NCBI GenBank assembly: GCA_012729555.1 | Contig: JAAYCX010000051.1 | Span: forward strand, 17,882 to 81,881 | Source of the DNA: Acidobacteriota bacterium | Lineage (GTDB): Bacteria > Acidobacteriota > UBA6911 | DNA: 64,000 nucleotides | Reading direction: 5' to 3' | In this document: positions 1 to 64,000 of the stretch, piece by piece | Layout of the letters: each line of letters starts with the position of its first letter | Numbering within the stretch: the stretch's first letter is position 1 | Notes under the pieces: model-generated | Seen by the model: the letters and a program-made list of their open reading frames with translations, nothing else | What the model was told of the DNA's origin: nothing | Database searches by the model: none | Translations under genes and position numbers: made by a program

Positions 1-627
1 CATTACGAGGTCCTGAAACTCGCCCCCCGGTTCCTGCAGGAGACCGTGATGTTCCCCTACGGCTACGGCCCCTCTTTCCTGCAGCAGGCCTGGAAACGGA
101 AACCGTCGTGGGACGCCGTCAACGCCATCTATGCGGATCCGCCGGGGTCGACCGAACAGATCATGCACCCGGAAAAATATTTCGGGACCCGCGACATCCC
201 CCGGCCGGTGGATGCCGGGCCCTGGGCCGCCGCCCTGGGGGAGGAATGGAAGGTGGCCCACGCGCGGGTGATGGGGGAATTCGGGCTGGGCCTGCTGCTC
301 GGTCAGCACCTTACGGACGAGCGGGCGCGCAAGGGCGCCCGGGGCTGGGGGGGGGACCAGGCGCTGCTCGTGGAAAACAGGGCCGGGAAAACGGCCGTCC
401 TGATCCTGACCGAATGGGATACGGAGGACGAAGCCGCCAAGTTTTACGAGGCGATGCAGGCCTGGTTCCACAGGCGCAGCCCCAAAGCCGTACCCGGGGG
501 AAAGGATCCCGAAGGGTTCTCCCTGGTCCAGGACGGGGAGGTTCAGGCGCTCCGGCGCGAGGGTCTTTCGGTCCGGGTGATCGTGGGGCTCCCCGAATCC
601 GAGGCTCCGAAACTCGACGTCTTCTGA
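1..627 (+). CDS. hypothetical protein, 5'-truncated by the window edge (frame open from nt 1)
   Basis: Frame 1 is open from position 1 through the stop at 627 (HYEVLKLAPRFLQETVMFPYGYG...). Codon usage matches neighbouring genes. No recognisable family. Confidence 0.4.
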   Translation, partial: HYEVLKLAPRFLQETVMFPYGYGPSFLQQAWKRKPSWDAVNAIYADPPGSTEQIMHPEKYFGTRDIPRPVDAGPWAAALGEEWKVAHARVMGEFGLGLLLGQHLTDERARKGARGWGGDQALLVENRAGKTAVLILTEWDTEDEAAKFYEAMQAWFHRRSPKAVPGGKDPEGFSLVQDGEVQALRREGLSVRVIVGLPESEAPKLDVF

Positions 628-636
628 CCCGTCGAA

Positions 637-1665
637 TCAGTTCCGGACGACGCGGGTCCCGGAGATCCGGTCGTGCAGGCAAAGGTTGTCGCGGCTCGCC
701 AGGGCCCACAACAGCCCGAGTCCGATCCCGAACAGGGACAACAGATAACCGCCGCACCGGCCGAAAAACTGCCCCTTCGATGGCCGTTCCCCGTCCCTCC
801 CCACCACGCGCAGGTCCGTGATCATCATTCCGATCGTCTGGCTGGAGGCGAAGAGGAAGAAAATGGAATAGACGAAATAGGCCAGCAGGAAAAGGCCCGA
901 GAAGTGGACGACGCTCACGGCGTCCATCATGATGGCGCCCGTAAGGCCGTCCGCGGCGAACACCATTACCCCGACACAGGTCACGATGCAGATCAGGTCC
1001 ACCAGCCCGGACAGGGTCCGGGAGAGGAGGATCAGCTTTCCTTCCGAATCCTCGAACTCCCCCGCGGCGGCCGCCGGCTCATAAACGGCCCGGGGTGGTG
1101 CGGGAGGAACGGGGAGCGGACCGGGGGACGCCGGACCGGCCGGCTTGCGGGAAACGGCCGTATCGATAAGACTCCGGATCTTTCGGGGATCCGCGGGGGC
1201 CGGCGGCACCGCCTTCAGGGGCTCGAGCTTTTTCTGCAACGGGACGGGGGCCGGCGGCCGGGGGGCTGGTTTGCGCGCCTTCATCCGCTCCATGATCTCG
1301 GCCCGCAACGCGGCGGCGGCGGCGTCGGGGGACGGGCCCCCGGGCGCCCCGGCCGGATCCAGGGGGGAACGGACCGGGGTGGCCGACGCGGCCGCCTCCT
1401 TTTTCTGCTTGATGGCGCGCAGGCGCTCGGAAAGCTCCTTGCGCCAACCGGGGATCTCCTCCGCCGCGGAGATCCCCGGGCCGTCCGCATCCCCGGGCTC
1501 CGGCACATCCTCCTGCTCCTCCCGGCCGGCATCGGCGCCGTCGGCCGGGGGCGCGCCGGGATCGGCCGGCCCGGGCTCCGGGGTCTCCACCGCGATACGG
1601 TGGCCGCAGCGCGGGCAGGAACCCGTCGCGTCGATCTCGATAACCAGACAGTGAGGACAATTCAT
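637..1665 (-). CDS. RDD-family membrane protein with N-terminal zinc-ribbon (CPHC...CPRC) and Pro/Ala-rich linker
   Basis: N-terminus MNCPHC...GSCPRCG is a zinc ribbon. Long P/A-rich low-complexity linker. C-terminal 3-TM block with RDD-like motif (LRVVGRDGERPS). Convergent with the upstream gene. Confidence 0.55.
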   Translation of the reverse strand: MNCPHCLVIEIDATGSCPRCGHRIAVETPEPGPADPGAPPADGADAGREEQEDVPEPGDADGPGISAAEEIPGWRKELSERLRAIKQKKEAAASATPVRSPLDPAGAPGGPSPDAAAAALRAEIMERMKARKPAPRPPAPVPLQKKLEPLKAVPPAPADPRKIRSLIDTAVSRKPAGPASPGPLPVPPAPPRAVYEPAAAAGEFEDSEGKLILLSRTLSGLVDLICIVTCVGVMVFAADGLTGAIMMDAVSVVHFSGLFLLAYFVYSIFFLFASSQTIGMMITDLRVVGRDGERPSKGQFFGRCGGYLLSLFGIGLGLLWALASRDNLCLHDRISGTRVVRN

Positions 1666-1813
1666 AAGCCGCTCCCGCGCGCCCCGGAAAAGTGGGTCCC
1701 TCGCCGGCCGGAGGCTCGGCGCTCTCGGGCAGAATCGGGGTGATTATAGCACAGCGGGATCCTGTCGCCCCCCCCGCCCTTTTGCTATAATTGAAGGCGG
1801 GGAGGCCGCAGCC

Positions 1814-2146
1814 TTGATGACGTTGAGAAGGCGGTCGCTGGTGATGGTGGGGTTCCTGGCCTTCGCGGCGGCCGCCTACGGGATAGCCAGGCGTTCGGCT
1901 CCCGCCATGGTTCGTCACGTGGTGGAGCAGTCCCTGATCCAGAAAGCGCCCGCCGACGTCGGTGAAGAGTCGATCCGGCGGAGGCTCGACGAGCTCCTCC
2001 GGGCGGCTCCAAACGAGGAGGCACGCATGCGAACCCTGCTCCGCATTTCACAGGATCTGGAGAAGGTACAGGAATTGACCCGTGACGAGTGGGCCCGGCT
2101 GTGGCCGCAGCCCGAGTCCGGAGATCCCCCGGGAATTCGTCATTGA
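1814..2146 (+). CDS. small hypothetical membrane-anchored protein upstream of the ECF sigma factor
   Basis: 110-aa ORF with an N-terminal hydrophobic segment (LVMVGFLAFAAAAYGIA). Same strand as and immediately upstream of the sigma/anti-sigma pair. No family assignment. Confidence 0.35.
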   Translation: MMTLRRRSLVMVGFLAFAAAAYGIARRSAPAMVRHVVEQSLIQKAPADVGEESIRRRLDELLRAAPNEEARMRTLLRISQDLEKVQELTRDEWARLWPQPESGDPPGIRH

Positions 2147-2175
2147 GGAACTTTTTCCCTCCGGAAGGCGTCTGA
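2147..2175 (+). promoter_or_regulatory. candidate ECF-sigma-type promoter (GGAACTT-N16-GTCTGA) upstream of the ECF sigma gene
   Basis: GGAACTT at 2147-2153, a 16-nt spacer, then GTCTGA at 2170-2175, about 17 nt before the ATG at 2192. Resembles RpoE-like autoregulated promoters. Confidence 0.35.
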
Positions 2176-2191
2176 TAGATAAGGACATGAA

Positions 2192-2842
2192 ATGAGCCGA
2201 AGAGCATTCATGAACGGGGTGATGTATCCGGAAGAGCTCGTGCTGTCCGAGAACGCCGGCGGCGTCGCGCACGGGGCCGTCCTGGACCAGGCCGGGTCGG
2301 AAGCCGATCTCGGCTTCGACCAGATATTCGAGCGTTACCGGTCGATGGTCTACGGTCTCGCCGTGAACATCCTGGGTGACCGGGAGGAAGCGCTGGACGT
2401 GTCCCAGGAGGTTTTCCTCACGGTGTACCGCAAACTGGACACCTTCAGGGGGGAATCCTCCCTGAAGACCTGGATTTACCGCATCGCCGCCCGCCGGGCG
2501 GCCAACCGGTTCCGCTGGTGGAACCGGTTGAGGCGCAGGGGCACGGTTTCGCTGGAGGAGCACCTGGTCCAAAACCCCAACGACGAGCTCTTCTACAATC
2601 TGCGGGCCCAGGGCCGAACGCCCGAGGAGGCCCTGGCCTTCGAGGAGGAACATGCCGAGGTCGAGCGCCTGCTCCGGGACCTCCCCCTGCCGCAGAGGAT
2701 GGCCGTGGTGATGCGCGACATCGAGGGGTTGTCGTACGAAGAGATCGCCGAAACGCTCGAGGTGTCGCTCGGCACGGTGAAATCCAGGATCGCACGGGGG
2801 AGAGAGGGGCTCAAGCGCCGGTTCAACGGAGCCGGGAGATAA
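2192..2842 (+). CDS. RNA polymerase sigma-70 family ECF sigma factor
   Basis: Region 2 (FERYRSMVYGLAVNILGDREEALDVSQEVFLTVY) and region 4 (LPQRMAVVMRDIEGLSYEEIAETLEVSLGTVKSRIARGR) motifs of sigma-70 family proteins are present. Followed by an anti-sigma gene. Confidence 0.9.
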   Translation: MSRRAFMNGVMYPEELVLSENAGGVAHGAVLDQAGSEADLGFDQIFERYRSMVYGLAVNILGDREEALDVSQEVFLTVYRKLDTFRGESSLKTWIYRIAARRAANRFRWWNRLRRRGTVSLEEHLVQNPNDELFYNLRAQGRTPEEALAFEEEHAEVERLLRDLPLPQRMAVVMRDIEGLSYEEIAETLEVSLGTVKSRIARGREGLKRRFNGAGR

Positions 2843-2854
2843 CCAGAGGCTGTC

Positions 2855-3649
2855 ATGGAATGCAGGAAAGTAGTACCTTTGCTGTCGGAATTTCTGGATG
2901 AAACACTCGACGCGGGCGACGCCGTGGAAATCTCCAAGCACCTCGGCGGGTGCATGGGGTGCCGGAAGGAGTACGACGCGCTCGCGGCGGTGCGCGCCCG
3001 GCTCCGCTTGGCGGGGAGGATCCCGGAACCCGATTACCTGGGGGACCTGGTGCGGCTCCGGATCGCCGACGCGCGCAGAAACCGCTGGAGCGTCCAACTG
3101 CGGGAGGCCGTGGAGTTGCGCTGGTCCAGGATCCGCACGACGGGGAGGCTCTGGTATCTGAGCCGCGCCGCGGGCACGCTGATGACGGCCGTACTCTTCG
3201 CCCTGATCCCCTTTTCGATCGACCCGCCGGGGGTCCAGGCCGACGACCCCCTCCCCGTGCGGATCATGTTCACACCCCGGGAGCGGAGCCAGATGGCCGC
3301 GTCCTTCCAGGTCAAGATGGGAATGGCCCCCGGCGGCGCGCGTGAGGAAATCATCCGGCCGAAAAGGCCGGCCACCCGGCCCGCGATCAACGACCAGGTC
3401 CTGTCCGATTTCGGGGAACGCATCTCCCAGGACGGGGAGGATTACGTCTTTTCGGTGCTGACGACGGTCGACCGCACCGGGCAGGCCGAGGCGGAAATGG
3501 TGGTCGAACACCCCGACGACCGGACCTTCCTCGAGAGCTTCAACAAGGTCATCTCCTCCCGCCGCCTGGCCCCGGGCCGCGCGCGCGACGGTGAAACCAT
3601 CGACTCCCGGATGCTGATGATCTTCAGCAAGATATCGGTGTACGACTAG
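2855..3649 (+). CDS. anti-sigma factor (zf-HC2 type, single TM)
   Basis: N-terminal CxxVxxxLxxFLDxxL...H...C..C zinc-finger motif (MECRKVVPLLSEFLDETLD...HLGGCMGCR). Central TM segment (LMTAVLFALIPF). Lies immediately downstream of the ECF sigma, 13-nt gap. Confidence 0.75.
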   Translation: MECRKVVPLLSEFLDETLDAGDAVEISKHLGGCMGCRKEYDALAAVRARLRLAGRIPEPDYLGDLVRLRIADARRNRWSVQLREAVELRWSRIRTTGRLWYLSRAAGTLMTAVLFALIPFSIDPPGVQADDPLPVRIMFTPRERSQMAASFQVKMGMAPGGAREEIIRPKRPATRPAINDQVLSDFGERISQDGEDYVFSVLTTVDRTGQAEAEMVVEHPDDRTFLESFNKVISSRRLAPGRARDGETIDSRMLMIFSKISVYD

Positions 3650-4458
3650 TCCCCGCCCTCGGGCCGGCGCTTTTCCCGGCGCTCGCGCCGGCGGTCCCGC
3701 CCCCGGCGCCCTTTTCGGGGTGCCGCCTCCTGCGGCGGGGGGCCGAGCAGGGCAACCTCCCGCGCGCTCAGGTCGCGCCAGCGCCCCGTCGGCAATCCCT
3801 CCAGGGTGCAGGGGCCGATGCGGGTCCGGACCAGCTTGAGCACCACGAGCCCCACCGCCTCCAGCATCCGGCGCACCTCGCGGTTTTTCCCCTCGGTCAG
3901 CACGATCTCGAGCCAGCTGTATTTCCCCCGGTCTTCGATCCGGGCGACACTCTCCGGCCGCGCCCGTTCCCCCCGCCCGAGTTCCACCCCGGCCCGCATC
4001 CTCGAGATCGTCTCGTCGTCGACCAGGGCGCTGGCCTTGACCAGGTAGGTCTTCGGCACCCGGGAGGCCGGACTCCTGACGAAATCGGCGAAATCGGTGT
4101 CGTTGGTGAGGAGGATCAGCCCCGAGGAATCCTTGTCCAGGCGCCCCACGGGGGAGACCCAGGGGAGGCTTTCGTCGAGGCAGTCGTACACCGTCCTCCT
4201 CCCGCCCGGGTCCCCGTGGCTCGTGATCACCCCCTTGGGCTTGTTGAAGAGGAGATAGACCCGGTGCGCCGGGCGCAGGCGGTTTCCGTCGAGGTGCACC
4301 GCGTCCACGCGCGGGTCGAGCCAGGCGTCGGGGTCCCGGGCGGCGCGCCCGTTGACCTTGACTCGACCCGCGCGGATGGCCGCGCACGCGGCGCTCCGGG
4401 ACGCGAACCCGAAGCGCGAGAGCACGCGGTCGAGCGTCATCTCCCTTTTCGATTCCAT
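3646..4458 (-). CDS. pseudouridine synthase, RsuA/RluB family (S4 domain + catalytic domain)
   Basis: S4 RNA-binding N-terminus (LDRVLSRFGFASRSAACAAIRAGRVKVNG). Catalytic motif GRLDKDSSGLILLTND. Lys/Arg-rich C-terminal tail. Confidence 0.85.
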   Translation of the reverse strand: MESKREMTLDRVLSRFGFASRSAACAAIRAGRVKVNGRAARDPDAWLDPRVDAVHLDGNRLRPAHRVYLLFNKPKGVITSHGDPGGRRTVYDCLDESLPWVSPVGRLDKDSSGLILLTNDTDFADFVRSPASRVPKTYLVKASALVDDETISRMRAGVELGRGERARPESVARIEDRGKYSWLEIVLTEGKNREVRRMLEAVGLVVLKLVRTRIGPCTLEGLPTGRWRDLSAREVALLGPPPQEAAPRKGRRGRDRRRERREKRRPEGGD

Positions 4459-4558
4459 CCCGCCCCCCTGGACCCGCGGCGGACCGGACCGACTCCCGGA
4501 GGCGCGCGGGATGCTTTATGGTACCATCATCCCGAATCGAACCGAACTGGGGGTACAT

Positions 4559-5866
4559 ATGATGGCACACCTCTCCGTCCTGTTGGGCATCGACGCCCGC
4601 TACGTGGTCTACCCTCTGATCGCCGTGATCGCGGCCGGCATCCTCCGCTTCGGCCTTCTCCGGACCCTGCGCAGGAAAGCGGCGCGGACCGCGACCACCC
4701 TGGACGATCACGTCATCCGTTACCTGGAGTCGCTCGTCACCCCGCTCCTCACCGTTGCGGTCCTCTATTACGTCGCCCACCTGATCCCCGTCCCCTCGGC
4801 GGCTGCCCGATATATCCACAGGGGACTGGGAGTCGCCGCCATCCTGATCGCCGCGGTCCTTACGGCAAGACTGATCACCGTCCTGCTCGCCGATATCGGC
4901 GCCCGCAGGGAAAGCTGGAGCCGTTTCCTGCAGCCGCTCGCGACCCTGGCCAAAATCCTCCTGGGCCTCCTTGTCGTCGCCCTCTCCATCAGGACGCTCG
5001 GCCTCAACTTCTCCGGCGAGGGGGCGCGCCTGGTCCGCATCGTGGGGATCCTCGTGGGCGCCTACATCCTCCTCCGGATCATCGGCCTCGCCGCCCTCCA
5101 CCTGGAGCGGTTGGTGGAGGGGACCGAGTCCGGGGTGCTTTCGGAAGCCCAGCGCCGGGCCAGGACGCTGGGGAAGATCATCAACAGCATCGGCTGCGTC
5201 CTGGTCATAGGGGTGTCCGCCATGCTGATCCTGGACCAGTTCGGGATCAACATCATGCCCATCATCACCGGGGCGGGGATCGCGGGATTGGCCGTGGGGT
5301 TCGGGGCCCAGAACCTCGTGCGCGACGTGATCAGCGGTTTCTTCCTCATCCTCGAGGACCAGATCCGCGTCGGCGACGTCGCCCGGATCAACGGCACCGG
5401 GGGGGCCGTGGAGGCCATCCGGCTGCGCACCACCATCCTGAGGGACATGGACGGGACGGTCCACATCTTCCCGAACGGGGAAATCAAGGCCGTCTCCAAC
5501 CTGACCAAGGAATACGCCTATTACGTGGTCGACCTGGGGATCGCCTACAAGGAAAACGTGGACGAGGTGATGGAGGTGTTGCGCGGAATCGGGGCCGAAC
5601 TGGCGGAGGACCCGGAGTACCGCCCCTACATCCTGGAGCCGCTGGAGGTCCTGGGGGTGGACGATTTCGGCGACTCCCAGGTGACGCTCAAGCTCCGGAT
5701 CAAGACCCTCCCGCTCAAGCAGTGGGCGGTGGGGCGCGAACTGCGCCGGCGGATCAAGAACGGCTTCGACGGCAGGGGGATCGAGATCCCCTTCCCGCAC
5801 CTGAGCGTCTACTGGGGCGAAGCCAGCCGCCCCTTCGAGGCATCTGTGAAGAAACAGGAGCCGTGA
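4559..5866 (+). CDS. mechanosensitive ion channel (MscS family), multi-TM N-terminus
   Basis: MscS signature region ITGAGIAGLAVGFGAQNLVRDVISGFFLILEDQIRVGDVARINGTGGAVEAIRLRTTILRDMDGTVHIFPNGEI. Start placed at ATG 4559 to avoid overlapping the convergent gene; the track's 4352 start is an upstream extension. Confidence 0.8.
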   Translation: MMAHLSVLLGIDARYVVYPLIAVIAAGILRFGLLRTLRRKAARTATTLDDHVIRYLESLVTPLLTVAVLYYVAHLIPVPSAAARYIHRGLGVAAILIAAVLTARLITVLLADIGARRESWSRFLQPLATLAKILLGLLVVALSIRTLGLNFSGEGARLVRIVGILVGAYILLRIIGLAALHLERLVEGTESGVLSEAQRRARTLGKIINSIGCVLVIGVSAMLILDQFGINIMPIITGAGIAGLAVGFGAQNLVRDVISGFFLILEDQIRVGDVARINGTGGAVEAIRLRTTILRDMDGTVHIFPNGEIKAVSNLTKEYAYYVVDLGIAYKENVDEVMEVLRGIGAELAEDPEYRPYILEPLEVLGVDDFGDSQVTLKLRIKTLPLKQWAVGRELRRRIKNGFDGRGIEIPFPHLSVYWGEASRPFEASVKKQEP

Positions 5867-5884
5867 CCACCCCCGGCCGAGGTG

Positions 5885-6823
5885 TCATTCCCGGCCCTTG
5901 TCGCGCACCGGCCGGGAGTTGGGCCCCCGCCCCTGGGAGAGGACGCTCTCCGGGGGGATGCTTTCGGTCAGCCACACGTTCCCGCCGATGACGGAGCGCG
6001 CCCCGACGGTGATTCTCCCGAGGATGGTCGCGCCGGCGTAGATGACCACGTCGTCCCCGATGACGGGATGGCGGTCGACCCCCTTGATGGGCACCCCCTT
6101 CTCATCGAGCGGGAAGCTCTTCGCCCCGAGCGTAACCCCCTGGTAGATCCGCACCCGGTCCCCGATGACGGCGGTCTCCCCGATCACCACCCCCGTGCCG
6201 TGATCGATGAAGAACCTCCGGCCGACCCGGGCCCCGGGGTGGATGTCGATCCCGGTGACGCTGTGGGCGTTCTCCCCGATGATCCTGGGGATCACCGGCA
6301 CCTCGAGGTCGTAGAGTTCGTGGGCGACGCGGTGGTTGGTGATCGCGAAAACCCCCGGATAGCAGAAGATGGTTTCGCCCGGGCTCTTGGCCGCCGGGTC
6401 CCCGTCGTAGGCGGCGCGCACATCCTCCATGAGGAGCGCCATCACCTCGGGCACCCTTTCGAGGAACCGGCGCGTGATCCCCGCGGCCCGGGCCCTGCAC
6501 TCGACCGGGTTGTCGTCGCCTCCGGGGCACACGAAACAGAACCCGCGCCGGATCTGCTCCTCGAGCGCGATGGCGACGCGGTCCAGGATCGCACCCACAT
6601 GAAGGGTCAGCGCTTCCGGGTTGAATTCGGCCAGGTGGAAGAAGCCGGGAAACAGGACGGACCGGAGCTGCTGCATGATCTCCAGGCAGCTCGAGCGTGA
6701 CGGGAGCCGCGCCCCGCACTCCTTCGGAACATTCGGCAGGAACTCGTGCCGCCGGCTCACCTCGACGAGCCGCCGGGCGATTTCGGAAATGGGCACCCCG
6801 TCTCTTCCGCTCATTTGCATCAC
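5885..6823 (-). CDS. cysE: serine O-acetyltransferase
   Basis: SATase N-terminal domain plus hexapeptide-repeat left-handed beta-helix (GIDIHPGARVGRRFFIDHGTGVVIGETAVIGDRVRIYQGVTLG). Confidence 0.9.
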   Translation of the reverse strand: MMQMSGRDGVPISEIARRLVEVSRRHEFLPNVPKECGARLPSRSSCLEIMQQLRSVLFPGFFHLAEFNPEALTLHVGAILDRVAIALEEQIRRGFCFVCPGGDDNPVECRARAAGITRRFLERVPEVMALLMEDVRAAYDGDPAAKSPGETIFCYPGVFAITNHRVAHELYDLEVPVIPRIIGENAHSVTGIDIHPGARVGRRFFIDHGTGVVIGETAVIGDRVRIYQGVTLGAKSFPLDEKGVPIKGVDRHPVIGDDVVIYAGATILGRITVGARSVIGGNVWLTESIPPESVLSQGRGPNSRPVRDKGRE

Positions 6824-6938
6824 CCCCTGTCCTTTCGATCCCTTTCCGGACTAATATATCATTTTCCCCGGCACCCGGCCCCGCTGGACAGGAAATACCG
6901 GAACGGGCGCCTCTTCGCACGGAGGCAGAGACGAAGCC

Positions 6939-9572
6939 ATGAAACCGATCCACACCTTCACCGTGATCCCCAGGCTCCCGGCGGCGCTCGAGCGCCTGCG
7001 CGATCTCGCCTACAACCTGCGCTGGGCATGGAACCACGACACCATCGAGCTGTTCCGCCGCCTCGACCGCGACCTCTGGGAGGAGAGCGGGCACAATCCC
7101 GTGCGCATGCTGGGATCGCTCGACCAGAAGCGCGTGGAGGAAGCCGCGGCGGACGACTCCTTTCTGGCCTATTTCGAGCACGTCCTCGCCGATTTCGACG
7201 CCTACATGGAAAGCCGCGGGAGCTGGTTCCGCAAAGCCCACCCGGAAGCGGAAGACTCCGTGATCGCCTACTTTTCCGCGGAGTTCGGCCTGACCGAGTG
7301 CCTCTCCATCTTCGCCGGGGGCCTCGGCATCCTCTCCGGAGACCACCTGAAGGCTTCGAGCGACCTGGGATTGCCGCTCGTGGGCGTCGGCCTGTTCTAC
7401 CAGCAGGGTTACTTCCAGCAGTACCTGAACGCTTCCGGGTGGCAGCAGGAGGCCTACGCCGACAACGACTTCCACACCCTCCCGGCCGCTCTCCAGAGAA
7501 GGCCCGACGGCAGCGAACTGAGGATAGAGGTGCCCCTGCCCGGACGGAACGTGGCCGCCCGGATCTGGCGCGTCAACGTGGGGCGCGTGGGGCTCTACCT
7601 GCTCGACACCAACATCCCCGAGAACGCCCGGGACGAAGACCGCGACCTTACCGACCAGCTGTACGGGGGGGACCTCGAGTACCGGCTCCGGCAGGAGATC
7701 CTGCTCGGCATCGGGGGATACCGGGCCCTGGAGGCGCTCGGCATCCGCCCGACCGTCTATCACATGAACGAGGGGCACTCGGCCTTCCTGTCGCTGGAAT
7801 TGACCCGCAACCTGATCCGGGACCGATCCCTCTCCTTCGCCCAGGCCCGCGAACTGGCCTCCGCCGCCCTCGTCTTCACCACCCATACCCCCGTGGCCGC
7901 GGGGCACGACTATTTCCCCTCCGCGCTGATGGAGCGCCACTTCTCTTCCTATGCCGCGGAACTGGGGATCTCCCTGGAGGATTTCATCGCCCTGGGCCGG
8001 CGCGACCCCGCGCGCAGGGACGAGAGCTTCTGCATGACGGTGCTGGCCCTGCGGATGGCGGCCTCCAGCAACGGCGTCAGCCGCCTCCACGGGGAGGTCA
8101 GCCGCGGGCTCTGGAAGGACCTCTGGCCCGACGTCCCCGAGCGGGAGATCCCGATCACCCACATCACCAACGCGGTCCATTTCCAGTCCTGGATTTCGCA
8201 GGAGATGAACCAGCTGTACGAGCGTTACCTGGGTCCCGGCTGGAAGACGCAGCCGTCCGCGGAGAACGTCTGGGACCGGATCGAATCGATCTCGTCGGAA
8301 AGCCTCTGGCGCACCCACGAGCTCCGCCGGGAGCGCCTCGTCGCCTTCGCCCGAAGGCAGCTGCGCCTGCAGCTGGAGCGCCGGGGGGCCCCGCAGGCGG
8401 AGATCGCCGCGGCCCAGGACGCGCTGGACCCGGAGATCCTGACGATCGGTTTCGCCCGCCGCTTCGCCACCTACAAGAGGGGGACCCTGCTGCTGCGTGA
8501 CCGCCGCCGCCTGGCCGCCATCCTCAACGACCCGAAGCGCCCCGTCCAGGTGATCTTCGCGGGAAAGGCCCACCCCAGGGACGACGAGGGAAAGGAGCTG
8601 ATCCGCCAGATCACCGCCCTGGCGCGGGAACCGGAATTCCGGCGCCGCATCGTCTTCGTCGAGGATTACGACATGAGTGTCGCCCGCTACCTGGTCCAGG
8701 GGGTCGACGTCTGGCTCAACACCCCCCTGCGCCCCAACGAGGCGAGCGGCACCAGCGGCATGAAGGCGATCGCCAACGGGGTGCTGAACCTGAGCACCCT
8801 GGACGGGTGGTGGGACGAAGTCTGCCGTTCGCGGACCTCGAACCACCCCCTGGTCGGCTGGGCCATCGGGAAGGGGGAGTCGTACGCCGACACGGAATAC
8901 CAGGCCCAGGTGGAGGCCGAAGCCCTGTACGACATCCTGGAGCGCGACGTGGTGCCCACCTTCTACGACCGCCGCGCCGACGGGGTGCCCCACACGTGGA
9001 TCCGGCTCATGAAATCGTCCATTGCCGACCTCTGTCCCTGGTTCAACACCAACCGGATGGTCCGGGAGTATGCCGAACGGTTCTACCTGCCGGCCCACGA
9101 ACGCTTCCGCCGGCTCGAGGCCGACGGCGCCGCACGGGCGATCGCGCTCGCGGCGGCGCTCGGACGCATCCGCGCCGCCTGGCCGGGCCTGGGGGCGGAC
9201 ATGATCGAGACCTCACTCCCCTCCGAGATCGCCGTCGGCGAACGCATCCGGTTCCGCGCACGGGTCCGCACCGGTCCCCTGTCCACGGACGACCTGAGGG
9301 TCGAACTCTACGCCGGGCGCCTGAACGCGCACGGGGAGATCGAGAAACCCCTCGTCGTCGAGATGCAGCCCGCGCAGGAGGAGGCGGGAGCGACGATCTA
9401 CGAGACCACCGCCGTTCCCGACTGCGGGAGCGGGAGGCACGGCTACACCGCGCGCGTCCTGCCGCGCCACCCCGAACTCCGGAACGCGTTCATCCCCGGC
9501 CTCATCCTGTGGGCCAACGGGGCGGCCGGGGGTACGGACAGGGCGCAGGGCCCGGAGGGGAAAACCGGCTGA
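6939..9572 (+). CDS. glgP: alpha-glucan (glycogen/maltodextrin) phosphorylase, GT35, DUF3417-type N-terminus
   Basis: 877 aa. N-terminus FTVIPRLPAALERLRDLAYNLRWAWNHDTIELFRRLD is typical of the alpha-glucan phosphorylase subfamily. PLP-site region NTPLRPNEASGTSGMKAIANGVLNLSTLDGWWDE. Confidence 0.9.
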   Translation: MKPIHTFTVIPRLPAALERLRDLAYNLRWAWNHDTIELFRRLDRDLWEESGHNPVRMLGSLDQKRVEEAAADDSFLAYFEHVLADFDAYMESRGSWFRKAHPEAEDSVIAYFSAEFGLTECLSIFAGGLGILSGDHLKASSDLGLPLVGVGLFYQQGYFQQYLNASGWQQEAYADNDFHTLPAALQRRPDGSELRIEVPLPGRNVAARIWRVNVGRVGLYLLDTNIPENARDEDRDLTDQLYGGDLEYRLRQEILLGIGGYRALEALGIRPTVYHMNEGHSAFLSLELTRNLIRDRSLSFAQARELASAALVFTTHTPVAAGHDYFPSALMERHFSSYAAELGISLEDFIALGRRDPARRDESFCMTVLALRMAASSNGVSRLHGEVSRGLWKDLWPDVPEREIPITHITNAVHFQSWISQEMNQLYERYLGPGWKTQPSAENVWDRIESISSESLWRTHELRRERLVAFARRQLRLQLERRGAPQAEIAAAQDALDPEILTIGFARRFATYKRGTLLLRDRRRLAAILNDPKRPVQVIFAGKAHPRDDEGKELIRQITALAREPEFRRRIVFVEDYDMSVARYLVQGVDVWLNTPLRPNEASGTSGMKAIANGVLNLSTLDGWWDEVCRSRTSNHPLVGWAIGKGESYADTEYQAQVEAEALYDILERDVVPTFYDRRADGVPHTWIRLMKSSIADLCPWFNTNRMVREYAERFYLPAHERFRRLEADGAARAIALAAALGRIRAAWPGLGADMIETSLPSEIAVGERIRFRARVRTGPLSTDDLRVELYAGRLNAHGEIEKPLVVEMQPAQEEAGATIYETTAVPDCGSGRHGYTARVLPRHPELRNAFIPGLILWANGAAGGTDRAQGPEGKTG

Positions 9573-9597
9573 TCCCGCGCACGGGGAGGGGGAAACC

Positions 9598-9996
9598 ATG
9601 GAAACGTTTTCGGTCCGGACCCGGGAGCACACCCAGTTCCTGGACATCACCCGGAACCTCGAGACGGCCGCGGGGGCGGCGGGGATCCGGCGCGGAGTGC
9701 TGACGGCCTTCGTCCCGACCACCACCGCCGGGATCACCATCAACGAAAACGCCGACCCGAGTGTCACCGCCGACCTGGCCGCGGCCCTCGAGCGCTCCGT
9801 CCCCTGGCGGGCGGGTTACGCGCACGGCGAGGGGAACGCGGCGGCACATGTAAAGGCAAGCCTGATGGGGTCCTCGGTGCAGGTCCTGGTGGAAGACGGG
9901 CGCCTCGCGCTCGGCACGTGGCAGGCGGTCTATCTCTGTGAATTCGACGGCCCCCGCACCCGCGACGTCTGGGTCACGACCGTGCCGCACCCGTAG
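9598..9996 (+). CDS. YjbQ/UPF0047 family protein (secondary thiamine-phosphate synthase-like)
   Basis: Characteristic motifs GVLTAFVPTTTAGITINENADPSV and AHVKASLMGSSVQVLVEDGRLALGTWQAVYLCEFDGPRTR. 132 aa. Confidence 0.85.
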   Translation: METFSVRTREHTQFLDITRNLETAAGAAGIRRGVLTAFVPTTTAGITINENADPSVTADLAAALERSVPWRAGYAHGEGNAAAHVKASLMGSSVQVLVEDGRLALGTWQAVYLCEFDGPRTRDVWVTTVPHP

Positions 9997-11071
9997 GGAA
10001 AACCACGCGGAAGCAGGCCCCGCGCCCGGGCGGCGAGGAAACCCGGATCTCCCCGCCGTTGTTGCGGACCAGCTGGTAGGAGATCGACAGGCCCAGCCCG
10101 GTCCCCTCCCGCCTGGTGGTGAAAAAGGGGTCGAAGATCGACTCCATCTTTTCCGGATCGATCCCGGGGCCGTCGTCCTCGACCGCGATCTCGAGCGTGT
10201 CCCCCTCGAGCGCGCCGTGCATCCGGACTTCCCCGCCTTCCGGCTGCGCCTGGACGGCGTTGAGGAGGATGTTGATCAGCACCTGCTTCACCTGCTCCGG
10301 ATCCACGTCGAGCGTGGCCGCGGGAGCGTCCAGCCGCCCGACGATCGAAACCCCCCGGCGCCGGGCTTCGTCATCGCACAGGCGCGCCGCCGCCCCGGCG
10401 ATCTCGCGCCAGTCGGCCGGCATCCGCCGCGGGGGCGCGGGGCGGGAGAAGGCGAGGATTTCGCCCGTCAGCTTCTCCAGCCGGGCGACCTCCTGCCGGG
10501 CGATGCGCGCGAATTCGCCCCGCGGGTCGCCTTCCGGAAGGTCCTGCCCCAGGATCTCCACCGCCCCCTGGATCGATCCGAGGGGATTGCGGATTTCGTG
10601 AGCGATCCCGGCCGAAAGCCGCCCGAGCGACGCCAGCCGGTCCGAGTGCCGGATCTGCTCGAAGGCCTGGTTCAACCTTCCGTAGGCCTCCTCGAGATCG
10701 GATCCGGTCTTCTCGAGCCGCTCCCTGGTCATCCGTTGCGCCCGCGCCAGGTACCCCAGCAGCACGGCGATCACGAGGTACATGAGGATCTCGGCGTACT
10801 GCTGGAAGGCGTAGGTCGGATGGTGGCCCCAGTCCCGCCAGATGTGAACGAGGTAGAGCAGGGCCAGGCCGGCGGCCGTGACCACCCCGCCCAGGATCTC
10901 GAACCAGAAGCTGGCCAGGATGACGGGGAGGTAATAGCCGCGCTGATAGACCTGGTGCAGGTACATGTGCTCGGTACCGGTCCAGTAATGGAGCGCCGTG
11001 ATCGCCAGCACGGAGGCGGCGATGATGCCCTTCTTCGTCCAGGCGCCCCTCCCCCTGCCGGCCCGCGTCAT
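9974..11071 (-). CDS. sensor histidine kinase (4-TM sensor; HisKA + HATPase_c)
   Basis: H-box AHEIRNPLGSI. N/G boxes LNAVQA, EDDGPGI, GTGLGLSI. Start chosen at ATG 11071, which forms an ATGA overlap with the upstream response-regulator stop; the track's longer 449-aa start is a G/R-rich extension. Confidence 0.8.
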   Translation of the reverse strand: MTRAGRGRGAWTKKGIIAASVLAITALHYWTGTEHMYLHQVYQRGYYLPVILASFWFEILGGVVTAAGLALLYLVHIWRDWGHHPTYAFQQYAEILMYLVIAVLLGYLARAQRMTRERLEKTGSDLEEAYGRLNQAFEQIRHSDRLASLGRLSAGIAHEIRNPLGSIQGAVEILGQDLPEGDPRGEFARIARQEVARLEKLTGEILAFSRPAPPRRMPADWREIAGAAARLCDDEARRRGVSIVGRLDAPAATLDVDPEQVKQVLINILLNAVQAQPEGGEVRMHGALEGDTLEIAVEDDGPGIDPEKMESIFDPFFTTRREGTGLGLSISYQLVRNNGGEIRVSSPPGRGACFRVVFPTGAARS

Positions 11072-12471
11072 CCCTCCTCCGCCCCGTCGCTGCCCGGCAG
11101 GCCCCGGTACGGGCCCAGCCCGTACTTCTGCATCCGGTAGACCAGCACGTTGCGCGATACATGCAGAAACCGCGCCGCCCTGGTCTGGTTCCCCCCCGTC
11201 CGCTCGAGCGCCTCCGCGATGACGTCCTTCTCCAGTTCCTCGAGCACCACCCCTTCGGGCGGAAGGCTGATGGAGGCCCGGCCGATCGTCAGGCGGGGCT
11301 CCAGGATCTCGCCGGGCAGGCACTCCATGTCGGCCTCCTCCCCCCGGGAAAAGACGACCAGGCGCTCCACGACATTTTCAAGCTCGCGGACGTTTCCCGG
11401 CCAGTGGTGGGCTTCCAGCTTGTGGAGGACGGCCGGCCCGATCCGGAGGGGCGGGCGGTTGTAGCGGCGGCAGATCCGCTCGGCGAACAGCTGCACGAAC
11501 AGGGGGATATCCTCCCGGCGCTCGCGCAGCGGCGGCACCTCGAGCGGCGCCACGTTCAGGCGGTAGAACAGGTCCTGCCGGAACAGGCCGTCCGCGGCCA
11601 TCCGCCGGAGGTCCCTGTGCGTGGCGGCGATGATGCGCACGTCCACCTTGCGCGGGAGCGTTTCCCCGATGACGTCGATCTCGTGCTCCTGCACCACCCG
11701 GAGGATCTTCGCCTGCAGCTGCTGCGGCAGGTCGCCGATTTCGTCCAGGAACACGGTACCGCCGTCCGCCGCCTCGAACTTGCCGGTCCGGTCGGCCGCG
11801 GCGCCGGTGAAGGCCCCCTTGCGGTAGCCGAACAGCTCCGACTCCAGGAGCGCGTCGGGGATGGCGCCGCAATTGACGATCACGAACGGCTTGCCCGCGC
11901 GCGCGCTGTTGTAATGAATGGCCTTGGACAAAAGCTCCTTCCCGGTCCCGCTCTCCCCCGCGACCAGCACCGTGGTGTCGACGGCGGCGAGGCGGCCGGC
12001 CTGCCCGATGACGCGCCGCATCGCCTTCGCCCCCCCGACCAGGCCGTCGAACCGGAACGCGGCCGTCACCGCCTCCCGCAGGTTGCGGTTTTCCTCCACC
12101 AGGCCGGCGAAGGCGAGGGCCTGCCGGAGCGTATGCAGCAGGGTGTCCCGGTTGAGGGGCTTGGTCAGGTAATGGAAGGCCCCGGCCTTGACAGCCTCGA
12201 CGGCCGAATCGATCGTGCCGTAGGCGGTGACCACGATGACGGGCGTGTCGGGAGACCTGCGCCTGATTTCGAGCAGGAGCTCCTGGCCCGGGATGCCGGG
12301 CATGTCCAGGTCGGTCAGGACCGCGTGGCAGCGATGGCGGGAGAAGAGCTCGAGCGCCCGCTCGCCCCCTTCGGCCTCGAGCACCTCGTAGCCCGCCTGC
12401 CGGAGCTGGTATTGCAGCACGCGTCGGAAACTCGCGTCGTCGTCGGCGATCAGGATCAGGGGCGCGGGCAT
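11068..12471 (-). CDS. sigma-54-dependent Fis-family response regulator (REC + AAA+ sigma-54 activator + HTH)
   Basis: REC domain (ILIADDDASFRRVL...DLDMPG). AAA+ motifs GESGTGKE and GAFTGA. C-terminal Fis HTH (RAARFLHVSRNVLVYRMQKYGL). Confidence 0.9.
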   Translation of the reverse strand: MPAPLILIADDDASFRRVLQYQLRQAGYEVLEAEGGERALELFSRHRCHAVLTDLDMPGIPGQELLLEIRRRSPDTPVIVVTAYGTIDSAVEAVKAGAFHYLTKPLNRDTLLHTLRQALAFAGLVEENRNLREAVTAAFRFDGLVGGAKAMRRVIGQAGRLAAVDTTVLVAGESGTGKELLSKAIHYNSARAGKPFVIVNCGAIPDALLESELFGYRKGAFTGAAADRTGKFEAADGGTVFLDEIGDLPQQLQAKILRVVQEHEIDVIGETLPRKVDVRIIAATHRDLRRMAADGLFRQDLFYRLNVAPLEVPPLRERREDIPLFVQLFAERICRRYNRPPLRIGPAVLHKLEAHHWPGNVRELENVVERLVVFSRGEEADMECLPGEILEPRLTIGRASISLPPEGVVLEELEKDVIAEALERTGGNQTRAARFLHVSRNVLVYRMQKYGLGPYRGLPGSDGAEEG

Positions 12472-12585
12472 GGCAAAAGGTCTCCTGGTTCCATATTAGG
12501 GCGTACCGCGGCCGCGGCCTACCGAAATCTCGCGCCGGACTCCCGCGGCGGCCCGGGCCGCCCCCTGGGCGCCCCTTCAATTCGC

Positions 12586-12615
12586 TTGACCCGCCGCCCC
12601 GCATAACCTTAAAAT
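12586..12615 (+). promoter_or_regulatory. candidate sigma-70-type promoter (TTGACC-N18-TAAAAT) reading toward the ferredoxin/AOR operon
   Basis: TTGACC at 12586-12591 and TAAAAT at 12610-12615, in the 310-bp divergent intergenic region. Confidence 0.3.
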
Positions 12616-12781
12616 AGAAGGGCACATGAGCCTTGTTTTTCCGCATGATCAAATGAGACCGGACACCCTCCCCGGTCCCGTCCGGCTTCCTCCCCATGAA
12701 AAAAGGAATCCCCGAGACTGAGACAAACGGTCGCATGGTTCGTAAGTATATGTGAATGGTTTTCCAAAGAGGTGTTCATCC

Positions 12782-13549
12782 ATGGCTGGAGACAAAAAAC
12801 CTGAAACTGAAAAAACCGAGAAAAGGTTTTCCCGGCGCGCTTTCGTCGTAGGCGGCGGAACCGCCCTCGCCGGAGGAGCCCTGACCGCCGTATCCGGCGC
12901 CACCGCGATGGCGGCGCAGGGTACCAAGAAAAACGCCATCGACTATCCCCTTTCCACCAAGTACCTGGTCTACGACAGCAAGCACTGCGCCGGGTGTCTC
13001 AACTGCATGATGGCCTGCTCGATGGTGCATGAAGGGGCGACCAGCCTGTCGCTGGCCCGCATCCAGGTCCACCGGGCGGTGCTCAACCGGTACCCCCAGG
13101 ATATCGTGCAGAACATCTGCCGGCAGTGCCCGGAACCGCTCTGCGTGGACAACTGCCCCACCGGCGCCTGCCACGTCAGCGCCGAAAACGGCAACGTCCG
13201 GCTGATCGATCAGGAAAAATGCATCGGTTGCCAGACCTGCATGCGCTCCTGCCCCTACAGCCCCCACCGCCCGATCTGGAACCCCGTGACCAGGAAGGCC
13301 ACCAAGTGCGACCTGTGCGTCAACACCCCCTACTACAACAAGAAGGGGGGGCCCGACGGGACCCAGGCCTGCGTGGAAATCTGCCCGGCCAACGCGCTCG
13401 CCGTCGTGGACAAGCTCCCGGACCAGGCCGACAACCGGGGTTACGATCGTAACCTGCAGCCGCCGCCGAAGAAGGCGCCTCCTTTCGGAGCATTCCCTAA
13501 AGAGAAACCCAAAGCCAAAACCGAGGCGCCCAAAGCGCCCGCAAACTAG
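12782..13549 (+). CDS. Tat-signal 4Fe-4S ferredoxin-type electron-transfer subunit (YdhX-like)
   Basis: Twin-arginine motif FSRRAFVVGGG. Four CxxCxxCxxxCP-like clusters (CAGCLNCMMAC, CRQCPEPLCVDNCP, CIGCQTCMRSCP, CDLCV...CVEICP). AGAGG RBS 11 nt upstream of ATG 12782. Confidence 0.8.
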   Translation: MAGDKKPETEKTEKRFSRRAFVVGGGTALAGGALTAVSGATAMAAQGTKKNAIDYPLSTKYLVYDSKHCAGCLNCMMACSMVHEGATSLSLARIQVHRAVLNRYPQDIVQNICRQCPEPLCVDNCPTGACHVSAENGNVRLIDQEKCIGCQTCMRSCPYSPHRPIWNPVTRKATKCDLCVNTPYYNKKGGPDGTQACVEICPANALAVVDKLPDQADNRGYDRNLQPPPKKAPPFGAFPKEKPKAKTEAPKAPAN

Positions 13550-13566
13550 GGAAAGGAGGGGACGTT

Positions 13567-15621
13567 ATGGCTACACCAGGATTTGGTGGAAAGATTCTGC
13601 TGGTCAACCTGTCCACCAAGGAAATCAGGGCGCTCGATTCGGAAAAGTATGAAATGTACGGCGGCGGCCACGGCACGGCCACGGCCCTCTTCTGGGAGTT
13701 CTGCGTGGCCCCCGGAGACTGGGACCTGCAGGACGCCTTCCACCCCAGGAACATGGTCGCCCTGATGACGGGGGCGATGGCGGGCACCGGCACCCCGGCC
13801 GCCTCGCGCACCAGCGTCTCGGGCCTCTCCCCGCAGTGCTACCCGGTCCAGTGGTTCTGCCACAGCAACTTCGGCGGCGCCTTCGCCACGATGATGAAAT
13901 TCGCCGGCTGGGACGGCGTGGCCGTCATCGGCAAGGCGGAATCCCCCGTCTACATCAACATCGTCGACGACAAGGTCACCCTGGAAGACGCCAAGGCCTT
14001 ATGGGGGCTCGATTCCTGGAAGACCCAGGAGGAGATCTGGAAGCGCACCGGCGTCCGCTTCGGCGAGGAGTGGTGGCGCCTCGACGGGGGCTACTCCGTC
14101 CAGCGGCCCCAGATCGTGACGATGGGCCCGGCGGGCGAAAACCTGACCCGCGTGGCCTCTCTCATCCACGGCGGCGGCAGCGGCGCCGGGCAGGGCGGGT
14201 TCGGCGGGGTGTTCGGGTCCAAGAACCTGAAGGCGGTGGCCGTCGTCGGCACCGGGAGCATCAAGATCGCCGACCCCAAGGGGCTCAAGGACGCCCGGGA
14301 ATGGTGGGACAAGACCTGGCCCCGGATGGGCGGGGGCTTCGGCGGTTTCGGGCCCGCGTCGGTGTCCTCCTGCTGCGCCGGCTGCGGCATTCCGCGCATG
14401 TGCCACAACCGCGACCGCACCTACAGCGTGGACTCGGACGACTGCGCGGAATCGACCTGGTATTCGCTCGTCGACCACCAGACCCCGACGGAGATCAACC
14501 AGAAGGGGACCGACATCTGCCAGCAGCTAAGCCTGAACGCCATGGAAACCTGTTTCATGGGCCCCATGGCATTCCCGACCGACCACAACAAGGACTTCCC
14601 GATCCAGCCGAAGATTCCCGCCTACACCGCCCTGGGCTGGTACATGAAGAAGATGTACGACATGGGCATCATCGGCCCCGGCACGAAGTACGACACTTCC
14701 CCCCTGCCGATGGACGCCTTCAAGAGCGAACAGTTCATGGAGATCTACGGCATCGCCCTGGCCAACCGGATCGGCATCGGCGACATGCTGGCGGAAGGGA
14801 CGGCGCGCTTCGCCGAGAAGCTCGGAAGGACGGACGATTTCAACACCCTCTGCCGGCTGACCATGTGGGGGTACCAGGACCACTGGTCCATGCCCGGGGT
14901 CGAATGGGCCTACGGCAACCTGCTCGACTCGCGCGACATCAACAACCACGACATGTCCGTGGGGCGCAAGCGCGGGATCACGTGCGAGCAGTTCGTCAAC
15001 ATCCTCGCCGAGCGGACGCTGGGGAACGACCCCTTCTGGTTCGACTACACCTGGGAGGGGGACCGGGCCTACAAGACCGGGATCTACTCCGAATCCACCG
15101 CCAAGTGGGTGGCCTGGCACCAGCACTACTGGAACTACTACAAGGAATCGGTCGGCTTCTGCGACTGGGGCTACTCCCAGCTTTACAACCAGGCCCACGC
15201 CAAGGGTTACGGGCACACGCCGGAGATCGAACCCAGGTACCTCAACGCCGTCACCGGGCGCAACCACACCTTCCAGGACGGGCTGGAAATCGGCCGGCGC
15301 GCCTGGAACCTGAAGCGGGCGATCTTCGTCCTGCAGGGGCGCCACCGCAAGATGGAAAACTTCACCGGGTACTACTACCGGCCGGGGGCTTCCTACTGCG
15401 GCTACGCCACCGAGCTCCCCATCTATGACGGGTCCCAGTGGGACTGGCAGAACTGCCGGGAGCTCTTCTTCACCCGGGAAGGGGTGGACACCTTCAAAAC
15501 CCTCTTCTACAAGGAAGAGGGGTGGAACCCCGATTCGGGCTACCCCACCCGCAAGACGCTGGAGGATCTCGACATGAAGTATGCGGCCGACCTCCTCCAG
15601 TCCAAGGACAAACTGGGGTAG
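13567..15621 (+). CDS. aldehyde:ferredoxin oxidoreductase (AOR) family W/Mo-pterin enzyme, YdhV-like
   Basis: AOR N-terminal domain (GKILLVNLSTKEIRALDSEKYEMYGGGHGTATALF). Fe-S Cys motif SSCCAGCGIPRMC. C-terminus YKEEGWNPDSGYPTRKTLEDL matches my recollection of E. coli YdhV. Paired with the YdhX-like Tat ferredoxin. Confidence 0.8.
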   Translation: MATPGFGGKILLVNLSTKEIRALDSEKYEMYGGGHGTATALFWEFCVAPGDWDLQDAFHPRNMVALMTGAMAGTGTPAASRTSVSGLSPQCYPVQWFCHSNFGGAFATMMKFAGWDGVAVIGKAESPVYINIVDDKVTLEDAKALWGLDSWKTQEEIWKRTGVRFGEEWWRLDGGYSVQRPQIVTMGPAGENLTRVASLIHGGGSGAGQGGFGGVFGSKNLKAVAVVGTGSIKIADPKGLKDAREWWDKTWPRMGGGFGGFGPASVSSCCAGCGIPRMCHNRDRTYSVDSDDCAESTWYSLVDHQTPTEINQKGTDICQQLSLNAMETCFMGPMAFPTDHNKDFPIQPKIPAYTALGWYMKKMYDMGIIGPGTKYDTSPLPMDAFKSEQFMEIYGIALANRIGIGDMLAEGTARFAEKLGRTDDFNTLCRLTMWGYQDHWSMPGVEWAYGNLLDSRDINNHDMSVGRKRGITCEQFVNILAERTLGNDPFWFDYTWEGDRAYKTGIYSESTAKWVAWHQHYWNYYKESVGFCDWGYSQLYNQAHAKGYGHTPEIEPRYLNAVTGRNHTFQDGLEIGRRAWNLKRAIFVLQGRHRKMENFTGYYYRPGASYCGYATELPIYDGSQWDWQNCRELFFTREGVDTFKTLFYKEEGWNPDSGYPTRKTLEDLDMKYAADLLQSKDKLG

Positions 15622-15645
15622 ACCCTGTCCCCACGGATCCGACCA

Positions 15646-15682
15646 GGCCTCCGGAGCGAGAGTTCCGGAGGCCTTTTTTTTT
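15646..15682 (+). terminator. rho-independent terminator after the AOR gene
   Basis: GGCCTCCGGA-gcgagagt-TCCGGAGGCC followed by T9. Confidence 0.7.
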
Positions 15683-15789
15683 GCTGCCGCCGCCCCGCCG
15701 TTTGCGATAACGTATCAGTCCTCAGCCATCCTGAAGAATGGAAGGATAGAACCCGCCCCGGACGCCGGGGCCCAGACAGGGAGCAGCCG

Positions 15790-17613
15790 ATGAAAAAAAC
15801 GATCGTTCGTCTCTGTATTCTACTCGCCGCCGGAGCCCTGGCCGCCGCCTGTTCCAGGGGCCCGAAGCCGCCGGACCGCGCGGCCCTCGTCAAGATGATG
15901 GAGCGATATCTCGACGCCGTCGTGCGCCACGACCCCACCGGGCTCCCCTTCGCGCGCGACGTCAGGTTGGTGGAGAACATCCAGCCCGTCCAGGTGGGCA
16001 AAGGGCTCTGGGAAACCGCCACCTCCGGCCCGACCGAGTTTAAAATCTATGTCGCCGACCCCGCAGCCGGGCAGGTGGGATTCATGGGGGTGATCGGCGA
16101 CAAGGGGAAACCGGCCCTCCTGGGGGCGCGGCTCAAGGTGGTCGGCGGCAGGATCACCGAAATCGACCACATGGTCTCCCCCCTGACGGGCGAGCTCCCG
16201 GCAGGCCTCCTCGAGCCGCGCGCGGGACTGGTGACTCCCCTCGATCCCTCCGAACGGGTGTCACGCGGCGAGATGCTCCGGGCGGCCAACGCCTACTACG
16301 ACGCGATCGAGCAGAGCGACGGCGGCGTGGCCCCCTTCGCCGACGAGTGCCAGCGCCGTGAAAACGGCGTCACCGCGGCCAACAACCAGGATCCCCCTCC
16401 GCCGGGGCCGACCCCCTTCGGCGCCATGGCCGCCTTCGGCCGGATGAAGTGCGCCGAGCAGCTCTCGACCGGGATCATGGGCTACATCACCGACATCAAC
16501 CAGCGGCGCCCCGTCGCCGTGGACGAGGAGATGGGCCTGGTCATGGTCTATTCGGTCTTCAACCACGACGGCGAACCGAACCCGCTCAAGATCCGCAACA
16601 TGCCCGGCGTGACCGAGAGCCCCAACGACTGGGGGGAGTTCACCGTCCCCGCCGCCCACATCTACAAGATCCGAAACGGCAGGATCCATGAGATCGAGGC
16701 GATGGCCATCGTGGGCGTCCCCTACCGGGCGAGCGACGGCTGGAACCTTACCCGGCAGGGCCTCGTCGACCTCATGGAGGACTACCTGGCCGCGCTGGCC
16801 CGGCACGACCCCTCCGGGCTCCCCCTGGCCCGCGACGTGAAGCTGGTGGAAAACACGCGTAAGATCCCCGTCGGGAAGGGGCTCTGGGAAACGGCGAGTT
16901 CCGGGCCGACCGACTTCAAGATCTACGCGGCCGACCCCGACAGCGGGGAGATCGGCTTCATGGGCGTGATCGGGGAGAAGGGAAAACCGACCATCGCCGC
17001 CGTCCGGCTGAAGGTGGCCGACCGCAGGATCACGGAGATCGACCACCTGGTGGTCCACGGCGACGGGCCGCTCAACCCGAACATGTCGAACCTGCGCCCG
17101 GCGCTGCTCGAGCGGGTGCCGAAGCTCGAGCGGGTGCCGCGCGGGAAGATGCGGGAGATCGCCAATTCCTACTACGAGGCGATCGTGCAGGACGACGGCA
17201 ATGTCGCCCCCTTCGCCGACGAGTGCGAGCGGAGGGAGAACGGCGGCACGAGCGCGGGCGACCGGACCCCGCCGCAACCGGGCGAGGACGACTTCTCCCC
17301 CTTCCGCCGGATGACGTGCGGCGCGCAGCTCTCGACCGGCGTGATGAGCTACATCACCGACATCGACAGCCGCCGCATCCTCGCCCTGGACGAGGAGAAG
17401 GGGCTGGCCTTCGCCTTCTCCATCTTCCGCCACGACGGGGAGCCGAAGGTGATGAACATCGTCGGCGTCCCCGGCATCACCGAGCGCAAGAACGACTACG
17501 GTCCCTTCGACCTCCCCGCCGCCCACGTCTTCAAGATCCGCAACAACCGGATCTACGAGATCGAGGCGGTCGGCTACATGGACAAGCACGGCATCCCGAG
17601 CGGCTGGGAATAG
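15790..17613 (+). CDS. lipoprotein composed of two tandem ~300-aa repeats of an uncharacterized domain
   Basis: Signal peptide plus lipobox (LLAAGALAAACS). Residues ~30-300 and ~300-607 are clearly homologous (VGKGLWETATSGPTEFKIY/VGKGLWETASSGPTDFKIY; APFADECQRRENG/APFADECERRENG; KIRNGRIHEIEA/KIRNNRIYEIEA). A third copy is at 62076-63092. Confidence 0.7.
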   Translation: MKKTIVRLCILLAAGALAAACSRGPKPPDRAALVKMMERYLDAVVRHDPTGLPFARDVRLVENIQPVQVGKGLWETATSGPTEFKIYVADPAAGQVGFMGVIGDKGKPALLGARLKVVGGRITEIDHMVSPLTGELPAGLLEPRAGLVTPLDPSERVSRGEMLRAANAYYDAIEQSDGGVAPFADECQRRENGVTAANNQDPPPPGPTPFGAMAAFGRMKCAEQLSTGIMGYITDINQRRPVAVDEEMGLVMVYSVFNHDGEPNPLKIRNMPGVTESPNDWGEFTVPAAHIYKIRNGRIHEIEAMAIVGVPYRASDGWNLTRQGLVDLMEDYLAALARHDPSGLPLARDVKLVENTRKIPVGKGLWETASSGPTDFKIYAADPDSGEIGFMGVIGEKGKPTIAAVRLKVADRRITEIDHLVVHGDGPLNPNMSNLRPALLERVPKLERVPRGKMREIANSYYEAIVQDDGNVAPFADECERRENGGTSAGDRTPPQPGEDDFSPFRRMTCGAQLSTGVMSYITDIDSRRILALDEEKGLAFAFSIFRHDGEPKVMNIVGVPGITERKNDYGPFDLPAAHVFKIRNNRIYEIEAVGYMDKHGIPSGWE

Positions 17614-17641
17614 CGCCGCCCGGTTTCTTTCCGCATTCCAG

Positions 17642-17670
17642 GGGCGGGCCATCGGGCCCGCCCTTTTTTT
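17642..17670 (+). terminator. rho-independent terminator
   Basis: GGGCGGGCC-atcg-GGCCCGCCC followed by T7, between convergent genes. Confidence 0.7.
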
Positions 17671-17680
17671 CGGGGATGGC

Positions 17681-19012
17681 CTACTCCGCGCCCGAGAGTT
17701 CCAGTTCGTAGACGAAGTCGGGACGGCCCTCGCCGCGCAGGTCGCTGACCCGGAGATAATAGGTCCCCGGGGTGGAAATGTAGAAATTCGAGATCCCCGA
17801 ATCCAGGACCACCCCCAGCTCCAGGTCGTCGTTGTACGTCATCCGGGCGCAGTCCGAGTCGAGGATTTCGAGGAAGGAATCGAGAAAGATGTCGGGGCTG
17901 GTGGGGTCCCCGGACAGCGACAGGCGCTGGGCCAGGATCCCGGCCGTGATCCTGGCCCCCGCGCCCGCCTGGAACCGGTAGACATCGACGTCGCCGTAGG
18001 GGCTGAGGGAGGCGCGGATCACGCCGTTCGATATCGGGCTGGCCGTCGTCGGGCCGCAGGCGTCGTTGCGCCCCGGCGCCGCGCTGCGGACCGTGACCGC
18101 AAGGGTCTCCGCGGCCGTCGAGCCCGTGGAGTCGGTCACCCTCGCCCCGAACTGGAAGGCGGTGTCGATCGTGACGGCGGGCGCCGTCCCCGTCATCGCG
18201 CCGTCGGCGGAAAGGGCGATCCCCGGGGGGGGCGCGCCGGACGCGAGCGCCCAGGAATACGGGGGAATCCCCCCCTCGGCCCGGAGCGCGTAGTCGTAAG
18301 TCCTGCCGGAAGCGCCCGGAGGGAGGCTCCGGGTCGACACGTAGACGCCGGGCGCGGCGACGGAGAGGGCGATCTGGCCGCTCGTCCCCCCGCCCGGGGA
18401 GGGGTTGCGCACCTGGACCGGCACACTCCGTGCCGCGGCCAGGTCCGCCGCGGTCAGCGCCACCGCCAGGCGGGTCGAATTGATGAAGGTGCCGGTCCGG
18501 CCGGCGCCGTCGATCTGGACGACGGAGCCGGACACGAAATTCTCCCCGTAGAGAACCAGGGTCGTGGCGGGACTTCCGGCCGTGATCCGGAGCGGGTTCA
18601 GGGAATAGAGGACCGGGACCGGGTTGTTGATGGCAAAGCTGGATTCGGCCGAGAATTCGACGCTGGGGGAATAGTTGGCCACCACGATCTTGGCCGTCCC
18701 AGCCGTGGCCACGTCCGCCGAGGAGATGTCGGCCCGCACCTCGGTGGCGCTCACATAAGCGGTGGGGCGCTCGCTGCCGTTCCAGCGCACCTTCGCGCCG
18801 CTCGTGAAGTTCTTTCCCTTCACCGTCAGGGTGAAGGTGATGGAGCCCGCCTGGACTCCCGCGGGCGAAAGGTAGGTGATCGTCGGGCGCGTGTCCGCCT
18901 GGGGCGGGGTTATGCCGCCCGCGGGGGTGGAGGACCCGCCCCCCCCGCCGCATCCGGCGGCGAACAGGATCAGGAGGAGCGCCGTCGCGCCATGAAGCCG
19001 GGCCCGCATCAT
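17681..19012 (-). CDS. exported lipoprotein with repeated IPT/TIG-like Ig domains, a putative-Ig (He_PIG-like) segment and C-terminal PPC (pre-peptidase C-terminal) domain
   Basis: Lipobox LFAAGCGGG. Three ~85-aa repeats (PTITYLSPAGVQAGSITFTLTVKGKNF / PVLYSLNPLRITAGSPATTLVLYGENF ...). GGIPPYSWAL motif. C-terminal DVYRF...YYLRVSD is typical of the PPC domain. Confidence 0.6.
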   Translation of the reverse strand: MMRARLHGATALLLILFAAGCGGGGGSSTPAGGITPPQADTRPTITYLSPAGVQAGSITFTLTVKGKNFTSGAKVRWNGSERPTAYVSATEVRADISSADVATAGTAKIVVANYSPSVEFSAESSFAINNPVPVLYSLNPLRITAGSPATTLVLYGENFVSGSVVQIDGAGRTGTFINSTRLAVALTAADLAAARSVPVQVRNPSPGGGTSGQIALSVAAPGVYVSTRSLPPGASGRTYDYALRAEGGIPPYSWALASGAPPPGIALSADGAMTGTAPAVTIDTAFQFGARVTDSTGSTAAETLAVTVRSAAPGRNDACGPTTASPISNGVIRASLSPYGDVDVYRFQAGAGARITAGILAQRLSLSGDPTSPDIFLDSFLEILDSDCARMTYNDDLELGVVLDSGISNFYISTPGTYYLRVSDLRGEGRPDFVYELELSGAE

Positions 19013-20301
19013 TCGCCCTCCCCCTCCCAGGCGTCGTAGCGCGGCCCGGTCCCGATGAGTACGATGTCGGTCCCGGTCGAGAGAACCTGCCCGGGCCCGA
19101 CGCTCACGGTCGTGCGCGTGCCGCAGTCGTCCGTCGGCCGCGGCGGATGGTGCAGGTACTGGAGATCGCAGCTCCCGGGCATCTTGTACTGGAAGCCGAG
19201 ATAGTCCCCGATGGGACCCACCCCGCTTTCGTAAACGAAGGGAAGGGGATCCGAATTGAGGATCGCCTCCACCTCGACCGTGTAGGTCCCCGGGGGGAGG
19301 CCCGGAATATCGTAAAAGCCGATCAGGTTCCGGTCGTGCGACCCGTAGAAGAAGCTCGTGTCCATTCCGAAGGGGACCAGGGGGTTTCCGGCCCCCGCCG
19401 TGAACCGGTACCCCGAAACCGAGGAGACCGCGGTGACGCGCGCGTCGGCCGTGTTCCGGGCGATCACGTTATACCCCTGCGCGGGAGTGACCCCGTCGGA
19501 GAACACGACCCGCCCCTGGATCCGGCCCGTGGAGGCATGGAAGGAGGATTCGGGGTAGAGGGAGGACACCATGGAGATATCGTCCGTGTTCAGGGTCGCC
19601 TGCCCGTCGCCCACCAGGAGCGGAAACATCGTCGGCACCCCCGAAAGGTCCTCGGCGGAACAGTCCGTGGCACACCCGACGTTGATCTGGGAATGCCCGA
19701 GGCCGATCAGGTGCCCGAATTCGTGCACGAAGACACCGTGAAACTCGTCGAGGGTCACCGACTGGTGCCCCGCCGAATCGGGCTCGCCGTCGATGAACCT
19801 CCCGTTCATCACCGCCCAGCCGCGCGTGTAGGTCCCCAGCCGGTCGTTGGTGCAGACCGCGCCGGCGAACCCGAGGACCGAATTCTTGTCCATCCCCAGG
19901 GCTTCGATGATGCTCCCGTCCAGGTCGTAGACGATCGAGCCGGGGGGCTGCGAGGGATCCGAGCACATGCCGAGCATATTCTGAAAGCTGAGGATATTGA
20001 CGGCGGTGATGTCCGAGGAGAGTTTCCCGTCGTTCTGAAACCCGATCGAGGCGGAATCGACATCCTCCCAGACCCGGAACGCCGCCGAGACCATGGCGTC
20101 GGCCTCCGCGTTGGTCCGGTTCCCCAGCCCCCCCTGGTCGGTCTTGTAGCGGATGACGCTTCCGGCCCAGCGGTAGGGCTCCCCGGGAGTAACGGCGCTG
20201 GGGCCGGTCACGTACAGCGGCCCCCCGGCGAAAGCGGAAAAGAGCATTCCCGCCGCGAGCATCGCGACGGCAAAACGGATCGTTCGGGCGCAGCTCTTCA
20301 T
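19009..20301 (-). CDS. secreted metzincin-type zinc metalloprotease (HEFGHLIGLGH)
   Basis: Signal peptide. HExxHxxGxxH motif VHEFGHLIGLGHS. 4-bp overlaps with both flanking genes make this a three-gene operon. Confidence 0.75.
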   Translation of the reverse strand: MKSCARTIRFAVAMLAAGMLFSAFAGGPLYVTGPSAVTPGEPYRWAGSVIRYKTDQGGLGNRTNAEADAMVSAAFRVWEDVDSASIGFQNDGKLSSDITAVNILSFQNMLGMCSDPSQPPGSIVYDLDGSIIEALGMDKNSVLGFAGAVCTNDRLGTYTRGWAVMNGRFIDGEPDSAGHQSVTLDEFHGVFVHEFGHLIGLGHSQINVGCATDCSAEDLSGVPTMFPLLVGDGQATLNTDDISMVSSLYPESSFHASTGRIQGRVVFSDGVTPAQGYNVIARNTADARVTAVSSVSGYRFTAGAGNPLVPFGMDTSFFYGSHDRNLIGFYDIPGLPPGTYTVEVEAILNSDPLPFVYESGVGPIGDYLGFQYKMPGSCDLQYLHHPPRPTDDCGTRTTVSVGPGQVLSTGTDIVLIGTGPRYDAWEGEGE

Positions 20302-20906
20302 GGGATCCTCGGCAGCGCCGTGAAGGCGTGGACCACGGGCATCAGCTCCCCCAGCCGGACCGGGCCGCGGCCGACCCCGAGGAGGCGCTTCTCCTTTTCG
20401 GTCAGCCCCGCCCCCCGCGCCGCCGCCGCACTATCCCGGAACAGCCCGGCGTTGTCCATTTCATTGGCCACGATTTCCTCCCCGCCGGAACCGTAGGTGA
20501 TGTGGAAGCGCCCCTGCCCGATCCCGACCGGGCTGCTCAGCCCGTACCGGGAAGCCGCGGGGAGGAACAGGAGCAGCCTTTGCCCCTCCCCGTATCCCTG
20601 CTTCCCCTCCCGCGCCCGGAGTCCCAGGAAGATCTCCCGGAAGGTATAGGTGCGCCCCCCCGGTCCGCGCAGCATGTTCTCGACCTCCAGAGTCACTTCC
20701 ACCGTCGGGATGTTCGGGTACCCCGGGAGGGGCGCGTGCGTCACCCGGGCCACCCTCCCCTGCACGATGACGTCGGCCCGCTGCGTGAGGTAGGCCAGGT
20801 TGACCTGACGCGTGGCATACTGCGCGCAGAGCGGGCGCGGTAACGCCGCCAAGGCCAGCAGCAGCGCCAGAAGCGCCGCGAATCTTCCGCCTCCATTCCT
20901 TTGCAT
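20298..20906 (-). CDS. hypothetical secreted protein, first gene of the protease operon
   Basis: Signal peptide (AALLALLLALAALPRPLCAQ). 202 aa with no recognisable domain. ATGA overlap with the protease gene. Confidence 0.45.
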   Translation of the reverse strand: MQRNGGGRFAALLALLLALAALPRPLCAQYATRQVNLAYLTQRADVIVQGRVARVTHAPLPGYPNIPTVEVTLEVENMLRGPGGRTYTFREIFLGLRAREGKQGYGEGQRLLLFLPAASRYGLSSPVGIGQGRFHITYGSGGEEIVANEMDNAGLFRDSAAAARGAGLTEKEKRLLGVGRGPVRLGELMPVVHAFTALPRIP

Positions 20907-21046
20907 CTTCCCCCGCCTCGTTCCCTCGTGGCGCCGCCGGGCGCAGCCGCCCCCGGCCCGCTGGGGCCATCGTATAATGGCCGAATTCCCAAGTCCATGA
21001 TATTAATGAAAATGGAAAAACCCGATTTCCGCGGAGGACGCCGCCC

Positions 21047-22666
21047 ATGAACTCCCAGCCGTCTCTGAAGAATCTCCCCGAATGGAACGCCCTCGAGGCC
21101 CATGCCGCCGAACTCGGACCGGTTCACCTGCGGGAGCTGTTCGCGCGCGACCCGCTCCGCGGCGAGCGCTTCGCGGCCGAGGCGGCGGGCGTCTACCTGG
21201 ACTACTCCAAAAACCGGGTCACCGAGGGGACCCTCCGGCTGCTCGTCGCGCTCGCGGAGGCGCGCGGCCTCCGTGCCCGCATCGAGGCGATGTTCCGGGG
21301 GGAAGCGGTCAATGCCACCGAAAAGCGGGCGGCGCTGCACGTCGCGCTGCGGGCGGAGCGGGGGGAACGGATCTTCGTCGACGGCACGGACGTGGTTCCC
21401 GGGGTGCACTCGGTGCTCGACCGGATGGCCGCTTTCGCCCGCCGGGTGCGCGCCGGGGAGTGGACGGGCCGCACCGGCCGCCCGGTGCGCCGCATCCTCA
21501 ACATCGGCATCGGCGGGTCCGACCTCGGCCCGGCGATGGCGTACGAGGCTCTGAGGCACTACAGCCGGCGGGACCTGGATGTCCGCTTCGTGTCCAACGT
21601 CGACGGCACCGATTTCGCCGAGGCGGTCCGGGACCTCGACCCGGCCGAGACGCTGTGCATCGTCTGCTCGAAGACCTTCACGACGCTCGAGACCCTTCGC
21701 AACGCCCGGAGCGCCCGCGCCTGGGTCACCGGGGCGCTCGGCGAAGAAGCCGTCGCCCGCCACTTCGTGGCCGTCTCGACCAACGCCGCCGAGGTGAAGA
21801 GATTCGGGATCGACGAGGCCAACATGTTCGGCTTCTGGGACTGGGTCGGCGGCCGCTACTCGATCGAATCTGCCGTCGGCCTCTCCACCATGATCGCGAT
21901 CGGCCCGGAGCGCTTCCACGCGCTCCTCGGGGGCTCGCGCGCCATGGACCGGCATTTCCGCTCCGCCCCCTTCGAGCGGAACCTGCCCGTGCTGCTGGGG
22001 CTGCTGACCGTCTGGTACAACAACTTCTTCGGGGCCGCGACCCACGCCGTCCTCCCCTACGACCAGTACCTCCGGCGCTTCCCCGCCTACCTGCAGCAGC
22101 TGGCCATGGAGAGCCTGGGCAAGAGCGTGACCCTCGGCGGGGAGCGGGCGGGTGTCGACTCCGGCCCGGTCTACTGGGGAGAGCCGGGGACCAACGGGCA
22201 GCACTCCTTCTTCCAGCTGCTGCACCAGGGGACCCGGATGGTGCCGTGCGACTTCATCGGTTTCTGCCGTTCGCCCAACCCGCTCGGGGACCAGCACAAC
22301 CTGCTGATGGCCAACCTGTTCGCGCAGACCGAGGCCCTGGCCTTCGGGAAAACGCTCGCAGAGGTGCGGGCCGAAGGGGTGCCCGACTCCCTGGCGCCCC
22401 ACAAGGTGTTCGAGGGGAACCGCCCCAGCAACACGCTCCTGCTCGACCGGCTGACGCCGGCGGCGCTCGGGGCGCTGGTGGCGCTGTACGAGCACGGCGT
22501 CTTCACCCAGGGGGCGATCTGGGGCATCAACCCGTTCGACCAGTGGGGGGTGGAACTGGGCAAGGCCCTGGCCGGCCGGATCGCGCCGGAACTCGACGGA
22601 ACAGCCGAACCGGAACACGACAGTTCCACCAACGCCCTGATCCGGCGCTACCGGGAACGGAGATGA
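21047..22666 (+). CDS. pgi: glucose-6-phosphate isomerase
   Basis: PGI family signatures ([38 protein letters not shown]-like C-terminus). 539 aa. Confidence 0.9.
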
Positions 22667-22669
22667 GGG

Positions 22670-24262
22670 CTAGCCCGGCGGCGGCTCCGAGCCTATGGGA
22701 ACCTCGGGGATGGTCAGGATGATCAAAAAAGCCCCGAGCATGGTGAAGGCGCCGAGCCAGAACACCCGCCGGAGCCCCGCGTGCATCGAGGTCCGGATGG
22801 CCTCCACCGTCGGCGCGAACAGGCCGGCCCCTTCCCCGCCGAGCGCCCGGAAACGGGTTTCCAGCTCCCCCATCTTCTCCCGCGACAGGAGGACCTGGGA
22901 ATCGGTCAGGGTCGCCATGGTTTCGGCGTCCGCCACCCGGCCGAGAGCCTCCGGGAGGGTGCGGGCCAGCGTCCGGGCGTAACCGGCGTTCATGACCGCC
23001 CCGAGGATCGCGGGCGAGATCGCCACCGCCATCATCAGGCAGAAAAAGATGGCCCCCATGGAGGAGCCGAGCAGCCGCCGGGGAACGGCGTTCTGCACCA
23101 CCATCGTGTTCACGGTCGGAATGGCCCCGAGCCCGAGGCCCGCGAGGGCGGAAACCGCCAGGCTCATGAGCGCCGGGGTGTCTTCCCCCAGGAAGGCGAC
23201 GGCGAACATGTCGAAGGTCACGATGCCGAAGCCGAGGACGTACATCCACTTGTACCGCTTGGTCCGGCCCAGCAGAAACCCCACCGGGACGCCGATGAAG
23301 GCCATCAGCACGCTGTAGGGGGTGAAGATCCAGCCGCTTCTGGCCGCGCCGATCCCCTGCACCCCCTGCAGGAACATCGGGAAGTACATCATCATGGCCA
23401 TCTGCCCGAAAAAGGATAGGAAGGAGGAGGCCGCGACGGTGTTGAACGAACGGTTGCGGAGCACGAGGGGGTCGAGCACCGGTTCCTCGGCGCGGTATTC
23501 GGTCCGGAAAAAGAGGACCCAGCAGACGAGCGAAACGGCCAGGAGTCCCACGATCTCGGGCGAGCCCCAGGCATACCGCTCCCCCGCCAGCGAGATCCCC
23601 ACGATCAGGGCCGAGGAGGCCAGCACCATCCAGACGCTGCCGACGTAATCGATCCTGCGCTTCACCCGCGCCCCGGAGGGGGCGGGGATGCCGAAAGGCA
23701 CCAGCGCGAGGCAGAGGGCCAGGAGCGGGACGGTAGACCAGAAGAAGTAGCGCCACCCCCAGGTGTCGGCGAACCACCCCCCCAGCGCGGGGCCGAACAT
23801 CGCCGCGACCCCCATCGGGAGCTGGAGCATCCCGATCCACTTGCTCCGCTCGACGGGGGGGAACATGTCCCCGACCACCGCGAAGACCAGCGGCATCATC
23901 GCCCCGGTGCCCAGGGAGCCGACGCAGATGGCGGCGACGAGGAGCACGAAGCTGGAACTCAGGGCGCTCAGGACCGACCCCAGCAGGGCGAACGCGATCG
24001 CGATCAGCATCATGATCCGGCGGCCGTAGATGTCCGAGAGCTTGCCGAAAATGAGGGTCACGAAGGCGCCGACCAGCCCCGGCAGCGAGACCGACCAGGC
24101 GTAGAGCCCCATGCCGTCGAGGTCGGCCGCGATCTTGGGCCGGGCAATGTTGAGGGCCTGGAGGAAATAGGCCATCGTGAAGTAGACGAGGAAAAGGGAC
24201 ACGAGCCCCACGACCAGGCGCCTCCGGTCGTAGACGTAGGGCTCTAAGGGTTCCTGGGACAT
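22670..24262 (-). CDS. MFS transporter (14-TM, DHA2-like drug:H+ antiporter family)
   Basis: MFS motif GKLSDIYGRR. About 14 hydrophobic segments over 530 aa. Confidence 0.8.
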   Translation of the reverse strand: MSQEPLEPYVYDRRRLVVGLVSLFLVYFTMAYFLQALNIARPKIAADLDGMGLYAWSVSLPGLVGAFVTLIFGKLSDIYGRRIMMLIAIAFALLGSVLSALSSSFVLLVAAICVGSLGTGAMMPLVFAVVGDMFPPVERSKWIGMLQLPMGVAAMFGPALGGWFADTWGWRYFFWSTVPLLALCLALVPFGIPAPSGARVKRRIDYVGSVWMVLASSALIVGISLAGERYAWGSPEIVGLLAVSLVCWVLFFRTEYRAEEPVLDPLVLRNRSFNTVAASSFLSFFGQMAMMMYFPMFLQGVQGIGAARSGWIFTPYSVLMAFIGVPVGFLLGRTKRYKWMYVLGFGIVTFDMFAVAFLGEDTPALMSLAVSALAGLGLGAIPTVNTMVVQNAVPRRLLGSSMGAIFFCLMMAVAISPAILGAVMNAGYARTLARTLPEALGRVADAETMATLTDSQVLLSREKMGELETRFRALGGEGAGLFAPTVEAIRTSMHAGLRRVFWLGAFTMLGAFLIILTIPEVPIGSEPPPG

Positions 24263-24360
24263 CGGATCTCTCCTCCGGATGCGGACTCACGATATGGGTG
24301 ACGCCGGGCGATGAACCCTACTATAATCCGCAGCATGTCCATTCACCTAAGGAGAAAAGC

Positions 24361-26058
24361 ATGAAGCGTACACTGTTCCCCCTGGCCGCCCTCGCCCTCG
24401 GCGCCGCGGGAGTGCTGGCCCCGCCGGCACCCCTTGCGGCGGAGCCCTCCGCCCGGTACGAGGTCCTGAGCCCCTGGGCCGAGGTCGATCCCGTCCCCCT
24501 GCGGGGCCTTTCGCCCCGCCTCGATTCCCTGGCGGGAAAAAAGATCGGAATTTTCGCCAACTACAAGCGCGCGGCGCTGCCGGTGGCCGAGGCGATCGAA
24601 AAGAACCTGAAGACCCTCCACCCGGACATCCAGACCGTCCTCTTCCATTCGACCGAATGGAACGTCACCGAGGTCGAGACCGCCGACCGTGAAACGTTCA
24701 CCGCCTGGGCCAAGGGGGTGGACGCCGTCGTCGGCGTCATCGGCGATTGAGGATCCTGCACGAAGTTCCTCGTCTATAACGGCATATCGATCGAGGACTT
24801 CGGCACGCCGGTCGTGTTACTGGCACATCCAGGATTCGTAAGAGACGCACAGAGCGCAGCCTCCGGCAAGGGAATGCCGGGCATCAGGGTGCGCCCCATC
24901 CAAATAGCCAACGAAACCACCGTGGCCGCCGACATCGAAGCCGGCGCCTCCGGGGCGATGCCCGGCATCGTCGCCGCCCTGACCGATCCGCTGACGGCCG
25001 GGGAGCGCTCCCCCAAAAGGGATGCGGCCGCTCCCCCCCGCGTCGCCTTCGCGGGGGATTACGAGGCGGTCAACCGCTTCTTCTACCGCAAGGGGTGGAC
25101 CGACGGGCTCCCCATCGTCCCCCCGACCGAAAAGGCCGTGGCCGAAATGCTCGAGGGGACCGACCTGCCGCCCGACCACCTGGTGGCCCGCGTCATCCCG
25201 CGCCTGGGAAAGGCGACGGTCGAGAAGATCGCCGTCAACGCCGTCATGGCGGGGGCGCTGCCGACCCACATGCCGGTGCTCCTGGCCGCCGTGCGCGCGC
25301 TCATGAACCCGAAATCGCGCTTCGACACCTTCGAGGTGAGCACCGGGTCGTGGGCCCCCTTCTTCGCCCTCAACGGCCCCGTCCGCAATGACATCCTCGT
25401 CAATTCCGGCTCGGGCGCCCTCAGCCCGGGCGACATCGCCAACGCCGCCATCGGCCGCGCCGTGGGCCTCATCGTCAAGAACATCGGGGGGGCCCGCAAG
25501 GGGATCGAGGACATGGGCGTCATCGGCAACCCCTCCAAGTACAGCCTCGTCATCGGCGAAAACGAGGAGGAGAGCCCCTGGACCCCGCTGCACGTCGACC
25601 GCGGTTTCCGCAGGGAGGAGAGCACCCTGACCCTCTTCTTCCCCAACGGCTTCGCCCAGTCGGTCCCGCGCGCCACCAGCGCGGAGGGGATCGCCCGGGC
25701 GCTCGCCGACATGGGGCCCTGGAGCATGTCGTGCCTCATCGTCATCCCCTCCCACGCCCGCATCCTGGCCGACGAAGGGTGGACGAAGGAGAAGCTCCAG
25801 GAGTACATCCTCCGAAACGCCGCCGACCCCTTCGCCGCCATCGGCGAAAAACCGGACGTTTTGTCGGCGCCCCCGGCCCTCAACCGCGGCGGGTTGCTGA
25901 TCCTGGTCGCCGGCGGCCCCGGCGCCTGGATGGGGATGCTGCGCAGCGTGGGGGGGATCGAAAACGACTTCGTCACCGAGCCGATCGAGTTCCCCAAAAA
26001 CTGGGACTCCCTGGTAAGGAAGTACAGGAACGTCCGCCCCACCTACGAAGACTACTAG
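24361..26058 (+). CDS. candidate selenoprotein: ~130-aa secreted N-terminal domain ending in a U-G-S-C motif (in-frame TGA 24748-24750), continuing in-frame into a conserved ~415-aa domain (GWTDGLPIVPPTEKAVAEML...). Conventional annotation would split it into 24361-24750 and 24814-26058.
   Basis: TGA at codon 130 is followed by GGA TCC TGC (G-S-C). The downstream ORF is in the same frame (both start coordinates are 1 mod 3). An 11-bp bulged hairpin begins 11 nt after the TGA, where a bacterial SECIS would be expected. The paralog at 46809-48569 has the same architecture, with conserved sequence spanning the TGA. Confidence 0.5.
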
Positions 26059-26147
26059 GCCCCTCCCGGCCCGCGGGACACCCTTCCCGCGGGCCGGACT
26101 CCCCCGGGGTCCGGGACCTCCCCCCGCCCGCCGCCTTGAAAATGGGG

Positions 26148-26176
26148 TTGCGCGGCGGCGCGGGACACTGTAACTT
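26148..26176 (+). promoter_or_regulatory. possible promoter of the tRNA-Arg gene (TTGCGC-N17-TAACTT)
   Basis: The hexamers lie about 18 nt upstream of the mature tRNA 5' end. A weak match. Confidence 0.25.
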
Positions 26177-26192
26177 ATGGAGGCTTACAGGA

Positions 26193-26270
<78 letters not shown>

Positions 26271-26351
26271 TTAAAATCAAGGACTTAGCAGGATTTCCCC
26301 AGACAGTTCCGGCCTTGGAAGCCGTTTGCCAGGGCCATCGGAAAGCAGGGA

Positions 26352-26642
26352 TCAGGCGGCCGTCCTGACCCTGACCCTCTCCAGTTTGGCCGTCGCTGTC
26401 GCCAAACGGAGATCGTGTTCGGTCTGAAGGTTCATCCAAAACTGCGCCGGAAGGCCGAAATATTTTCCCAGCCTCAGGGCGGTCTCGGCGGAGATTGCCC
26501 TCTTGCAGCGAACCACGTCGTAGATGCCCGGAAAATCGAGATCCTTTGCCAAACGGTAAGCCGTAATCTTCATGGGCTCCATGAATTCGGTCTTTAGAAT
26601 CTCGCCCGGATGGACCGTCCAGATCTTCTTTGTCTTTCCCAT
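26352..26642 (-). CDS. higA: HigA-family antitoxin (XRE-type HTH)
   Basis: MGKTKKIWTVHPGEILKTEFMEPMKITAYRLAKDLDFPGIYDVVRCKRAISAETALRLGKYFG matches HigA/VapI HTH antidotes. GGAGG RBS. Start at the internal ATG 26642 rather than the track's 26747. Confidence 0.8.
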   Translation of the reverse strand: MGKTKKIWTVHPGEILKTEFMEPMKITAYRLAKDLDFPGIYDVVRCKRAISAETALRLGKYFGLPAQFWMNLQTEHDLRLATATAKLERVRVRTAA

Positions 26643-26653
26643 CGAGTCCTCCG

Positions 26654-26935
26654 CTAATGATAGTCGACGATTTCCGCATCGTAAGCCCTGCCCTCCCGCC
26701 ACGCGAAGCAGATGCGGCATTGATCGTTGATCCGGATGCTGTAACAACCCTTGCGTTGCCCCTGCAACGCCTCCAGCCGGTTTCCGGGAGGCACCCTCAA
26801 ATCATCCAGCGTCACGGCGGCATGCAACAAGAAGAGCTTCTTAAGTGCCCTCATTCTCAGATTGGCGGGAATCCTTCGACTTCGCCCCGTTCGCCAAAGC
26901 TGCTCCGTATCCGCATCCCGGAAGCTCTCTATCAT
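26654..26935 (-). CDS. higB: HigB-family toxin (RelE/ParE superfamily mRNA interferase)
   Basis: C-terminal motif GCYSIRINDQCRICFAWREGRAYDAEIVDYH is typical of HigB killer proteins. Lies 11 nt upstream of higA. Confidence 0.8.
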   Translation of the reverse strand: MIESFRDADTEQLWRTGRSRRIPANLRMRALKKLFLLHAAVTLDDLRVPPGNRLEALQGQRKGCYSIRINDQCRICFAWREGRAYDAEIVDYH

Positions 26936-26940
26936 GCACC

Positions 26941-26970
26941 AATACTACCGCGCTACAGTAGTATTGTCAA
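26941..26970 (-). promoter_or_regulatory. higBA promoter/operator: consensus TTGACA-N17-TAGTAT on the minus strand inside an 8-bp-arm palindrome, -10 ending 6 nt before the higB ATG (leaderless-type)
   Basis: The minus-strand read is TTGACAatactactgtagcgcggTAGTATtggtgcATG. Plus-strand inverted repeat AATACTAC (26941-48) / GTAGTATT (26958-65). Confidence 0.5.
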
Positions 26971-27091
26971 GCACTACTATTTCTGGGTATGGCCTGAGAA
27001 TCGATATCACCCCGGGCAATACCTCAGAAGGAATACGGCGCTGGCGCAGGTCCGCCCGGACCAATTTCTCTTTTGCCGGCTCCCGGTCGCC

Positions 27092-27496
27092 TTACTTGCG
27101 CCTGAGGTCCGACAGGGTATAATCGGCCCCCATCCCCATGCGCCCCGCGGCCTCATCCAGCGCTTCCTGCAGGTCGCCCACGGCGATCCCAGCCTCCTTT
27201 TTCACCGCAAACCGTACCGTTTTGCTTTTCTGGTCGACGGCGACGGCCCCGATTTCCTCGAAATTCCGGAGCGTCCGCTCGATCAGCGGTCCGCACCCGT
27301 CACAGACGATCGAGTTCACCGTGGCCGTGTAGGTTCCGGGCATCAACATATCCCCGACATCTCCGGGTTGGACGTGGGCTCCCCCCGGGTGCTCCTGCCG
27401 GTCACACGCGCTGCCGAAGCCCAGCAGCGCCAGGACGGCGCAGGCAAGCGCGAGAACCCCGAGCCTCGATCGTGTTCTTCCCTGGATCATTGTCAT
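27092..27496 (-). CDS. heavy-metal-associated (HMA) domain lipoprotein / periplasmic metallochaperone
   Basis: Lipobox LLGFGSAC. HMA fold with metal-binding IVCDGCGPLIERTL...VRFAVKK. Confidence 0.6.
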   Translation of the reverse strand: MTMIQGRTRSRLGVLALACAVLALLGFGSACDRQEHPGGAHVQPGDVGDMLMPGTYTATVNSIVCDGCGPLIERTLRNFEEIGAVAVDQKSKTVRFAVKKEAGIAVGDLQEALDEAAGRMGMGADYTLSDLRRK

Positions 27497-27899
27497 ACCT
27501 CCCCCCTTTTTTTAGTGAACCTTGCGTCGCGCCCTCGGAACCGGCGCCCTGACGCGTTCACGCCGGTCCATGCAATCGGCGTGCCGCACCGCCCGGGAAG
27601 GCCGCGTCGGGGGAAGGGCCCGCATTCACGGCACTATCCATCCGGATCGCGCCGGGGCGGCGGCGCCGCACGGCCCGCGGAGGCGTGTCAAATTCAACAG
27701 CACTGTTGAATTTGACACAGTCCTGAAGCCTCCGCCGCCGGCCGCAGCCTTGCCCGGAGCCCTGAACGAAGACCGTTCTTCCGCTGTAACGCACAGGGGT
27801 CTATGCATTTGATCGTCCCCCGATTGGATGGACGGCTCCCGTCCCGCCGCGGTGGCCCCCGATTTGCTCCGATACCGGCGCAGAGCCGGGAGGTGCAGG

Positions 27900-29228
27900 A
27901 TGAACCGGAAGATGAAACAATCGGTATCGATGATGGTGATCGGCTTCACGATCCTGACGGCGGTTCCGCTCAGGTCCCGGGATGCGCCGATCGCATCGGA
28001 GTACTCGGCCGGCGATCCCCGGCTCGCAATCTACCTGGAGCAGGCCCTTTCCCGCAATCCGGGGATCCTGCAATCCTTCGCCCGCTACCAGGCGGCCAGG
28101 GCCCGCCTGCCGCAGGTGAGTTCCCTGCCGGACCCGCTCCTGAATGTCACCCACTACCTCCGCAGCCCCGAGACGAGAGTCGGGGCGCAGACCACCACGT
28201 TGTCCCTTTCACAGAAACTGCCATGGTTCGGCAAGCTGTCGGACCGGAAAAAGATCGCGGCGAAGGAGGCGGCCGTCTACCGGTACATCCACGAAGCGGG
28301 GACAAAGGACGTCGTCCGGGAGGTGAAGCTCGCGTATCACGGCCTGGGCTATATCGATCGGGCCCTCGATATAACCAGGGAGGAGATATCGGTGCTGGAA
28401 CGCCATGAGGCCCTGGCCCGCGCCCGGTACGAGCAGGGGGTCGGCCTGCAGCAGGGGGTCGTGAAACTGCAGGCCGAAATCACGCGGGAGCGGAACCGCC
28501 TGGAGGAACTCGGGCGACAGCGGGTGGATCTCGAGGCCGTCCTGAACTCCCTGAGGGATCTCCCCGCGGATTCCCCGGTCGAGAAGATACCTCCGCGAAG
28601 GAGGGCCGACTTGCGGATCGACCGCGAGGAGCTCTACCGGATCGGTCGGGACAACAGCCCGGAGATTCAGGCCGCCCTCCTCCGGATCGAAAGGGACGAA
28701 AAACGGATCCATCTGGCCAGGAAGGATTACTGGCCCGATTTCACGATCGGCGCCGGGTTCACCAATGTCACCGGCCGTTCCGATCCGGCCGGGATCCTGA
28801 ACCCTCCCGGGCAGGACGGGAAAAACATCTACGGCCTCTCCGTGGGGATCAACATCCCGGTCCGGCGCAGGAAATACGACGCGGCCGTGGCCGAGGCGAC
28901 CGAGGACACCCTGGCTTCCCGCGAAGGCTACCGCGATGCCGTGAATGTGATGGAGGCCTCCATCAGGGCGATCGCGTTCCGGATGGAGACGCTGGACCGG
29001 CAGATCTCCCTGGTCGGAAACACCCTGATGCCGCAGGCGGAACACTCCCTGCGTTCGACCGAGGCCGCCTACGGCACGGGGGAGGTCGGCGTCCTGGAGC
29101 TCCTCGACGGCGAGCGGATGCTGCTGGATGTGCGGCTCGGCCTGGAGAGATACACCAGCGACTACGCCAAATCGATCGCGGACCTGGAGCGGGCGATCGG
29201 GGCCCCCATCGAAGGGAGGAACCCATGA
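27900..29228 (+). CDS. TolC-family outer-membrane efflux protein (CusC/CzcC-like)
   Basis: OEP repeats. First gene of a three-component metal efflux operon. Start at ATG 27900 with a GGGAGG RBS; the track's 27828 start is an extension. Confidence 0.75.
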   Translation: MNRKMKQSVSMMVIGFTILTAVPLRSRDAPIASEYSAGDPRLAIYLEQALSRNPGILQSFARYQAARARLPQVSSLPDPLLNVTHYLRSPETRVGAQTTTLSLSQKLPWFGKLSDRKKIAAKEAAVYRYIHEAGTKDVVREVKLAYHGLGYIDRALDITREEISVLERHEALARARYEQGVGLQQGVVKLQAEITRERNRLEELGRQRVDLEAVLNSLRDLPADSPVEKIPPRRRADLRIDREELYRIGRDNSPEIQAALLRIERDEKRIHLARKDYWPDFTIGAGFTNVTGRSDPAGILNPPGQDGKNIYGLSVGINIPVRRRKYDAAVAEATEDTLASREGYRDAVNVMEASIRAIAFRMETLDRQISLVGNTLMPQAEHSLRSTEAAYGTGEVGVLELLDGERMLLDVRLGLERYTSDYAKSIADLERAIGAPIEGRNP

Positions 29229-30562
29229 AGTCCAAAACGAGCACCTGGCTTGCGTCCCTCCTGGCGTTCCTTTTGGGCGCAGGCTTGCCCGCCCTCCTGC
29301 TCTGGAACCCGGGCCATTGGGAATGGGCCGAACGCATCGTGTCCGGCCGGCACGGCCCCCCGGCTCTGGGAGCCGAATCGCAAGGGACGCGGCTCTGGAC
29401 CTGCGGCATGCATCCCCAGGTGATCCAGGACGAACCCGGGACCTGTCCCATATGCGGCATGGACCTGGTCCCGGTGCACGAGGAGGGGGCAAAGGAAACC
29501 ACGGGAATCCACGTGGATCCGGGCTTCCTCCAGAACTTCGCCGTCCGGACGGCCCCGGTCCGGAAAGGATCGATCCCGGTCGTGATCCGCACCATCGGGA
29601 CCCTCGACTACAACCAGAAAAACATCGTATCCGTGAGCACGAAGACCGAGGGGTGGATCGAAAAGGCCTACGTCAACTACATCGGCCAGCCGGTGAAACG
29701 GGGCGATGTCCTCTTTGATATCTACAGTCCCCGGCTGGTGACGACCCAGCAGGAATACCTGGCGGCCCTCGCGTACGTCGAAGAGCTCAGCCGGGGGGGG
29801 GATGAAAATGCGGTCGCGCGCGCGCAATCGCTTCTGGAGGCCACCTCCGGGCGTCTCCGCTTCTGGGACATCACGGGGGAACAGGTCGAAGAGCTGCGGA
29901 TCCGCAAAAAGCCCGCACGCACCCTGAAGATCTTCTCTCCCGTTTCCGGGGTCGTCATCGAGAAGATGGGGGATTCGCTCGAAGGGATGAAGCTGTCGCC
30001 GGGGATGAACGTTTTCAAGATCGCCCGGCTTTCGGACCTCTGGGCCCGAATCGAGGTCTACGAGCATCAGATCCGGTACCTCCGGCTCGGGCGGACCGTG
30101 AGCCTCACGCTGGACGCGTTCCCCGGCAGGCGCTACACGGGGAAGATCATCCAACTCGACCCGACCCTCGATCAGAAGACGCGCACCCTGGCCGCCTACG
30201 TGGAGATACCGAACCCCGACCGGGAATTGCGCCCCGCCATGTACGCGGATGTGGAAATCCGCGTCCCGGCCGTTCCGGGCGCGCTGAAGGTGCCGAGCGA
30301 GGCGATCGTGCGCACGGGAGAGAGAAACGTGGTGATCGTGGAAAAGGAGAAGGGCTTCTTCGAACCGCGGGAAGTGGAGCTCGGCGCCGAAGGGGAGGGA
30401 TTCTCCCAGGTGACCGCAGGCCTTCATGAGGGAGAGACCGTGGTCGTTTCATCGCAATTCCTGATCGATTCGGAAAGCAACCTGAAGGAAGCGATCGGCA
30501 AGATGCTGGCAGGCCGCGACCGGGAACCAGGGGATCCGGCCGCCGCGCCCCGCCCCCGGTGA
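29225..30562 (+). CDS. cusB: heavy-metal efflux RND periplasmic adaptor with N-terminal metal-binding domain (CusB-like)
   Basis: WTCGMHPQVIQDEPGTCPICGMDL heavy-metal-binding domain. HlyD-like beta-barrel/lipoyl regions. ATGA overlap with the upstream OMP gene. Confidence 0.8.
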   Translation: MKSKTSTWLASLLAFLLGAGLPALLLWNPGHWEWAERIVSGRHGPPALGAESQGTRLWTCGMHPQVIQDEPGTCPICGMDLVPVHEEGAKETTGIHVDPGFLQNFAVRTAPVRKGSIPVVIRTIGTLDYNQKNIVSVSTKTEGWIEKAYVNYIGQPVKRGDVLFDIYSPRLVTTQQEYLAALAYVEELSRGGDENAVARAQSLLEATSGRLRFWDITGEQVEELRIRKKPARTLKIFSPVSGVVIEKMGDSLEGMKLSPGMNVFKIARLSDLWARIEVYEHQIRYLRLGRTVSLTLDAFPGRRYTGKIIQLDPTLDQKTRTLAAYVEIPNPDRELRPAMYADVEIRVPAVPGALKVPSEAIVRTGERNVVIVEKEKGFFEPREVELGAEGEGFSQVTAGLHEGETVVVSSQFLIDSESNLKEAIGKMLAGRDREPGDPAAAPRPR

Positions 30563-30577
30563 GTTCAGGAGGACCGG

Positions 30578-33500
30578 ATGTTTGCGAAAATCATCGAGTG
30601 GTCGATCGAAAACAAGTTCCTGGTCCTTTTGACAACGGCCCTGCTGGCCGGGGCCGGGATATATTCGGTCCGGAACACGCCCCTGGACGCCATCCCCGAC
30701 CTTTCCGACGTCCAGGTGATCCTCTATACCGAGTACCCCGGCCAGGGCCCCCGTATCGTCGAGGACCAGGTCACCTATCCCCTGACGACGCAGATGCTGG
30801 CGGTGCCCCACGCCAAGGTCGTACGCGGGTACTCCTTTTTCGGGTTTTCCTTCGTCTACATCATTTTTGAGGACGGGACCGACATGTACTGGGCCCGGAG
30901 CCGTGTCCTGGAATACCTGAACTATGTTTCCGGCCGGCTCCCCCGGGGAGTTACGCCGACGCTGGGACCCGACGCCACCGGCGTAGGGTGGGCCTTCATG
31001 TACGCGTTGAAATCGGACCGGCACGACCTCGGCCAGCTCCGTTCCATTCAGGATTTCTACCTGAAATACGAGCTGACGGGCGTACAGGGGGTGGCCGAGG
31101 TCGCCACCATCGGCGGCTTCGTGCGCCAGTACCAGATCACGGTCGACCCGAACAGGCTCCGGGCCTACGGCATCCCCGTCTCGAAGATCCGCGCGGCCGT
31201 AGAGCGCAGCAACAACGATGTAGGGGGACGGCTGCTGGAAATCGCGGAAAAGGAGTTCATGATCCGCGGCCTCGGCTATATCCGGTCCCTGGACGACATC
31301 CGGAAAATCTCGCTGGGAGTGGACGGGCAAGGCACTCCGGTGCTCCTGGGGGACCTGGCAACGGTTCAATACGGGCCGGAGATCCGCCGCGGCATCGCGG
31401 AGTGGGACGGGGAGGGGGAAACGGTGGGCGGCATCGTCGTCGTCCGCTTCGGCGCGAACGCGCGCCAGGTCATCGAGGACGTCAAGGAAAGGCTCGCCGC
31501 CGTCAAAACGGGCCTCCCGGAGGGCGTGAGCGTGGAAATCGCCTACGACCGTTCGGACCTGATCGAGAGGGCCGTCGACAATCTCCTGCGGAAGCTGCTC
31601 GAGGAGTTCATCGTCGTGGCGCTCATCTGCATCGTCTTCCTGATGCATTTCCGCAGCGCCCTCGTCCCCATCATCACCCTGCCGGTGGCCGTCCTGGTTT
31701 CGTTCATCGTCATGCACCTCCAGGGGATCAACGCCAACATCATGTCGCTGGGGGGGATCGCGATCGCCGTGGGGGCGATGGTGGATTCCGCCATCATCAT
31801 GGTGGAAAACGCCCACAAGCACCTGGAACGCGACGCCGGCAGGAAGCCGCACTGGCGCATCATCGCCGATGCGGCGACCGAGGTGGGACCGGCGCTCTTC
31901 TACTCCCTGCTCGTGATCACGGTGTCGTTTCTGCCCGTCTTCACGCTCGAACAGCAGGAAGGGCGGCTGTTCAAGCCGCTGGCGTTCACCAAGACCTACG
32001 CCATGGCCGCCGCGGCTTTTCTCTCCATCACCCTCGTTCCCGTCCTGATGGGGTACTGGATCCGCGGCCGGATCCGGAGCGAGAGCAGAAACCCGGTCAG
32101 CCGCTTCCTGGTCCGGGTCTATCACCCGATGCTGGAATTCGTGATGCGGTTCAAATGGCCGGTGCTGGGATTCGCGCTCCTGGCGATGGCGCTGACATGG
32201 ATACCGTACAAGCGGCTCGGCTCCGAATTCATGCCGCCGCTGTGGGAGGGGGACCTGCTGTACATGCCCACGACCCTCCCGGGGGTCTCGGCCACCAAGG
32301 CGCGGGAGCTGCTGCAGCAGACGGACAAGATCCTGAGGACATTTCCCGAGGTCCGCCACGTGTTCGGCAAGATCGGTCGGGCGGAGACGGCCACCGACCC
32401 GGCGCCCCTCACCATGATCGAAACCACCATCATGCTCAAGCCCGAAAAGGAGTGGCGCCCCGGGATGACGGTGGAAAAACTGACCGCGGAACTGGACGCC
32501 GCCATACGGGTCCCGGGGCTCACCAACGCCTGGACCATGCCGATCAAAACCCGCATCGACATGCTCTCCACCGGGATCAAGACTCCCGTGGGGATCAAAC
32601 TGGCGGGCCCGGACCTGGAGGTGCTGGAGAGGCTGGGCAAAGAAGTCGAGAGCGTCGTCCGCACCGTGCCGGGAACCCTGAGCGCCTATGCGGAACGGGT
32701 CATGGGGGGGAACTACCTCGATATCGAGATCGACCGCGACGCCATCGCCCGATACGGCCTCACCGTCGGCGACGTCGAGGACGTGATCCAGACCGCCGTC
32801 GGCGGCATGAACATCACCACGACGGTCGAAGGGCTGGAGCGGTATCCCGTGAACCTGAGATACGGCCGGGAGCTGCGCGACAGCGTGGAGAGGCTCCGCG
32901 GCGTCCTCGTTTCGACCCCCACGGGTCAGCACATCCCGCTGGGGCAGCTGGCCGGTCTGAGGTTCGCCGTCGGGCCCCCGTCGATCAAGAGCGAGAACGC
33001 GAAGCCCAACGCCTGGGTGTACGTCGACCTCCGGGGCGTGGATGTCGGCACCTACGTCGAAAACGCCAGGAGGATTGTCGGGGAGCGCGTGAAGGTTCCC
33101 GCCGGGTACACCGTCGCCTGGAGCGGCCAGTACGAATACATGGAGCGGGCCCGGCAACGGCTGATGTACGTCATTCCGCTCACGATCGTCCTCGCGGTGG
33201 TGCTCGTCTTTCTCAACACCCGGTCGGTCGTCAAGACGGGCATCGTCTTTCTTGCGGTGCCGTTTTCGCTCGTGGGGGCCGTCTGGCTCCTGTACCTGCT
33301 CGACTACAACATGAGCATCGCGGTCTGGGTCGGCATCATCGCCCTCGCGGGCCTCGACGCGGAAACGGGGGTGGTCATGCTGTTGTACCTGGACCACGCC
33401 TTCGAGAAGGCCCGGAAGGAGGGCCTCCTCAGGGACAGGAACGATCTTGCCGACGCCGTATACGAGGGCGCGGTCAGGCGGGTGCGCCCCAAAATCATGA

Positions 33501-33721
33501 CGATCGGGACGACCATCATCGGACTCCTGCCGATCCTCTGGAGCAGCGGGACCGGATCGGACGTCATGAAACGCATCGCGGCGCCGATGGTCGGAGGGCT
33601 GGTGACCTCCGGCATCCTCGAGCTGCTGCTCTACCCCGTGATTTTCTATCTTTTGAAGGCGCGCGCCCTGCCGCAGGCCGGGCCCTTCAGGGGATTCCAC
33701 CATTTGAAGGAGGCCCGATGA
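30578..33721 (+). CDS. cusA: heavy-metal efflux RND permease, CusA/CzcA family (HME)
   Basis: 1047 aa. N-terminus closely matches the CusA family (IEWSIENKFLVL...PLDAIPDLSDVQVILYTEYPGQGPRIVEDQVTYPLTT...RSRVLEYLN). 12 TM segments plus two large periplasmic loops. Confidence 0.9.
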   Translation: MFAKIIEWSIENKFLVLLTTALLAGAGIYSVRNTPLDAIPDLSDVQVILYTEYPGQGPRIVEDQVTYPLTTQMLAVPHAKVVRGYSFFGFSFVYIIFEDGTDMYWARSRVLEYLNYVSGRLPRGVTPTLGPDATGVGWAFMYALKSDRHDLGQLRSIQDFYLKYELTGVQGVAEVATIGGFVRQYQITVDPNRLRAYGIPVSKIRAAVERSNNDVGGRLLEIAEKEFMIRGLGYIRSLDDIRKISLGVDGQGTPVLLGDLATVQYGPEIRRGIAEWDGEGETVGGIVVVRFGANARQVIEDVKERLAAVKTGLPEGVSVEIAYDRSDLIERAVDNLLRKLLEEFIVVALICIVFLMHFRSALVPIITLPVAVLVSFIVMHLQGINANIMSLGGIAIAVGAMVDSAIIMVENAHKHLERDAGRKPHWRIIADAATEVGPALFYSLLVITVSFLPVFTLEQQEGRLFKPLAFTKTYAMAAAAFLSITLVPVLMGYWIRGRIRSESRNPVSRFLVRVYHPMLEFVMRFKWPVLGFALLAMALTWIPYKRLGSEFMPPLWEGDLLYMPTTLPGVSATKARELLQQTDKILRTFPEVRHVFGKIGRAETATDPAPLTMIETTIMLKPEKEWRPGMTVEKLTAELDAAIRVPGLTNAWTMPIKTRIDMLSTGIKTPVGIKLAGPDLEVLERLGKEVESVVRTVPGTLSAYAERVMGGNYLDIEIDRDAIARYGLTVGDVEDVIQTAVGGMNITTTVEGLERYPVNLRYGRELRDSVERLRGVLVSTPTGQHIPLGQLAGLRFAVGPPSIKSENAKPNAWVYVDLRGVDVGTYVENARRIVGERVKVPAGYTVAWSGQYEYMERARQRLMYVIPLTIVLAVVLVFLNTRSVVKTGIVFLAVPFSLVGAVWLLYLLDYNMSIAVWVGIIALAGLDAETGVVMLLYLDHAFEKARKEGLLRDRNDLADAVYEGAVRRVRPKIMTIGTTIIGLLPILWSSGTGSDVMKRIAAPMVGGLVTSGILELLLYPVIFYLLKARALPQAGPFRGFHHLKEAR

Positions 33722-34395
33722 GATACCTTGTCCTGTGGCTCTTTCTCGCGCAGCCGCTGGCCGCGCAGACGTTCAGCGTGACCCATGAAAAACGGTTCCG
33801 GGGCGACGGCCGCGGGACGATCGAGGTCACCGACGATGGGATCCGGTACAGCTCGGAGCGGCCCGAGGACAGCAGAAACTGGCCCTATCGGGACATTCAG
33901 CACCTCGACCGGATCAGCCCGCGGGAATTTGTCCTGCTGAGCTACGAGGATGAAACCCGGTACCTCGGCCGCGACAGGTCCTACCGTTTCGTCCTGACCG
34001 AAGGGGAACTCACCGATGCGATTTTCGAAAAGATCAGCCGCAGGCTCGGCCGCCCGGTGACCGACCGCGTCGTGCCCGGCACCGCCGCCCCCGGGCATGC
34101 GGTGCCGGTCAAACACAACCACACCTTCGGCGGCTGCGAAGGCGTTCTCCGGTTCACCGGGGATGCCATCCTCTACGCCACGGACAACGCCAGGGACGCC
34201 CGCGCCTGGAAGCTCGGCCGGGACATCGAGTCGGTGTGGTCCCGGGACCGGTATCACCTGGAAATCCACGTCCATGAAAACAACCGGCGGGAATTCGGCC
34301 GCACCCGCGTGTACGATTTCTCCCTCAAGGCCCCGCTCGACCCGGCGCTGTACAGAGGACTGAAGCTCAGGCTTTACGACCTGGAAGCCGAATGA
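33718..34395 (+). CDS. hypothetical periplasmic protein, last gene of the metal-efflux operon
   Basis: ATGA overlap with the cusA stop. Signal peptide MRYLVLWLFLAQPLAAQ. 225 aa, no family recognised. Confidence 0.55.
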   Translation: MRYLVLWLFLAQPLAAQTFSVTHEKRFRGDGRGTIEVTDDGIRYSSERPEDSRNWPYRDIQHLDRISPREFVLLSYEDETRYLGRDRSYRFVLTEGELTDAIFEKISRRLGRPVTDRVVPGTAAPGHAVPVKHNHTFGGCEGVLRFTGDAILYATDNARDARAWKLGRDIESVWSRDRYHLEIHVHENNRREFGRTRVYDFSLKAPLDPALYRGLKLRLYDLEAE

Positions 34396-34431
34396 TGGGG
34401 GACCTCCCCGGTTTCCACCAAAGCCCCGGAT

Positions 34432-34791
34432 CTAGAAGGTGAGGACCTTGTCGCTCTCCACCGTCCACCGGGCGAACTCCTTCATGTTGCTCAGCTGCAC
34501 CCCTTCGATGAAGGGGACCTTGTCGATGCCGCGGGCTTCGCTGCAGCCGCCGCAGCTCTTGACCTCCCCCCCTTTCAGGATCACCGATCGAAGCATCCGC
34601 TCGATGTTGTAATAACCGGTGGGGGTGCCCTGCCCGGGGAGGGCGCAGAAAACCGCATCCGCCAGGAGGAAGATCCTGACGGCCGCTTCCCCGCCGTGCT
34701 CCTTCTGCAGAGTCATGGCCATTCTCAGGGCGTTGTAGGCTTTCTCGGTCCCGTAGGGGGCGTCGTTGATGATGATGAGGATCTTCTGCAT
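34432..34791 (-). CDS. DsrE/DsrF(TusD)-like sulfur-relay family protein
   Basis: MQKILIIINDAPYGTEKAYNALRMA N-terminus and conserved Cys (CGGC) are typical of DsrE-like proteins. 119 aa. Confidence 0.7.
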   Translation of the reverse strand: MQKILIIINDAPYGTEKAYNALRMAMTLQKEHGGEAAVRIFLLADAVFCALPGQGTPTGYYNIERMLRSVILKGGEVKSCGGCSEARGIDKVPFIEGVQLSNMKEFARWTVESDKVLTF

Positions 34792-35516
34792 CTCTTCCAC
34801 TCCTCGATAGAGGATTCGTTGGTTCCGGAAACGGAATGGGAGGCATCGTCCCCGGCCGCGACGGGCAGGCCGCGCGCCTTCCAGTCGGCCACCCCTTCCT
34901 CCAGCCTCGACGCCCTGTAGCCCCGGGCCTTCAGCCTCTCCACCGCCTCGAGCGCAAGCACGCAGTAGGGGCCGCGGCAGTAGGCGACCACCTCGCGGTC
35001 GACCGGGAGTTCCGAGAGCTTCCGCTCCAGCTCGTCGAGCGGAACTGACAGCGCACCCGGGAGGTGCCCGGCGCGATATTCCTCGGGCGGGCGGACATCC
35101 AGGACCGTGACACCCCCGTCCCGGATTTTGGCCAGCAGTTGGCGTCGATCCACCGGGTCGAGGTCCCCTCGGGCCTCCATGAAACGCCGGGTGATCTCCC
35201 CGATCTCGGCCAGGCGGGCCTCGGCCAGCAGGCGCAGGGCCCGGAAAAACTCGCACACCTCCCCGTCCGCGAGCCTGTAAGTGACATAAAGTCCCTGCTT
35301 TTCGGCCTCCACGAGCCGTGCCTCGCGCAGTACCTTCAGATGCTGCGATACGTTGGGGAGCCCCATGCCGGCTTCCCGCGCAAGGACCTCCACCGTGCGC
35401 GGCCCCTGGCACAGCAGATCGAGCAATTCGAGCCTGCCGCCGTGGGACACCGCCTTCCCGATGCGGGCGAATTGCTCATAGATGGCCGTCTTGAAGCGTC
35501 GATTCGGGTTCGTCAT
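34725..35516 (-). CDS. ArsR/SmtB-family metalloregulator fused to a C-terminal rhodanese domain
   Basis: Winged HTH (LELLDLLCQGPRTVEVLAREAGMGLPNVSQHLKVLREARLV). Rhodanese active-site loop (VVAYCRGPYCVLA). The 3' end overlaps dsrE by 67 nt out of frame. Confidence 0.75.
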   Translation of the reverse strand: MTNPNRRFKTAIYEQFARIGKAVSHGGRLELLDLLCQGPRTVEVLAREAGMGLPNVSQHLKVLREARLVEAEKQGLYVTYRLADGEVCEFFRALRLLAEARLAEIGEITRRFMEARGDLDPVDRRQLLAKIRDGGVTVLDVRPPEEYRAGHLPGALSVPLDELERKLSELPVDREVVAYCRGPYCVLALEAVERLKARGYRASRLEEGVADWKARGLPVAAGDDASHSVSGTNESSIEEWKRCRRSSSSSTTPPTGPRKPTTP

Positions 35517-35699
35517 GATATTTCAGTATTTTGCTTTATATTGAATTATTGAGTTCCGGTCAACGCCTTTCCTCATCGGGGCGGTCCTTTTCTTCGTTTT
35601 TCGCATGCCTTCATCAGGGTTTTCCCTTATTGGCACCGCGGATGACGCCGGGCTAGAATTTCATGCATCTGGGTAGGAAAAACGGCATTTGCCCCCCCC

Positions 35700-37424
35700 A
35701 TGGAGGCAGTCATGCGCGATATCGTTTTGATAGTCGGCCTGGGCGTTTTCCTGTCCGCGTGCTCGGGCGGCGGCACGGATCCGGACGGCAACGACCCACC
35801 CCCGGTTTCGAGTGCGGCCACTGTCCTTGCGGCCAACGACCTGGGGATGCACTGCATCGACTCGGAGTTCTCGATTTTTTCGATCCTGCCCCCCTACAAC
35901 ATCGTCAACGCGCAGGTGGTCCGGCGGGACGGCTCCGGGCGCCCCTACCTGGCCGATCACACGGAGGTCAGGGTCACCTTCGACGCCGTCGCCGACCCCG
36001 CGGGGTCCGTCAACAGTTTCAGCCTGGGGAAAACCAATTTCTGGCAGTACGCCGGGGCGCTCTTCGGCATGACGCTCCCCGCAGGGGAGGGCCTGACCGG
36101 GGTGTACATGCCCCGGGAACAGCCCTACACCAACGGCCCCCAGCCCATGCCGTACCATCTCCAGAAAGCGGTCTTTCACGCCGAGGGGATCCCGATCACC
36201 CCCCTGGACGACGACCTGGAAAGCAACCCCTACCCGCTCCTTCGCATTGCCGCCGCCGATGCCGTAAGCGGGGCCGCGCTCGGCCACCTGGACGTGGTCG
36301 TCCCGGTTTCCGCCGAGACCGACTGCAAGACCTGCCACAAGACCGGGGCGATGGCCGCGAGCGACCCGGGCACCGCGTGGTCCCTGTCCCCGGACCTGGA
36401 GGTCCAGAGCAAGATCAACATCCTGAGGCTCCACGACGCCGGGCACCAGACCTCCCTGGAAGCCTCCCAGCCGGTCCTGTGCGCGGGGTGCCACTATTCG
36501 CCGGCGCTCGACCTGGCCGGCACGGGGCCGGCCGGCGCGCAGATCGGCAACCCGAATTTCTCGGGTGTCATGCACGAATTTCACGGAGGACTCGAGGCGA
36601 ACGGCCAGCCGGTCTTCCCCCCGGGCGCGACGGTGCAGGAGACGTGCTACCAGTGCCACCCGGGCAACGTCACCCAATGCCAGCGCGGGGCCATGAAGAC
36701 GGGCGGGATGGACTGCCACGCCTGCCACGGGGATATGCTCGCGGTGGGGGGCAGTTACGCCCTGCTGGCGGGGGGCAGCATCGACGGCACCAATGACGGC
36801 AACGCACGCAGGCCGTGGAAGGACCTGCCCCGCTGCCAGTCGTGCCACACGGGAGACGCCCTCGGCTACCTTGCCGGGTCCGCCCTGGCGGCCGATCCCG
36901 ACTGGCCCTTCAGGCTGCGCCAGGCCTACAGGACGGGAGACGCCGCCGCTTCCCCGCTCCTGGCGGCCAACAAGCGTTTTGCCGAGAACACGAACGCCCT
37001 GTACCGCGCGAGCAAGGGGCACGGGGGGATCCTGTGCGAAGGGTGCCACGGCAGCACCCATGCCGTCTGGCCCAACGCCTCGGCGGCCGCGAACGACAAC
37101 CTGGCCGCCGAGATGCTGCAGGGGCATGCGGGCCCGGTCATCGAATGCACCACCTGTCATGCGCCCTCGAGCCTGGCGCGCACGACCAGCGGTCCCCACG
37201 GCCTTCACAACGTCAACGACTCCCGGTGGTACGACGAAGGGCACGAGGAGTTCTACGAGAACAACAAGAACGGGTGCAAGGCGTGTCACGGGGCGAACCT
37301 GACCGGGACGCCGCTCGCCCGGGTGCCGGTCGCCCGGGCATTCAGCGTGGAGGGAAAAACGTTCAGTTACGCCCGGGGAGACATGGTGCGCTGCGACCGC
37401 TGCCACGGCATGCCCGATCTCTGA
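35700..37424 (+). CDS. multihaem c-type cytochrome lipoprotein (nine CxxCH motifs)
   Basis: Lipobox VFLSACSG. Haem sites CKTCH, CAGCH, CYQCH, CHACH, CQSCH, CEGCH, CTTCH, CKACH, CDRCH. Confidence 0.85.
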   Translation: MEAVMRDIVLIVGLGVFLSACSGGGTDPDGNDPPPVSSAATVLAANDLGMHCIDSEFSIFSILPPYNIVNAQVVRRDGSGRPYLADHTEVRVTFDAVADPAGSVNSFSLGKTNFWQYAGALFGMTLPAGEGLTGVYMPREQPYTNGPQPMPYHLQKAVFHAEGIPITPLDDDLESNPYPLLRIAAADAVSGAALGHLDVVVPVSAETDCKTCHKTGAMAASDPGTAWSLSPDLEVQSKINILRLHDAGHQTSLEASQPVLCAGCHYSPALDLAGTGPAGAQIGNPNFSGVMHEFHGGLEANGQPVFPPGATVQETCYQCHPGNVTQCQRGAMKTGGMDCHACHGDMLAVGGSYALLAGGSIDGTNDGNARRPWKDLPRCQSCHTGDALGYLAGSALAADPDWPFRLRQAYRTGDAAASPLLAANKRFAENTNALYRASKGHGGILCEGCHGSTHAVWPNASAAANDNLAAEMLQGHAGPVIECTTCHAPSSLARTTSGPHGLHNVNDSRWYDEGHEEFYENNKNGCKACHGANLTGTPLARVPVARAFSVEGKTFSYARGDMVRCDRCHGMPDL

Positions 37425-37453
37425 TCCCCGCGGCGGCCGGGAATGGGAAGGCT

Positions 37454-38386
37454 ATGAGATTTCCTCACGCTTCGCACGCGGTCCTGCTGCTGGCGGGACT
37501 GGCCGGCGCCTGGCTGGTCTTCCGACTGCCGGCGCACCCGACGATTACGGAGGCGGCGGGGACCGTTGTGTCGATCGGAGAGACGGCCGGTCAAACGGCG
37601 CCGTCCCTGGCACCTCCCTCCGCTTCCGCGGCCGGCCTCCGTGAGGGGTGGAACACGCGTGCCGCGGTCCGGTACCTGCTCGGGAGCCTCCAGAGGGGGG
37701 AGCGGTTCCGAGCCTATCGGCTGGCCGGGATCATCGCGGATCCTTCGGCCCAGGGCGCCAGCCGCGCCGTCATCGAAGACCTGGAAGCGGGGACCACCCG
37801 CGCCTACGCCGTCCCCGACCCCCTTCCCGATGGTTCCCGCCTGGCCGCTATCAGGAGCAACTATGTCGTCCTGGAAAAGAACGGCGTCAGGAAACGGTTG
37901 CGGCTCCATTCCCGCCGCGGTGCCCGGAACGGCCCGGATGCCCCGGAGGCCACCGGGGCGGAGGGGTACAGAAAGATCGGCGAACGCGAGTTCGACCTGA
38001 ATCCGTACCGGGTGTTCGGGGGCGACCCCGACCGGGTCCTCGATTTCTCGCTGAAGGCGGCGCTCCGCGGGGACTCCATGGAAGGGGTGCGGATCTCCGG
38101 ACTCGATCCCGCCGGTCCGGCCCATCGCCTCGGATTGAGGGAGGGGGACGTGCTGCTGGCAGTCAACGGCAGGCCGGTCGACAGTCTCCTCGACGGCGTC
38201 CGGGCCTGCCTCGACGCGCACGGGTCCGACGACGTCGAGATCAGGCTCCGCCGCGCGGGGCGGCCCGTCACCCTGACCTACCATCTCTTCTGGCAGGGCC
38301 GCGGCTCGTGGACTGCAGCCACCGTGCTCCGATCGCGCGCCGTCGCCTCCCTTCTCGACGACGCCTCCGTTCTGCACCTTTTCTAG
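37454..38386 (+). CDS. PDZ-domain protein with N-terminal signal/TM (GspC-like architecture)
   Basis: C-terminal PDZ domain (GVRISGLDPAGPAHRLGLREGDVLLAVNGRPVDSL). Lies 30 nt downstream of the cytochrome gene on the same strand. Confidence 0.6.
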   Translation: MRFPHASHAVLLLAGLAGAWLVFRLPAHPTITEAAGTVVSIGETAGQTAPSLAPPSASAAGLREGWNTRAAVRYLLGSLQRGERFRAYRLAGIIADPSAQGASRAVIEDLEAGTTRAYAVPDPLPDGSRLAAIRSNYVVLEKNGVRKRLRLHSRRGARNGPDAPEATGAEGYRKIGEREFDLNPYRVFGGDPDRVLDFSLKAALRGDSMEGVRISGLDPAGPAHRLGLREGDVLLAVNGRPVDSLLDGVRACLDAHGSDDVEIRLRRAGRPVTLTYHLFWQGRGSWTAATVLRSRAVASLLDDASVLHLF

Positions 38387-38539
38387 AACGGTTGGTCTCG
38401 CGGGGCGCGCTGGAGGCTGCTCCAGCACAGCCAAACGCGCGTCCCCCTGGCTCATCCCTGCCACGCGGGCGTTCCATCGCTTCCGACGCCACGGAAAGTT
38501 CTCCATGGCATGATTTTAAATGCCCTGGTATGATAAAGC

Positions 38540-38794
38540 ATGAAAGGAACCACTATGAAAACAGCACCCTTTGCCACCAAACTACCAGCGGACCTGATTG
38601 CCGAGCTCGATGATGTCTGCAAGGCCCTCGGGCTGAAAAAGAACTTTGTCCTCGAAGCCGCCTTGAGGGAAAAACTCGAGGACCTGGTGGATGCCGCCGA
38701 CCTTCAGCATGCCATCAGGGAAGCCACAGGCTTCCATGCGTGGGAAGACATCAAGCGTGAGGATCGCCTGACAAGGGGCAAAATTGCCATATAA
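38540..38794 (+). CDS. type II antitoxin (RelB/DinJ or ribbon-helix-helix type)
   Basis: Small acidic 84-aa protein overlapping a RelE/ParE toxin gene by 11 nt. Confidence 0.6.
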   Translation: MKGTTMKTAPFATKLPADLIAELDDVCKALGLKKNFVLEAALREKLEDLVDAADLQHAIREATGFHAWEDIKREDRLTRGKIAI

Positions 38795-39038
38795 GCTCGA
38801 GCTGGAAACCCATGCGCGCCGTGAATACCGCGATTTGCCGATGCACGTGCGCGAACAGATCGCTGATGTCCCGGACGATCTGCAGAGGAATCCGCGTCCG
38901 CCGGGAGGCAAAAAACTGGTGGGGACAACAGGCTATCGCGTCAGAATGGGAGATTACCGCATTCTCTATACAATTGACGATGCATCATCGGTGGTGCGCG
39001 TGTACCGGATCGGGCACCGTCGTGAGATCTACCGCTGA
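38784..39038 (+). CDS. relE: type II toxin, RelE/ParE family
   Basis: C-terminal motif GYRVRMGDYRILYTIDDASSVVRVYRIGHRREIY. Confidence 0.8.
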   Translation: MPYKLELETHARREYRDLPMHVREQIADVPDDLQRNPRPPGGKKLVGTTGYRVRMGDYRILYTIDDASSVVRVYRIGHRREIYR

Positions 39039-39161
39039 GACCGGTCCCGGCCCGTGTCGTTCAGGAGACCGGCAGAGCCGGGACGTCCCCAGATTTCGTC
39101 ACCGCAGGGGGGAGCGACCCGTAGCCGGGGGGCTTTTGTCTTTTTCCGGCGAGGCCTGACG

Positions 39162-39380
39162 TCAGGCTGCTTCTCTCGGCTTGTAATGCAGAACCAACAG
39201 CTGGTCTTCTTTCAGCGCCAGACTGGCATAGGCGCGGCCGTCATTATCCGCAAACTCCACCTCAAACACATCCTGCCCCAGCAGCTCGACAACCGTTCCC
39301 ACTTGTCCACGGCGAAGTTTCCGGGCAGGCAGCTCGTCCGTCAATGCCACAACATCAAGAAGCTTGATGCTTTCGCTCAT
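39162..39380 (-). CDS. DUF4926 domain protein
   Basis: MSESIKLLDVVALTDELPARKLRRGQVGTVVELLGQDVFEVEFADNDGRAY matches the DUF4926 family as I recall it. Start at the internal ATG 39380. Lies immediately downstream of the DUF6883 gene. Confidence 0.6.
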   Translation of the reverse strand: MSESIKLLDVVALTDELPARKLRRGQVGTVVELLGQDVFEVEFADNDGRAYASLALKEDQLLVLHYKPREAA

Positions 39381-39391
39381 TTCATCTTCCT

Positions 39392-39784
39392 CTACAATAC
39401 ATAGCAACTCGTCAATCGGGGAAAATCCTCTCCCCGGCGAACGATCCAACTGCTTCGGACCACCGCCTGTCCCGATGGCCCGGTTATGCTGAAGTCTACC
39501 ACATACCGTCTACCATACTCATCGTGCTCTTCCGGCATTGCATCATTGTTTACTGCCGCCGCCCGCAGCGCACGCTGAAGATCCTGGACATGTTCAAGCG
39601 TGATCCCCAGTGATGACTTGAAGACCCGAGCCTTGTGGCACCCACGACGATGCTCGGGATTCAGGCAGTAATCCTGCAGCTTCTTTCCATCAACGACAGC
39701 CCGTTCTCCATTCGGCAGTTTCACCGTGTCGCTCTCCCTTGGGCATTGTAACACGACCCCATTTCTTTTCCGGCTCCTCGACAA
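39392..39784 (-). CDS. DUF6883 domain protein
   Basis: KLQDYCLNPEHRRGCHKARVF motif (KLxDYxLNxxH..GxxKAxxF). This family is usually encoded next to DUF4926. Confidence 0.6.
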   Translation of the reverse strand: MSRSRKRNGVVLQCPRESDTVKLPNGERAVVDGKKLQDYCLNPEHRRGCHKARVFKSSLGITLEHVQDLQRALRAAAVNNDAMPEEHDEYGRRYVVDFSITGPSGQAVVRSSWIVRRGEDFPRLTSCYVL

Positions 39785-39791
39785 GCTTTCG

Positions 39792-39811
39792 TTCAGGTCG
39801 TGCCGGGTGCG
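39792..39811. repeat. degenerate copy of the tRNA-Arg 3' end (candidate right attachment-site remnant)
   Basis: TTCAGGTCGTGCCGGGTGCG versus tRNA 3' TTCGAGTCGTGCCGGGCGCA: an 11-nt exact core (GTCGTGCCGGG) and 15/20 positions overall (17/21 if the preceding G at 39791 is included). Confidence 0.35.
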
Positions 39812-40092
39812 TGGCCGTGTAGATCAACTTCAGCTTTTGGTTTTCAAGCGTTCGGCCGTGGCGGCTTTTGGGTGTTCGCTAACAGAATTTGTGAGTTTCC
39901 CAATATCCCTATTCGAAATCCGATTTGTGCTGCTTGGATTCACGCCCTCTGGACGCGCAAGAGTTCCGGTGGTTTAATGGTACGGGAACCCGGATTCTGG
40001 GGGAATTCGCGGCTGGAGCCGCAATACCTGCAAGCGGGCAATAGATGGCCGGGGGTCGCGTGGGGGATCTATCGGAATTTCACATATACCGG

Positions 40093-40404
40093 CTAATGCT
40101 TCCCATCGCATCTTCTATTTCGTACAAATATCCATTCCAACAAATAGAGAAGACTCCATAGTGCAGCGGCGTAAAATGGAAATGACACTCCCCAATAGAT
40201 CTTGATGCGGTCGAAGTGGGAACCCTCTCCCAAAAGAAGGTCGAGAAAGCCAATGGCTGGTATATATAAACAATCCATTATCTTGTCAAATGCTGTTAAA
40301 TCGTCCTGTGATGACACAAACCGAAAGCTGGTACTCATCGCAAAAACAATGCACATCGACAGGCAACATGAAATTAGGAATCGAAGAATTTTACGCTTGT
40401 TCAT
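40093..40404 (-). CDS. small hypothetical membrane protein in the low-GC segment
   Basis: 103-aa ORF with two hydrophobic segments. AT-rich codon usage unlike the rest of the window. Weak call. Confidence 0.25.
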   Translation of the reverse strand: MNKRKILRFLISCCLSMCIVFAMSTSFRFVSSQDDLTAFDKIMDCLYIPAIGFLDLLLGEGSHFDRIKIYWGVSFPFYAAALWSLLYLLEWIFVRNRRCDGKH

Positions 40405-40570
40405 CTGATGTTGACCCCAAAATCCCGACGCACCCTAGCTTTGTCAATGTCCCATTATCTAGCCTAGAGCTTGTTTAGCTTCCTGATTTCATCATCTCTA
40501 ATCAATTGTTGATTCATAGGAAAAAGCTTCTGTTCTTCCTGCTTTCTAGTGGGCACCCCCCCATATTGGC

Positions 40571-40870
40571 TCACCAACCTGCCAGAAATGATACTGGCGC
40601 AGGGGGGCGCTGCATACTGATCCAACGCAGTTCGGTGAATTTCTCCAGGCCCGCCCGGACGCCGAACCGACCCCAGCCGCTGCCCTTGATCCCCCCGAAG
40701 GGGATCTTCGGCTCGTCGTGCACGGTCTGGTCGTTGATGTGCACGATCTCCGATTCGTTCCTCTCTCCGCGTTGTCTCCGCTTAATCATTGCACAGAATT
40801 TCCCAACTGGTTTGTCCTGTTTTGAGTGCCATGATTCCTCCCGTTGTTCGGGGGTATCATAGGCATTCAC
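40571..40870 (-). pseudogene. aldehyde dehydrogenase 3'-terminal gene fragment (remnant)
   Basis: The last ~55 codons (IVHINDQTVHDEPKIPFGGIKGSGWGRFGVRAGLEKFTELRWISMQRPP) are near-identical to the C-terminus of the intact ALDH at 41539-42996. The upstream part is unrelated low-GC sequence. Confidence 0.6.
40590..40757. repeat. 168-bp direct repeat, copy A (ALDH 3' end)
   Basis: About 90% identical to 41547-41714. Marks the left end of a ~790-bp low-GC insert. Confidence 0.7.
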
Positions 40871-40995
40871 CAGGCCCTTGGGAATGAGGGGATCATTGCA
40901 CGCTTACCTACTTGCGCATGAAAAACAGTGGCCCAGTCATGCAAGAAGAGTGAACTTACAGAAAATATGTCGCTCTGTCGGGGATCAATGCACGC

Positions 40996-41478
40996 TTACT
41001 CTTCATCACCGTAATATTGAAAGTCGAAAGTACACTCGAGATTCAGATCGGCTAGATTACGCATTTGCTTTGGCCAAAGCGTCGGACCGCCTCCTCCGAA
41101 TTGAGACCACCAGATGCAATGTACAAGCATTTCGACCCCTCTTTCTGCCTGAAGCAATTTTATGGCTTCAGTACGTGGTTCCAATCTTTCATATATCCAA
41201 TCCAGGTGGCGTCTCAGATCTTTCGATATGACAAATGTTTCGGAAGACAAAAACCAACAGTTAACTTTGTCAATCCGAACACGTCCCGTCATAATGCCAT
41301 AATGCTTCTCCCCAGCAATTACCTCTTCCGTTGGTTTAATTCCCATTATCTCGGTCACTTCCGAGGGTTTCATTTTACCTGAGTAGATACGCAATTCTGC
41401 GCATGTCCGTTCACAGGATTCATCCGAATCATCGATTGGGTGTAAAAAAAGGAAATTATCTGTTTTGTTATCAATCAT
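40996..41478 (-). CDS. DUF4279-like protein encoded in the low-GC insert
   Basis: AELRIYSGKMKPSEVTEIMGIKPTEEVIAGEK resembles the DUF4279 N-terminal motif as I recall it. GC content is far below the window average. Confidence 0.45.
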   Translation of the reverse strand: MIDNKTDNFLFLHPIDDSDESCERTCAELRIYSGKMKPSEVTEIMGIKPTEEVIAGEKHYGIMTGRVRIDKVNCWFLSSETFVISKDLRRHLDWIYERLEPRTEAIKLLQAERGVEMLVHCIWWSQFGGGGPTLWPKQMRNLADLNLECTFDFQYYGDEE

Positions 41479-41538
41479 CGCAGATAATGTACAATATTAC
41501 CAGGTTCGCAAAATCCAACTGTTTATGACACGGTAGTA

Positions 41539-42996
41539 CTAGAAAGGATACTGGCGCGGGGAGCGCTGCATGCTGATCCAGCGCAGCTCGGTGAATTCCT
41601 CCAGGCCCGCGCGGCCGCCGAACCGGCCCCAGCCGCTGTCCTTGATCCCCCCGAAGGGGACCTGCGGCTCGTCGTGCACGGTCTGGTCGTTGATGTGCAC
41701 GATCCCCGATTCGATCCGCTCGGCGATGGCCAGCCCCCGGTTGAAATCGCGCGTGATCACCGAGGCGGAGAGCCCGTAGCGGGTTTCGTTCGCCACGGCG
41801 ATCGCCTGCTCGACGTCGTCCACCTCGATGATGGACACCACCGGGCCGAAGGTCTCCTCGCAGCTGAAGGGGGTGCCGGGCCGGGCTCCCGCGACCACGG
41901 TCGGGAGGTAGCAGGGGCCCTCGGCCCTGCCTCCGCACAGGATCCGCGCGCCGTCCCTGACGGCGCCCGCCACGCTCTTCTGGATGTCCTCGAGCTGGCC
42001 CCGGTTGATGATCGGCCCGATGACGGTTTCCGGGTCGCGGGGGTTCCCCACCTTGAGGCCCGACACCCGCTTGACGAACTGCTCGGTGAAGCGGGCGGCC
42101 ACCGGGCGCTCGATCAGGATGCGGCGCGTGGACATGCAGATCTGCCCCTGGTGGAGGAAGGCGCCGAAGGTGGCGGCGCGCACGGCGTGATCGATGTCGG
42201 CGTCGGCGAGGATGATCATGGGGTTCTGCCCCCCCAGTTCCAGGGCCACGCGCTTGAGGTGGCGCCCCGCCTTCTCGGCCAGCTGGCGCCCGACGGAGGA
42301 GGAACCGGTCATGGAGATGCGGCGCACGATCGGGTTCTCGATGAACTCGTCCCCGATTTCGCCGCTCCGGCCGGGACCGTTGGTGACGACGTTCAGGACC
42401 CCTTTGGGAAAGCCGGCCTGGTGGAACACCTCGGCGATCAGGACGCCGCCGGCGGCCGAGGACTCGGTCGAGGGCTTGAGCACCGCCGTGTTGCCGTACG
42501 CGATGGGCATGCAGATCGAGCGCAGCGACAGGATCAGCGGCGCGTTCCAGGGCCCGATGCCGGCCACCACCCCCACCGGCTGGCGCAGGGTCATGTGAAA
42601 GGCGCCGGGGAGGTCGGAGGGGAGGATTTCCCCGGCGGACTGGTGCACCTGGGAAGCGGCCTCCCGCAGCAACCCGGGGGTGAAGCCCGCCTGGAACATG
42701 GCAAAACCGGAGGCGCAGCCCGTCTCCTCCGCGAGAATGGCCACGACTTCGTCCCTCTTCTGCTCCAGGATATCGCCGGCCTTGAGGAAGAGGCGCCGGC
42801 GCTCGGAGGGGAGGGTGCGGGACCAGGCCGGGAACGCGGCCGCGGCGGCGGCCACCGCGCGGGCGGCGTCGGCCCGCTTGCCCGAGGCCACGCGGGCGAA
42901 AACCTCCCCGGTGAAGGGATTGAAGTCCTCGTAGAACTCGCCGTCGGCCGCCTCGCTCCACGCCCCGTCGATGTACATCCGGTATTCCCTGACCAT
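41539..42996 (-). CDS. NAD(P)-dependent aldehyde dehydrogenase
   Basis: ALDH glutamate and cysteine active-site regions (LELGGQNP, FLHQGQICMSTRR). 485 aa. Confidence 0.9.
   Translation of the reverse strand: MVREYRMYIDGAWSEAADGEFYEDFNPFTGEVFARVASGKRADAARAVAAAAAAFPAWSRTLPSERRRLFLKAGDILEQKRDEVVAILAEETGCASGFAMFQAGFTPGLLREAASQVHQSAGEILPSDLPGAFHMTLRQPVGVVAGIGPWNAPLILSLRSICMPIAYGNTAVLKPSTESSAAGGVLIAEVFHQAGFPKGVLNVVTNGPGRSGEIGDEFIENPIVRRISMTGSSSVGRQLAEKAGRHLKRVALELGGQNPMIILADADIDHAVRAATFGAFLHQGQICMSTRRILIERPVAARFTEQFVKRVSGLKVGNPRDPETVIGPIINRGQLEDIQKSVAGAVRDGARILCGGRAEGPCYLPTVVAGARPGTPFSCEETFGPVVSIIEVDDVEQAIAVANETRYGLSASVITRDFNRGLAIAERIESGIVHINDQTVHDEPQVPFGGIKDSGWGRFGGRAGLEEFTELRWISMQRSPRQYPF
41547..41714. 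repeat. 168-bp direct repeat, copy B (within the 3' end of the intact ALDH gene)
   Basis: About 90% identical to 40590-40757. Confidence 0.7.
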
Positions 42997-43104
42997 GGCC
43001 CCCTCCTTGGTTGAATGCCTCCCCCCATCATAATCCGGCCGGGGCGATTTTCCACCGGCTATCGAGCGGCGCGCGCCTTTTCCAGCGGGGACGGGCCGCC
43101 GCTG

Positions 43105-43881
43105 CTACTGCAGCAACCGGCGGTAGACCGCCTCGTCGCCGGCCGTGAACACGTCGAAGACCACCCGGGCGACCCCGCACCCCCGGTCGAGGGTCTCCCG
43201 GACCGTGCGCACGGCGATCCCGGCGGCCTCCTCCCGCGGGAAGCGGAAGACCCCGGTGGAGATCGCGCAGAAGGCAACGGCGCGGCAGCCGTTCTCTTCG
43301 GCCAGCCTAAGACAGCGGGAGTAGCAGGAAGCGAGCAGCTCCCGGTCGCGCTCCGACACCCGCGCGTGGATGATGGGCCCCACCGTGTGGAGCACGTATC
43401 GCGCCGGGAGGTTGTAGCCGGGGGTGATCTCGGCCCGCCCGGTCGGTTCCGGGTGCCCCTGCCGCTCCATGATCTCGTGGCACCGCAGCCGCAACTGCAC
43501 CCCGGCCCAGGTGTGGATGCAGTTGTCGATGCAGTCGTGGCACGGCTCCCAGCACCCTTCCATCCGGCTGTTGGCGGCGTTGACGATGGCGTCTATCCGC
43601 AGCGTGGTGATGTCCCCCCGCCACAGGACCAGGCGCGGGTCGGCCGTCGCCGGCAGGGCGTCGGCGTCGACCACCCCCCGCCGGGCCGTCTCCGCCTGCA
43701 GGTACTCGTCCTGCACCCGGAGGAATTCCTCGCCAGCCGGGCGGGCGGGGCGGACGTTCATGAGGGAGCGGAGCAGCCGCCACCGTTCCTCCCCTCCCTG
43801 CGGAACCGCCACGCCGCGGTACCGGTCGTCTTCCGCCAGCAGCGCCTCGATCAGGGTCCGCAGCCTCTCCTCCTGGGTCAT
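43105..43881 (-). CDS. macrodomain protein (MacroD-like ADP-ribose / O-acetyl-ADP-ribose hydrolase) with ~75-aa N-terminal extension
   Basis: LVLWRGDITTLRIDAIVNAANSRMEG and GYNLPARYVLHTVGP macro motifs. Start at ATG 43881 (ATGA overlap with the Sir2 stop); the track's 43105..44271 ORF carries a spurious G/R-rich extension. Confidence 0.8.
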   Translation of the reverse strand: MTQEERLRTLIEALLAEDDRYRGVAVPQGGEERWRLLRSLMNVRPARPAGEEFLRVQDEYLQAETARRGVVDADALPATADPRLVLWRGDITTLRIDAIVNAANSRMEGCWEPCHDCIDNCIHTWAGVQLRLRCHEIMERQGHPEPTGRAEITPGYNLPARYVLHTVGPIIHARVSERDRELLASCYSRCLRLAEENGCRAVAFCAISTGVFRFPREEAAGIAVRTVRETLDRGCGVARVVFDVFTAGDEAVYRRLLQ

Positions 43882-44846
43882 GCCCCCTCCCCGGCCGCCA
43901 CGCCCGCCGGCGCGCCCGCCGGTGCGCCTTCCGCCTTCGCGAACCGGACGTGCAGCCGTTCGATCACCTCGCCGGCGTCCCACGGCATCGGGGTCGCCCG
44001 CCCCGCGAGTTCGGCCGGGACCATGGCGAAGCCCCCGTGGCCGGGCCACTCCCGGTACTCCCGGTTGACGCGGAAGAGGTGGGCCCGCCCGTGCAGGTGC
44101 GCCAACCGCTCGAAGGGCCAGCGGATGACCCCCGGGGTGTTGAACCCCACCCCAAGTTCGAGGATGCAGAGGCGTCCGCCCGCGGTCCCCTCGATCCACT
44201 CCTCGTAGCGCCCCCGCTCCTCCCGGTACCCATCGAAGGAGCGGAACGCCGTCGCGAGCGACGCCCCGCACGAGGGGCAGCGGGGGATGGCGCTCTCATC
44301 GGAAATCGTGAAGGTCTCCGGGTCGATGAGCGGGAGGAGCCGGTCGATGACGGGCTCGACGGCCCAGGTCTCCCGCGTGCAGCCGGCCGTGCAGCGGAGC
44401 CGGTCGTAGCTCCCCTGGGCCTCGAACACCCGCTCCATGGGGAAGCCGGTGCGCAAAAGCTGCCGGTCGCAGTTGGAGGTGACGACGAAAAAATCCCGCC
44501 CCGCAAGGAGCGCGAGGAGTTTCCGGTAGAGTTCGGCCGGGGGGAAGACGTGGCGCACGAAATGGATATGCCGGACGAGGTAGGCCCACTCCCTCGCCTC
44601 GGGCCACCCTTCCTTCTCCCGCTCGAACAGCTGGTAGGGGTAGTGGTAGCCCCGGGCCGCCATCTCGGGCTGAAACCGCCGGAAGAGGTCCTCGTCGAGG
44701 TAGCTGAGCCCGGCGGCGGCCGAAAGCCCGGCCCCCGCGCCGACGAGGACCCGGTCGGAATTCTCGAGCCACTCCCCCAGGGCGTCGACCGCTTCCGCCA
44801 GCCCTCCGCTCCCGGCCTTCGCGTATATCCACTCACTCTCACGCAT
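43878..44846 (-). CDS. Sir2-family (sirtuin-like) NAD-dependent protein
   Basis: GAGLSAAAGL (GAGxS NAD loop). TSNCDRQL (TQNID-like). Zn ribbon CTAGC...CPSCG. LELGVG. The canonical HG catalytic motif appears as QGS in the region where I would expect it (by-eye alignment). Confidence 0.7.
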   Translation of the reverse strand: MRESEWIYAKAGSGGLAEAVDALGEWLENSDRVLVGAGAGLSAAAGLSYLDEDLFRRFQPEMAARGYHYPYQLFEREKEGWPEAREWAYLVRHIHFVRHVFPPAELYRKLLALLAGRDFFVVTSNCDRQLLRTGFPMERVFEAQGSYDRLRCTAGCTRETWAVEPVIDRLLPLIDPETFTISDESAIPRCPSCGASLATAFRSFDGYREERGRYEEWIEGTAGGRLCILELGVGFNTPGVIRWPFERLAHLHGRAHLFRVNREYREWPGHGGFAMVPAELAGRATPMPWDAGEVIERLHVRFAKAEGAPAGAPAGVAAGEGA

Positions 44847-44987
44847 CCGGACCTCCCCGCAAACCTTTCCATATTACCCATCGGGGGGGAGGGCGTAAAG
44901 GGCGCTCCGGCCCCGGGGCCGGGCCCGATTTTGGACCGGGCGCCGTCCGAACCGGTGTAAAATCGAAGGAAGGAAACGGAGGGGGAC

Positions 44988-45896
44988 ATGCTGGACATTG
45001 AGGGGAAGGGGGCCTTCGTCACGGGGGGCGCCAGCGGGATCGGGCTCGGGATCGCCGAAGCGATGGTCGACGCCGGCATGAAGGTGGTGATCGCCGACAT
45101 GCAGGAGGACTACCTCGGGGAGGCCCTCCGGGGCTTCCGGCAGCGGGGGCGCGGAGAGAGCGTGCACGGGCTGCTCCTCGACGTGACCGACCGCGCGGCT
45201 TTCGAGCAGGCGGCCGACGAGGCGGAGGGGGTGTTCGGCAAAATTCACGTGCTCTCTGCCAACGCCGGCGTCGGCATCCTCGGCCCGGTCGGGGACGCGA
45301 AATACGGCGACTGGGACTGGGCCCTGGGAGTGATGGTCGGCGGCGTCGTCAACGCCCTCCAGGTTTTCCTCCCCCGCATCCTGCGCCACGGCGAGGGGGG
45401 GCACATCGTCGCCACCTCCTCCATGTCGGGGGTGCTCCCGCTGCCGGGCACCGCCATCTACTCGACGGCCAAGGGGGCGGTCGTGGCCCTGTGCGAGGCG
45501 CTGCGGGGGGAACTGGCCCCGGACAAGATCGGAATATCCGCCTTCTGCCCCGGGCCGGTGGCCACCCGGATCAGCCGGACCGGGCGTCTCCGGCCGGAAA
45601 AGTACCGGAAGGAGAGCGGCTACGCCGAAATGGAGCGCCGGATCGAGAACCGCCCCGCCTTCCGGAGCGAGATGAGCCCCGGGGAGTGCGGCCGGAGGGT
45701 GCTCGACGGCATCCGGCGCAACGATCTGTACATCTTCACCCACCGGGAATTCCGGGAAGGGGTCGCGGAAAAAATGGAGGCCATGCTCGCCTCCTTCCCG
45801 GACGAGCCGGTCGACGGCGCACGGGCGAAGGAATTCGCCTTTCTGACCTCCAATCCCATATACCGGGAGATCCTCGAAAGGAAGGGGCGCGCATGA
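44988..45896 (+). CDS. SDR-family short-chain dehydrogenase/reductase
   Basis: TGGASGIGLG Rossmann motif and YSTAK catalytic motif. Confidence 0.85.
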   Translation: MLDIEGKGAFVTGGASGIGLGIAEAMVDAGMKVVIADMQEDYLGEALRGFRQRGRGESVHGLLLDVTDRAAFEQAADEAEGVFGKIHVLSANAGVGILGPVGDAKYGDWDWALGVMVGGVVNALQVFLPRILRHGEGGHIVATSSMSGVLPLPGTAIYSTAKGAVVALCEALRGELAPDKIGISAFCPGPVATRISRTGRLRPEKYRKESGYAEMERRIENRPAFRSEMSPGECGRRVLDGIRRNDLYIFTHREFREGVAEKMEAMLASFPDEPVDGARAKEFAFLTSNPIYREILERKGRA

Positions 45897-46792
45897 AGAA
45901 CGTGGAAGGGAAGGTGGCCTTCATCACCGGCGGGGCGAGCGGCGCCGGCCTGGGGATGGCCCGGGTGTTTCTGAAAAACGGGATCCGGGTCGCGATCGCC
46001 GACATCCGCCGGGACAGCCTCGACCGCGCCATGGCCGGGTTCGAGCGGGGGGCGGAAGTGCACCCGATCCTGCTCGACGTGGCCGACCGCGAGGCGATGG
46101 CGCGCGCGGCCGACGAGACCGAACGGGTGTTCGGCCGGGTGCACATCGTGTGCAACAACGCCGGGATCAACCTCTTCGTCCCGATCGAGGAGTGCACCTA
46201 CAACGACTGGGACTGGGTCATGGGGGTCGATTTCGGCGGGGTGGTCAACGGCGTCCAGACCTTCGTCCCCCGCATCCGGCGGCACGGCGAAGGGGGCCAC
46301 ATCGTCAACACCGCCTCGATGGCCGCCTTCCTGCCGAGCCCGCTGGCGGGGGCGTACACGGCCGCCAAGTTCGCCGTGCGCGGCCTGAGCGAGGCGCTCC
46401 GGCTGAGCCTCTACCACCACAACATCGGCGTCTCGGTCTTCTGCCCCGGGCTGATCAACAGCGCGATCTACGAAAGCGAAAAGATGCGGCCCGATGCGCT
46501 CCCCTCGCCCGAAAACACCGAGCGCAACCGCCGCTTCATGGACCGGCTCCCCGAAATCCACCGGTTCGGGATGGACCCGGAGGAGGTGGGGGAAAAGGTC
46601 CTGGCCGGAATCCGCGCCAACGACCTCTACATCTTCAGCCACCCCGAATTCCGGGACGAACTGAGGGAGATGTTCGACCGGACGCTCGCGGCCGTCCCCG
46701 CGGGGGAGGTCCCGGCCGAGCGCCTGGCGTTCGAGCAGGGGCGGCGCGAGGGGCTCGAAAAGGACAGGAAAGGGGCCGACGCGATCGGCTGA
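45893..46792 (+). CDS. SDR-family short-chain dehydrogenase/reductase (tandem paralog)
   Basis: TGGASGAGLG and YTAAK motifs. ATGA overlap with the upstream SDR. Start at ATG 45893; the track's 45491 start is an extension. Confidence 0.85.
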   Translation: MKNVEGKVAFITGGASGAGLGMARVFLKNGIRVAIADIRRDSLDRAMAGFERGAEVHPILLDVADREAMARAADETERVFGRVHIVCNNAGINLFVPIEECTYNDWDWVMGVDFGGVVNGVQTFVPRIRRHGEGGHIVNTASMAAFLPSPLAGAYTAAKFAVRGLSEALRLSLYHHNIGVSVFCPGLINSAIYESEKMRPDALPSPENTERNRRFMDRLPEIHRFGMDPEEVGEKVLAGIRANDLYIFSHPEFRDELREMFDRTLAAVPAGEVPAERLAFEQGRREGLEKDRKGADAIG

Positions 46793-46808
46793 CAGGGAGA
46801 AACGTACG

Positions 46809-48569
46809 ATGACGACACGGAAACGGATGGTGGTGCTGAACCCGGAAGGCCCCCTGGTCCCGGTGACCGAAGGTTCGGGGGCGGGCGTTCCCCGCTGGGA
46901 GATGGCGGCGCGCCCCGAAAGCCTCGACGGCAAAACGGTGTACCTCGTCAACCAGGGCTTCGGGGGGAGCGATCGCTTCATGGAGCAGCTGCAGGCGTGG
47001 TTCGCCCGGCACATGCCGACGGTCCGGACCGTGGTGAAGCGCAAGACGGGCTTCATCTTCCGGGACGACACCCGCGACCTGTGGAAGGAGATCAAGGAAA
47101 AGGGGGACGCCGTCGTCTTCGGGGTCGCGGGTTGACCCGGCTGCGTCACGGCGGTCGCCGGATGTTGCCGCACCCTCGAGCTGAAATACGGGATCCCCAC
47201 CGCGCCGGTTTCGACCATCGCCTTTGAACGCATGGAGCGGGAAGACCGCGAGTTTCACGGGGTCCCCCTGCGCTTCGTCTTCACGCCCCACCCCGTGGTC
47301 TCGATGCCCCCCGCGGTCCTCGCCCGCTACATCGAGGGGAACGACCCGGCCACCGGGCGTCCGGTGATCGCGGAGATCCTCGAGGCCCTCACCCGCCCCT
47401 ATTCCGAAGAGGAGAGCCGCAACCACGCCGTCGTGCGCCCCGTCCCGGAGCACCGGCGCCTGCTCGAGCCGGACACGGAGGAAAACCTCGAGCGCCTGTT
47501 CACCGAGCGCGGGTGGAGCGACGGGCTCCCCGTCGTGCTGCCGACCGAGGAGCGGGTGGCGCGCATGCTCGCCGGCACCGGCCAGAGGCCCGACAAGCTG
47601 GCGGGGAAGGCGCTGCTCGTCGACACGCAGGAAACCCTGAGGGTCTCGGTCGAGGCGGTCGCCGTCGCCGCGGTGATGGCCGGGGCGGGGCCGGAGCACC
47701 TCCCGGTGCTGCTGGCCGTCGCCTCGGCGGGGCAGCCGGCGATCCAGCCCTCGACCCTCCCCTTCGCCAGCGCGCTCCTGGTCAACGGCCCGATCCGGGG
47801 CGAGATCGGGATGAATTCAGGGATGGGGGCCCTGGGACCCTACAGCCGGGCCAACGCCGTCATCGGGCGCGCCTGGACCCTGATGAGCATCCTGTGGGGA
47901 TACGCCCGGCCCCGCCGCACCTTCTGGACCTCCCAGGGGAACAACTATTCCTACAACAACCTCTGCATGGCCGAAAACGAGGAGCGGAGCGTCTGGGAGC
48001 CGTTTCACGTCACGAAGGGGCACGGCGCCGGCGAGAGCGTCGTCAGCCTCTTCCGGGGGTGGAACCTGATCAACAGCATGGGGGCCGCGGCCCGGCGCTC
48101 CTGGGGGGAGGAGGTCCGGATCCAGATGCAGGCGCTCCCCGCCCTCTATTCCGCCGCCACCCTGATCCTGGACCCGCTCACGGCGCGCCACCTCCGGGAG
48201 AACGAGGGGTTCGCAAGCAAGGCCGACGCGAGCCGCTGGATTTCCGAAAACGTGACCCTTCCCGCGGGCCGCTTCTGGGGCAACGACATCATCGACATGC
48301 TGGTGACGCCGCTGGCCCTGGCCGGGGTGAAGCCCTACGCCGACTGGAAGCGGCTGCCGGAGGACGCCCCCATCGCCCCCTACCACCGGCCGGACAAGGT
48401 GAACCTCCTGGTCGTGGGGGGGGAGACGAGCCCGTTGTGGAAGATTTCCGATTTCGACCATGTCGCCACCGTCTCCGTCGATCGGTGGCGTCCCGGCGCG
48501 CCCGCACCCCGGGGCGGGGAGGAAGGCGCGGACGGGGGGCGCGGCGCCTACGAGGGCACACGGGAGTGA
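46809..48569 (+). CDS. candidate selenoprotein, paralog of 24361-26058: ~108-aa N-terminal domain ending U-P-G-C (in-frame TGA 47133-47135), same-frame continuation into a conserved ~445-aa domain (GWSDGLPVVLPTEERVARML...). Conventional annotation would split it into 46809-47135 and 47232-48569.
   Basis: TGA at codon 109 is followed by CCC GGC TGC. 46809 and 47232 are both 0 mod 3. Sequence between the TGA and the first downstream Met is conserved with module 1 (...YNGISIEDFGTP / ...KYGIPTAPVSTI). A GC-rich imperfect hairpin lies at 47137-47161. Confidence 0.45.
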
Positions 48570-48570
48570 A

Positions 48571-49704
48571 ATGATCGGCCTCGTCAGCAGCCCGGACACC
48601 CGGCAGAAGCTCGAGATCCTGAGCGCGGACGCCCAGTACGACCTGGCGTGCGCCTGCGGCACCGGCAAGGACGACCGCCGGCGGCGAGGGTCCGGGGACG
48701 GCTGGATCTATCCCGTGACCCTCGCCGGCGGGGGCACGAGCGTCCTGTTCAAGACCCTGGTCTCGAACGTCTGCGCCAACGACTGCCTCTACTGCCCGCT
48801 GCGGGCGGACCAGGACGTGCGCCGCTGCGCCCTCACCGGGGAGGAGACCGTCCGGGCCTTCCTCGATTACTACACGCGCGGCAGGGTGTTCGGCCTCTTT
48901 CTCACCTCGGGGGTGCCGGGAACGCCCGACGCCGCCATGGAGCAGCTGATCCGCGTCGCCCGCATCCTGCGCACCCGGCACGGCTTCAGGGGCTACATCC
49001 ACCTCAAGATCATCCCGGGCGCCAGCGCCGCCGCCGTCGAGGAGGCGGTTTCCCTCTCGACCGCGGTCTCGCTCAACATCGAGACCCCCGGGGCGCGCCA
49101 CCTCGCCCGCCTCTCCCGGCGCAAGGACTTCCTGCACGACATCGTGGAGCCGATCAAGCTGGTCAGCCGCCTGACGGCCCCCGGCGCGCGCTACGAGCGG
49201 GTGAAGCAGACCACCCAGTTCGTGGTGGGGGCGGCGGAGGAGACCGACGCCGAGATCGTGCGCTACATGGGGGGGCTCTACGACCGGCTCCGGCTCCAGC
49301 GCGTCTACTTCAGCGCCTACCAGAAGGGGCCGGGGGACTCCGCGCCGGCGGGGGAGGGCGCACGGACCGGCCGGGACGCCCTGGCCCGGGAACACCGCCT
49401 CTACCAGGTCGATTTCCTGATGCGGCGGTACGGGTTCGCCGCCGCGGAGATCGGCTTCGACCCCTCCGGCAACCTCCCGCTGGAACTCGACCCGAAGGAG
49501 GAGTGGGCGCGGAGGCACCCGGAGTTCTTCCCGCTGGACATCAACCGCGCTCCCGCGCGCGACCTGCTGCGGGTCCCGGGGCTGGGGGAGGTCACCGTGC
49601 GCCGGATCGTGGAGCGGCGCAAGGGCTCGAGGATCCGGGCCCTCGACGAGGTGGCCCGTCCCACGGCGTGGATCCGGAAGGCGGGAGGATACCTCAGAGC
49701 CTAG
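48571..49704 (+). CDS. radical SAM protein, putative DNA modification/repair type (CxxxCxxC + C-terminal HhH)
   Basis: CANDCLYC cluster motif. C-terminal helix-hairpin-helix (DLLRVPGLGEVTVRRIV). Starts 2 nt after the selenoprotein-candidate stop. Confidence 0.7.
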   Translation: MIGLVSSPDTRQKLEILSADAQYDLACACGTGKDDRRRRGSGDGWIYPVTLAGGGTSVLFKTLVSNVCANDCLYCPLRADQDVRRCALTGEETVRAFLDYYTRGRVFGLFLTSGVPGTPDAAMEQLIRVARILRTRHGFRGYIHLKIIPGASAAAVEEAVSLSTAVSLNIETPGARHLARLSRRKDFLHDIVEPIKLVSRLTAPGARYERVKQTTQFVVGAAEETDAEIVRYMGGLYDRLRLQRVYFSAYQKGPGDSAPAGEGARTGRDALAREHRLYQVDFLMRRYGFAAAEIGFDPSGNLPLELDPKEEWARRHPEFFPLDINRAPARDLLRVPGLGEVTVRRIVERRKGSRIRALDEVARPTAWIRKAGGYLRA

Positions 49705-49797
49705 CGCTTCGCTCCCATGGCGCCCTGGGCTCGCTACGGTTTGTGTCCGCCCGGAACAGCCCCTGCCGGAGCCATCGAGGATTTCCTGCAGATCCCG

Positions 49798-49838
49798 CGA
49801 CATCGGGCGAAAATATGCGTCCTTTTCGCCCGATGTCG
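49798..49838. terminator. perfect 16-bp inverted repeat (CGACATCGGGCGAAAA / TTTTCGCCCGATGTCG) hairpin between convergent genes, T6 at 49855-49860
   Basis: Every base of the 16-bp arms pairs; 9-nt loop. Lies just past the stop of the minus-strand gene 49848-51629. Confidence 0.45.
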
Positions 49839-49847
49839 GGGGCCCCG

Positions 49848-51629
49848 TCAGGCCTTTTTTCCCCTGACCTTCGGTGGGAAGTAGTCCCTGACGTCGTAGC
49901 AGCCGATGTGGCGGCCGATCGCCCCGGTCAGGCTGAGGTTCACCCCCCCCGCGCCCCCCGAAAATCCGAAGCCGCAGTCGTGGGTGATCCGGGTGTTGAT
50001 CAGGACGATCATCTGGGAGCCGTTGCACGCCTCCTCGTTGACGGCCATGAGGTAGACCCCGTCGCGTACCTTGACGTAGATGCAGGGGGCGCACCACTGG
50101 GCCCCCATCGTCTGGTTTTCGGTGAAGATGGTCCAGGAATGGGAGTGCGGGGTGGTATACAGGTGCATCGACGTCATCTGGTCGCTGTAGGACCAGGAGA
50201 AGGCGTGCCCCACCAGTTCGTCGGTGAAGGTGTGGCGCAGGTACCGCGGCGCGTTCACCCCCTTCATCTCGGCCACGCCGAAAAGGGCGTAGTAGGAGGT
50301 CTCGTTGCCGTAGTACTCCGTCCCCATCTGCGAATGGATGCAGGTGGTCAGCCCGTTGATCAGGTCGAGGGCCACCTGCACGCTCGCGCGCGGCTTGCTG
50401 TCGACCAGGAGGTGGCTGAACCAGGCCAGCCGGTCGTCGGCCTCGTAAGCGCGGTAGTCCACCTCGTGCCAGGCGGTCTCCCCGTCCTCGCGGTACTTGA
50501 GCCGGTACTTCTCCCCGACCTGGTAATGGCGCACCGGCCCCCCGCTGTCGTAGCGGAGGGTGAACTCCCTGCCGACCAGGATGTCGCTGAAGGGCATGTT
50601 GTTCCCCGCCATCGCCTGGACCGCCTCCATCCCGCCGCCGAAGGCCTTGGTGCTCTTCTGCGCCGCCTGGTGCACCTCCTCGTCGGACATGTACTGGAAG
50701 TCGCGCACCGGGCGGTAGACCAGCCGCTGCCCCTTCCCCGGGGACTGCGGGTCGGAGGCGGACTGGACGACCATCGGTTTCTTGCCGTGCTCGTCGAACG
50801 GCTCCAGCCGGGTGAGTTCCCCGACCACCTTGCCCGTCCCCCGGAACATGTAGTATTCCAGCTCGTCCTTCTCGTTCAGGCCGAGCCGCACCCCCGCCTG
50901 GGTCTCCGTGAAGAGGTCGGCGACGAAGAGGGTGAAGATGCCCGAAAACTCGCACTCCGTCCGGTCGTAGATGAACATGTTGTCGTTGACCAGCACGTAG
51001 TCCGAGGGGCTGCAGTAGGCGAGGTCGTCGTTGTGGCGCGTCAGGTCCGCGAAATTCGAGCTGGCCACCGAAGCGTAGAATTCGAGGGTCTCGATTCCCG
51101 TGTCCTGTTTCCAGTACATCCCCTTCCCCTCGATCCGGTTGGTCAGGTGGTGGCGCGCCTCGGGCGCCTTCCGGCCCGGGGCGTCGACGTAGCCGAAATA
51201 GATCTGCCGCTGCACCTCGCGGTCGTCGACCGTGATTTCCTTTTGCCCCAAGGTCTTCTCCTTCCGGCCGCTCGAGAGCCAGACCTCGAACACCGTGACC
51301 AGGTGCGTCTCCCGGTCCACGAAGACGTTGTACCCCTTCTGGGCCCCCGGGATCATGTGGGAGAAGAAAACCACCTGCCCGAGCGTCAGCCCCCCATACC
51401 CCGCGCGGATCTTCTTCCCGCCGTTTTCGGACAGCTCGAGCCGCTTTTTGTCCCTGAAGGCGTATTCCAGGACAGGGCCGCCGTCGGTCACTATTTTCAG
51501 GGACTTGCCCGACAGGGCGTCCGAGAATTCCGATACGCAAACCGGACCGGAATCGGCGGCCTCGAGCTTCCGCCCCACCTGGTCCTTCGTCAGCTTCGTG
51601 TATTTGAATCGATGCATGGGTATGTTCAT
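49848..51629 (-). CDS. hypothetical protein with internal repeats, possibly MoaF/phenolic-acid-decarboxylase-like (calycin-fold) domains
   Basis: 593 aa starting MNIPMH, with a strong AAAGGAGG SD 6-7 nt upstream. Up to three related segments (e.g. ...GYNVFVDRETHLVTVFEVW..., ...HAFSWSYSDQMTSMHLYTTPHSHSWTIF...). The family call is tentative. Confidence 0.4.
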   Translation of the reverse strand: MNIPMHRFKYTKLTKDQVGRKLEAADSGPVCVSEFSDALSGKSLKIVTDGGPVLEYAFRDKKRLELSENGGKKIRAGYGGLTLGQVVFFSHMIPGAQKGYNVFVDRETHLVTVFEVWLSSGRKEKTLGQKEITVDDREVQRQIYFGYVDAPGRKAPEARHHLTNRIEGKGMYWKQDTGIETLEFYASVASSNFADLTRHNDDLAYCSPSDYVLVNDNMFIYDRTECEFSGIFTLFVADLFTETQAGVRLGLNEKDELEYYMFRGTGKVVGELTRLEPFDEHGKKPMVVQSASDPQSPGKGQRLVYRPVRDFQYMSDEEVHQAAQKSTKAFGGGMEAVQAMAGNNMPFSDILVGREFTLRYDSGGPVRHYQVGEKYRLKYREDGETAWHEVDYRAYEADDRLAWFSHLLVDSKPRASVQVALDLINGLTTCIHSQMGTEYYGNETSYYALFGVAEMKGVNAPRYLRHTFTDELVGHAFSWSYSDQMTSMHLYTTPHSHSWTIFTENQTMGAQWCAPCIYVKVRDGVYLMAVNEEACNGSQMIVLINTRITHDCGFGFSGGAGGVNLSLTGAIGRHIGCYDVRDYFPPKVRGKKA

Positions 51630-51788
51630 CAGCCTGCCTCCTTTGGGCCGCCCCGGATTTACGGGAGATCTATCGATTTGAGTCATGCTATCATAACCGA
51701 TTATGCCGGATTGCGATAATGGTTCCTGTGCGGCCGGGGCCGGGTTCGAACCCCCCGGCGCTGCAGCCGCGCGCGAAAGGACATCGAG

Positions 51789-52463
51789 ATGAAACCCTCC
51801 ACCATTTCCCAGTTGTTCGGCCAGTCCCCCTTCCCCCTGCTCAAGGAGCACATGGAGAAGGTCAAGCTCTGCCTCGACGAGGTCCGCCCCATGATGGAGG
51901 CGGTGGCCGAGGGGAAGGGGGCGGAGAACGAGGCCGCCCGCAGGATCATGAGGATCGAGCACGAGGTCGACCTGATCAAGGTGAACCTGCGCGACAACCT
52001 GTCCAAGAGCATTTTCCTGCCGGTGGACCGGAGCGACCTGCTGGCGGTGCTCTCGGCCCAGGACGGGATCGCCGACATGTGCGAGGACCTCGCCGTCCTC
52101 GTCACCGTCCGCACGACCCGGATCCCGGACGCGTTCAGGGACGGGCTCTTCGAATACCTCGACAAATGCCTGGAGGCCGCCTACCTCTGCGTCGACATCA
52201 CCCGGGAATTCGACAGGATGATCGAATCCTCCTTCGGCGGCCACGAGGCCGAAAAGATCCTCGGGATGATCGACGCGGTCAGCGCCCTGGAGTGGGAGGC
52301 CGACAAGAAGCAGTACCGGCTCGCGCAGCACCTGTTCCAGCTGGAGGACCGGCTCTCCCCCGTGGACGTCATGCTCTGGTTCGAGATCTTCAAGGTGATC
52401 GGCAACATCGCCAATTCGGCCGAAAAGATGACCAAGCGCCTCCGCACCTTTTTCAAGGCGTAA
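51789..52463 (+). CDS. DUF47/PhoU-like protein (Pit accessory protein)
   Basis: TIGR00153-type four-helix PhoU-like protein; such proteins are typically encoded upstream of a PiT-family phosphate transporter, as here. Confidence 0.75.
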   Translation: MKPSTISQLFGQSPFPLLKEHMEKVKLCLDEVRPMMEAVAEGKGAENEAARRIMRIEHEVDLIKVNLRDNLSKSIFLPVDRSDLLAVLSAQDGIADMCEDLAVLVTVRTTRIPDAFRDGLFEYLDKCLEAAYLCVDITREFDRMIESSFGGHEAEKILGMIDAVSALEWEADKKQYRLAQHLFQLEDRLSPVDVMLWFEIFKVIGNIANSAEKMTKRLRTFFKA

Positions 52464-52488
52464 GCCCCGCACCCGCGCAAAGGAACAG

Positions 52489-53746
52489 CATGGACCCTCT
52501 CTCACTCCTCATCCTCGTCATCGCCACCGTCTTCTGCGTCTACATGGCCTGGAACATCGGAGCCAACGACGTGGCCAACGCCATGGGCACCTCGGTCGGC
52601 TCGAAGGCGCTGACCCTGAAGGGCGCCGTCATCGTGGCGGCCGTCTTCGAGTTCTCCGGGGCCCTCTTCATCGGCTCGCGCGTCACCGACACGATCCGGC
52701 GCGGCATGGTGGACACCGGACTCTTCGCGGCCGACCCGATGATGCTGGTCTACGGCATGCTCGCGGCGCTGCTGTCGGCCGCCGTCTGGCTCAACATCGC
52801 CTCCAGATACGGCCTCCCGGTATCCACCACCCACGCGATCGTAGGGGCCGTCACCGGTTTCGGGATCGTGGCGGGGGGGTGGGCGTCGATCCAGTGGGGC
52901 ACGATGGTGAAGATCGTCCTGAGCTGGCTCGTCTCCCCCCTGAGCGGCGGCATCATGGCGTTCGCCCTCTTCACCTTTCTGAACCGCAAGATCATCAACG
53001 CCGCCAACCCGTTCAGGGCATTGCGTTTCCATGTCCCCATCCTGGTGTTCGCCGTCGTCGCCGTCATCGGGATCGCCCTCTTTCACGAGGGGCTCGCCAG
53101 CGTGCGCCTCCCGATTCCATTCTGGTTCGCCGGTCTGCTGGCTCTTGCGGTCGGGCTGGCGGCGGCCCTGGCCGTGCGCATCGCCATCGTCCGGATCACG
53201 GAACGGAGGAGCCCCGAACTGCTCAGCCGCTTCAATTTCATCGAGTACATCTTCAAGTACCTGCAGATCATGACGGCGTGCTACGTCGCCTTCGCCCACG
53301 GGTCGAACGACGTCGCCAACGCCGTCGGCCCCTACGCCGCCATCGTCTCGATCCTCGGGAGCCACAACGTGGCGGCGAAAACGGAGGTGCCGGTCTGGAT
53401 CCTCGGCATGGGGGGGATCGGCATCGTGATCGGGCTGGCGACCTACGGCTACAAGGTGATCGAGACCATCGGCAGGAAGATCACCGAGCTGACCCCGTCG
53501 CGCGGGTTCGCGGCCGAATTCGGGACGGCCACCACCGTCCTCGTCTGCTCGAACCTCGGCATCCCCATCTCGACGACGCACACGCTCGTCGGCGCCGTTA
53601 TCGGGATCGGGTTCGCTCGCGGCATCTCGGCGCTCGATTTCCGCATCGTGCGCAACATCTTCTCGTCCTGGTTCATCACCCTGCCGGCGACGATGCTCAT
53701 TTCCATCGTCCTCTTCCTGGCCTTCCGCTACATGTTCGGCGCGTAG
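52489..53746 (+). CDS. pit: inorganic phosphate transporter, PiT family
   Basis: Duplicated PiT signatures GANDVANAMGTSVGS and GSNDVANAVGP. Multi-TM, 419 aa. Start at ATG 52489; the track's 51719 start is an extension. Confidence 0.85.
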
Positions 53747-53754
53747 GGGCCGTC

Positions 53755-54915
53755 TCAGCCCGCCGCCGTGATGCCGTGATCGCTGATGCCGCGGATCCAG
53801 TAATCGGGGGTGTGGGCGAAGTTCATGAAGATGACGACGAACCCCATCGCCGCCTGGAGCATGAGGCCCTTGTCCCGGTAGAGTTCCTCGAGGTGCCGGT
53901 CGCGGGCGCCGGAATCGGGATGGTTGAACTGGTTCATGCAGAAACCGTCGAGCAGGTGCCTCCCGCCCGGGGAGGTGATCTGGGTCAGCCCCCCTTCCTG
54001 GGCATATCCCTGCACCTCCATCAGGATGGAGCGCTGCCGGTCGAGGTCGGTCTCGTGGTAGGCCATGATGTGCAGGGCGATCCGCTGGGCCTCGTCCATG
54101 CCGGCCAGGGCGAGGGCCTCGAAGAGGCGGCCCGTGGCCCCGTCACCCCGGGCCGCGTCCTTCTCCCGGATCAGGGAAAGGAGGATGGCGTTCTTGAAGA
54201 GCTGGTAAAGGCGCTGGGCCCCGTCCAGAGGGGATTTGACCGGGTGTTCGATCCCGGGCCGGTACCCTTCCCCGGAAGGGGGGAACAGCACCCGGAAGAC
54301 CACCCGGAAGAAGTCCGTGTCCTTGAGGAGGTCGTCCACGTCGATATGCATGTCGAGGGTGTTGTCGAGGCGGTCGGCCAGCTTGACCCGCACCAGTTCG
54401 GGCGTCTGCGCCGTCCGGTCGAGCAGCCGGCCGATGTACCCGTAGTAGGACTCCCCCTCCCTGATCGCCAGGTGCTGGAGCCGCTCCATGAGATACCATT
54501 CGTCGGTGGGGTCGATGTCCTTCAGCAGGTTCCGGAACTTGGCCTCGGCCTCGACGAACCTCTCCGGGCCCAGGGCCTCGACGGTGAGGTCCTCGTATTT
54601 GTCGTGGAGCAGCTCGGTGAGCATGTCGAGCAGGTGGGGCCGGTCGGCCGCCTGGCCGAGCAGCGCCGTCGCGCGGAGCGGGTGGAGGATCGCCGGGGGA
54701 CCGACCCGCCGCCGCTGGGTGCCGTAGGCGTGGTCCAGGTACTCGAGCACGTGCAGCAGCGCCTCGCGCTCCGAAGCCCGCTCCAGGGGCGCGCGGTTGG
54801 TGATGATGCGGACGATGTTTTCCCGCCCCACTCCCTGGGCCGTCAGCTGCATGTTCAGGGAGGCGGAAAGCCTCAGAAAATCGGTCAGGTCATGCAGCGG
54901 CATGGGGTGCCTCAA
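53755..54915 (-). CDS. HD-domain protein, RelA/SpoT-type (p)ppGpp-hydrolase-like
   Basis: ILHPLRATALL ... LLHDKYEDL resembles the H...HD motifs of SpoT-like HD hydrolases. 386 aa. Confidence 0.5.
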   Translation of the reverse strand: MRHPMPLHDLTDFLRLSASLNMQLTAQGVGRENIVRIITNRAPLERASEREALLHVLEYLDHAYGTQRRRVGPPAILHPLRATALLGQAADRPHLLDMLTELLHDKYEDLTVEALGPERFVEAEAKFRNLLKDIDPTDEWYLMERLQHLAIREGESYYGYIGRLLDRTAQTPELVRVKLADRLDNTLDMHIDVDDLLKDTDFFRVVFRVLFPPSGEGYRPGIEHPVKSPLDGAQRLYQLFKNAILLSLIREKDAARGDGATGRLFEALALAGMDEAQRIALHIMAYHETDLDRQRSILMEVQGYAQEGGLTQITSPGGRHLLDGFCMNQFNHPDSGARDRHLEELYRDKGLMLQAAMGFVVIFMNFAHTPDYWIRGISDHGITAAG

Positions 54916-55003
54916 TGTACATATTTCAATGATGTACCAGAATACGCCCGAATGCCAAAAAATCCGCTCCCGCTCCGGGCGGCCTGGACCGGGTGGCTGC
55001 AGT

Positions 55004-55660
55004 TCAGTCCCGCTGCGCCTTCGCCTTCTTCGAGGCGAACCCCATGATGAGGCCGAGCGCGATCCCCAGCAGCGCGGCGGCCGCCACGCGGTAGATCTCC
55101 GGGAGGAGGAAGGTGACGGTGTGCGCCGGAATCCAGAACCAGAGGACCGCCAGGCCGACGACGCGCAGCATGTTGCGCCAGTCGATCGACCGGAAGACCT
55201 CGACCGCCGGCCACGCCGAGAAGAGCCTGCCGCGCCCGATCAGGGTGTCGGTGAAGCGGTGGAACACCATCATCTCGAAACCGAAGATGAGGTTCATCAG
55301 GACCGACTTCCAGAGCGCGGGGGCCAGCGCCAGCCCGGCGCCCGGGAGCATCCCGCGCCCCAGCAGCGCGTCGACGCCGGTCGAAAAGAGGGGGATGACG
55401 AGGGCCAGCATCACCCCGATGGCGCCCCAGACCAGGGCCCGCTGCCCCAGCCGGACCCCCCCGAGGCGCCACCGTCCGGTGGCGATGCGGGCCCCGAGCA
55501 GTTCGCCCATCGTCCCGAGCAGTACGAACTTTGCGAAACCCATGAGGTAGGGGTGGAGGGCGGTGGCCGCCTTGAACCAGCCCGCGGTGGGCTCGACCAG
55601 CAGCCCGGCGACCGCTCCGCAGAAAACCAGCAGCCAGAGCAGGGTGATCAGCATCTGCAT
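55004..55660 (-). CDS. hypothetical integral membrane protein (~6 TM)
   Basis: Hydrophobic 218-aa ORF, no family recognised. Confidence 0.5.
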   Translation of the reverse strand: MQMLITLLWLLVFCGAVAGLLVEPTAGWFKAATALHPYLMGFAKFVLLGTMGELLGARIATGRWRLGGVRLGQRALVWGAIGVMLALVIPLFSTGVDALLGRGMLPGAGLALAPALWKSVLMNLIFGFEMMVFHRFTDTLIGRGRLFSAWPAVEVFRSIDWRNMLRVVGLAVLWFWIPAHTVTFLLPEIYRVAAAALLGIALGLIMGFASKKAKAQRD

Positions 55661-55711
55661 CGGATGGACCTCGTCGGTGAGATAGGATTTAAATCATTAC
55701 ATCGTGGTTAT

Positions 55712-58700
55712 TTATCGTGGCCCGTCCCCGTTTTTCTTGGAGGTGAACAGGTCGTACAGGATGGGGAGCGCCACGAGGGTGAGGATGCCCGAGCTGAGGA
55801 TCCCCCCGAGCATCGCGATGCCGGCGCCGTTTCTCATTTCGGCGCCGATCCCCCGGCCGAAGGCCAGGGGGAGCATCCCGAGCACCGCGGCGATCGTGAT
55901 CATGGCGACGGGGCGGAAGCGCTCGCACGTCGCCTCGATCATCGCCCGGTGGCGCGGGACCCCCTCCCGGATGTGGACGTTGAACTGGTCGACGATCAGG
56001 ATGGCGTTGTTGACCACGATCCCCATCACCATGACGAAGGCCATGATCTCGAAGACGCCGAGGCTTCCCCCGGTCCAGACGAGGCCCCAGACGGTGCCGA
56101 TCAGCGCGAGCGGGACGGTGACCAGGATCAGCACCGGCTGGCGGAACGATTCCAGGATGGCGGCCAGCATGAGCACGATGAGGATGATCGACAGGACGCC
56201 GGCCTCGCCGAGCCCCTCGAGCCCCTCGCTCATGACCTCGTAGACCCCGCCGAACCGGTAGCCGTACCGCGGGGGGAAATCCCCCTCGGCGTCGAGCCGG
56301 GCGCTCACCTGCTCCACGGCGCTGCCGAGAGGCAGCTCCGGAGCGAGGTTGGCGTAGACCTTCGACATGCGCTCCTTGTCCTTGCGGGTCAGGAGGATGG
56401 GGGCCGCCCCCTCCTCGACCGAGGCCACGGTGCCGAGCAGCACCGGCCGGCCGGGGGCGCCGGGGAGGAGAAAGGCGTCGACCTGTGCCCTCCCGGTCTG
56501 CTCCGCGAACTTGACCACGATGTCGTAGTTGCGCGCGTTCCGCTTGAAGGTGCCCGCGGCGATCCCCTCGAGGTTGGCCCTCAGGTTCATCCCCACCTCG
56601 AGCACCGGGTAGGCGAGGTCGGAGAGCACCTCCCGCTTCGGCACGATCCGCAGCTCCGGCTTCCCCTCCCGCACGGAGTGGTCGATGTCGGTGACACCCG
56701 GGATCGGGGCCACGAGTTCGCCGGCGGCCAAAGCCAGCCGGTCGAGGGTGCCGTACTCCTCCCCGGTGATCTCCAGTTCCAGGTCGCTCCCCTGCCCCCC
56801 GATGATCACCGGGACGTTCACGGTGACGATCGCCCCCGGATAGTCGGCGAGCCGGGCGCGGACCTCGGCGATGATCCCCTCGAGCGTCCGCTCGCGCTCG
56901 TCCCGTTCGGAGAACTTGAGGAGGATCTGGGCGAGGTGGACCCCCTCGGACGTCTGCCCCACCATCCCCTCCACCTTCCCGACGGTGCTCAGCATGTGCC
57001 GGAGCTCCGGCAGGTCCCGCAGGCGCGCCTCGGCCTCCCGCACCCGCTCGGCCGTGCGCGACAGGGCGTTGCCGGTGGGGTATTCCAGCTTGACGAACAG
57101 CTTCCCCTGGTCGGAGTCGGTCATCATGTTCGTCCCCATCCGGCCGGCGGCCAGCAGCGAAAGGGCGAAGAGGACGCCCACCAGGGCGAGGACCAGGACG
57201 GCGGCCCAGCGGTGCCGCTCGTTGTACTCGAGCAGCCCCCGCAAGGCGCGGGTAACGGCCGAGAAGCCGCGGTTCCACCCCCGCTCCAGGGCGGCGAGCG
57301 GGGAGCGCCCCCCCTCCCGGGGCGGCTTGAGCAGCAGGGAGCAGAGCATCGGCGTCAGGGTGAAGGAGACCAGGAGCGACACCGCCGTCATGATCAGCAT
57401 GGTCAAAGCCAGCGCCCGGATGAAAAGTCCGATCATCGAATCCATCATCGCCAGGGGGAAGAGGACGACCACGTTGGTGGCGATGCTCGCGAGCACGGCG
57501 ACCGTCGCCTCCGACGTGCCTGCCCGGGCCGCTTCCCGCGGGTCGCCCGACCGGTCGAAACGCTTCACGATCGCCTCGAGGACCACGATGGAGTTGGTGA
57601 CCAGGATCCCCACCGAAAGCCCCACGGCGATCAGGGTGGAGGCGTTCAGCGTCAACCCGGCCAGCTCCATGAAGAAGAGGCCGATGACGATGGTCAGCGG
57701 CATCGTGATCGCCACCACCAGGAGGGAGCGGAGGTTGTGGAGAAAGAGGAGGAGGATCAGGGCGGTCAGGAGGATCCCCTGCAGCACGTCGACCCAGGCG
57801 CTCCGGTTCATCGCCTCGATGAAGCGGCCGTCGTCGGCCACCCAGACCAGCTGCATCCCCCCCGGCAGGACGGCCCCGATGTCGTCCATCGCCTCCCTGA
57901 CGGCGCCCACCACCCGGACCGCGTTCGCGTCCGACCGCTTGATCACCCTCAGGGCCACCGCCGGCCGGCCGTCGACCGCCGCCTCCTGCCGCATCTCCTC
58001 GGTGGCCATGAGCACCGTGCCGACATCCCCGATCCGGGTGCGCTGCCCGCCCGAGCCGGCGATCTCGAGCTTCTCCAGCTCCCCGATGTCGTCGTAGTCG
58101 GCGTCGAACTTGACCGCGAACTCCGAGCCGCCGTCCCGCAGGTTGCCCGAGGGGATGGTCCGCACCCCCTGCCGGATCGCCCGGACGACGTCCATCGTCG
58201 ACAGCCCGCGCGCACCGAGGCGCCCGCGGTCGATCCGGACCTGGACCTCCCGCCGGGCGCCCCCGACGAGCTGCACGTCGGCCACCCCCGGGATCATCGT
58301 GATCCGGTCGCGAAGGGTGTTGTCGGCGTAGTCGAAGATCTCGTCGATGGGGGCGTCGCCCGCCAGCGCCAGGTCCACGACCGGGGCGGCGTTGAGGTCG
58401 TACTTCTGGATGATGGGGTCCTCGACATCCTCGGGCAGGTCGGCCCGGATCATGTCGAGCTTTTCCCGGACGTCGGTGGCGGCGATGTCGACGTCCACCC
58501 CGAGGTGGAATTCGAGCAGCGTCTGGCACATGTTCTCCATCGAGGAGGAGGTCACGTGCTTCAGCCCGTCGACGCTGACCACGGCGTCCTCGATCCGCTT
58601 GGCCACGTCGGTCTCGATCTCCTCCGGCGTCGCCCCGGGGTAGACCGTGACCACGGTGATGTAGGGGATGTCGACCCTGGGCATCAGCTCCAGCCCCAGC

Positions 58701-58792
58701 TTCCGGGCCGAATTGAGGCCCAGCAGCGCCAGCGCGATGATCAGGGAGCCCATCGCCACGGGCCTTTTGACCGAAGCGGCGGAAAGAAACAT
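55712..58792 (-). CDS. RND efflux permease (HAE1/AcrB-like)
   Basis: About 1026 aa, 12 TM plus large periplasmic loops; AcrB-family N-terminus MFLSAASVKRPVAMGSLIIALALLG. Start at ATG 58792; the track's 58903 start is an extension. Confidence 0.85.
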   Translation of the reverse strand: MFLSAASVKRPVAMGSLIIALALLGLNSARKLGLELMPRVDIPYITVVTVYPGATPEEIETDVAKRIEDAVVSVDGLKHVTSSSMENMCQTLLEFHLGVDVDIAATDVREKLDMIRADLPEDVEDPIIQKYDLNAAPVVDLALAGDAPIDEIFDYADNTLRDRITMIPGVADVQLVGGARREVQVRIDRGRLGARGLSTMDVVRAIRQGVRTIPSGNLRDGGSEFAVKFDADYDDIGELEKLEIAGSGGQRTRIGDVGTVLMATEEMRQEAAVDGRPAVALRVIKRSDANAVRVVGAVREAMDDIGAVLPGGMQLVWVADDGRFIEAMNRSAWVDVLQGILLTALILLLFLHNLRSLLVVAITMPLTIVIGLFFMELAGLTLNASTLIAVGLSVGILVTNSIVVLEAIVKRFDRSGDPREAARAGTSEATVAVLASIATNVVVLFPLAMMDSMIGLFIRALALTMLIMTAVSLLVSFTLTPMLCSLLLKPPREGGRSPLAALERGWNRGFSAVTRALRGLLEYNERHRWAAVLVLALVGVLFALSLLAAGRMGTNMMTDSDQGKLFVKLEYPTGNALSRTAERVREAEARLRDLPELRHMLSTVGKVEGMVGQTSEGVHLAQILLKFSERDERERTLEGIIAEVRARLADYPGAIVTVNVPVIIGGQGSDLELEITGEEYGTLDRLALAAGELVAPIPGVTDIDHSVREGKPELRIVPKREVLSDLAYPVLEVGMNLRANLEGIAAGTFKRNARNYDIVVKFAEQTGRAQVDAFLLPGAPGRPVLLGTVASVEEGAAPILLTRKDKERMSKVYANLAPELPLGSAVEQVSARLDAEGDFPPRYGYRFGGVYEVMSEGLEGLGEAGVLSIILIVLMLAAILESFRQPVLILVTVPLALIGTVWGLVWTGGSLGVFEIMAFVMVMGIVVNNAILIVDQFNVHIREGVPRHRAMIEATCERFRPVAMITIAAVLGMLPLAFGRGIGAEMRNGAGIAMLGGILSSGILTLVALPILYDLFTSKKNGDGPR

Positions 58793-59967
58793 CAGCGATC
58801 CTTCCCGACGACCGTGACCGGGTCGCCGTCCCGCAGCAGGTCGTTCCCCGCCGTGACCACCTCGGCGCCGGGCGCCAGATCCCCGCCGGTGATTTCCACC
58901 CAACCGTCCGTCTCGAGCCCCGTGGAGACCTCCACCAGGCGGGCCCGGTCGCCGTCGCGGACGAAGACCACCCGCCCGTCGGTCCGGGCCGTGAGCGCCT
59001 CCCTCGGGACCCCCGGCCCCTCCCGTTTCTCGAGGAGCACCTCCATCCGTGCGATCCTCCCGGGCACGATCCCGGCCGGGGGGTCCTGGATCAGGCAGCG
59101 GATTTCAAAGGTCCGCAGGTCGGAACTGACGGTCGGACTCTTGTAGGAAACGGCCCGGTTGCGCAGCACGGTGTCCCCCACGTGCACGTCCACCCGGGTC
59201 TTCCCCGGGGTGACGCGCGCGAAGGCTTCCTCGGGGAGAAAGGCCGACACCTCCACCGTGGAGAGGTCCTCGATCCGGAGCACGGGGGTCCCCGCCCCCG
59301 CCATCTCCCCCGGCTCGAGGAGCCGCCGCGTGACCACCCCTCCGATCGGGGCCGTGACCAGGGAGTCCCGGAGGTCCTTTTCGGTGATCGCCAGGTTCGT
59401 CCGGGCCTGCTCCATCCTCTTCCGGGCCAGGTCCACGGCTATCCCGGCGTGCTTTTTCGCCGCCTCCATCTGCAAAAAGTGCGACTCCCTCGCCTCGAAG
59501 GCGCTGGCCGTCACCGCCTTGTCCTGCTCGTACAACCGCCGGAAGCGCTCGTAGTCCAGTTTGACCTTGTCGTAGTCCGCCTCGACCTGCTCCTGGTTGG
59601 CCTGCCGCTCGAGCACGCCGTATTCCGCGACGGCCAGTTCCTGCCGCGCCGCCTCCACCGCCTTCCCCAGTTTCAGGGCGTCGGTCTGGAACAGGCGCGT
59701 CTCCCCCGCCGTCACCCGGTCCCCCTCGTCGACGAAGATGGCGTCCAGGGTCCCCGGGATGCGGGCGGAAACGAGCGCCTCCCGCTTGACCTGGACATCG
59801 CCCGACGGCGAGAGGACCGAGAGAAACGTCCTCTGCCGCACGGTTTCCACCCGGACGCTTTTCGTCCCCGCCGGCGCCGGCGGCTTTTCCCCGCCCCCCC
59901 GGCAAGCGGGGAGGAGGAGCGCCAGCACGAGCGCGGCGATCGAAGCGTAACCCTTTCCCTGTTTCAT
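58792..59967 (-). CDS. RND efflux periplasmic adaptor (MFP, lipoprotein)
   Basis: Lipobox LLLPACRG. HlyD/AcrA-like lipoyl and beta-barrel segments. TGATG overlap with the permease. Confidence 0.8.
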   Translation of the reverse strand: MKQGKGYASIAALVLALLLPACRGGGEKPPAPAGTKSVRVETVRQRTFLSVLSPSGDVQVKREALVSARIPGTLDAIFVDEGDRVTAGETRLFQTDALKLGKAVEAARQELAVAEYGVLERQANQEQVEADYDKVKLDYERFRRLYEQDKAVTASAFEARESHFLQMEAAKKHAGIAVDLARKRMEQARTNLAITEKDLRDSLVTAPIGGVVTRRLLEPGEMAGAGTPVLRIEDLSTVEVSAFLPEEAFARVTPGKTRVDVHVGDTVLRNRAVSYKSPTVSSDLRTFEIRCLIQDPPAGIVPGRIARMEVLLEKREGPGVPREALTARTDGRVVFVRDGDRARLVEVSTGLETDGWVEITGGDLAPGAEVVTAGNDLLRDGDPVTVVGKDR

Positions 59968-59968
59968 A

Positions 59969-61369
59969 TCACGGTTCCTTTGGGGTTCGGCCCAGCACGT
60001 CGCCGAGCGTGGCCAGCGCCACCTGCCGCTGGAAACCGGCCATCGACCGGATGAAGCCGGCGCGTTCCTTTTCCGTCACCGCGTCCAGCAGCTCGGAAAA
60101 CTGAATCATCCCCTCGTCCCACAGCGCCCGGGACTCCCGCAGGCGCTCCTCGGCCGTTTCCAGGTTCTTCGATGCCACGGCCGCGTAATCGGCGGCCTGG
60201 TCCACGCGGTGGCGCGCCCGGAGCACTTCGAGCAGGATCGCCATGCACCGCTGCTCGCGCCTGACGAACGCCTCCTTCTCCCGCTCCCGCGCGGCCCGGT
60301 ACCCGAACAGGTTCCGGAAACCGTCGAAGGCGGAGAGGACGGCGCCGACGCCGTAGGTCCAGACGTTGGAATACACGAGAAACGAATCGCTGCTGTGGGT
60401 GAAGCTCCCCAGGCCCGCCACGCGCGGGAGGAAGGCGGCCAGCGCGGTCTGCACCTCCCGCTTCCGGATCTCGAGGGTGCGGTCGTCGACGTGGAGTTCC
60501 AGGCGGCGGGTGAGTGCTTCCAGGGCGTCCTCCTCGAGCGACCGCCGCTCGAAGGGGAGGAACGGGGCCTGGCGCACGAGCTCGATCTTCCCGAAGGGGT
60601 CGAGCCCCATGGCGACCATGAGTTCCGCCCGGGTCTCGGCGAGCAGGCGCCGGACGTTGTCGCGCGCGATGGTGCTCTCGAGCAGGAGCGTCTCCACCTC
60701 CTGGCGCTGGGAGGGGAGGGCCAGCCCCTCCCGTTCGAACGCCCGGGTCTCCCGGAGCAGCGCCTCGACGTTCTCGATGGTCACGCCGAGATATTTCTCC
60801 GCGTCCCCGAGGGTGAGGACGGCGAAGTAGAGCGTCGCCACCTGCAGCGAAATCATCTGGCGGGCCCGGTCGCGCAGCAGGGAGCTGATCTCCTCCCCCC
60901 GCCCGCGGATGTCGTACAGGAGCCACGCCTGGGGGAGGAACACCGCCTGCTGCACCTCGATCTCCGTCTGGTGGATCCGCTGGTCGGACAGCTGGACCAC
61001 CCCCCCCCCGGTCCGCCGCAGCTGCGGGTTGTCCGTCCCGGAGTAGCCGAAACGGAACTCGATCTGGGGGAGGAACAAGCCGAAAGCGGCCTTCCGGTCG
61101 AGCGTGGCCAGCCGCCGCCCGATCTCCGCGACCCGGAGGTCCAGGTTGTTGTCGAGCGCGATCCGCACACACTCCAGCGCCGTCAGCGGCCGCTCGGGGA
61201 GAACGGCCGCCGTTTTTGCCTGCAGCCCGGGATGAAAGACCGCCGCGTGCTCGACCCGGGACACCCTCGGGCCGCAGCCCGGGGCGACGAGAAGAAGGCC
61301 CAGAAGTGCCGCAACGGGGAGGAACCGGCGGGCGGTCCCTCCCATGAGATTGGTCGTTTCAGAATTCAT
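59969..61369 (-). CDS. TolC-family outer-membrane efflux lipoprotein
   Basis: Lipobox LLVAPGCG. Two OEP repeats. First gene of the tripartite efflux operon. Confidence 0.75.
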   Translation of the reverse strand: MNSETTNLMGGTARRFLPVAALLGLLLVAPGCGPRVSRVEHAAVFHPGLQAKTAAVLPERPLTALECVRIALDNNLDLRVAEIGRRLATLDRKAAFGLFLPQIEFRFGYSGTDNPQLRRTGGGVVQLSDQRIHQTEIEVQQAVFLPQAWLLYDIRGRGEEISSLLRDRARQMISLQVATLYFAVLTLGDAEKYLGVTIENVEALLRETRAFEREGLALPSQRQEVETLLLESTIARDNVRRLLAETRAELMVAMGLDPFGKIELVRQAPFLPFERRSLEEDALEALTRRLELHVDDRTLEIRKREVQTALAAFLPRVAGLGSFTHSSDSFLVYSNVWTYGVGAVLSAFDGFRNLFGYRAAREREKEAFVRREQRCMAILLEVLRARHRVDQAADYAAVASKNLETAEERLRESRALWDEGMIQFSELLDAVTEKERAGFIRSMAGFQRQVALATLGDVLGRTPKEP

Positions 61370-61456
61370 GCCGCATCCGCCGCTCCACCGGGGGAAAAGG
61401 TACCCCCCCGCGCGCCCGAAGTAAAGAACCGGCGCGTTCCGGCCGGCGGTTCCAGG

Positions 61457-62029
61457 TTACCAGGCCTTCGGGTTGCCGCCCGGGGAGATCCAGTCGGCCA
61501 CCTGCTCGTTGTAGATGACGCGTTTGCTGAAGAGCCACTGGCCGTCCACCTTGACCATCTCGTCCTCGTAGTGCCCGTAGGAATCGATCTGTGCCTTCCG
61601 CTCCGGGTTGTTGTTCCCGTAATGGAACCAGTAGGCCTTCCCCACCGCCCGGTCGCCGTCGACCTTGATCACGATGTTGGTGATGTTGTGCCGCCCCGTC
61701 GGGGGGTAGGAGCCCTGGACAGCCTCCGCCGTGGGATCGAACACGTTCTGGGCCTCTTCGATCTTCTTGCGGATCTCGGCGCGCCCCTTGGCCTGGTAGG
61801 CGATGATGTCGAGCACCCCGTCCTCGGTGAAGGTGGAGACGTAGGTGTCCAGGTCGGACGAGTCGAGCGCGAACAGGTAACGGGCCTGCAGGTCCTCGAT
61901 CTGGGCGCGGTCCTCGGCGTAACTGCCGGCCGCTTTCGTCCCCGCGGTGTCGGCGGGGGTGCAGGAGAGGGTCAGAAGCAGGCAGGCGGCCAGGGCGGCG
62001 CCGGTCCATCCGGTCAGTGTTCCCTTCAT
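61457..62029 (-). CDS. NTF2/SnoaL-like fold lipoprotein
   Basis: Lipobox LLTLSCT. Size and hydrophobic pattern (DGVLDIIAY...GKAYWFHY...DGQWLFSKRV) typical of NTF2-like proteins. Lies 46 nt downstream of the paralog lipoprotein gene. Confidence 0.5.
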   Translation of the reverse strand: MKGTLTGWTGAALAACLLLTLSCTPADTAGTKAAGSYAEDRAQIEDLQARYLFALDSSDLDTYVSTFTEDGVLDIIAYQAKGRAEIRKKIEEAQNVFDPTAEAVQGSYPPTGRHNITNIVIKVDGDRAVGKAYWFHYGNNNPERKAQIDSYGHYEDEMVKVDGQWLFSKRVIYNEQVADWISPGGNPKAW

Positions 62030-62075
62030 GGTGTCCTCCAGTGGCTCAAACGGTTGTCCTTGAGACCCTCCCGGG

Positions 62076-63092
62076 CTATTCCCAACCCGTTCGGGTTCCG
62101 TATGGAAGGACGAGGCCGGTGGCCTCGATGTCGTAGATCTTCCCCTTCCGGATCTTGAAAATGTGAATGGCGGGCATGTTGAAGGTCCCCTGGTAGGCGG
62201 GGACGCTCGTCACCCCGGGGACCCCCTTGAGCTCCATCGTCTTGAGCTTGCTGTCGTGGTAGAGGTTGGAAAAACCGACGGCCAGCCCTTTCTGTTCGTC
62301 GATGACGAGCAACCGCCGGTTGCGGATCTCGGAGATGTAGGCCCACACCCCGGCCGTGATCTGCTCCTCGCACGTGTTGGGCACGGCCGCCAGCGCCCGG
62401 GCCAGCTTCATCATCTCGGGGTCGGCCGCCCCCGGGGGGGGGAACTGCGGGGCGTCGGCCGCGGGCTTGGCCGCTTCCCGTTTCCCCCCTACCGAGGTGG
62501 CCCCGTTCTCGCGCCGCTCGCACTCCCGGGCGAAGGGAGCCAGCGTGCCGTCCTCCCCCGTGAGCGCGTCGTAGTAGGCGAGCCCGATGTCGAGCATCCG
62601 CGCCCGTGGGGTCCGCTCCTCGGGCGCCAGGTCCTCGACCAGGCCGGGGCGCGGCTTCCGGAGGTTCTGCATGGAGTGGAGCTGGTCCTGCCGGACGACA
62701 TGATGCTCGGCTTCCGAGACCTTTCCCCGGCGCAGGGCCAGCCGGACCCCGAGGAGGACGTCCTCCCTGCCGTTCTCCTTCATCATGACCAGGGCCGCCA
62801 CCTGCTGCGCGACCGGGTCGGCGGCGTAGACCTGGAACTCTTCGGGCCCGCCCGAGGCCGTGACCCACAACCCGTACCCGACCGGGATGTCCGCCGTGTT
62901 CTCGGTGAACTTGACCTCCTTGTCGAACGGCACCTTCCCGGGATCGTGAGCGACCAGGGCGGAGAGGTACTGTTTCATCACGTCGACCAGGCACTGCCGG
63001 TCGCAGGTCTCGGCAGCGCCGAGCAGGCCGGGAACGGCCAGAACGGCGGCCAGGGCCGCAATCCACAGGGTACCGGGGCGTTGCATGCTCAT
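62076..63092 (-). CDS. single-domain paralog of the tandem-repeat lipoprotein family (see 15790-17613)
   Basis: Signal peptide. Same domain as the tandem copies (APFARECERRENG, PAIHIFKIRKGKIYDIEA, C-terminal GWE). Start at MSMQRP (ATG 63092). Confidence 0.7.
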   Translation of the reverse strand: MSMQRPGTLWIAALAAVLAVPGLLGAAETCDRQCLVDVMKQYLSALVAHDPGKVPFDKEVKFTENTADIPVGYGLWVTASGGPEEFQVYAADPVAQQVAALVMMKENGREDVLLGVRLALRRGKVSEAEHHVVRQDQLHSMQNLRKPRPGLVEDLAPEERTPRARMLDIGLAYYDALTGEDGTLAPFARECERRENGATSVGGKREAAKPAADAPQFPPPGAADPEMMKLARALAAVPNTCEEQITAGVWAYISEIRNRRLLVIDEQKGLAVGFSNLYHDSKLKTMELKGVPGVTSVPAYQGTFNMPAIHIFKIRKGKIYDIEATGLVLPYGTRTGWE

Positions 63093-63236
63093 CGTGTCTC
63101 CCTTCGGTCTGTCTGGACAAAAGCGCGCGCTACGGCAAAATAGTTGAAGCCGGCTTCCGGAAGCGCGTATTCTATCACGCATGCAGCCGGCCGGGATTCA
63201 AATATTGTTCGCCCGGCCTGGGAGGACGCCGCCCCC

Positions 63237-64000
63237 ATGAAACCCGGAACCCCCATCGATCGCAGGGAATTTCTCCTCTCATCCGGGCTCGCCCTCGCAC
63301 TCCCCGCCCTCTCTCGGGCACGGGATGAGGCCCCCGCGGGGTGGGAGTCCGTCCCCGGCACCCTTTCCCGCATCCGCCCCCCGCTCTTCCCCGACCGTGA
63401 TTTCACCATCACCGGCTACGGCGCCCGGGACGACGGCCGCACCGATTGCACCGACGCCATCGCCCGGGCCGTCGCCGCCTGCCACGGGGCCGGGGGCGGA
63501 CGCGTCCTCGTCCCGGCGGGCGCCTTCCTGACGGGCCCGATCCATCTCAGAAGCGGCGTCGACCTCCACCTGGCCGCGGACGCGCACCTCCGCTTCGACA
63601 CCGACCCGCGCCGCTACCTCCCCGTGGTTCCTACCCGCTGGGAAGGGGTGGAGTGCATGAACTATTCCCCCCTGGTATACGCCCTCGGCCAGGAAAACAT
63701 CGCCGTCACCGGCCCCGGCGTCCTGGACGGGCAGGCGGACCACGAACACTGGTGGCCCTGGTGCGGCAGCCCCCTCTTCGGCGCCCGCGCGGGGGCGCCC
63801 CACCAGGCGCCCGCCCGCCGCGAACTGTTCCGGATGGGGGATGAGGACGTCCCGGTCGCGCGCCGCGTCTTCGGAGAAGGGGGCTTCCTGCGCCCCGGCT
63901 TCCTCCAGTTCTACCGCTGCCGCAATGTCCTGCTGGAGGGGGTGACGGTGCGCCGCGCGCCGATGTGGCAGATCCACCCCGTCCTCTGCACCAACGTGAC
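63237..64000 (+). CDS. Tat-exported glycoside hydrolase family 28-like protein (pectin lyase fold), 3'-truncated by the window edge
   Basis: Twin-arginine DRREFLLSSGLALALPAL. GH28-type N-terminus (FTITGYGARDDGRTDCTDAIARAVAAC...GGRVLVPAGAFLTGPIHLRSGVDLHL). Frame open to the end of the window. Confidence 0.6.
   Translation, partial: MKPGTPIDRREFLLSSGLALALPALSRARDEAPAGWESVPGTLSRIRPPLFPDRDFTITGYGARDDGRTDCTDAIARAVAACHGAGGGRVLVPAGAFLTGPIHLRSGVDLHLAADAHLRFDTDPRRYLPVVPTRWEGVECMNYSPLVYALGQENIAVTGPGVLDGQADHEHWWPWCGSPLFGARAGAPHQAPARRELFRMGDEDVPVARRVFGEGGFLRPGFLQFYRCRNVLLEGVTVRRAPMWQIHPVLCTNV

What the first reader, a model, noticed from the sequence alone, without database searches (positions are those of the whole stretch)
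15790..17613. Lipoprotein built from two tandem copies of an uncharacterized ~300-aa domain; a third, single-copy paralog lies at 62076-63092
Within 15790-17613 the two halves share long identical stretches: VGKGLWETA(T/S)SGPT(E/D)FKIY, GFMGVIG(D/E)KGKP, RITEIDH, APFADEC(Q/E)RRENG, MxYITDI(N/D), and a C-terminal KIRN(G/N)RI(H/Y)EIEA. The same motifs recur in the 62-kb paralog, which is immediately followed by an NTF2-like lipoprotein.

All copies are exported lipoproteins. The invariant Cys in ADEC(E/Q)RRENG, and a second Cys about 40 residues later (MKCAEQLSTG / MTCGAQLSTG / PNTCEEQITAG), may form a disulfide or metal site. I do not recognise the family. Three copies in 64 kb suggests lineage-specific expansion.
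Basis: seen in the sequence. Interest (0 to 1): 0.55.

Follow-up and report, generated by a model that had tools for sequence, protein, structure and literature searches.

The report
Exported protein of four NTF2-like modules
The gene encodes a lipid-anchored, exported protein made of two copies of the catalogued but uncharacterised domain DUF8021, each copy being a fused pair of NTF2-like pocket modules; it is a conserved, widespread protein of anaerobic bacteria whose function is still unknown, not a local oddity.

Summary
ORF 15790-17613 (607 aa) has two halves that are 56% identical (E 2e-116). A third copy at 62076-63092 is about 41% identical to each.

The family is not unrecognised: it is Pfam PF26061 (DUF8021), which is catalogued but has no known function and no papers in the searched library.

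AlphaFold models are confident (pLDDT 91 and 88). Each roughly 290-aa unit is a tandem of two NTF2-like (SnoaL/limonene-epoxide-hydrolase-like) modules that are homologous to each other, so the protein has four modules.

The doubled form is the standard ortholog in Acidobacteriota, Desulfobacterota and Phycisphaerae MAGs (more than 500 clusters, 65-76% identity). One-unit and three-unit forms also exist. Units A, B and C are each closer to orthologs in other phyla than to one another, so "lineage-specific expansion" is not supported.

Only the double has a lipobox; the paralog has an ordinary signal peptide. The two cysteines are conserved (92% and 86%) but not invariant.

Terminator-like hairpins flank the gene. 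Neighbours vary. The most recurrent is an exported UGSC selenoprotein, followed by a small radical SAM enzyme and aldehyde-oxidising enzymes.

The most likely role is a cofactor-free periplasmic acid/base enzyme, or a small-molecule binder. Interest is moderate.

The parts
15790..17613 (+). Gene for the 607-aa exported DUF8021 x2 protein, stop codon included. The exact protein is in NCBI as 'MAG: hypothetical protein GXY47_10070 [Acidobacteria bacterium]'.
   Evidence: ORF. Exact-sequence look-up found it in 36 collection blocks with a precomputed PF26061 hit. Name.
15790..15852 (+). Signal peptide with lipobox: MKKTIVRLCILLAAGALAAAC, with the lipidated Cys predicted at residue 21.
   Evidence: Sequence. 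Lipobox pattern match at residue 21. The AF2 model has low pLDDT over residues 15-23.
15874..16743 (+). DUF8021 unit A (residues ~29-318), made of NTF2-like module A1 (~30-131) and module A2 (~156-306). It keeps all family-conserved residues, including C187, R189, E191, C221, R239, R240, D245 and E303.
   Evidence: secondary structure; residue table.
16753..17610 (+). DUF8021 unit B (residues ~322-607), made of NTF2-like module B1 (~322-422) and module B2 (~448-595). It keeps all family-conserved residues, including C479, R481, E483, C510, R528, R529, D534 and E592.
15645..15684 (+). Intrinsic-terminator-like hairpin (13-bp stem, 9 G-C pairs, followed by T8) between the AOR gene and the DUF8021 gene.
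   Evidence: sequence visible.
17640..17675 (+). Intrinsic-terminator-like hairpin (11-bp stem followed by T5) directly after the DUF8021 gene.
62076..63092 (-). Single-unit DUF8021 paralog ('C-type', 338 aa) with a type-I signal peptide and no lipobox. All family-conserved residues are present.
61457..62029 (-). SnoaL_4 (NTF2-like) putative lipoprotein, 46 bp downstream of the paralog. It has no detectable sequence relationship to DUF8021.
   Evidence: Pfam E 3.7e-27. hhalign against the DUF8021 C-half profile gives probability 0.2%. The neighbour is conserved in L072 and L081, with a more distant SnoaL_4 hit in L090.
24361..26058 (+). Exported UGSC-family selenoprotein gene with an in-frame TGA at 24748-24750. 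It is the most recurrent neighbour family of DUF8021 genes and a possible functional partner.
   Evidence: Recurrence in 12 lineages.
12752..15621 (+). Upstream pair on the same strand: a Tat-signal NrfC-like 4Fe-4S protein (12752-13549) and a YdhV-like aldehyde:ferredoxin oxidoreductase family protein (13567-15621). This is context and probably a separate transcription unit.
   Evidence: Terminator. An orthologous pair sits next to a DUF8021 array in L040.

Best explanation
The gene encodes a Sec-exported, probably lipid-anchored periplasmic protein built from two DUF8021 units. Each unit is a fused pseudo-dimer of two homologous NTF2-like cone modules, so the protein has four modules produced by two old rounds of tandem duplication. 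This part is shown. Both units keep the complete family-conserved polar set, so both are probably functional. In family numbering, where family position n corresponds to residue n+321 of the 607-aa protein (unit B), that set is E33, N34, W45, D61, R85, E95, R127, R130, Y140, C158, R160, E162, C189, R207, R208, D213 and E271. The following part is inferred. The protein most likely works as a cofactor-independent acid/base enzyme of the kind typical for NTF2-like catalysts (isomerase, dehydratase, hydrolase or retro-aldol lyase). It would act on a small carbonyl-bearing or anionic organic substrate in the periplasm. The Asp/Glu/Arg/Tyr residues would line the pocket of the larger C-terminal module of each unit, and the conserved Cys pair nearby would be a redox-sensitive or catalytic element. 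Fusing units would fix a hetero-oligomer that single-unit relatives form non-covalently. The gene is transcribed on its own.
For: Duplication. DUF8021 membership: precomputed PF26061 hits. Fold: AF2 models with pLDDT 91/pTM 0.90 for one unit and pLDDT 88/pTM 0.83 for the full length. Foldseek against the PDB gives 87 hits at E<=1e-3, all 50 listed NTF2-like (LEH, NsrQ/Dcr3 isomerases, SnoaL-type cyclases, PhzA/B, KSI-like). Each hit covers about half a unit (TMq<=0.32, TMt up to 0.69). The two halves are homologous by hhalign (E 1.5e-5, 95 columns). The conserved polar set comes from 130 divergent units and is retained in units A, B and C. Export. Monocistronic layout: terminator-like hairpins on both sides. 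Old and widespread: 2,134 clusters at 50% identity; the A-B fusion occurs in about 38 loci of several phyla and in more than 500 clusters; orthology pattern. Carbonyl theme among neighbours: AOR family in the window, L040, L070, L080 and L005; aldehyde dehydrogenase in L005, L022, L092, L087 and L088; aldo-keto reductase in L094; SDR in L005, L030 and next to the paralog. Redox hint: an exported UxxC selenoprotein lies within 10 kb in 12 lineages and is adjacent on the same strand in 5 (PMC2398784).
Against: No family member has been characterised, and no papers were found for DUF8021 or PF26061. Sequence profiles find no solved relative, so catalytic residues could not be mapped onto any known NTF2 enzyme. 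According to PMC3924330, enzymatic NTF2-like domains are mostly intracellular, while exported or lipid-anchored ones are often non-catalytic binders. Neighbourhoods are heterogeneous, and most loci show no conserved partner. SDR, AKR and aldehyde dehydrogenase families are abundant in genomes, so the carbonyl theme is suggestive only. The terminator between the AOR gene and this gene argues against co-transcription in this window.
Confidence: 0.45

Rival explanations
1. The protein is a non-catalytic periplasmic small-molecule or lipid binder, acting as a carrier or sensor. The four NTF2-like cones would hold hydrophobic or amphipathic ligands and pass them between outer-membrane receptors or efflux systems and inner-membrane transporters, as MlaC/Ttg2D-type and other exported NTF2-like proteins are thought to do.
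For: The protein is exported and lipid-anchored. PMC3924330 argues that secreted or lipobox-bearing NTF2-like DUFs are ligand binders. Several homologs lie next to transport genes. The paralog is followed by SnoaL_4 and an OEP-MFP-RND efflux operon. A distant Novosphingobium homolog lies between a TonB-dependent receptor and an MFS transporter. The three-unit form P0455 sits among four TonB-dependent receptors.
Against: An unusually large set of charged and polar residues is conserved at 85-99% across clusters that share only about 30% identity (D213 99%, R160 97%, E33 98%). The PMC3924330 heuristic treats such a set as a sign of catalysis. All 50 listed Foldseek hits are enzymes or designed proteins, and no MlaC-type protein appears among them. 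The transport-gene neighbours are not conserved across loci.
Confidence: 0.25
2. The protein is a periplasmic thiol-based redox or detoxification protein. The conserved Cys pair of each unit would cycle between dithiol and disulfide, or trap electrophiles, and would be recycled by the exported UGSC (UxxC) selenoprotein. This system would protect the envelope of anaerobes against reactive aldehydes, quinones or oxidants.
For: The Cys pair is present in 107 of 130 divergent units. The mature window protein contains exactly these four cysteines and no others. The UGSC selenoprotein gene is the most recurrent neighbour, found in 12 lineages across both the A-B and C-type subfamilies. That protein has a signal peptide and a likely thioredoxin fold with a UxxC motif (PMC2398784). 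ECF sigma/anti-sigma pairs lie next to the gene in L005, L022 and L092, and aldehyde-oxidising enzymes and RND efflux genes occur nearby.
Against: Either Cys can be lost alone (18 of 130 units), and 5 units lack both. The spacing between them is variable (31-50 residues), and their proximity in the fold was not checked. No precedent for a redox-active NTF2-like protein was found here. The enrichment of UGSC neighbours was judged against a rough background estimate, not a proper null model.
Confidence: 0.15
3. The protein is an accessory subunit of the adjacent periplasmic YdhV-like tungsten/molybdenum aldehyde oxidoreductase. It would deliver or prepare that enzyme's substrate, for example by unmasking an aldehyde.
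For: The gene lies on the same strand, 168 bp downstream of the Tat-ferredoxin/AOR pair. Synteny is kept in L008-L010. An orthologous Fd+AOR pair (65% and 71% identity) lies next to a DUF8021 array in a Desulfatiglans MAG (L040). AOR-family genes lie within 10 kb in L005, L030, L070 and L080.
Against: A strong terminator-like hairpin separates the two genes. Most DUF8021 loci, about 70 of 80 lineages, have no AOR within 10 kb. Single-unit orthologs at 70% identity sit in unrelated contexts.
Confidence: 0.1

Closest known systems
Pfam PF26061 (DUF8021), a domain of unknown function
   Same: The window protein, its paralog and all homologs retrieved carry precomputed PF26061 hits. This is the family the protein belongs to.
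   Different: The entry is a catalogue label only, with no function, no solved structure and no literature. The results on internal two-module NTF2 architecture, the conserved residue set and the gene neighbourhoods were derived here and were not found in any source searched.
NTF2-like superfamily enzymes: limonene-1,2-epoxide hydrolase, SnoaL-type polyketide cyclases, NsrQ/Dcr3 isomerases, PhzA/B and ketosteroid-isomerase-like proteins
   Same: The predicted fold of each module is the same: a long helix packed into a curved antiparallel sheet that forms a cone. Foldseek E-values are 1e-4 to 1e-3 with TMt 0.5-0.69. Polar residues are conserved on the strands and on helix 1, as in the catalytic members.
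   Different: There is no sequence-level relationship: SnoaL_2 scores 17 bits against a cutoff of 27, and PDB profile searches find nothing. The known enzymes are single modules of about 130-150 aa and are usually cytoplasmic, whereas this protein is exported and has four modules. The conserved Cys pair and the Arg-rich set did not match the catalytic set of any NTF2-like enzyme I could recall; this comparison is from memory and was not tested.
Tandem or paired NTF2-like polyether epoxide hydrolases (Lsd19; MonBI-MonBII, PDB 9kw8)
   Same: Two NTF2-like domains work together in one chain or complex of about 270-290 residues. 9kw8_C is the best Foldseek hit of the full-length model (E 4e-5). 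That Lsd19 is a natural two-domain fusion is from my own knowledge.
   Different: The superposition is poor (TMt 0.33, rmsd 16.9), so the module arrangement differs. Those enzymes are cytoplasmic and belong to Streptomyces polyether biosynthesis, whereas this family is exported and found in anaerobes with no biosynthetic cluster context.
Exported or lipid-anchored NTF2-like DUFs (DUF3828, DUF3887, DUF4878; PMC3924330)
   Same: They are bacterial, carry a signal peptide or lipobox, have the NTF2-like fold, and have unknown function.
   Different: Those families are single modules with few or no conserved polar residues and are proposed to be non-catalytic binders. DUF8021 has about 20 strongly conserved polar positions and a tandem-module unit.

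Membership tests
Pfam PF26061 (DUF8021) | Significant match to the PF26061 profile HMM | tested here: met
   Precomputed hits at the strongest confidence level for the exact 607-aa protein, the paralog and all listed homologs. The local Pfam copy gave no PF26061 hit even for homologs that carry the precomputed hit. It probably predates the model, so the profile match itself could not be re-run here.
Pfam PF26061 (DUF8021) | Full-length homology to other DUF8021-annotated proteins | tested here: met
   Identity of 65-75% over 100% of the unit to hundreds of PF26061-annotated proteins. There are 2,134 clusters at 50% identity with E<=1e-3.
NTF2-like superfamily (fold level) | Alpha+beta cone: N-terminal helix or helices packed against a curved antiparallel beta-sheet | tested here: met
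   AF2 models (pLDDT 91 and 88) show a helix followed by 5-6 strands, twice per unit. This is a predicted structure, not an experimental one.
NTF2-like superfamily (fold level) | Structural similarity to solved NTF2-like proteins | tested here: met
   Foldseek against the PDB gives 87 hits at E<=1e-3. All 50 listed are NTF2-like, with TMt up to 0.69. The full-length model gives the same picture.
NTF2-clan Pfam families (SnoaL_2, SnoaL_4 and others) | Sequence score above the family gathering threshold | tested here: not met
   The best match is SnoaL_2 at 17 bits against a cutoff of 27, covering the last strand only. hhalign against the neighbouring SnoaL_4 protein gives probability 0.2%.
Limonene-epoxide-hydrolase-type / polyether epoxide hydrolases | Asp-Arg-Asp catalytic triad plus Tyr/Asn water-binding residues in structurally equivalent positions | tested here: inconclusive
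   Residues of these types are conserved (R207/R208, D213, E271, Y140, N163). Structural equivalence could not be checked because no residue-level structural alignment or model coordinates were available.
Limonene-epoxide-hydrolase-type / polyether epoxide hydrolases | The two-domain arrangement superposes on MonBI-MonBII or Lsd19 | tested here: not met
   9kw8_C is the top hit but with TMt 0.33 and rmsd 16.9 A over 328 columns.
Bacterial lipoproteins | Positively charged N-terminal region, hydrophobic core region, and a lipobox [LVI..][..][AGS]C within about 40 residues of the N-terminus | tested here: met
   Met for the 15790 gene: MKK..., LAAAC with Cys21. Not met for the 62076-63092 paralog, which ends ...LLGAAETC, nor for 112 of the 119 M-start members of its subfamily examined. 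Lipidation itself cannot be tested with these tools.
MlaC/Ttg2D-type periplasmic lipid carriers | Fold match to MlaC-family structures | tested here: inconclusive

The most novel reading that the evidence does not exclude
DUF8021 proteins, the exported UGSC/'Unknown_1' selenoprotein and (in some Desulfobacterota) a small radical SAM enzyme together form an undescribed periplasmic system of anaerobic bacteria. In it a four-pocket NTF2-like protein would use its conserved Cys/Arg/Asp sites for redox-coupled chemistry on reactive carbonyl or electrophilic compounds. That would be a new catalytic use of the NTF2 fold and the first functional context for one of the most abundant orphan selenoprotein families.
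Probability: 0.12. Interest if true: 0.7.

Novelty: new variant of a known kind. Interest (0 to 1): 0.38.

Why it matters
DUF8021 is a large family (more than 2,000 clusters at 50% identity) that is unusually well conserved, at 65-80% identity across phyla. It is common and multi-copy in uncultured Acidobacteriota, Desulfobacterota, Bacteroidota and related anaerobes from digesters and sediments, yet it has no assigned function or literature. Together these give concrete targets for expression, structure determination and mutagenesis. The recurrent linkage to an exported UGSC selenoprotein offers a testable lead for two orphan families at once. If the protein turns out to be an ordinary binder or a minor isomerase, the result is a routine annotation improvement.

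Tried and rejected
1. Local Pfam and NCBIfam scans gave no family hit. The local Pfam copy appears to lack PF26061, which was identified only through precomputed annotations.
2. PDB sequence searches with the protein, the unit profile and a diverse C-half profile found nothing real; a giant-haemoglobin hit is spurious.
4. A sigma-54 promoter search near the gene, prompted by the adjacent sigma-54 two-component system, gave fewer matches than chance and none in the relevant intergenic regions.
5. Co-transcription with the AOR operon was rejected because of the terminator-like hairpin between the genes.
6. I considered a carbohydrate or pectin role, because GH28, CE8/CE15, GH53, GH30, GH3, GDSL-esterase and sulfatase genes occur as neighbours. 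Seed searches show each in only 1-7 lineages. My rough estimate, not a formal test, is that this is no more than expected in CAZyme-rich genomes.
7. I tested whether the radical SAM neighbour could be a maturase of the protein. Radical-SAM-linked A-B proteins show no distinguishing Cys, Ser or Gly residue, only lineage-level substitutions.
8. A search for informative domain fusions found only a small DUF1161-type N-terminal extension.
9. A three-His metal site was rejected: H99 and H259 (unit-B alignment numbering) are not conserved across the family, where these positions are mostly Thr and Glu.
10. Homology between DUF8021 and the adjacent SnoaL_4 protein was rejected.
Full report
OBSERVATION. 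The ORF at 15790-17613 (+) encodes 607 aa. Residues ~30-318 and ~322-607 align at 56% identity over 292 columns, E 2e-116. Each half is 41-42% identical to the 338-aa product of 62076-63092 (-). At the DNA level the halves are 72% identical over 791 nt, and tblastn finds exactly three units in the 64-kb window.

WHAT THE FAMILY IS. The local Pfam and NCBIfam scans gave only a sub-threshold SnoaL_2 hit on the last strand. However, every homolog retrieved, the exact 607-aa protein and the paralog all carry a precomputed hit to PF26061, named DUF8021. The local Pfam copy evidently lacks this model. The family is therefore catalogued but uncharacterised. No paper in the library mentions DUF8021 or PF26061, and no solved structure is related by sequence. 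The exact protein is deposited as 'MAG: hypothetical protein GXY47_10070 [Acidobacteria bacterium]' and recurs in at least 36 assembly blocks.

ARCHITECTURE. An AlphaFold2 model of one unit, built on a 44-sequence alignment, is confident (pLDDT 91, pTM 0.90). It shows two consecutive 'long helix plus curved sheet' halves. Foldseek against the PDB returns 87 hits at E<=1e-3. All 50 listed are NTF2-like proteins: limonene epoxide hydrolase, NsrQ/Dcr3 isomerases, SnoaL-type cyclases, PhzA/B, KSI-like proteins and de novo NTF2 designs. Each covers only about half of the unit (TMq<=0.32, TMt up to 0.69). Profile-profile comparison shows that the N- and C-halves of a unit are homologous (E 1.5e-5, 95 columns). 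Their conserved motifs are in register: VEN with RREN, D61 with D213, and RLKv..gkItEIdH with FKIr.GkIyEIEA. So the '~300-aa domain' is itself an old tandem of two NTF2-like modules, and the 607-aa protein has four modules. The full-length model is also confident (pLDDT 88, pTM 0.83), which suggests a fixed packing of the units. Its best PDB hit is the MonBI-MonBII polyether epoxide hydrolase pair, but the superposition is poor (TMt 0.33).

DISTRIBUTION AND AGE. An exhaustive search finds 2,134 clusters at 50% identity (E<=1e-3), and about 25 of the top 150 representatives have two units. A full-length search finds more than 500 clusters at 90% identity of ~609-aa two-unit proteins at 65-76% identity, plus three-unit forms of ~895 aa. 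In reference genomes the family occurs only in uncultured MAGs: Acidobacteriota (closest match 93%), Desulfatiglans and Desulfobacterales, Thermodesulfobacteriota, Phycisphaerae, Bacteroidales, Ignavibacteriota, KSB1, Calditrichota and Neomarinimicrobiota. The A-B fusion is present in about 38 fetched loci. Bacteroidota-type lineages carry single B-type genes, and some Desulfobacterota carry arrays of two or three A-B genes plus divergent paralogs. Window unit A is 69-74% identical to unit A of other phyla but only 56% to its own unit B. The paralog is 78-80% identical to C-type orthologs in other phyla. The duplications are therefore old and shared, or spread by transfer, and are not a lineage-specific expansion.

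EXPORT. The double starts MKKTIVRLCILLAAGALAAAC, with a lipobox and Cys21. The paralog has a type-I signal peptide (...LLGAA/ETC). Across homologs, about one third of the A-B and B-type proteins have a lipobox, against 7 of 119 C-type proteins.

CONSERVED RESIDUES. Family numbering here means that position n corresponds to residue n+321 of the 607-aa protein. Across 130 divergent units the positions conserved at 85% or more are E33, N34, W45, D61, E75, R85, E95, E/D97, R127, R130, Y140, C158 (92%), R160, E162, G164, C189 (86%), R207, R208, D213 (99%) and E271. The histidines conserved in the close subfamilies are not conserved family-wide. Both cysteines are present in 107 units, only the first in 13, only the second in 5, and neither in 5. 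They are linked but not obligatory partners. All three window units keep the whole set, and the mature window protein has exactly these four cysteines.

CONTEXT IN THE WINDOW. Upstream on the same strand lie a Tat-signal NrfC-like 4Fe-4S protein and a YdhV-like AOR-family protein. A 13-bp-stem hairpin followed by T8 separates them from the DUF8021 gene, and a second hairpin follows the gene, so it is probably monocistronic. The paralog lies divergent to a GH28 gene, a CE15+CE8 fusion, a GntR/FCD regulator and an SDR. It is followed by a SnoaL_4 gene and an OEP-MFP-RND operon.

CONTEXT ELSEWHERE. I clustered all neighbour ORFs from about 80 lineages. No universal partner emerged. The most recurrent neighbour is an exported UGSC-family selenoprotein fused to an unknown ~400-aa domain. 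It occurs in 12 lineages across both the A-B and C-type subfamilies and is adjacent on the same strand in 5 Desulfobacterota loci. The window itself carries this gene at 24361-26058, with an in-frame TGA in the UGSC motif. The literature regards UGSC proteins as thioredoxin-fold UxxC selenoproteins of unknown function (PMC2398784). Other recurrent neighbours are:
- a 270-aa radical SAM protein directly downstream in 7 lineages;
- ECF sigma/anti-sigma pairs;
- Tat-exported DUF169 and MoaF-like proteins;
- AOR-family genes, including an orthologous Fd+AOR pair (AOR 71% identical) next to a Desulfatiglans array;
- aldehyde dehydrogenases;
- TonB-dependent receptors.
Each CAZyme family occurs as a neighbour in only 1-7 lineages. 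By my rough estimate, not a formal test, that is no more than expected for CAZyme-rich genomes.

MECHANISM. Shown: the protein is exported, has four modules with a predicted NTF2-like fold, both units are intact, and it is a widely conserved family. Inferred: NTF2-like cones bind small molecules in a common pocket and, when lined with conserved Asp/Glu/His/Tyr/Arg residues, catalyse cofactor-free acid/base chemistry next to carbonyls or epoxides (established knowledge of the superfamily; PMC3924330). The large conserved polar set, together with the repeated presence of carbonyl-oxidising or -reducing enzymes nearby, makes a periplasmic acid/base enzyme the best single guess (0.45). The fusion would fix a hetero-oligomer of units. 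Three rivals remain:
- a non-catalytic binder or carrier (0.25), favoured by export and by TBDR/RND neighbours;
- a thiol-redox or detoxification protein serviced by the UGSC selenoprotein (0.15);
- an accessory of the neighbouring AOR (0.10).

NOVELTY AND VERDICT. It is a distinct, uncharacterised branch and architecture within a well-known fold superfamily. I rate it a new variant of a known kind with moderate interest (0.38). The UGSC-selenoprotein linkage is the most promising lead.

Noticed in passing
window 24361-26058 (+): This is a single 565-codon reading frame with one in-frame TGA at 24748-24750, in the context GVIGD-TGA-GSC (the 'UGSC' motif). It appears to be an exported UGSC-family selenoprotein fused to an unknown ~400-aa domain. 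Gene callers split it into a 129-aa gene and a 394-aa gene. The same in-frame arrangement occurs in L071. No SECIS element was searched for.
   Followed up: partly
window 12752-15621 (+): A Tat-signal (SRRAFVVG) NrfC-like 4Fe-4S protein is followed by an AOR-family protein whose best curated match is the E. coli YdhV-type model (below cutoff). This suggests a periplasmic tungsten/molybdenum aldehyde oxidoreductase. A sigma-54 two-component system (AtoS/AtoC-like, 9974-12471, minus strand) lies divergent to it, but no -24/-12 promoter was found.
   Followed up: partly
window ~63237-64000 (+), continuing beyond the window end (seen in L095): A GH28 polygalacturonase gene starts divergently from the paralog and runs off the window. 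Beyond it on the same contig lie a fused CE15 glucuronoyl esterase/CE8 pectinesterase, a GntR/FCD regulator and an SDR. Together these look like a pectin or uronate utilisation cluster.
   Followed up: partly
window 55712-61369 (-): An OEP (TolC-like, 59969-61369), MFP (58792-59967) and RND pump (~55712-58792) operon lies directly downstream of the paralog and the SnoaL_4 gene, on the same strand. Possible co-transcription was not tested.
   Followed up: no
window 17681-20301 (-): A convergent pair of exported proteins lies downstream of the DUF8021 gene: an Ig-like/PPC-domain protein with a lipoprotein-type N-terminus (17681-19012) overlapping an M10-like zinc metallopeptidase with a HEFGH motif (19009-20301). 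The pair is syntenic in L008 and L010.
   Followed up: no
homologs P0008, P0009, P0396 and the C-type subfamily; window paralog residues ~30-34: Many family members have a CxxxC motif (for example KCDRACL or TCDRQCL) at the start of the first helix of a unit, in 31 of 130 divergent units. The window paralog has it, but both units of the window double have lost it (PDRAAL, LTRQGL).
   Followed up: partly
L005, L022, L052, L056, L059, L066, L092: A ~270-aa radical SAM protein (CxxxCxxC motif, no SPASM/twitch hit, no characterised subfamily above cutoff) is encoded 4-200 bp downstream of A-B DUF8021 genes in seven lineages. In L005, L022 and L092 an ECF sigma/anti-sigma pair lies upstream. The window has no such gene next to its DUF8021 genes.
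   Followed up: partly
L088 (Novosphingobium capsulatum plasmid NZ_CP140001.1, 499764-500681): A distant DUF8021 homolog (28% identity) is annotated as a hypothetical protein. It sits between a TonB-dependent receptor and a ketopantoate-reductase-like reductase, a TPP enzyme and an MFS transporter, with a divergent aldehyde dehydrogenase and beta-ketoadipate pathway genes nearby. This is an aerobic catabolic context for the family.
   Followed up: partly

What the first reader, a model, noticed from the sequence alone, without database searches (positions are those of the whole stretch)
24361..26058. In-frame TGA followed by G-S-C, with a SECIS-positioned hairpin: probable UxxC selenoprotein mis-split into two genes
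A small secreted ORF (24361-24750) ends at TGA 24748-24750, and the next codons are GGA TCC TGC (U-G-S-C). The reading frame stays open, in the same frame, for about 435 more codons into a conserved domain (GWTDGLPIVPPTEKAVAEML...). The first Met after the TGA comes only 21 codons later, and there is no RBS-like signal in between.

A stable hairpin (CGAAGUUCCUCG / CGAGGACUUCG, 11 bp with one bulged U) starts 11 nt after the UGA. That is the position where bacterial SECIS elements sit.

The U-G-S-C tetrad matches what I recall as the 'UGSC family (seleno)protein' motif. Here the small protein would be fused by Sec read-through to a large domain of unknown function. A Cys-containing or separately encoded version in other genomes would be informative.
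Basis: partly seen in the sequence, partly recalled or inferred. Interest (0 to 1): 0.85.

Follow-up and report, generated by a model that had tools for sequence, protein, structure and literature searches.

The report
Mis-split UGSC selenoprotein gene
Two adjacent "hypothetical protein" genes are really one 565-residue exported selenoprotein of the known but functionally uncharacterised UGSC family, whose in-frame TGA encodes selenocysteine; the case is ordinary in kind but shows that a very large fused subfamily is routinely mis-annotated.

Summary
ORF 24361-24750 ends in TGA, followed by GGA TCC TGC, and the frame stays open to 26058.

Evidence that the TGA encodes selenocysteine:
- The Pfam UGSC domain (PF24696, E 1e-23) spans the TGA.
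- In 80 related loci, 84 of about 100 gene copies keep an in-frame TGA at this column.
- Full-length homologs carry Cys there (D-C-G-S-C).
- TGA is otherwise the normal stop codon in this window (18 of 30 genes).
- Synonymous variation across orthologs collapses only in the ~75 nt after the UGA.

GenBank holds the two halves as separate hypothetical proteins.

The UGSC selenoprotein family has been known since 2007-2008, and a UGSC fusion was mentioned then. This is therefore a new member of a known kind.

New details from this work:
- A second paralog with U-P-G-C lies in the same window (46809-48569).
- The 340-residue C-terminal domain has no Pfam family and no solved structural relative.
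- A thioredoxin-reductase-like gene accompanies cytoplasmic forms, and an exported rhodanese accompanies exported forms.
- UGSC domains show a weak, recurrent resemblance to GrdB/PrdB reductase selenoproteins.

Selenocysteine machinery was not found in the window and could not be checked genome-wide.

The parts
24350..24354 (+). Shine-Dalgarno (AGGAG), 6 nt upstream of the true start codon
   Evidence: Sequence context printed. No comparable signal precedes GTG 24814 or ATG 24874.
24361..26058 (+). Complete selenoprotein gene: 565 codons with Sec at codon 130, plus stop TAG 26056-26058
   Evidence: Single open frame apart from the TGA. tblastn HSPs in 80 loci run through the TGA without a break.
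24361..24441 (+). Putative Sec-type signal peptide (MKRTLFPLAALALGAAGVLAPPAPLAA | EP)
   Evidence: Basic n-region and a hydrophobic core (Kyte-Doolittle up to 2.16). Signal or lipoprotein-type N-termini are present in nearly all close orthologs and absent from Dehalococcoidia-type copies. The Cys homolog P0125 has a Tat-like SRRSFF. Not run through a dedicated predictor.
24463..24984 (+). UGSC domain (residues 35-208), a flavodoxin-like alpha/beta module with U-G-S-C at a strand-to-helix junction
24748..24759 (+). Sec codon UGA (24748-24750) and the U-G-S-C redox motif
   Evidence: TGA at this column in 84 of about 100 homologous copies, plus 5 more shifted by one residue. Cys in 17 of 37 full-length representatives.
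24761..24802 (+). SECIS-like hairpin: 11-bp stem (24761-24772 / 24792-24802) with a bulged U at 24767 and a 19-nt apical region
   Evidence: MFE fold. Synonymous-recoding null p 0.0025-0.02. 92.9% of cells paired in 28 orthologs against 25-56% when slid, and 3 pairs with changes on both sides, including the window's own A-U to G-C. Mean folding-energy dip at +9 to +12 in the close ortholog group.
24748..24825 (+). Zone of suppressed synonymous variation, which sets the outer limits of the RNA element. It contains the rare codons ATA 24784 and TTA 24818
   Evidence: Normalised synonymous entropy falls to 0.31-0.50, against a gene mean of 0.805 +/- 0.10. All 15 lowest windows of the gene fall at residues 132-139 and 148-154. 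TTA is 3 of about 660 Leu codons in the window's genes. A possible lower helix (nt 5-12 with 56-66 from the UGA) is conserved but shows no covariation.
25024..26055 (+). C-terminal domain of unknown function (residues 222-565; motifs GWTDGLPIVPPTE, EKIAVNAVMAGALP, EVSTGSWAP, GENEEESPW, VAGGPGA)
46809..48569 (+). Second gene of the same two-domain family in the window, with in-frame TGA at 47133-47135 (motif VFGVAG-U-PGC) and no signal peptide
   Evidence: In-frame TGA flanked by coding-like GC3. Translation. Pfam UGSC E 6.4e-17, spanning the TGA. 29% identity to the first gene, E 8e-33, with U aligned to U. The same U-x-G-C subtype with TGA occurs in L034, L035, L068, L074. The downstream half is deposited as hypothetical protein NLV31520.1.

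Best explanation
Positions 24361-26058 are one gene. It encodes a 565-residue, probably exported selenoprotein.

How the UGA is read (partly shown, partly established knowledge). UGA 24748-24750 is decoded as selenocysteine. In bacteria this needs a SECIS stem-loop immediately 3' of the UGA, which recruits SelB carrying Sec-tRNA(Sec). The hairpin at 24761-24802, inside a ~75-nt stretch under nucleotide-level constraint, is the candidate SECIS.

Protein architecture (shown):
1. A signal peptide.
2. A flavodoxin-like UGSC domain, with a U-G-S-C motif at the start of a helix.
3. A conserved domain of about 340 residues with no known relatives.

Function (inferred). The U-x-x-C pair is a selenol/thiol redox or nucleophilic centre that serves a reaction carried out on the C-terminal domain. 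The selenenyl-sulfide formed in each cycle is then re-reduced by a partner. In cytoplasmic relatives the likely partner is an adjacent thioredoxin-reductase-like flavoprotein. In exported relatives such as this one it is unknown, but several sit next to an exported rhodanese-like protein. The closest mechanistic analogy is the U-x-x-C 'protein B' subunits of glycine, betaine, sarcosine and D-proline reductases. The substrate is unknown.
For: One gene, with Sec:
- The Pfam UGSC model aligns to residues 35-208, across the TGA.
- Single tblastn HSPs cross the TGA in essentially all of 80 loci, from Acidobacteriota, Desulfatiglans, Dehalococcoidia, Burkholderiales, Alphaproteobacteria and Methylomirabilota.
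- The aligned codon is TGA in 84 of about 100 copies.
- Full-length homologs carry Cys there: 17 of 37.
- TGA is an ordinary stop in 18 of 30 other genes in the window.
- No RBS or ATG exists for an independent downstream gene.
- A second paralog in the same window has a TGA at the same column.

SECIS:
- The stem is paired in 92.9% of cells, against 25-56% when slid, with compensatory changes.
- Synonymous entropy reaches its minimum for the whole gene at residues 132-154.
- Rare codons cluster there.
- Folding energy dips at +9 to +12 in orthologs.

Function:
- In the model of the Cys homolog, the motif lies at a strand-to-helix junction of an alpha/beta domain.
- A TrxB-like flavoprotein (Pyr_redox_2, E 1e-35, CAxC motif) occurs in 14 of 80 loci. 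It lies 27-51 nt downstream on the same strand in five loci, and upstream on the same strand (31-367 nt) in four others.
- An exported rhodanese occurs in 9 loci.
- The UGSC module and the C-domain also occur as adjacent separate genes. In one locus the C-domain is instead fused to a CPTC module.
- UGSC domains give recurrent weak hits to GrdB, PrdB, GrdH and GrdF: 4-5 of 22 members, best E 3.3e-4.
Against:
- The hairpin's energy is unremarkable for this GC-rich gene: z -1.5 against shuffles, rank 139 of 547.
- No Rfam SECIS model matches.
- RNAalifold finds no consensus structure across all 52 orthologs and paralogs. The Dehalococcoidia-type group shows no energy dip at this position.
- Covariation in the stem is thin (5 cells), because both arms encode conserved residues.
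- The window's gene has neither the TrxB-like nor the rhodanese neighbour. The nearest rhodanese is an ArsR fusion 8.7 kb away.
- The GrdB/PrdB similarity is far below family cut-offs, is absent against Pfam GRDB, and was not inspected residue by residue.
- The CPTC fusion is a single locus, with only a sub-threshold Trx-fold (TraF) hit.
- The NCBIfam UGSC equivalog cut-off is not reached (59 against 125 bits).
Confidence: 0.85

Rival explanations
1. The TGA is a genuine stop. The locus holds two genes: a small secreted 129-residue protein, and an independent protein of 394-414 residues starting at ATG 24874 or GTG 24814.
For: This is how NCBI and JGI annotate identical or near-identical contigs. 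TGA is the commonest stop codon in the window. No Sec machinery lies in the window.
Against: The UGSC domain would be cut in half at its conserved motif. The 41 codons between the TGA and ATG 24874 are conserved at protein level across phyla. They are also the stretch of the gene with the least synonymous change. There is no Shine-Dalgarno before either candidate start. Cys-containing homologs are continuous proteins.
Confidence: 0.03
2. The TGA is a sequencing or assembly error, or the gene is a recently inactivated pseudogene of a Cys-containing ancestor.
For: This is a single-window observation from what is evidently a metagenome-assembled genome.
Against: The same TGA is present in independent assemblies of the same lineage and in 84 copies from many phyla. 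A second paralog in the window has it too. Codon-position GC and conservation remain gene-like on both sides.
Confidence: 0.01
3. The UGA is read through, but not as selenocysteine. It could be decoded as Cys, Trp or Gly, either by near-cognate decoding or by a lineage-specific reassignment.
For: The Sec machinery is unverified for this genome. Cys and, rarely, Gly occupy this column in homologs.
Against: TGA terminates 18 of 30 well-supported genes here, so there is no global reassignment. A conserved RNA element directly 3' of the UGA is what SelB-dependent Sec insertion requires and what simple read-through does not. The family is a recognised selenoprotein family (PMC1976440, PMC2398784, PMC13188914).
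Confidence: 0.03
4. The gene has a dual output. Selenium supply decides between a truncated 129-residue secreted fragment and the full-length selenoprotein, and the fragment has a role of its own.
For: Sec insertion at UGA competes with termination in all bacteria studied (established knowledge). The N-terminal ORF has its own strong RBS and signal peptide.
Against: The fragment would be half of an alpha/beta domain and is unlikely to fold. Standalone UGSC proteins elsewhere contain the whole domain, including the part after the U.
Confidence: 0.08

Closest known systems
UGSC-containing selenoprotein family (Zhang & Gladyshev 2007/2008; Pfam PF24696; NCBIfam NF041046, 'UGSC family (seleno)protein')
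   Same: - Same domain: Pfam E 1e-23.
- Same U-G-S-C motif encoded by an in-frame UGA.
- Sec forms predominate over Cys forms. In GOS there were 255 Sec against 21 Cys (PMC2398784). Here 84 of about 100 copies have TGA.
- Function unknown in both (PMC13188914, PMC9312934).
   Different: - The described family and the NCBIfam model are small standalone proteins of about 150-190 aa. This protein scores only 59 bits against the cut-off of 125.
- It carries a signal peptide and an extra C-terminal domain of 340 residues.
- The literature calls the fold 'likely Trx-like' (PMC2398784). The model of a Cys homolog is instead flavodoxin/B12-binding-like.
'UGSC/Unknown_1' fusion reported in the Global Ocean Sampling selenoproteome (PMC2398784, Fig. 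S1A)
   Same: [quoted passage not shown] That is the pattern seen here.
   Different: Identity of Unknown_1 with this C-domain could not be established. The figure is held only as an image, and the sequence supplement is truncated. The GOS examples came from aquatic surface samples. This gene is from an Acidobacteria MAG, and its close relatives are from Acidobacteriota, Desulfatiglans and Dehalococcoidia.
Selenoprotein B subunits of glycine/sarcosine/betaine reductase (GrdB/GrdF/GrdH) and D-proline reductase (PrdB)
   Same: - They are U-x-x-C selenoproteins.
- In them the Sec-bearing module works with a separate substrate-activating part, and a thioredoxin system re-reduces the oxidised centre (established knowledge of the Stickland reductases).
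- UGSC domains give weak but recurrent hits to these models and to no other functional family.
- A TrxB-like gene is a conserved neighbour.
   Different: - Scores are far below family cut-offs (best 19 bits against 602), and Pfam GRDB is not hit.
- The C-terminal domain is unrelated to any Grd or Prd component.
- No pyruvoyl-subunit gene is nearby.
- This protein is predicted to be exported, whereas Grd and Prd are cytoplasmic.
Bacterial SECIS elements (E. coli fdhF type)
   Same: A stem-loop within the coding sequence begins 11 nt after the UGA, has a bulged U in the stem, and is conserved beyond what the protein sequence requires.
   Different: The apical region is 19 nt, with variable sub-structure, rather than a compact G-containing loop. 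No Rfam SECIS model matches. The more distant paralog groups do not share it, as expected for gene-specific bacterial SECIS elements.

Membership tests
Bacterial selenoprotein gene (SelB/SECIS-dependent UGA recoding) | In-frame UGA with conserved coding sequence on both sides, in the same frame | tested here: met
   single HSPs cross the TGA, and 84 of about 100 copies keep it.
Bacterial selenoprotein gene (SelB/SECIS-dependent UGA recoding) | Homologs with Cys aligned to the UGA position | tested here: met
   D-C-G-S-C in P0125, P0153, P0173, P0223 and others. Cys in 17 of 37 full-length representatives.
Bacterial selenoprotein gene (SelB/SECIS-dependent UGA recoding) | Stem-loop immediately downstream of the UGA, conserved as RNA | tested here: met
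   for the close ortholog group. Single-sequence energy is only marginal. There is no consensus across distant paralogs.
Bacterial selenoprotein gene (SelB/SECIS-dependent UGA recoding) | Recognition by a SECIS predictor or curated SECIS model | tested here: not met
   no Rfam SECIS family at E<=10. bSECISearch was not available. Bacterial SECIS elements are poorly covered by Rfam, so this weighs little.
Bacterial selenoprotein gene (SelB/SECIS-dependent UGA recoding) | selA, selB, selD and tRNA-Sec present in the genome | not testable with these tools
Indirect support: a second TGA-containing paralog lies in the window.
Bacterial selenoprotein gene (SelB/SECIS-dependent UGA recoding) | Selenium actually incorporated at the UGA | not testable with these tools
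   Requires 75Se labelling or mass spectrometry.
UGSC family (Pfam PF24696) | Score above the Pfam gathering threshold over the full domain | tested here: met
   84.8 bits against 25, covering model positions 2-171 of 172.
UGSC family (seleno)protein (NCBIfam NF041046, equivalog) | Score above the curated equivalog cut-off of 125 bits | tested here: not met
   59 bits. Even standalone UGSC proteins from L069 and L077 reach only 118-120 bits. This probably explains why annotation pipelines do not rescue these genes.
UGSC family | U-G-S-C motif at the conserved position | tested here: met
   The second paralog has U-P-G-C.
Thioredoxin-fold UxxC oxidoreductases (the fold suggested for UGSC in the literature) | Thioredoxin fold around the redox motif | tested here: not met
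GrdB/PrdB reductase selenoprotein B family | Score above the family cut-off, or alignment of the Sec residues | tested here: inconclusive
   weak hits in 4-5 of 22 UGSC domains (best E 3.3e-4, 19 bits against cut-offs of 600 or more). The hit spans model positions 330-425, which from memory includes the GrdB Sec. No residue-level alignment was seen. Pfam GRDB is not hit.

The most novel reading that the evidence does not exclude
The fused UGSC/C-domain proteins would be a large, unrecognised class of selenium-dependent reductases of anaerobes. The class has thousands of sequences, and nearly all of them are split by annotation.

In this reading a Sec module distantly related to the 'protein B' subunits of the Stickland reductases delivers a selenol to a catalytic domain with a fold not seen in any solved structure. 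Cytoplasmic versions are recycled by a dedicated thioredoxin-reductase-like enzyme. Exported versions, such as the window's gene, would work with periplasmic rhodanese-type sulfur carriers. That would point to a periplasmic, selenium-dependent reaction in sulfur, selenium or metalloid chemistry.
Probability: 0.3. Interest if true: 0.7.

Novelty: new member of a known kind. Interest (0 to 1): 0.45.

Why it matters
**Annotation.** Both halves of this gene, and of its paralog at 46809-48569, are deposited as unrelated hypothetical proteins. All of the 120 closest database homologs are truncated at the same TGA. The curated NCBIfam model that could rescue them scores below its cut-off on the fused form. 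The whole subfamily is therefore systematically mis-annotated. It has about 5,000 representatives at 50% clustering matching the post-TGA part, a count that includes C-domain-only proteins. Selenoproteome counts for Acidobacteriota, Dehalococcoidia and Desulfatiglans are correspondingly too low.

**Biology.** UGSC proteins have been among the most abundant environmental selenoproteins since 2008, yet their function is still unknown. Several features found here give concrete, testable handles on that question:
- the fusion to a large conserved domain;
- the operon link to a TrxB-like reductase;
- the rhodanese link in exported forms;
- the hint of kinship with GrdB/PrdB.

Tried and rejected
- **RNAalifold on all 52 sequences downstream of the UGA.** It gave no consensus structure. 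I therefore restricted the structural claim to the close ortholog group.
- **Extended lower helix (nt 5-12 with 56-66).** It is conserved, but shows no covariation and two weak pairs. I kept it only as a possibility.
- **Rfam at a permissive threshold around both UGAs.** Only noise hits appeared.
- **Hairpin after the second gene's UGA.** It is no better than shuffles, z -0.33, so I make no SECIS claim for that gene.
- **PDB sequence searches with the family profile and with the UGSC profile.** Nothing meaningful.
- **afdb50 fold library.** Unavailable.
- **Structure prediction of the window protein with U replaced by C.** I used the exact C-domain and the Cys homolog P0125 instead.
- **GOS Fig. 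S1A and Dataset S1.** They could not be read far enough to identify 'Unknown_1'.
- **Pfam GRDB.** Not hit by any of 22 UGSC domains.
- **Neighbour clustering.** Clusters 1 and 3 were antisense shadow ORFs over the gene itself and were discarded.
- **Alternative N-terminal modules on the C-domain.** Most apparent cases were just post-TGA remnants of UGSC domains. Only L072 is a distinct CPTC module.
- **Alternative genetic code.** Rejected from stop-codon usage.
Full report
**1. The observation**

An ORF with a strong Shine-Dalgarno (AGGAG, 24350-24354) starts at ATG 24361 and stops at TGA 24748-24750. The next codons are GGA TCC TGC. The same frame then runs 435 codons to TAG 26056-26058.

The hairpin CGAAGUUCCUCG / CGAGGACUUCG occupies 24761-24772 and 24792-24802. 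It begins at the 11th nucleotide after the UGA and has one bulged U.

One detail needs correcting. The in-frame start about 21 codons after the TGA is GTG 24814. The first ATG is codon 42 (24874), which is the start chosen by public annotation. Neither has a ribosome-binding site.

**2. Is the TGA a selenocysteine codon?**

With U replaced by C, the read-through protein matches Pfam PF24696 'UGSC family' over residues 35-208. The match runs straight across residue 130 (E 1e-23, 84.8 bits, cut-off 25). It also matches NCBIfam NF041046 'UGSC family (seleno)protein', but below that model's equivalog cut-off (59 against 125 bits).

A search of 5.8 billion proteins returned 2,898 hits among the scored candidates. 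All of the best 120 are 384-437 residues long and cover only the part after the TGA. Gene callers evidently cut the whole subfamily at the same place.

I fetched 80 related genomic loci. They come from Acidobacteriota, Desulfatiglans and other Thermodesulfobacteriota, Dehalococcoidia, Burkholderiales, Alphaproteobacteria, Methylomirabilota and others. tblastn of the full read-through protein gave single alignments that cross position 130 in essentially every locus, often for two to four paralogs per locus.

The codon aligned to U130 is TGA in 84 of about 100 copies. Five more have a TGA one residue to the side (U-x-G-C). Only three have TGT or TGC.

In an exhaustive search of representatives clustered at 50% identity (4,984 hits), 37 of the best 150 are continuous full-length proteins. 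At the U column they carry Cys in 17 (for example P0125, GVGD-C-GSC-TKFLVYN, 48% identical), Ser in 7 and Ala in 6. Another 40 begin just after the U.

TGA is the commonest ordinary stop codon in this window, ending 18 of 30 well-supported genes. The genetic code is therefore not reassigned.

Public records of identical or 99%-identical contigs list a 129/130-residue product and a 394-residue product as separate hypothetical proteins (NLV31495.1 / NLV31496.1, locus tags GXY47_10100 / 10105, 'Acidobacteria bacterium'). No full-length version is on record.

**3. The RNA element**

Taken alone, the hairpin is not remarkable for a gene with 67% G+C:
- z is -1.5 against dinucleotide shuffles.
- z is -2.2 to -2.5 (p 0.0025-0.02) against sequences recoded with synonymous codons at the window's own codon usage.
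- It ranks 139th of 547 windows of equal size in the gene.

The comparative evidence is much stronger:
- In 28 close orthologs the 11 pairs are formed in 92.9% of cells, against 25-56% when the 3' arm is slid by one to three columns. Three pairs show changes on both sides. One is the window's own ACG...UUC where most orthologs have ACA...UUU, a doubly synonymous A-U to G-C exchange.
- Variants encoding E-E-L instead of E-D-F re-pair the stem in a shifted register without the bulge. This is my own reading of the alignment.
- An alignment-free profile of local folding energy dips at +9 to +12 nt in this group, with mean z -1.16.
- In a codon alignment of 26 orthologs, normalised synonymous-site entropy averages 0.805 +/- 0.10 over the gene. 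All 15 lowest nine-codon windows lie at residues 132-139 and 148-154, with a minimum of 0.31. The ~75 nt after the UGA are thus the only part of the gene under strong nucleotide-level constraint.
- In the window, codons that are rare here (ATA 24784, TTA 24818) sit in this stretch.

The limits of the evidence:
- RNAalifold finds no consensus structure over all 52 orthologs and paralogs.
- The Dehalococcoidia-type group shows no energy dip at this position.
- A possible lower helix is conserved but does not covary.
- Rfam's SECIS models do not match.

This pattern fits the gene-specific nature of bacterial SECIS elements. It also means the element is 'SECIS-like by position and conservation', not validated by a predictor.

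**4. Sec machinery**

The window contains one tRNA (tRNA-Arg, 26194-26270) and no selA, selB or selD among about 50 ORFs scanned.

There is indirect support. A scan for in-frame TGAs flanked by coding-like sequence found a second gene of the same family at 46809-48569, with TGA at 47133-47135 and the motif VFGVAG-U-PGC. Its read-through product matches Pfam UGSC across the TGA (E 6.4e-17). It aligns to the first gene at 29% identity (E 8e-33), with U on U. The same subtype with TGA occurs in L034, L035, L068 and L074.

**5. What the protein is**

The protein has three parts.

(a) *An N-terminal segment with the look of a Sec-type signal peptide.* Close orthologs almost all have signal or lipoprotein-type N-termini. 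Dehalococcoidia-type copies start directly at Y-E-V-L-S-P-W, and the Cys homolog P0125 has a Tat-like SRRSFF.

**6. Clues to function**

*The two modules can be separate.* In L069 (two pairs), L077 and L055, a small standalone UGSC selenoprotein (Pfam 153-167 bits) lies next to a separate C-domain gene in another frame. Proteins of about 350 residues that match only the C-domain are common among representatives, although some of these may be fragments. In one locus (L072) the C-domain is fused to a different N-terminal module carrying C-P-T-C. That module has only a sub-threshold thioredoxin-fold hit.

*Two neighbours recur across otherwise unconserved contexts.*
- A low-molecular-weight thioredoxin-reductase-type flavoprotein (Pyr_redox_2, E 1e-35; active-site G-V-x-x-C-A-x-C-D) occurs in 14 of 80 loci. 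It lies 27-51 nt downstream on the same strand in five Dehalococcoidia loci, and upstream on the same strand (31-367 nt) in four proteobacterial loci.
- A rhodanese-domain protein occurs in 9 loci. All the rhodaneses carry their own signal peptides, and they accompany family members that are themselves exported.

*A weak link to known reductases.* When 22 diverse UGSC domains are scanned against NCBIfam, the only recurrent hits besides UGSC itself are GrdB, GrdH, GrdF and PrdB. These are the selenoprotein B subunits of the glycine, betaine, sarcosine and D-proline reductases, and they are also U-x-x-C selenoproteins. They are hit by 4-5 members each, with best E 3.3e-4. These scores are far below cut-offs, and Pfam GRDB is not hit. 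I treat this as a lead, not as membership.

*Working model (inferred).* The U-x-x-C centre acts as the nucleophile or reductant for a reaction on the C-domain. The resulting Se-S bond is re-reduced by a dedicated partner. The window's own gene has neither neighbour. It sits between a divergent MFS transporter and tRNA-Arg, near a CusCBA-type efflux operon, an ArsR-rhodanese fusion and a multihaem cytochrome. Its reductant and substrate are unknown.

**7. Comparison with what is known, and novelty**

UGSC-containing proteins were reported as selenoproteins in 2007 (PMC1976440). [quoted passage not shown] The same paper noted a 'UGSC/Unknown_1' fusion whose partner also occurs alone. I could not establish whether Unknown_1 is this C-domain, because the figure is an image and the dataset is truncated.

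Later reviews list the family with function unknown (PMC9312934, PMC13188914). Only eight papers in the library mention it at all.

The finding is therefore a correctly diagnosed, unannotated member of a known selenoprotein family, not a new kind of system.

Four things appear to go beyond the literature I could read:
- the scale of the mis-split fused subfamily;
- the exported forms;
- the absence of any structural relative for the C-domain;
- the TrxB-like and rhodanese associations and the GrdB/PrdB hint.

**8. Verdict**

I am about 85-90% confident that 24361-26058 is one Sec-containing gene. My confidence in the functional model is much lower, about 30-50%. Interest is moderate. The result is useful for annotation and as an entry point to an old unknown, but it would not surprise a selenoprotein specialist.

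Noticed in passing
window 46809-48569 (+), TGA at 47133-47135: A second mis-split selenoprotein gene of the same two-domain family (motif VFGVAG-U-PGC, no signal peptide). A radical-SAM ORF follows at 48460-49704. The downstream half is deposited as hypothetical protein NLV31520.1. The hairpin right after its UGA (47138-47170) is no better than shuffled sequence.
   Followed up: partly
GCCGGUCGUGUUACUGGC is nearly invariant across phyla, and codons that are rare here occur in it or just beyond (TTA 24818, GTA-AGA 24838-24843). This could be a lower SECIS helix or a translational pause site. The proposed pairing showed no covariation.
   Followed up: partly
L015, L019, L020, L027, L028 (downstream); L062, L066, L070, L079 (upstream): A thioredoxin-reductase-like flavoprotein (CAxC motif) is encoded next to UGSC-fusion genes on the same strand. 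The gaps are 27-51 nt in the five downstream loci and 31-367 nt in the four upstream loci. The arrangement looks operonic and suggests a dedicated reductase.
   Followed up: partly
L010, L021, L022, L045, L048, L073 and others: Exported rhodanese-like proteins (active-site loop YC-x-C-G/H-x-E-x-D-S) recur next to exported members of the family.
   Followed up: partly
L072:~5560-7011: The C-domain is fused to a different N-terminal module carrying C-P-T-C, which has only a sub-threshold thioredoxin-fold (TraF) hit. It is a possible functional replacement for the UGSC module, seen in one locus only.
   Followed up: partly
L019, L027 and L077: A family III CoA-transferase-like ORF lies a few hundred nt downstream of the TrxB-like gene in L019 and L027. 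By eye, the end of a CoA-transferase-like ORF precedes the standalone UGSC gene in L077. SDR and peptide-type ABC transporter genes also recur in Dehalococcoidia loci. The identifications are by eye or by clustering and were not verified against Pfam.
   Followed up: no
window 38400-41500: A low-GC island (43-58% against 67% for the window) with only small ORFs. These include an RHH-antitoxin-like and RelE/ParE-like pair at 38540-39038. It is probably horizontally acquired.
   Followed up: no
window 26194-26270 (+): tRNA-Arg (ACG) lies 136 nt downstream of the selenoprotein gene. In the 99%-identical public contig L081, an IS110-family transposase gene lies downstream of the selenoprotein gene. 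I did not find it among the window ORFs I scanned, so this may be a strain-level difference.
   Followed up: no
window 12752-15621 (+): A 4Fe-4S ferredoxin-domain ORF is followed by an aldehyde:ferredoxin oxidoreductase (AFOR_N/AFOR_C). With the multihaem cytochrome at 35700-37424, this points to an anaerobic lifestyle compatible with selenoprotein use.
   Followed up: no
window 27828-33721 (+) and 55712-61369 (-): Two RND efflux operons (OEP / HlyD-CusB-type adaptor / AcrB family). The first has a heavy-metal-binding domain on its adaptor.
   Followed up: no

What the first reader, a model, noticed from the sequence alone, without database searches (positions are those of the whole stretch)
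39800..41714. Low-GC insert flanked by 168-bp direct repeats of an aldehyde dehydrogenase 3' end
From about 39800 to 41530 the GC content drops sharply (roughly 40-50% against ~70% elsewhere). Coding density also collapses: only a DUF4279-like ORF and a small membrane ORF remain.

The segment is bounded by two ~90%-identical direct repeats of 168 bp. Copy A (40590-40757) is the terminal part of a truncated ALDH pseudogene. Copy B (41547-41714) is the 3' end of the intact ALDH gene. This looks like a foreign insertion mediated by, or accompanied by, duplication of the target gene's 3' end. Alternatively, a donor-derived ALDH fragment provided homology for recombination.
Basis: seen in the sequence. 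Interest (0 to 1): 0.55.

Follow-up and report, generated by a model that had tools for sequence, protein, structure and literature searches.

The report
Gene insertion with duplicated target end
A small foreign gene (a likely toxin-immunity gene) sits right after the stop codon of an aldehyde dehydrogenase gene and is flanked by two copies of that gene's last ~186 bases. No recombinase gene is present, so this is a clean but not unprecedented case of "insertion with long target duplication", inside a strain-variable patch of toxin/antitoxin genes.

Summary
The repeat is real: 182 nt at 91.2% identity (about 189 nt with the fading end), copy A 40584-40772 and copy B 41539-41727.

Copy B is the native 3' end of an intact ALDH gene. 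Copy A is a decaying pseudo-fragment with a frameshift and a lost stop codon; 12 of its roughly 15 differences are unique to it.

Only 766 bp (40773-41538, 44% GC) lies between the copies. It carries one gene, DUF4279 (FdL-Imm5 immunity family).

A related strain provides the empty site. In L113-L117, one ALDH 3' end is followed directly by the flank that follows copy A in the window.

The low-GC island is larger than reported (38432-41538) and composite. It holds RelB/ParE, BECR-Tox3(DUF6883)/DUF4926 and a small membrane ORF. An older 49-nt ALDH remnant (copy C, 38383-38431) abuts the convergent PDZ gene.

Relatives carry other cargo here, with ALDH remnants of 27, 49, 166 and 186 nt next to the PDZ gene. 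That argues against a single att site. No integrase, transposase, attC site or convincing terminal inverted repeat was found.

Best fit is recombinase-free insertion with long target duplication, known from restriction-modification genes, at a recurrent hotspot. One contig (L005) suggests recent cassette spread by homologous recombination but could be an assembly chimera.

This is a new member of a known kind, of moderate interest.

The parts
37454..38386 (+). PDZ-domain / T2SS-C-like gene. It is the conserved left border of the hotspot and is convergent with ALDH.
   Evidence: Pfam PDZ_6 8e-12 and T2SSC. A 310-aa gene is called here in L001. Orthologues at 83-91% identity border variable DNA in relatives.
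38383..38431 (-). Copy C, an old 49-nt remnant of the ALDH 3' end (reads LCWSSLQRAPRDQPF*). Its stop codon CTA overlaps the TAG stop of the PDZ gene.
   Evidence: 77.6% identity to 41539-41587. Alignment score 54 against shuffles of 18 +/- 2.9 (maximum 31 in 2000). The same overlapping-stop layout, with a better-preserved 166-nt remnant, occurs in L095.
38540..38794 (+). RelB/ParD-like antitoxin gene.
   Evidence: NCBIfam antitoxin_RelB_like 6e-8, below the curated cutoff. It overlaps the ParE gene. It is 96-100% identical at the protein level in L093, L094 and L096.
38784..39038 (+). ParE/RelE-family toxin gene.
   Evidence: Pfam ParE_toxin 1.5e-10.
39162..39449 (-). DUF4926 gene, the partner (immunity/antitoxin) of DUF6883.
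   Evidence: Pfam DUF4926 2.3e-22. The pairing is described in bioRxiv 10.64898/2026.08.28.747851.
39392..39784 (-). DUF6883 gene, reclassified as the BECR-Tox3 RNase toxin family.
   Evidence: Pfam DUF6883 8.4e-30. Reclassification.
40093..40404 (-). 103-aa small membrane ORF (41% GC). The segment 39813-40516 that holds it is absent from L113, which has HTH_31 + DUF433-DUF5615 instead.
   Evidence: Eight homologues among 1.84 billion representative proteins, best full-length matches 40-48% identity. No Pfam, NCBIfam or PADLOC hit. Segment replacement shown.
40517..40583 (.). Flank downstream of copy A. It is homologous to the sequence that directly follows the ALDH stop codon in the empty-site strain.
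   Evidence: Window 40765-40517 aligns with L113 11276-11523 (86% over 249 nt). The flank alone matches at 49/67.
40584..40772 (-). Copy A, the distal copy of the duplicated target. It is an ALDH 3' pseudo-fragment with a frameshift and stop TAG->TGG.
   Evidence: 91.2% identity to copy B. Twelve differences are unique to A, 8 GC->AT against 3 AT->GC; 6 are non-synonymous, some at residues conserved across the aligned orthologues.
40773..41538 (-). The inserted unit: 766 bp at 44% GC, absent from L113-L117. It starts right after the ALDH stop codon.
   Evidence: Three-way alignment of empty and filled sites. GC. Its last 32 nt (40773-40804) match the DNA downstream of the closest DUF4279 homologue in L104.
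40996..41478 (-). DUF4279 gene (160 aa, intact), a likely orphan immunity gene of a polymorphic toxin system.
   Evidence: Pfam DUF4279 3.7e-18, covering profile positions 2-116 of 116. DUF4279 = FdL-Imm5 in PMC9424270; proposed cognate immunity partner of an Rhs-Ntox33 toxin in PMC13304343. The nearest non-self homologue is 73% identical.
40888..40999 (+). 20-nt direct repeat (40888-40907 and 40980-40999, 19/20) spanning a 72-nt spacer. The second copy covers the DUF4279 stop codon.
   Evidence: Meaning unknown.
41539..41727 (-). Copy B, the proximal copy of the duplicated target and the functional 3' end of ALDH.
   Evidence: 180/182 identical to the single copy in L113. Native codon usage (GC3 0.94) and no drop in identity to relatives.
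41539..42996 (-). Intact aldehyde dehydrogenase gene (485 aa), the right border of the hotspot.
   Evidence: Pfam Aldedh 3e-154, covering profile positions 1-461 of 461. The same protein occurs on at least 23 contigs.

Best explanation
**What is shown**
- The PDZ gene and the ALDH gene of this uncultured Acidobacteriota bacterium originally met tail to tail with overlapping stop codons.
- That junction has become a hotspot. Small, low-GC, self-contained conflict genes have been inserted there repeatedly.
- The youngest layer is a 766-bp unit carrying one intact DUF4279 (FdL-Imm5-type immunity) gene and a candidate promoter-like upstream spacer.
- The unit lies immediately after the ALDH stop codon. 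The last ~186 bp of ALDH are present on both sides of it.
- The proximal copy (B) keeps ALDH intact. The distal copy (A) is free of selection and is decaying.
- An older event of the same type put the RelB/ParE module between PDZ and ALDH. It duplicated the junction itself, leaving copy C next to PDZ in the window. In strain L096 it also left a PDZ' fragment next to ALDH.
- No integrase, transposase or attC machinery is present.

**What is inferred**
- The primary events were recombinase-independent joins that duplicated a long, variable stretch of target. Possible routes are a widely staggered break with fill-in, or a microhomology-mediated join.
- Only insertions that regenerate both gene ends survive selection, because the two genes share their stop codons.
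- Once formed, the flanking target copies act as portable homology arms. Ordinary homologous recombination can then delete the unit or move it into a related naive chromosome.
For: **Empty site**
- L113-L117 carry an ALDH allele 5 aa different from the window's, found on 24 contigs from several samples.
- In them, one ALDH 3' end is followed directly by the flank that follows copy A in the window.
- Identities: B to empty site 180/182; A to empty site 164 of 185 aligned columns; flank 49/67.

**Copy B is native, not foreign**
- GC3 is 0.94 and there is no discontinuity in identity to relatives.

**Copy A is a decayed local copy**
- Twelve differences are unique to A, GC->AT biased, with a frameshift and stop-codon loss.

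**No mobility machinery**
- Precomputed Pfam calls show no recombinase within +/-10 kb.
- Island ORFs, including the unannotated ones, have no recombinase hit.
- No attC-like hairpins, no Rfam match above noise, and terminal inverted repeats only at noise level.

**Recurrent events with variable breakpoints**
- ALDH remnants next to PDZ measure 27 nt (L101), 49 nt (window, L093, L094, L096) and 166 nt (L095). Copy A adds 186 nt.
- In L096 the ParDE unit is flanked by a ~150-nt repeat spanning the PDZ/ALDH junction. Its PDZ' fragment scores 65 against shuffles of 28 +/- 4.

**Strain-variable cargo**
- HTH_31 + DUF433/DUF5615 in L094 and L113.
- Serpin + DUF2442 in L095.
- A GGDEF-EAL gene starting exactly after the ALDH stop in L098, L099 and L105-L112.

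**Possible recent spread by recombination**
- L005 has an L099-type ALDH (99.5% identity).
- It is 100% identical to the window over the 674 nt from 72 nt before the stop codon through DUF4279.

**Precedent**
Against: - The primary joining mechanism is not observed. Sequence alone cannot tell a one-step duplicative insertion from duplication followed by insertion.
- Polarity is not proven. L113 could have lost the unit by A x B recombination.
- The insertion point coincides exactly with the stop codon. That is also what an element carrying a surrogate gene end would give.
- The inner breakpoints of copy A (186 nt) and of the L095 remnant (166 nt) lie only 20 nt apart. This could hint at a preferred site.
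- L005, the only evidence for recent transfer, is a k=31 Logan contig. Both parental lineages co-occur in at least one other sample (L009 and L112 from ERZ27268595). The two types share a 47-nt identical stretch at the switch point, so a chimera is possible.
- All the data are metagenome assemblies.
Confidence: 0.72

Rival explanations
1. Remnant of an integrase-mediated island of the e14/phage-21 type. The element integrates inside the 3' end of a protein gene and brings its own replacement 3' end. Copy B would then be element-borne and copy A the displaced native end. The integrase and most of the element would have been deleted later.
For: - The topology is the same as icd/icd' in E. coli, where e14 leaves a 163-bp pseudo-icd' (PMC6379469).
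- Homology stops exactly at the stop codon.
- Several nested copies (C, A, B) resemble tandem accretion at one att site.
Against: - No recombinase gene or pseudogene was found in the island or within +/-10 kb, or in any of the variant islands of relatives.
- Copy B is indistinguishable from the native single copy of the empty-site strain (180/182) and has native codon usage.
- Breakpoints differ between events: 27, 49, 166 and 186 nt.
- The L096 event also duplicated the end of the neighbouring PDZ gene. An element-borne surrogate ALDH end would not explain that.
- No match to the ALDH end was found in viral contigs.
Confidence: 0.1
2. Two separate steps, or a degraded paralogue. Either a spontaneous short tandem duplication of the ALDH end came first and foreign DNA later landed between the copies. 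Or an old second ALDH copy was whittled down by deletions to the present fragments.
For: - Remnants of different lengths next to PDZ (27, 49 and 166 nt) could be deletion end points.
- In L095 no full ALDH lies within 7 kb of the remnant.
Against: - Foreign DNA would have to land precisely at the duplication joint, at least twice at this locus.
- Copy A contains no ALDH sequence upstream of ~186 nt. It is joined directly to cassette DNA that is homologous to the DUF4279 locus of L104.
- The empty-site strain has exactly one copy and the same downstream flank.
- The PDZ' fragment in L096 shows that the junction itself, not a whole ALDH gene, was duplicated.
Confidence: 0.1
3. Integron-type gene cassettes or a transposon/MITE. 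The small ORFs would be cassettes captured at attC sites, or a unit moved by a transposase acting in trans.
For: - Small, promoter-proximal, toxin-antitoxin-rich, low-GC ORFs are typical of chromosomal cassette arrays.
- There is a weak inverted repeat at 40909-40929/41518-41538, with one arm at the insert end.
Against: - No attC-like imperfect palindromes between the ORFs.
- No intI within +/-10 kb.
- The ORFs are in mixed orientation.
- The inverted repeat is 71% complementary over 21 nt. That is the same level as 16 other chance pairs in the same 786 nt.
- The duplication of 186 bp is far beyond transposase-type target duplications.
Confidence: 0.03

Closest known systems
Insertion with long target duplication (Nobusato et al. 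2000, Gene 259:99; Furuta, Abe & Kobayashi 2010, PMC2853133; reviewed in PMC3874152)
   Same: - A small, compositionally foreign gene unit with no integrase or transposase.
- It is flanked by direct repeats of tens to hundreds of bp that both align to a single-copy sequence in a related genome lacking the unit.
- Repeat lengths vary between events.
- The repeats often overlap gene 3' ends.
- The cargo is a 'selfish' or conflict-type gene.
   Different: - The cargo here is not a restriction-modification system. It is an orphan DUF4279 immunity-type gene, and a RelB/ParE pair in the older event. A cargo-encoded DNA-cutting enzyme therefore cannot explain the DUF4279 event.
- The host is an uncultured Acidobacteriota bacterium.
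- The events are nested at one convergent-gene junction with overlapping stop codons.
e14 / phage 21 integration into icd of E. coli (Hill et al. 1989; summarised in PMC6379469)
   Same: An insertion in or at the 3' end of a protein-coding gene. The gene stays intact, and a ~160-190-bp pseudo-copy of its 3' end is left on the far side of the insert.
   Different: - e14 is a 15-kb prophage with its own integrase and a fixed att core, and the gene end it supplies is phage-derived.
- Here the insert is 0.77 kb with no recombinase.
- The functional end is native-like.
- Independent events at the locus have different breakpoints.
Toxin-antitoxin / defence-gene hotspots between conserved core genes (general concept of genomic 'hotspots'; own knowledge)
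   Same: One interval between two conserved genes holds different small toxin-antitoxin, immunity or regulatory modules in closely related strains.
   Different: Hotspots are usually explained by homologous recombination in the flanking core genes, or by integrases. Here the junctions themselves carry duplicated target sequence that records how units were added.

Membership tests
Insertion with long target duplication (criteria of Furuta et al. 2010, PMC2853133) | The insert is flanked by direct repeats longer than 30 bp. | tested here: met
   182 nt at 91.2% identity (about 189 nt with the fading end): 40584-40772 and 41539-41727.
Insertion with long target duplication (criteria of Furuta et al. 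2010, PMC2853133) | Both repeats align with one single-copy sequence in a related genome that lacks the insert (an empty site with similarity on both sides). | tested here: met
   In L113-L117, B to E is 180/182, A to E is 164 of 185 aligned columns, the downstream flank is 49/67, and the upstream ALDH side is 98% identical.
Insertion with long target duplication (criteria of Furuta et al. 2010, PMC2853133) | The insert is shorter than 20 kb and carries no mobility genes (integrase, transposase, phage genes). | tested here: met
   The insert is 766 bp with one gene, DUF4279. There are no recombinase hits in the island or within +/-10 kb.
Insertion with long target duplication (criteria of Furuta et al. 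2010, PMC2853133) | The inserted unit contains restriction and modification genes (as the class was originally surveyed). | tested here: not met
   The cargo is DUF4279. The older unit is RelB/ParE. The architecture matches, but the cargo class differs.
Site-specific integrative element at a gene 3' end (e14/icd type) | The element encodes, or is adjacent to, a tyrosine or serine recombinase. | tested here: not met
   None in the window island, within +/-10 kb, or in the variant islands of L093-L096, L099, L105-L117.
Site-specific integrative element at a gene 3' end (e14/icd type) | Independent integrations share one att core position. | tested here: not met
   Breakpoints lie at 27, 49, 166 and ~186 nt from the ALDH stop codon.
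Site-specific integrative element at a gene 3' end (e14/icd type) | The gene end joined to the gene after integration is element-derived and differs from the native end. | tested here: not met
   Copy B matches the single copy of the empty-site strain at 180/182, has GC3 of 0.94, and shows no identity discontinuity.
Integron cassette array / CALIN | attC recombination sites (imperfect palindromes of about 60-140 nt) at cassette boundaries, with intI nearby for a complete integron. | tested here: not met
   Only short, chance-level inverted repeats between the ORFs. No integrase within +/-10 kb. A dedicated attC covariance model was not available.
IS / transposon / MITE | Terminal inverted repeats, a short (2-15 bp) target duplication, and multiple copies. 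| tested here: not met
   The best terminal inverted repeat is 21 nt at 71%, which is noise level. The duplication is ~186 bp. The unit is single-copy in the window.
DUF4279 / FdL-Imm5 immunity proteins of polymorphic toxin systems (PMC9424270) | A full-length DUF4279 domain. | tested here: met
   Pfam PF14106, 3.7e-18, profile positions 2-116 of 116.
DUF4279 / FdL-Imm5 immunity proteins of polymorphic toxin systems (PMC9424270) | The gene lies immediately downstream of a cognate toxin gene. | tested here: not met
   The upstream neighbour is ALDH and no toxin domain is adjacent. It is therefore an 'orphan' immunity-type gene. Its function was not tested.

The most novel reading that the evidence does not exclude
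Long target duplications may be more than scars. They could be the working parts of a recombinase-free mobility cycle for small conflict genes such as immunity, toxin-antitoxin and RM genes.

The two target copies flanking a cassette would serve as portable homology arms. Host RecA-type recombination could then excise the unit, or paste it into the same gene end of any related naive chromosome and regenerate the duplication.

The L005 mosaic would be a direct trace of such a hop: an L099-type ALDH that switches, inside the repeat, to 674 nt identical to the window and carrying DUF4279. The motif-rich cassette end (AAGCGGAKACA), meeting a similar sequence in ALDH (GAGCGGATCGA), would mark how the first join was made.
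Probability: 0.3. Interest if true: 0.6.

Novelty: new member of a known kind. Interest (0 to 1): 0.4.

Why it matters
- It gives a well-documented case of gene insertion with a ~186-bp target duplication and no recombinase. The filled site, the empty site and older nested layers are all available.
- The case lies outside the restriction-modification systems and the mostly naturally competent species in which this mode was surveyed.
- The DUF4279 cargo encodes no nuclease. This weakens the idea that cargo-made DNA breaks are needed for this kind of insertion.
- It shows how two convergent genes that share their stop codons can still host a growing, strain-variable stack of toxin-antitoxin and immunity genes without either gene being lost.
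- For annotation, the 99-aa 'ALDH' ORF and the 49-nt remnant are pseudogene scars, not genes.

Tried and rejected
- **Integron cassettes.** No attC-like palindromes and no intI.
- **Transposon or MITE.** Terminal inverted repeats are only at noise level and the unit is single-copy.
- **Structured RNA.** No Rfam hit above noise in 37000-43500.
- **Recombinase pseudogene.** Eight leftover ORFs in the non-coding stretches have no Pfam hit at E<=1.
- **Known defence systems.** No PADLOC hit for the six island proteins.
- **Phage or viral carrier of the ALDH end.** No match in viral contigs.
- **Donor lineage of DUF4279.** The nearest non-self homologue is only 73% identical and sits on a short unassigned contig. 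No donor can be named.
- **Extension of copy C beyond 49 nt.** Not significant; 415 of 500 shuffles score as high.
- **A PDZ' remnant in the flank of copy A** (40525-40548, 17/24 matches). Not significant.
- **A recombination breakpoint inside ALDH at the repeat boundary.** No discontinuity in identity or GC3.
- **Different histories for the two flanks of the hotspot in L113.** Both sides are about 92-95% identical to the window.
- **Empty site in GTDB genomes via ALDH.** Only L013 is syntenic and its contig stops at the ALDH end. The 83%-identical ALDHs are not syntenic.
- **Distant PDZ homologues (45%).** Not syntenic.
- **tRNA-end duplication around the HigBA-like pair next to tRNA-Arg.** None found.


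Full report

GC drops from about 67-70% to 47.6% over 39800-41530. A direct repeat of the ALDH 3' end exists at 40584-40765 and 41541-41721. It is 182 nt long, 91.2% identical, has one indel and a start-to-start spacing of 957 nt. It is the only high-identity repeat in the 64-kb window. The structure is 100% identical in independent JGI and ENA assemblies, and a Logan contig is 99.7% identical, so it is not an assembly artefact.

Three corrections are needed:
- The low-GC island begins at about 38432, not 39800. It is 3.1 kb at 51.7% GC.
- Copy A lies inside the island, so the repeats bound only 766 bp (40773-41538, 44% GC).
- The island is not gene-poor overall.

**2. Anatomy**

Read in the direction of ALDH (the minus strand), the locus contains the following features in order:

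| Feature | Coordinates | Notes |
|---|---|---|
| ALDH | 42996-41539 | 485 aa, full Pfam Aldedh match |
| Spacer | 41538-41479 | 60 nt, AT-rich |
| DUF4279 | 41478-40996 | 160 aa, full-length domain |
| Non-coding | 40995-40773 | 223 nt, contains a 20-nt direct repeat |
| Copy A | 40772-40584 | ALDH 3' pseudo-fragment |
| Flank | 40583-40517 | 66 nt |
| Membrane ORF | 40404-40093 | 103 aa |
| Non-coding | 40092-39785 | 308 nt |
| DUF6883 / DUF4926 pair | 39784-39162 | minus strand |
| ParE / RelB-like pair | 39038-38540 | plus strand |
| Copy C | 38431-38383 | 49-nt ALDH remnant |
| PDZ gene | 37454-38386 | convergent, plus strand |

DUF4279 is the FdL-Imm5 immunity family of polymorphic toxin systems (PMC9424270). 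It has been proposed as the cognate immunity partner of an Rhs-Ntox33 effector (PMC13304343). DUF6883 has been reassigned to BECR-Tox3 RNase toxins, with DUF4926 as the conserved partner (bioRxiv 10.64898/2026.08.28.747851). The island is therefore a stack of conflict-system genes.

**3. Which copy is which?**

Copy B is the functional end of ALDH. Its GC3 is 0.94, like the rest of the gene, and its identity to relatives shows no step at the repeat boundary.

Copy A has a 1-nt insertion and its stop codon has changed from TAG to TGG. Against outgroups (L005, L013, L095, L096, L098, L099), 12 of its roughly 15 differences from B are unique to A. None is unique to B. Eight are GC->AT and three are AT->GC. 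Six are non-synonymous, including changes in the conserved IKDSGW, FGGRAG and EEF motifs. Copy A is 89-90% identical to this clade's ALDH but 78% or less to other taxa. It is a decaying local duplicate, not a fragment from a distant donor.

**4. The third copy**

Positions 38383-38431 match the last 49 nt of ALDH at 77.6% identity. The alignment score is 54, against shuffles of 18 +/- 2.9 with a maximum of 31 in 2000. The remnant is in frame and reads LCWSSLQRAPRDQPF*. Its stop codon CTA overlaps the TAG of the PDZ gene.

In relative L095 the PDZ gene is followed, with the same overlap, by a well-preserved 166-nt ALDH end that is 98% identical to copy B. PDZ and ALDH therefore originally met tail to tail with overlapping stop codons. 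Everything between 38432 and 41538 was added later.

**5. Empty site for the DUF4279 unit**

Strains carrying ALDH allele P0167 differ from the window's ALDH by 5 aa. This allele was found on 24 contigs (L113-L117). Their gene order is ALDH, a 61-aa ORF, DUF5615/DUF433, HTH_31, DUF6883, DUF4926, ParE/ParD, PDZ.

The window's copy A plus its 66-nt downstream flank (40765-40517) aligns with L113's single ALDH end plus the DNA directly after its stop codon (11276-11523). Copy B's homology to L113 stops exactly at the stop codon. The identities are: B to empty site 180/182, A to empty site 164 of 185 aligned columns, A to B 166/182, flank 49/67.

This meets the published operational criteria for 'insertion with long target duplication'. 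Those criteria are repeats over 30 bp, both aligning to one target in a genome without the insert, an insert under 20 kb, and no mobility genes (PMC2853133). The exception is that the cargo is not an RM system.

**6. A recurrent, strain-variable hotspot**

Relatives found through the PDZ protein, the ALDH cluster and a DNA pattern show different contents:
- **L096:** PDZ, copy C, ParDE, a ~70-nt PDZ' pseudo-fragment, then the ALDH end. The ParDE unit is flanked by a ~150-nt duplication of the junction itself. The PDZ' fragment scores 65 against shuffles of 28 +/- 4. This is hard to explain other than by target duplication.
- **L095:** PDZ, a 166-nt ALDH remnant, then a low-GC serpin/DUF2442 island.
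- **L101:** PDZ, a ~27-nt remnant, then other DNA.
- **L094 and L113:** an HTH_31 + DUF433/DUF5615 module where the window has the membrane-ORF segment.
- **L098, L099 and L105-L112** (a sister lineage, ALDH about 95% identical): a low-GC GGDEF-EAL gene begins right after the ALDH stop codon.

The ALDH breakpoints (27, 49, 166 and ~186 nt from the stop codon) differ between events. That argues against a single att core.

**7. What is absent**
- No integrase, transposase or recombinase in the island, within +/-10 kb, or in any variant island.
- No attC-like palindromes.
- No Rfam family.
- No convincing terminal inverted repeats.
- No PADLOC system.
- No copy of the ALDH end in viral contigs.

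**8. A hint of recent movement**

L005 (Logan assembly of SRR5007517) is 99.5% identical to the L099-type lineage over 254 nt of upstream DNA and ALDH. The two then part exactly at the stop codon. Against the window, L005 has 92 mismatches in positions 1-1640 and none in positions 1641-2314. That second stretch covers the last 72 nt of ALDH plus the DUF4279 unit. The switch lies inside copy B.

Taken at face value, this is a cassette moved between lineages that are about 4-5% diverged in ALDH, by homologous recombination with the ALDH end as one arm. A cassette flanked by two copies of one target can enter a naive target by an ordinary double crossover and recreate the duplication. This step is my inference.

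There is a caveat. The two lineages co-occur in at least one other sample (L009 and L112 from ERZ27268595). They share a 47-nt identical stretch at the switch point. A k=31 chimera therefore cannot be excluded.

**9. Origin of the unit**

The closest DUF4279 homologue (71-73% protein identity) lies on a short 46%-GC contig, L104, next to a PIN toxin-antitoxin pair. At the DNA level the window insert matches L104 from 24 nt upstream of the start codon to the stop codon (79% identity). It matches again over its last 32 nt (40773-40804, 87.5%).

That second match ends in the motif AAGCGGAKACA. The motif occurs 7 times in 165 nt downstream of the L104 gene, against 0.1 expected. ALDH reads GAGCGGATCGA at the junction, so a microhomology-guided join is possible. 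This is inference from one locus. No donor lineage can be named.

**10. Verdict**

The wider low-GC region is a composite of further events at the same junction.

The best-supported mechanism is recombinase-independent insertion with long target duplication. Selection retains only events that rebuild both overlapping gene ends. Homologous recombination through the duplicated arms then probably handles loss and spread.

The closest known analogue is the RM-gene insertions described by Nobusato/Furuta/Kobayashi (PMC2853133, PMC3874152). The e14/icd system has the same topology (PMC6379469). It fails on three tests: no recombinase, a native-like functional copy, and variable breakpoints.

This is a new member of a known but little-studied kind, of moderate interest. 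Its main value is a clean filled/empty pair with non-nuclease cargo.

Noticed in passing
window 26194-26935: A HigB/HigA-like toxin-antitoxin pair (ORFs 26654-26935 and 26352-26747, minus strand) sits in a ~0.8-kb GC dip (52-58%) right after tRNA-Arg(ACG) at 26194-26270. The assignment is by reading the sequences, not by a family search. No duplication of the tRNA end was found.
   Followed up: partly
window 40888-40907 and 40980-40999: A 20-nt direct repeat (19/20 identical) 92 nt apart. The second copy covers the DUF4279 stop codon. The related 11-mer GATCAWTGCAC occurs three times within 210 nt (40784-40993). Meaning unknown.
   Followed up: partly
window 40773-40804; L104 770-934: The inner end of the insert matches L104 903-934 and ends in AAGCGGAGACA. 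The motif AAGCGGAKACA occurs 7 times, in both orientations, within 165 nt downstream of the DUF4279 homologue in L104 (0.1 expected). It may be a protein-binding or recombinogenic cluster.
   Followed up: partly
window 39839-39884; L094 12993-13038: A 46-nt stretch upstream of DUF6883 recurs at 95.7% identity, in inverted orientation, at the very end of the L094 contig, downstream of its DUF5615 gene.
   Followed up: no
window 40571-40870 (minus strand): Gene callers annotate a 99-aa 'aldehyde dehydrogenase' ORF here. Only residues 39-84 are ALDH-derived (copy A, read through its lost stop codon). The first 38 aa come from cassette DNA. It is a pseudogene chimera.
   Followed up: yes
L013 (CAZWXG010000036.1) and L098 (LSQX01353348.1): Contigs of public MAG and metagenome assemblies end at the ALDH stop codon (L013) or about 200 nt downstream of it (L098). 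This is consistent with assembly breaks caused by strain heterogeneity or low coverage of the low-GC inserts. GCA_016934555.1 contains two different PDZ alleles (L095, L096), so it is a mixed bin.
   Followed up: partly
window 43105-44846 (minus strand): Directly upstream of ALDH lie a macro-domain gene (Pfam Macro 2e-37) and a 322-aa ORF with only weak sirtuin-like matches. This could be a sirtuin/macrodomain ADP-ribosylation pair. It is conserved in relatives.
   Followed up: no
window 48584-49749: The radical-SAM gene present in the window strain (seen in L001) is missing from the otherwise collinear L113 strain. This is another indel between the two lineages.
   Followed up: no
window 15882-17568 and 44987-46451: Two pairs of adjacent paralogous genes at about 68-71% nucleotide identity. 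The second pair is short-chain dehydrogenases. These are ordinary tandem paralogues.
   Followed up: no
L095 1344-4400: In one relative, the equivalent position next to the PDZ gene holds a low-GC island encoding a serpin (443 aa) and a DUF2442 protein.
   Followed up: no
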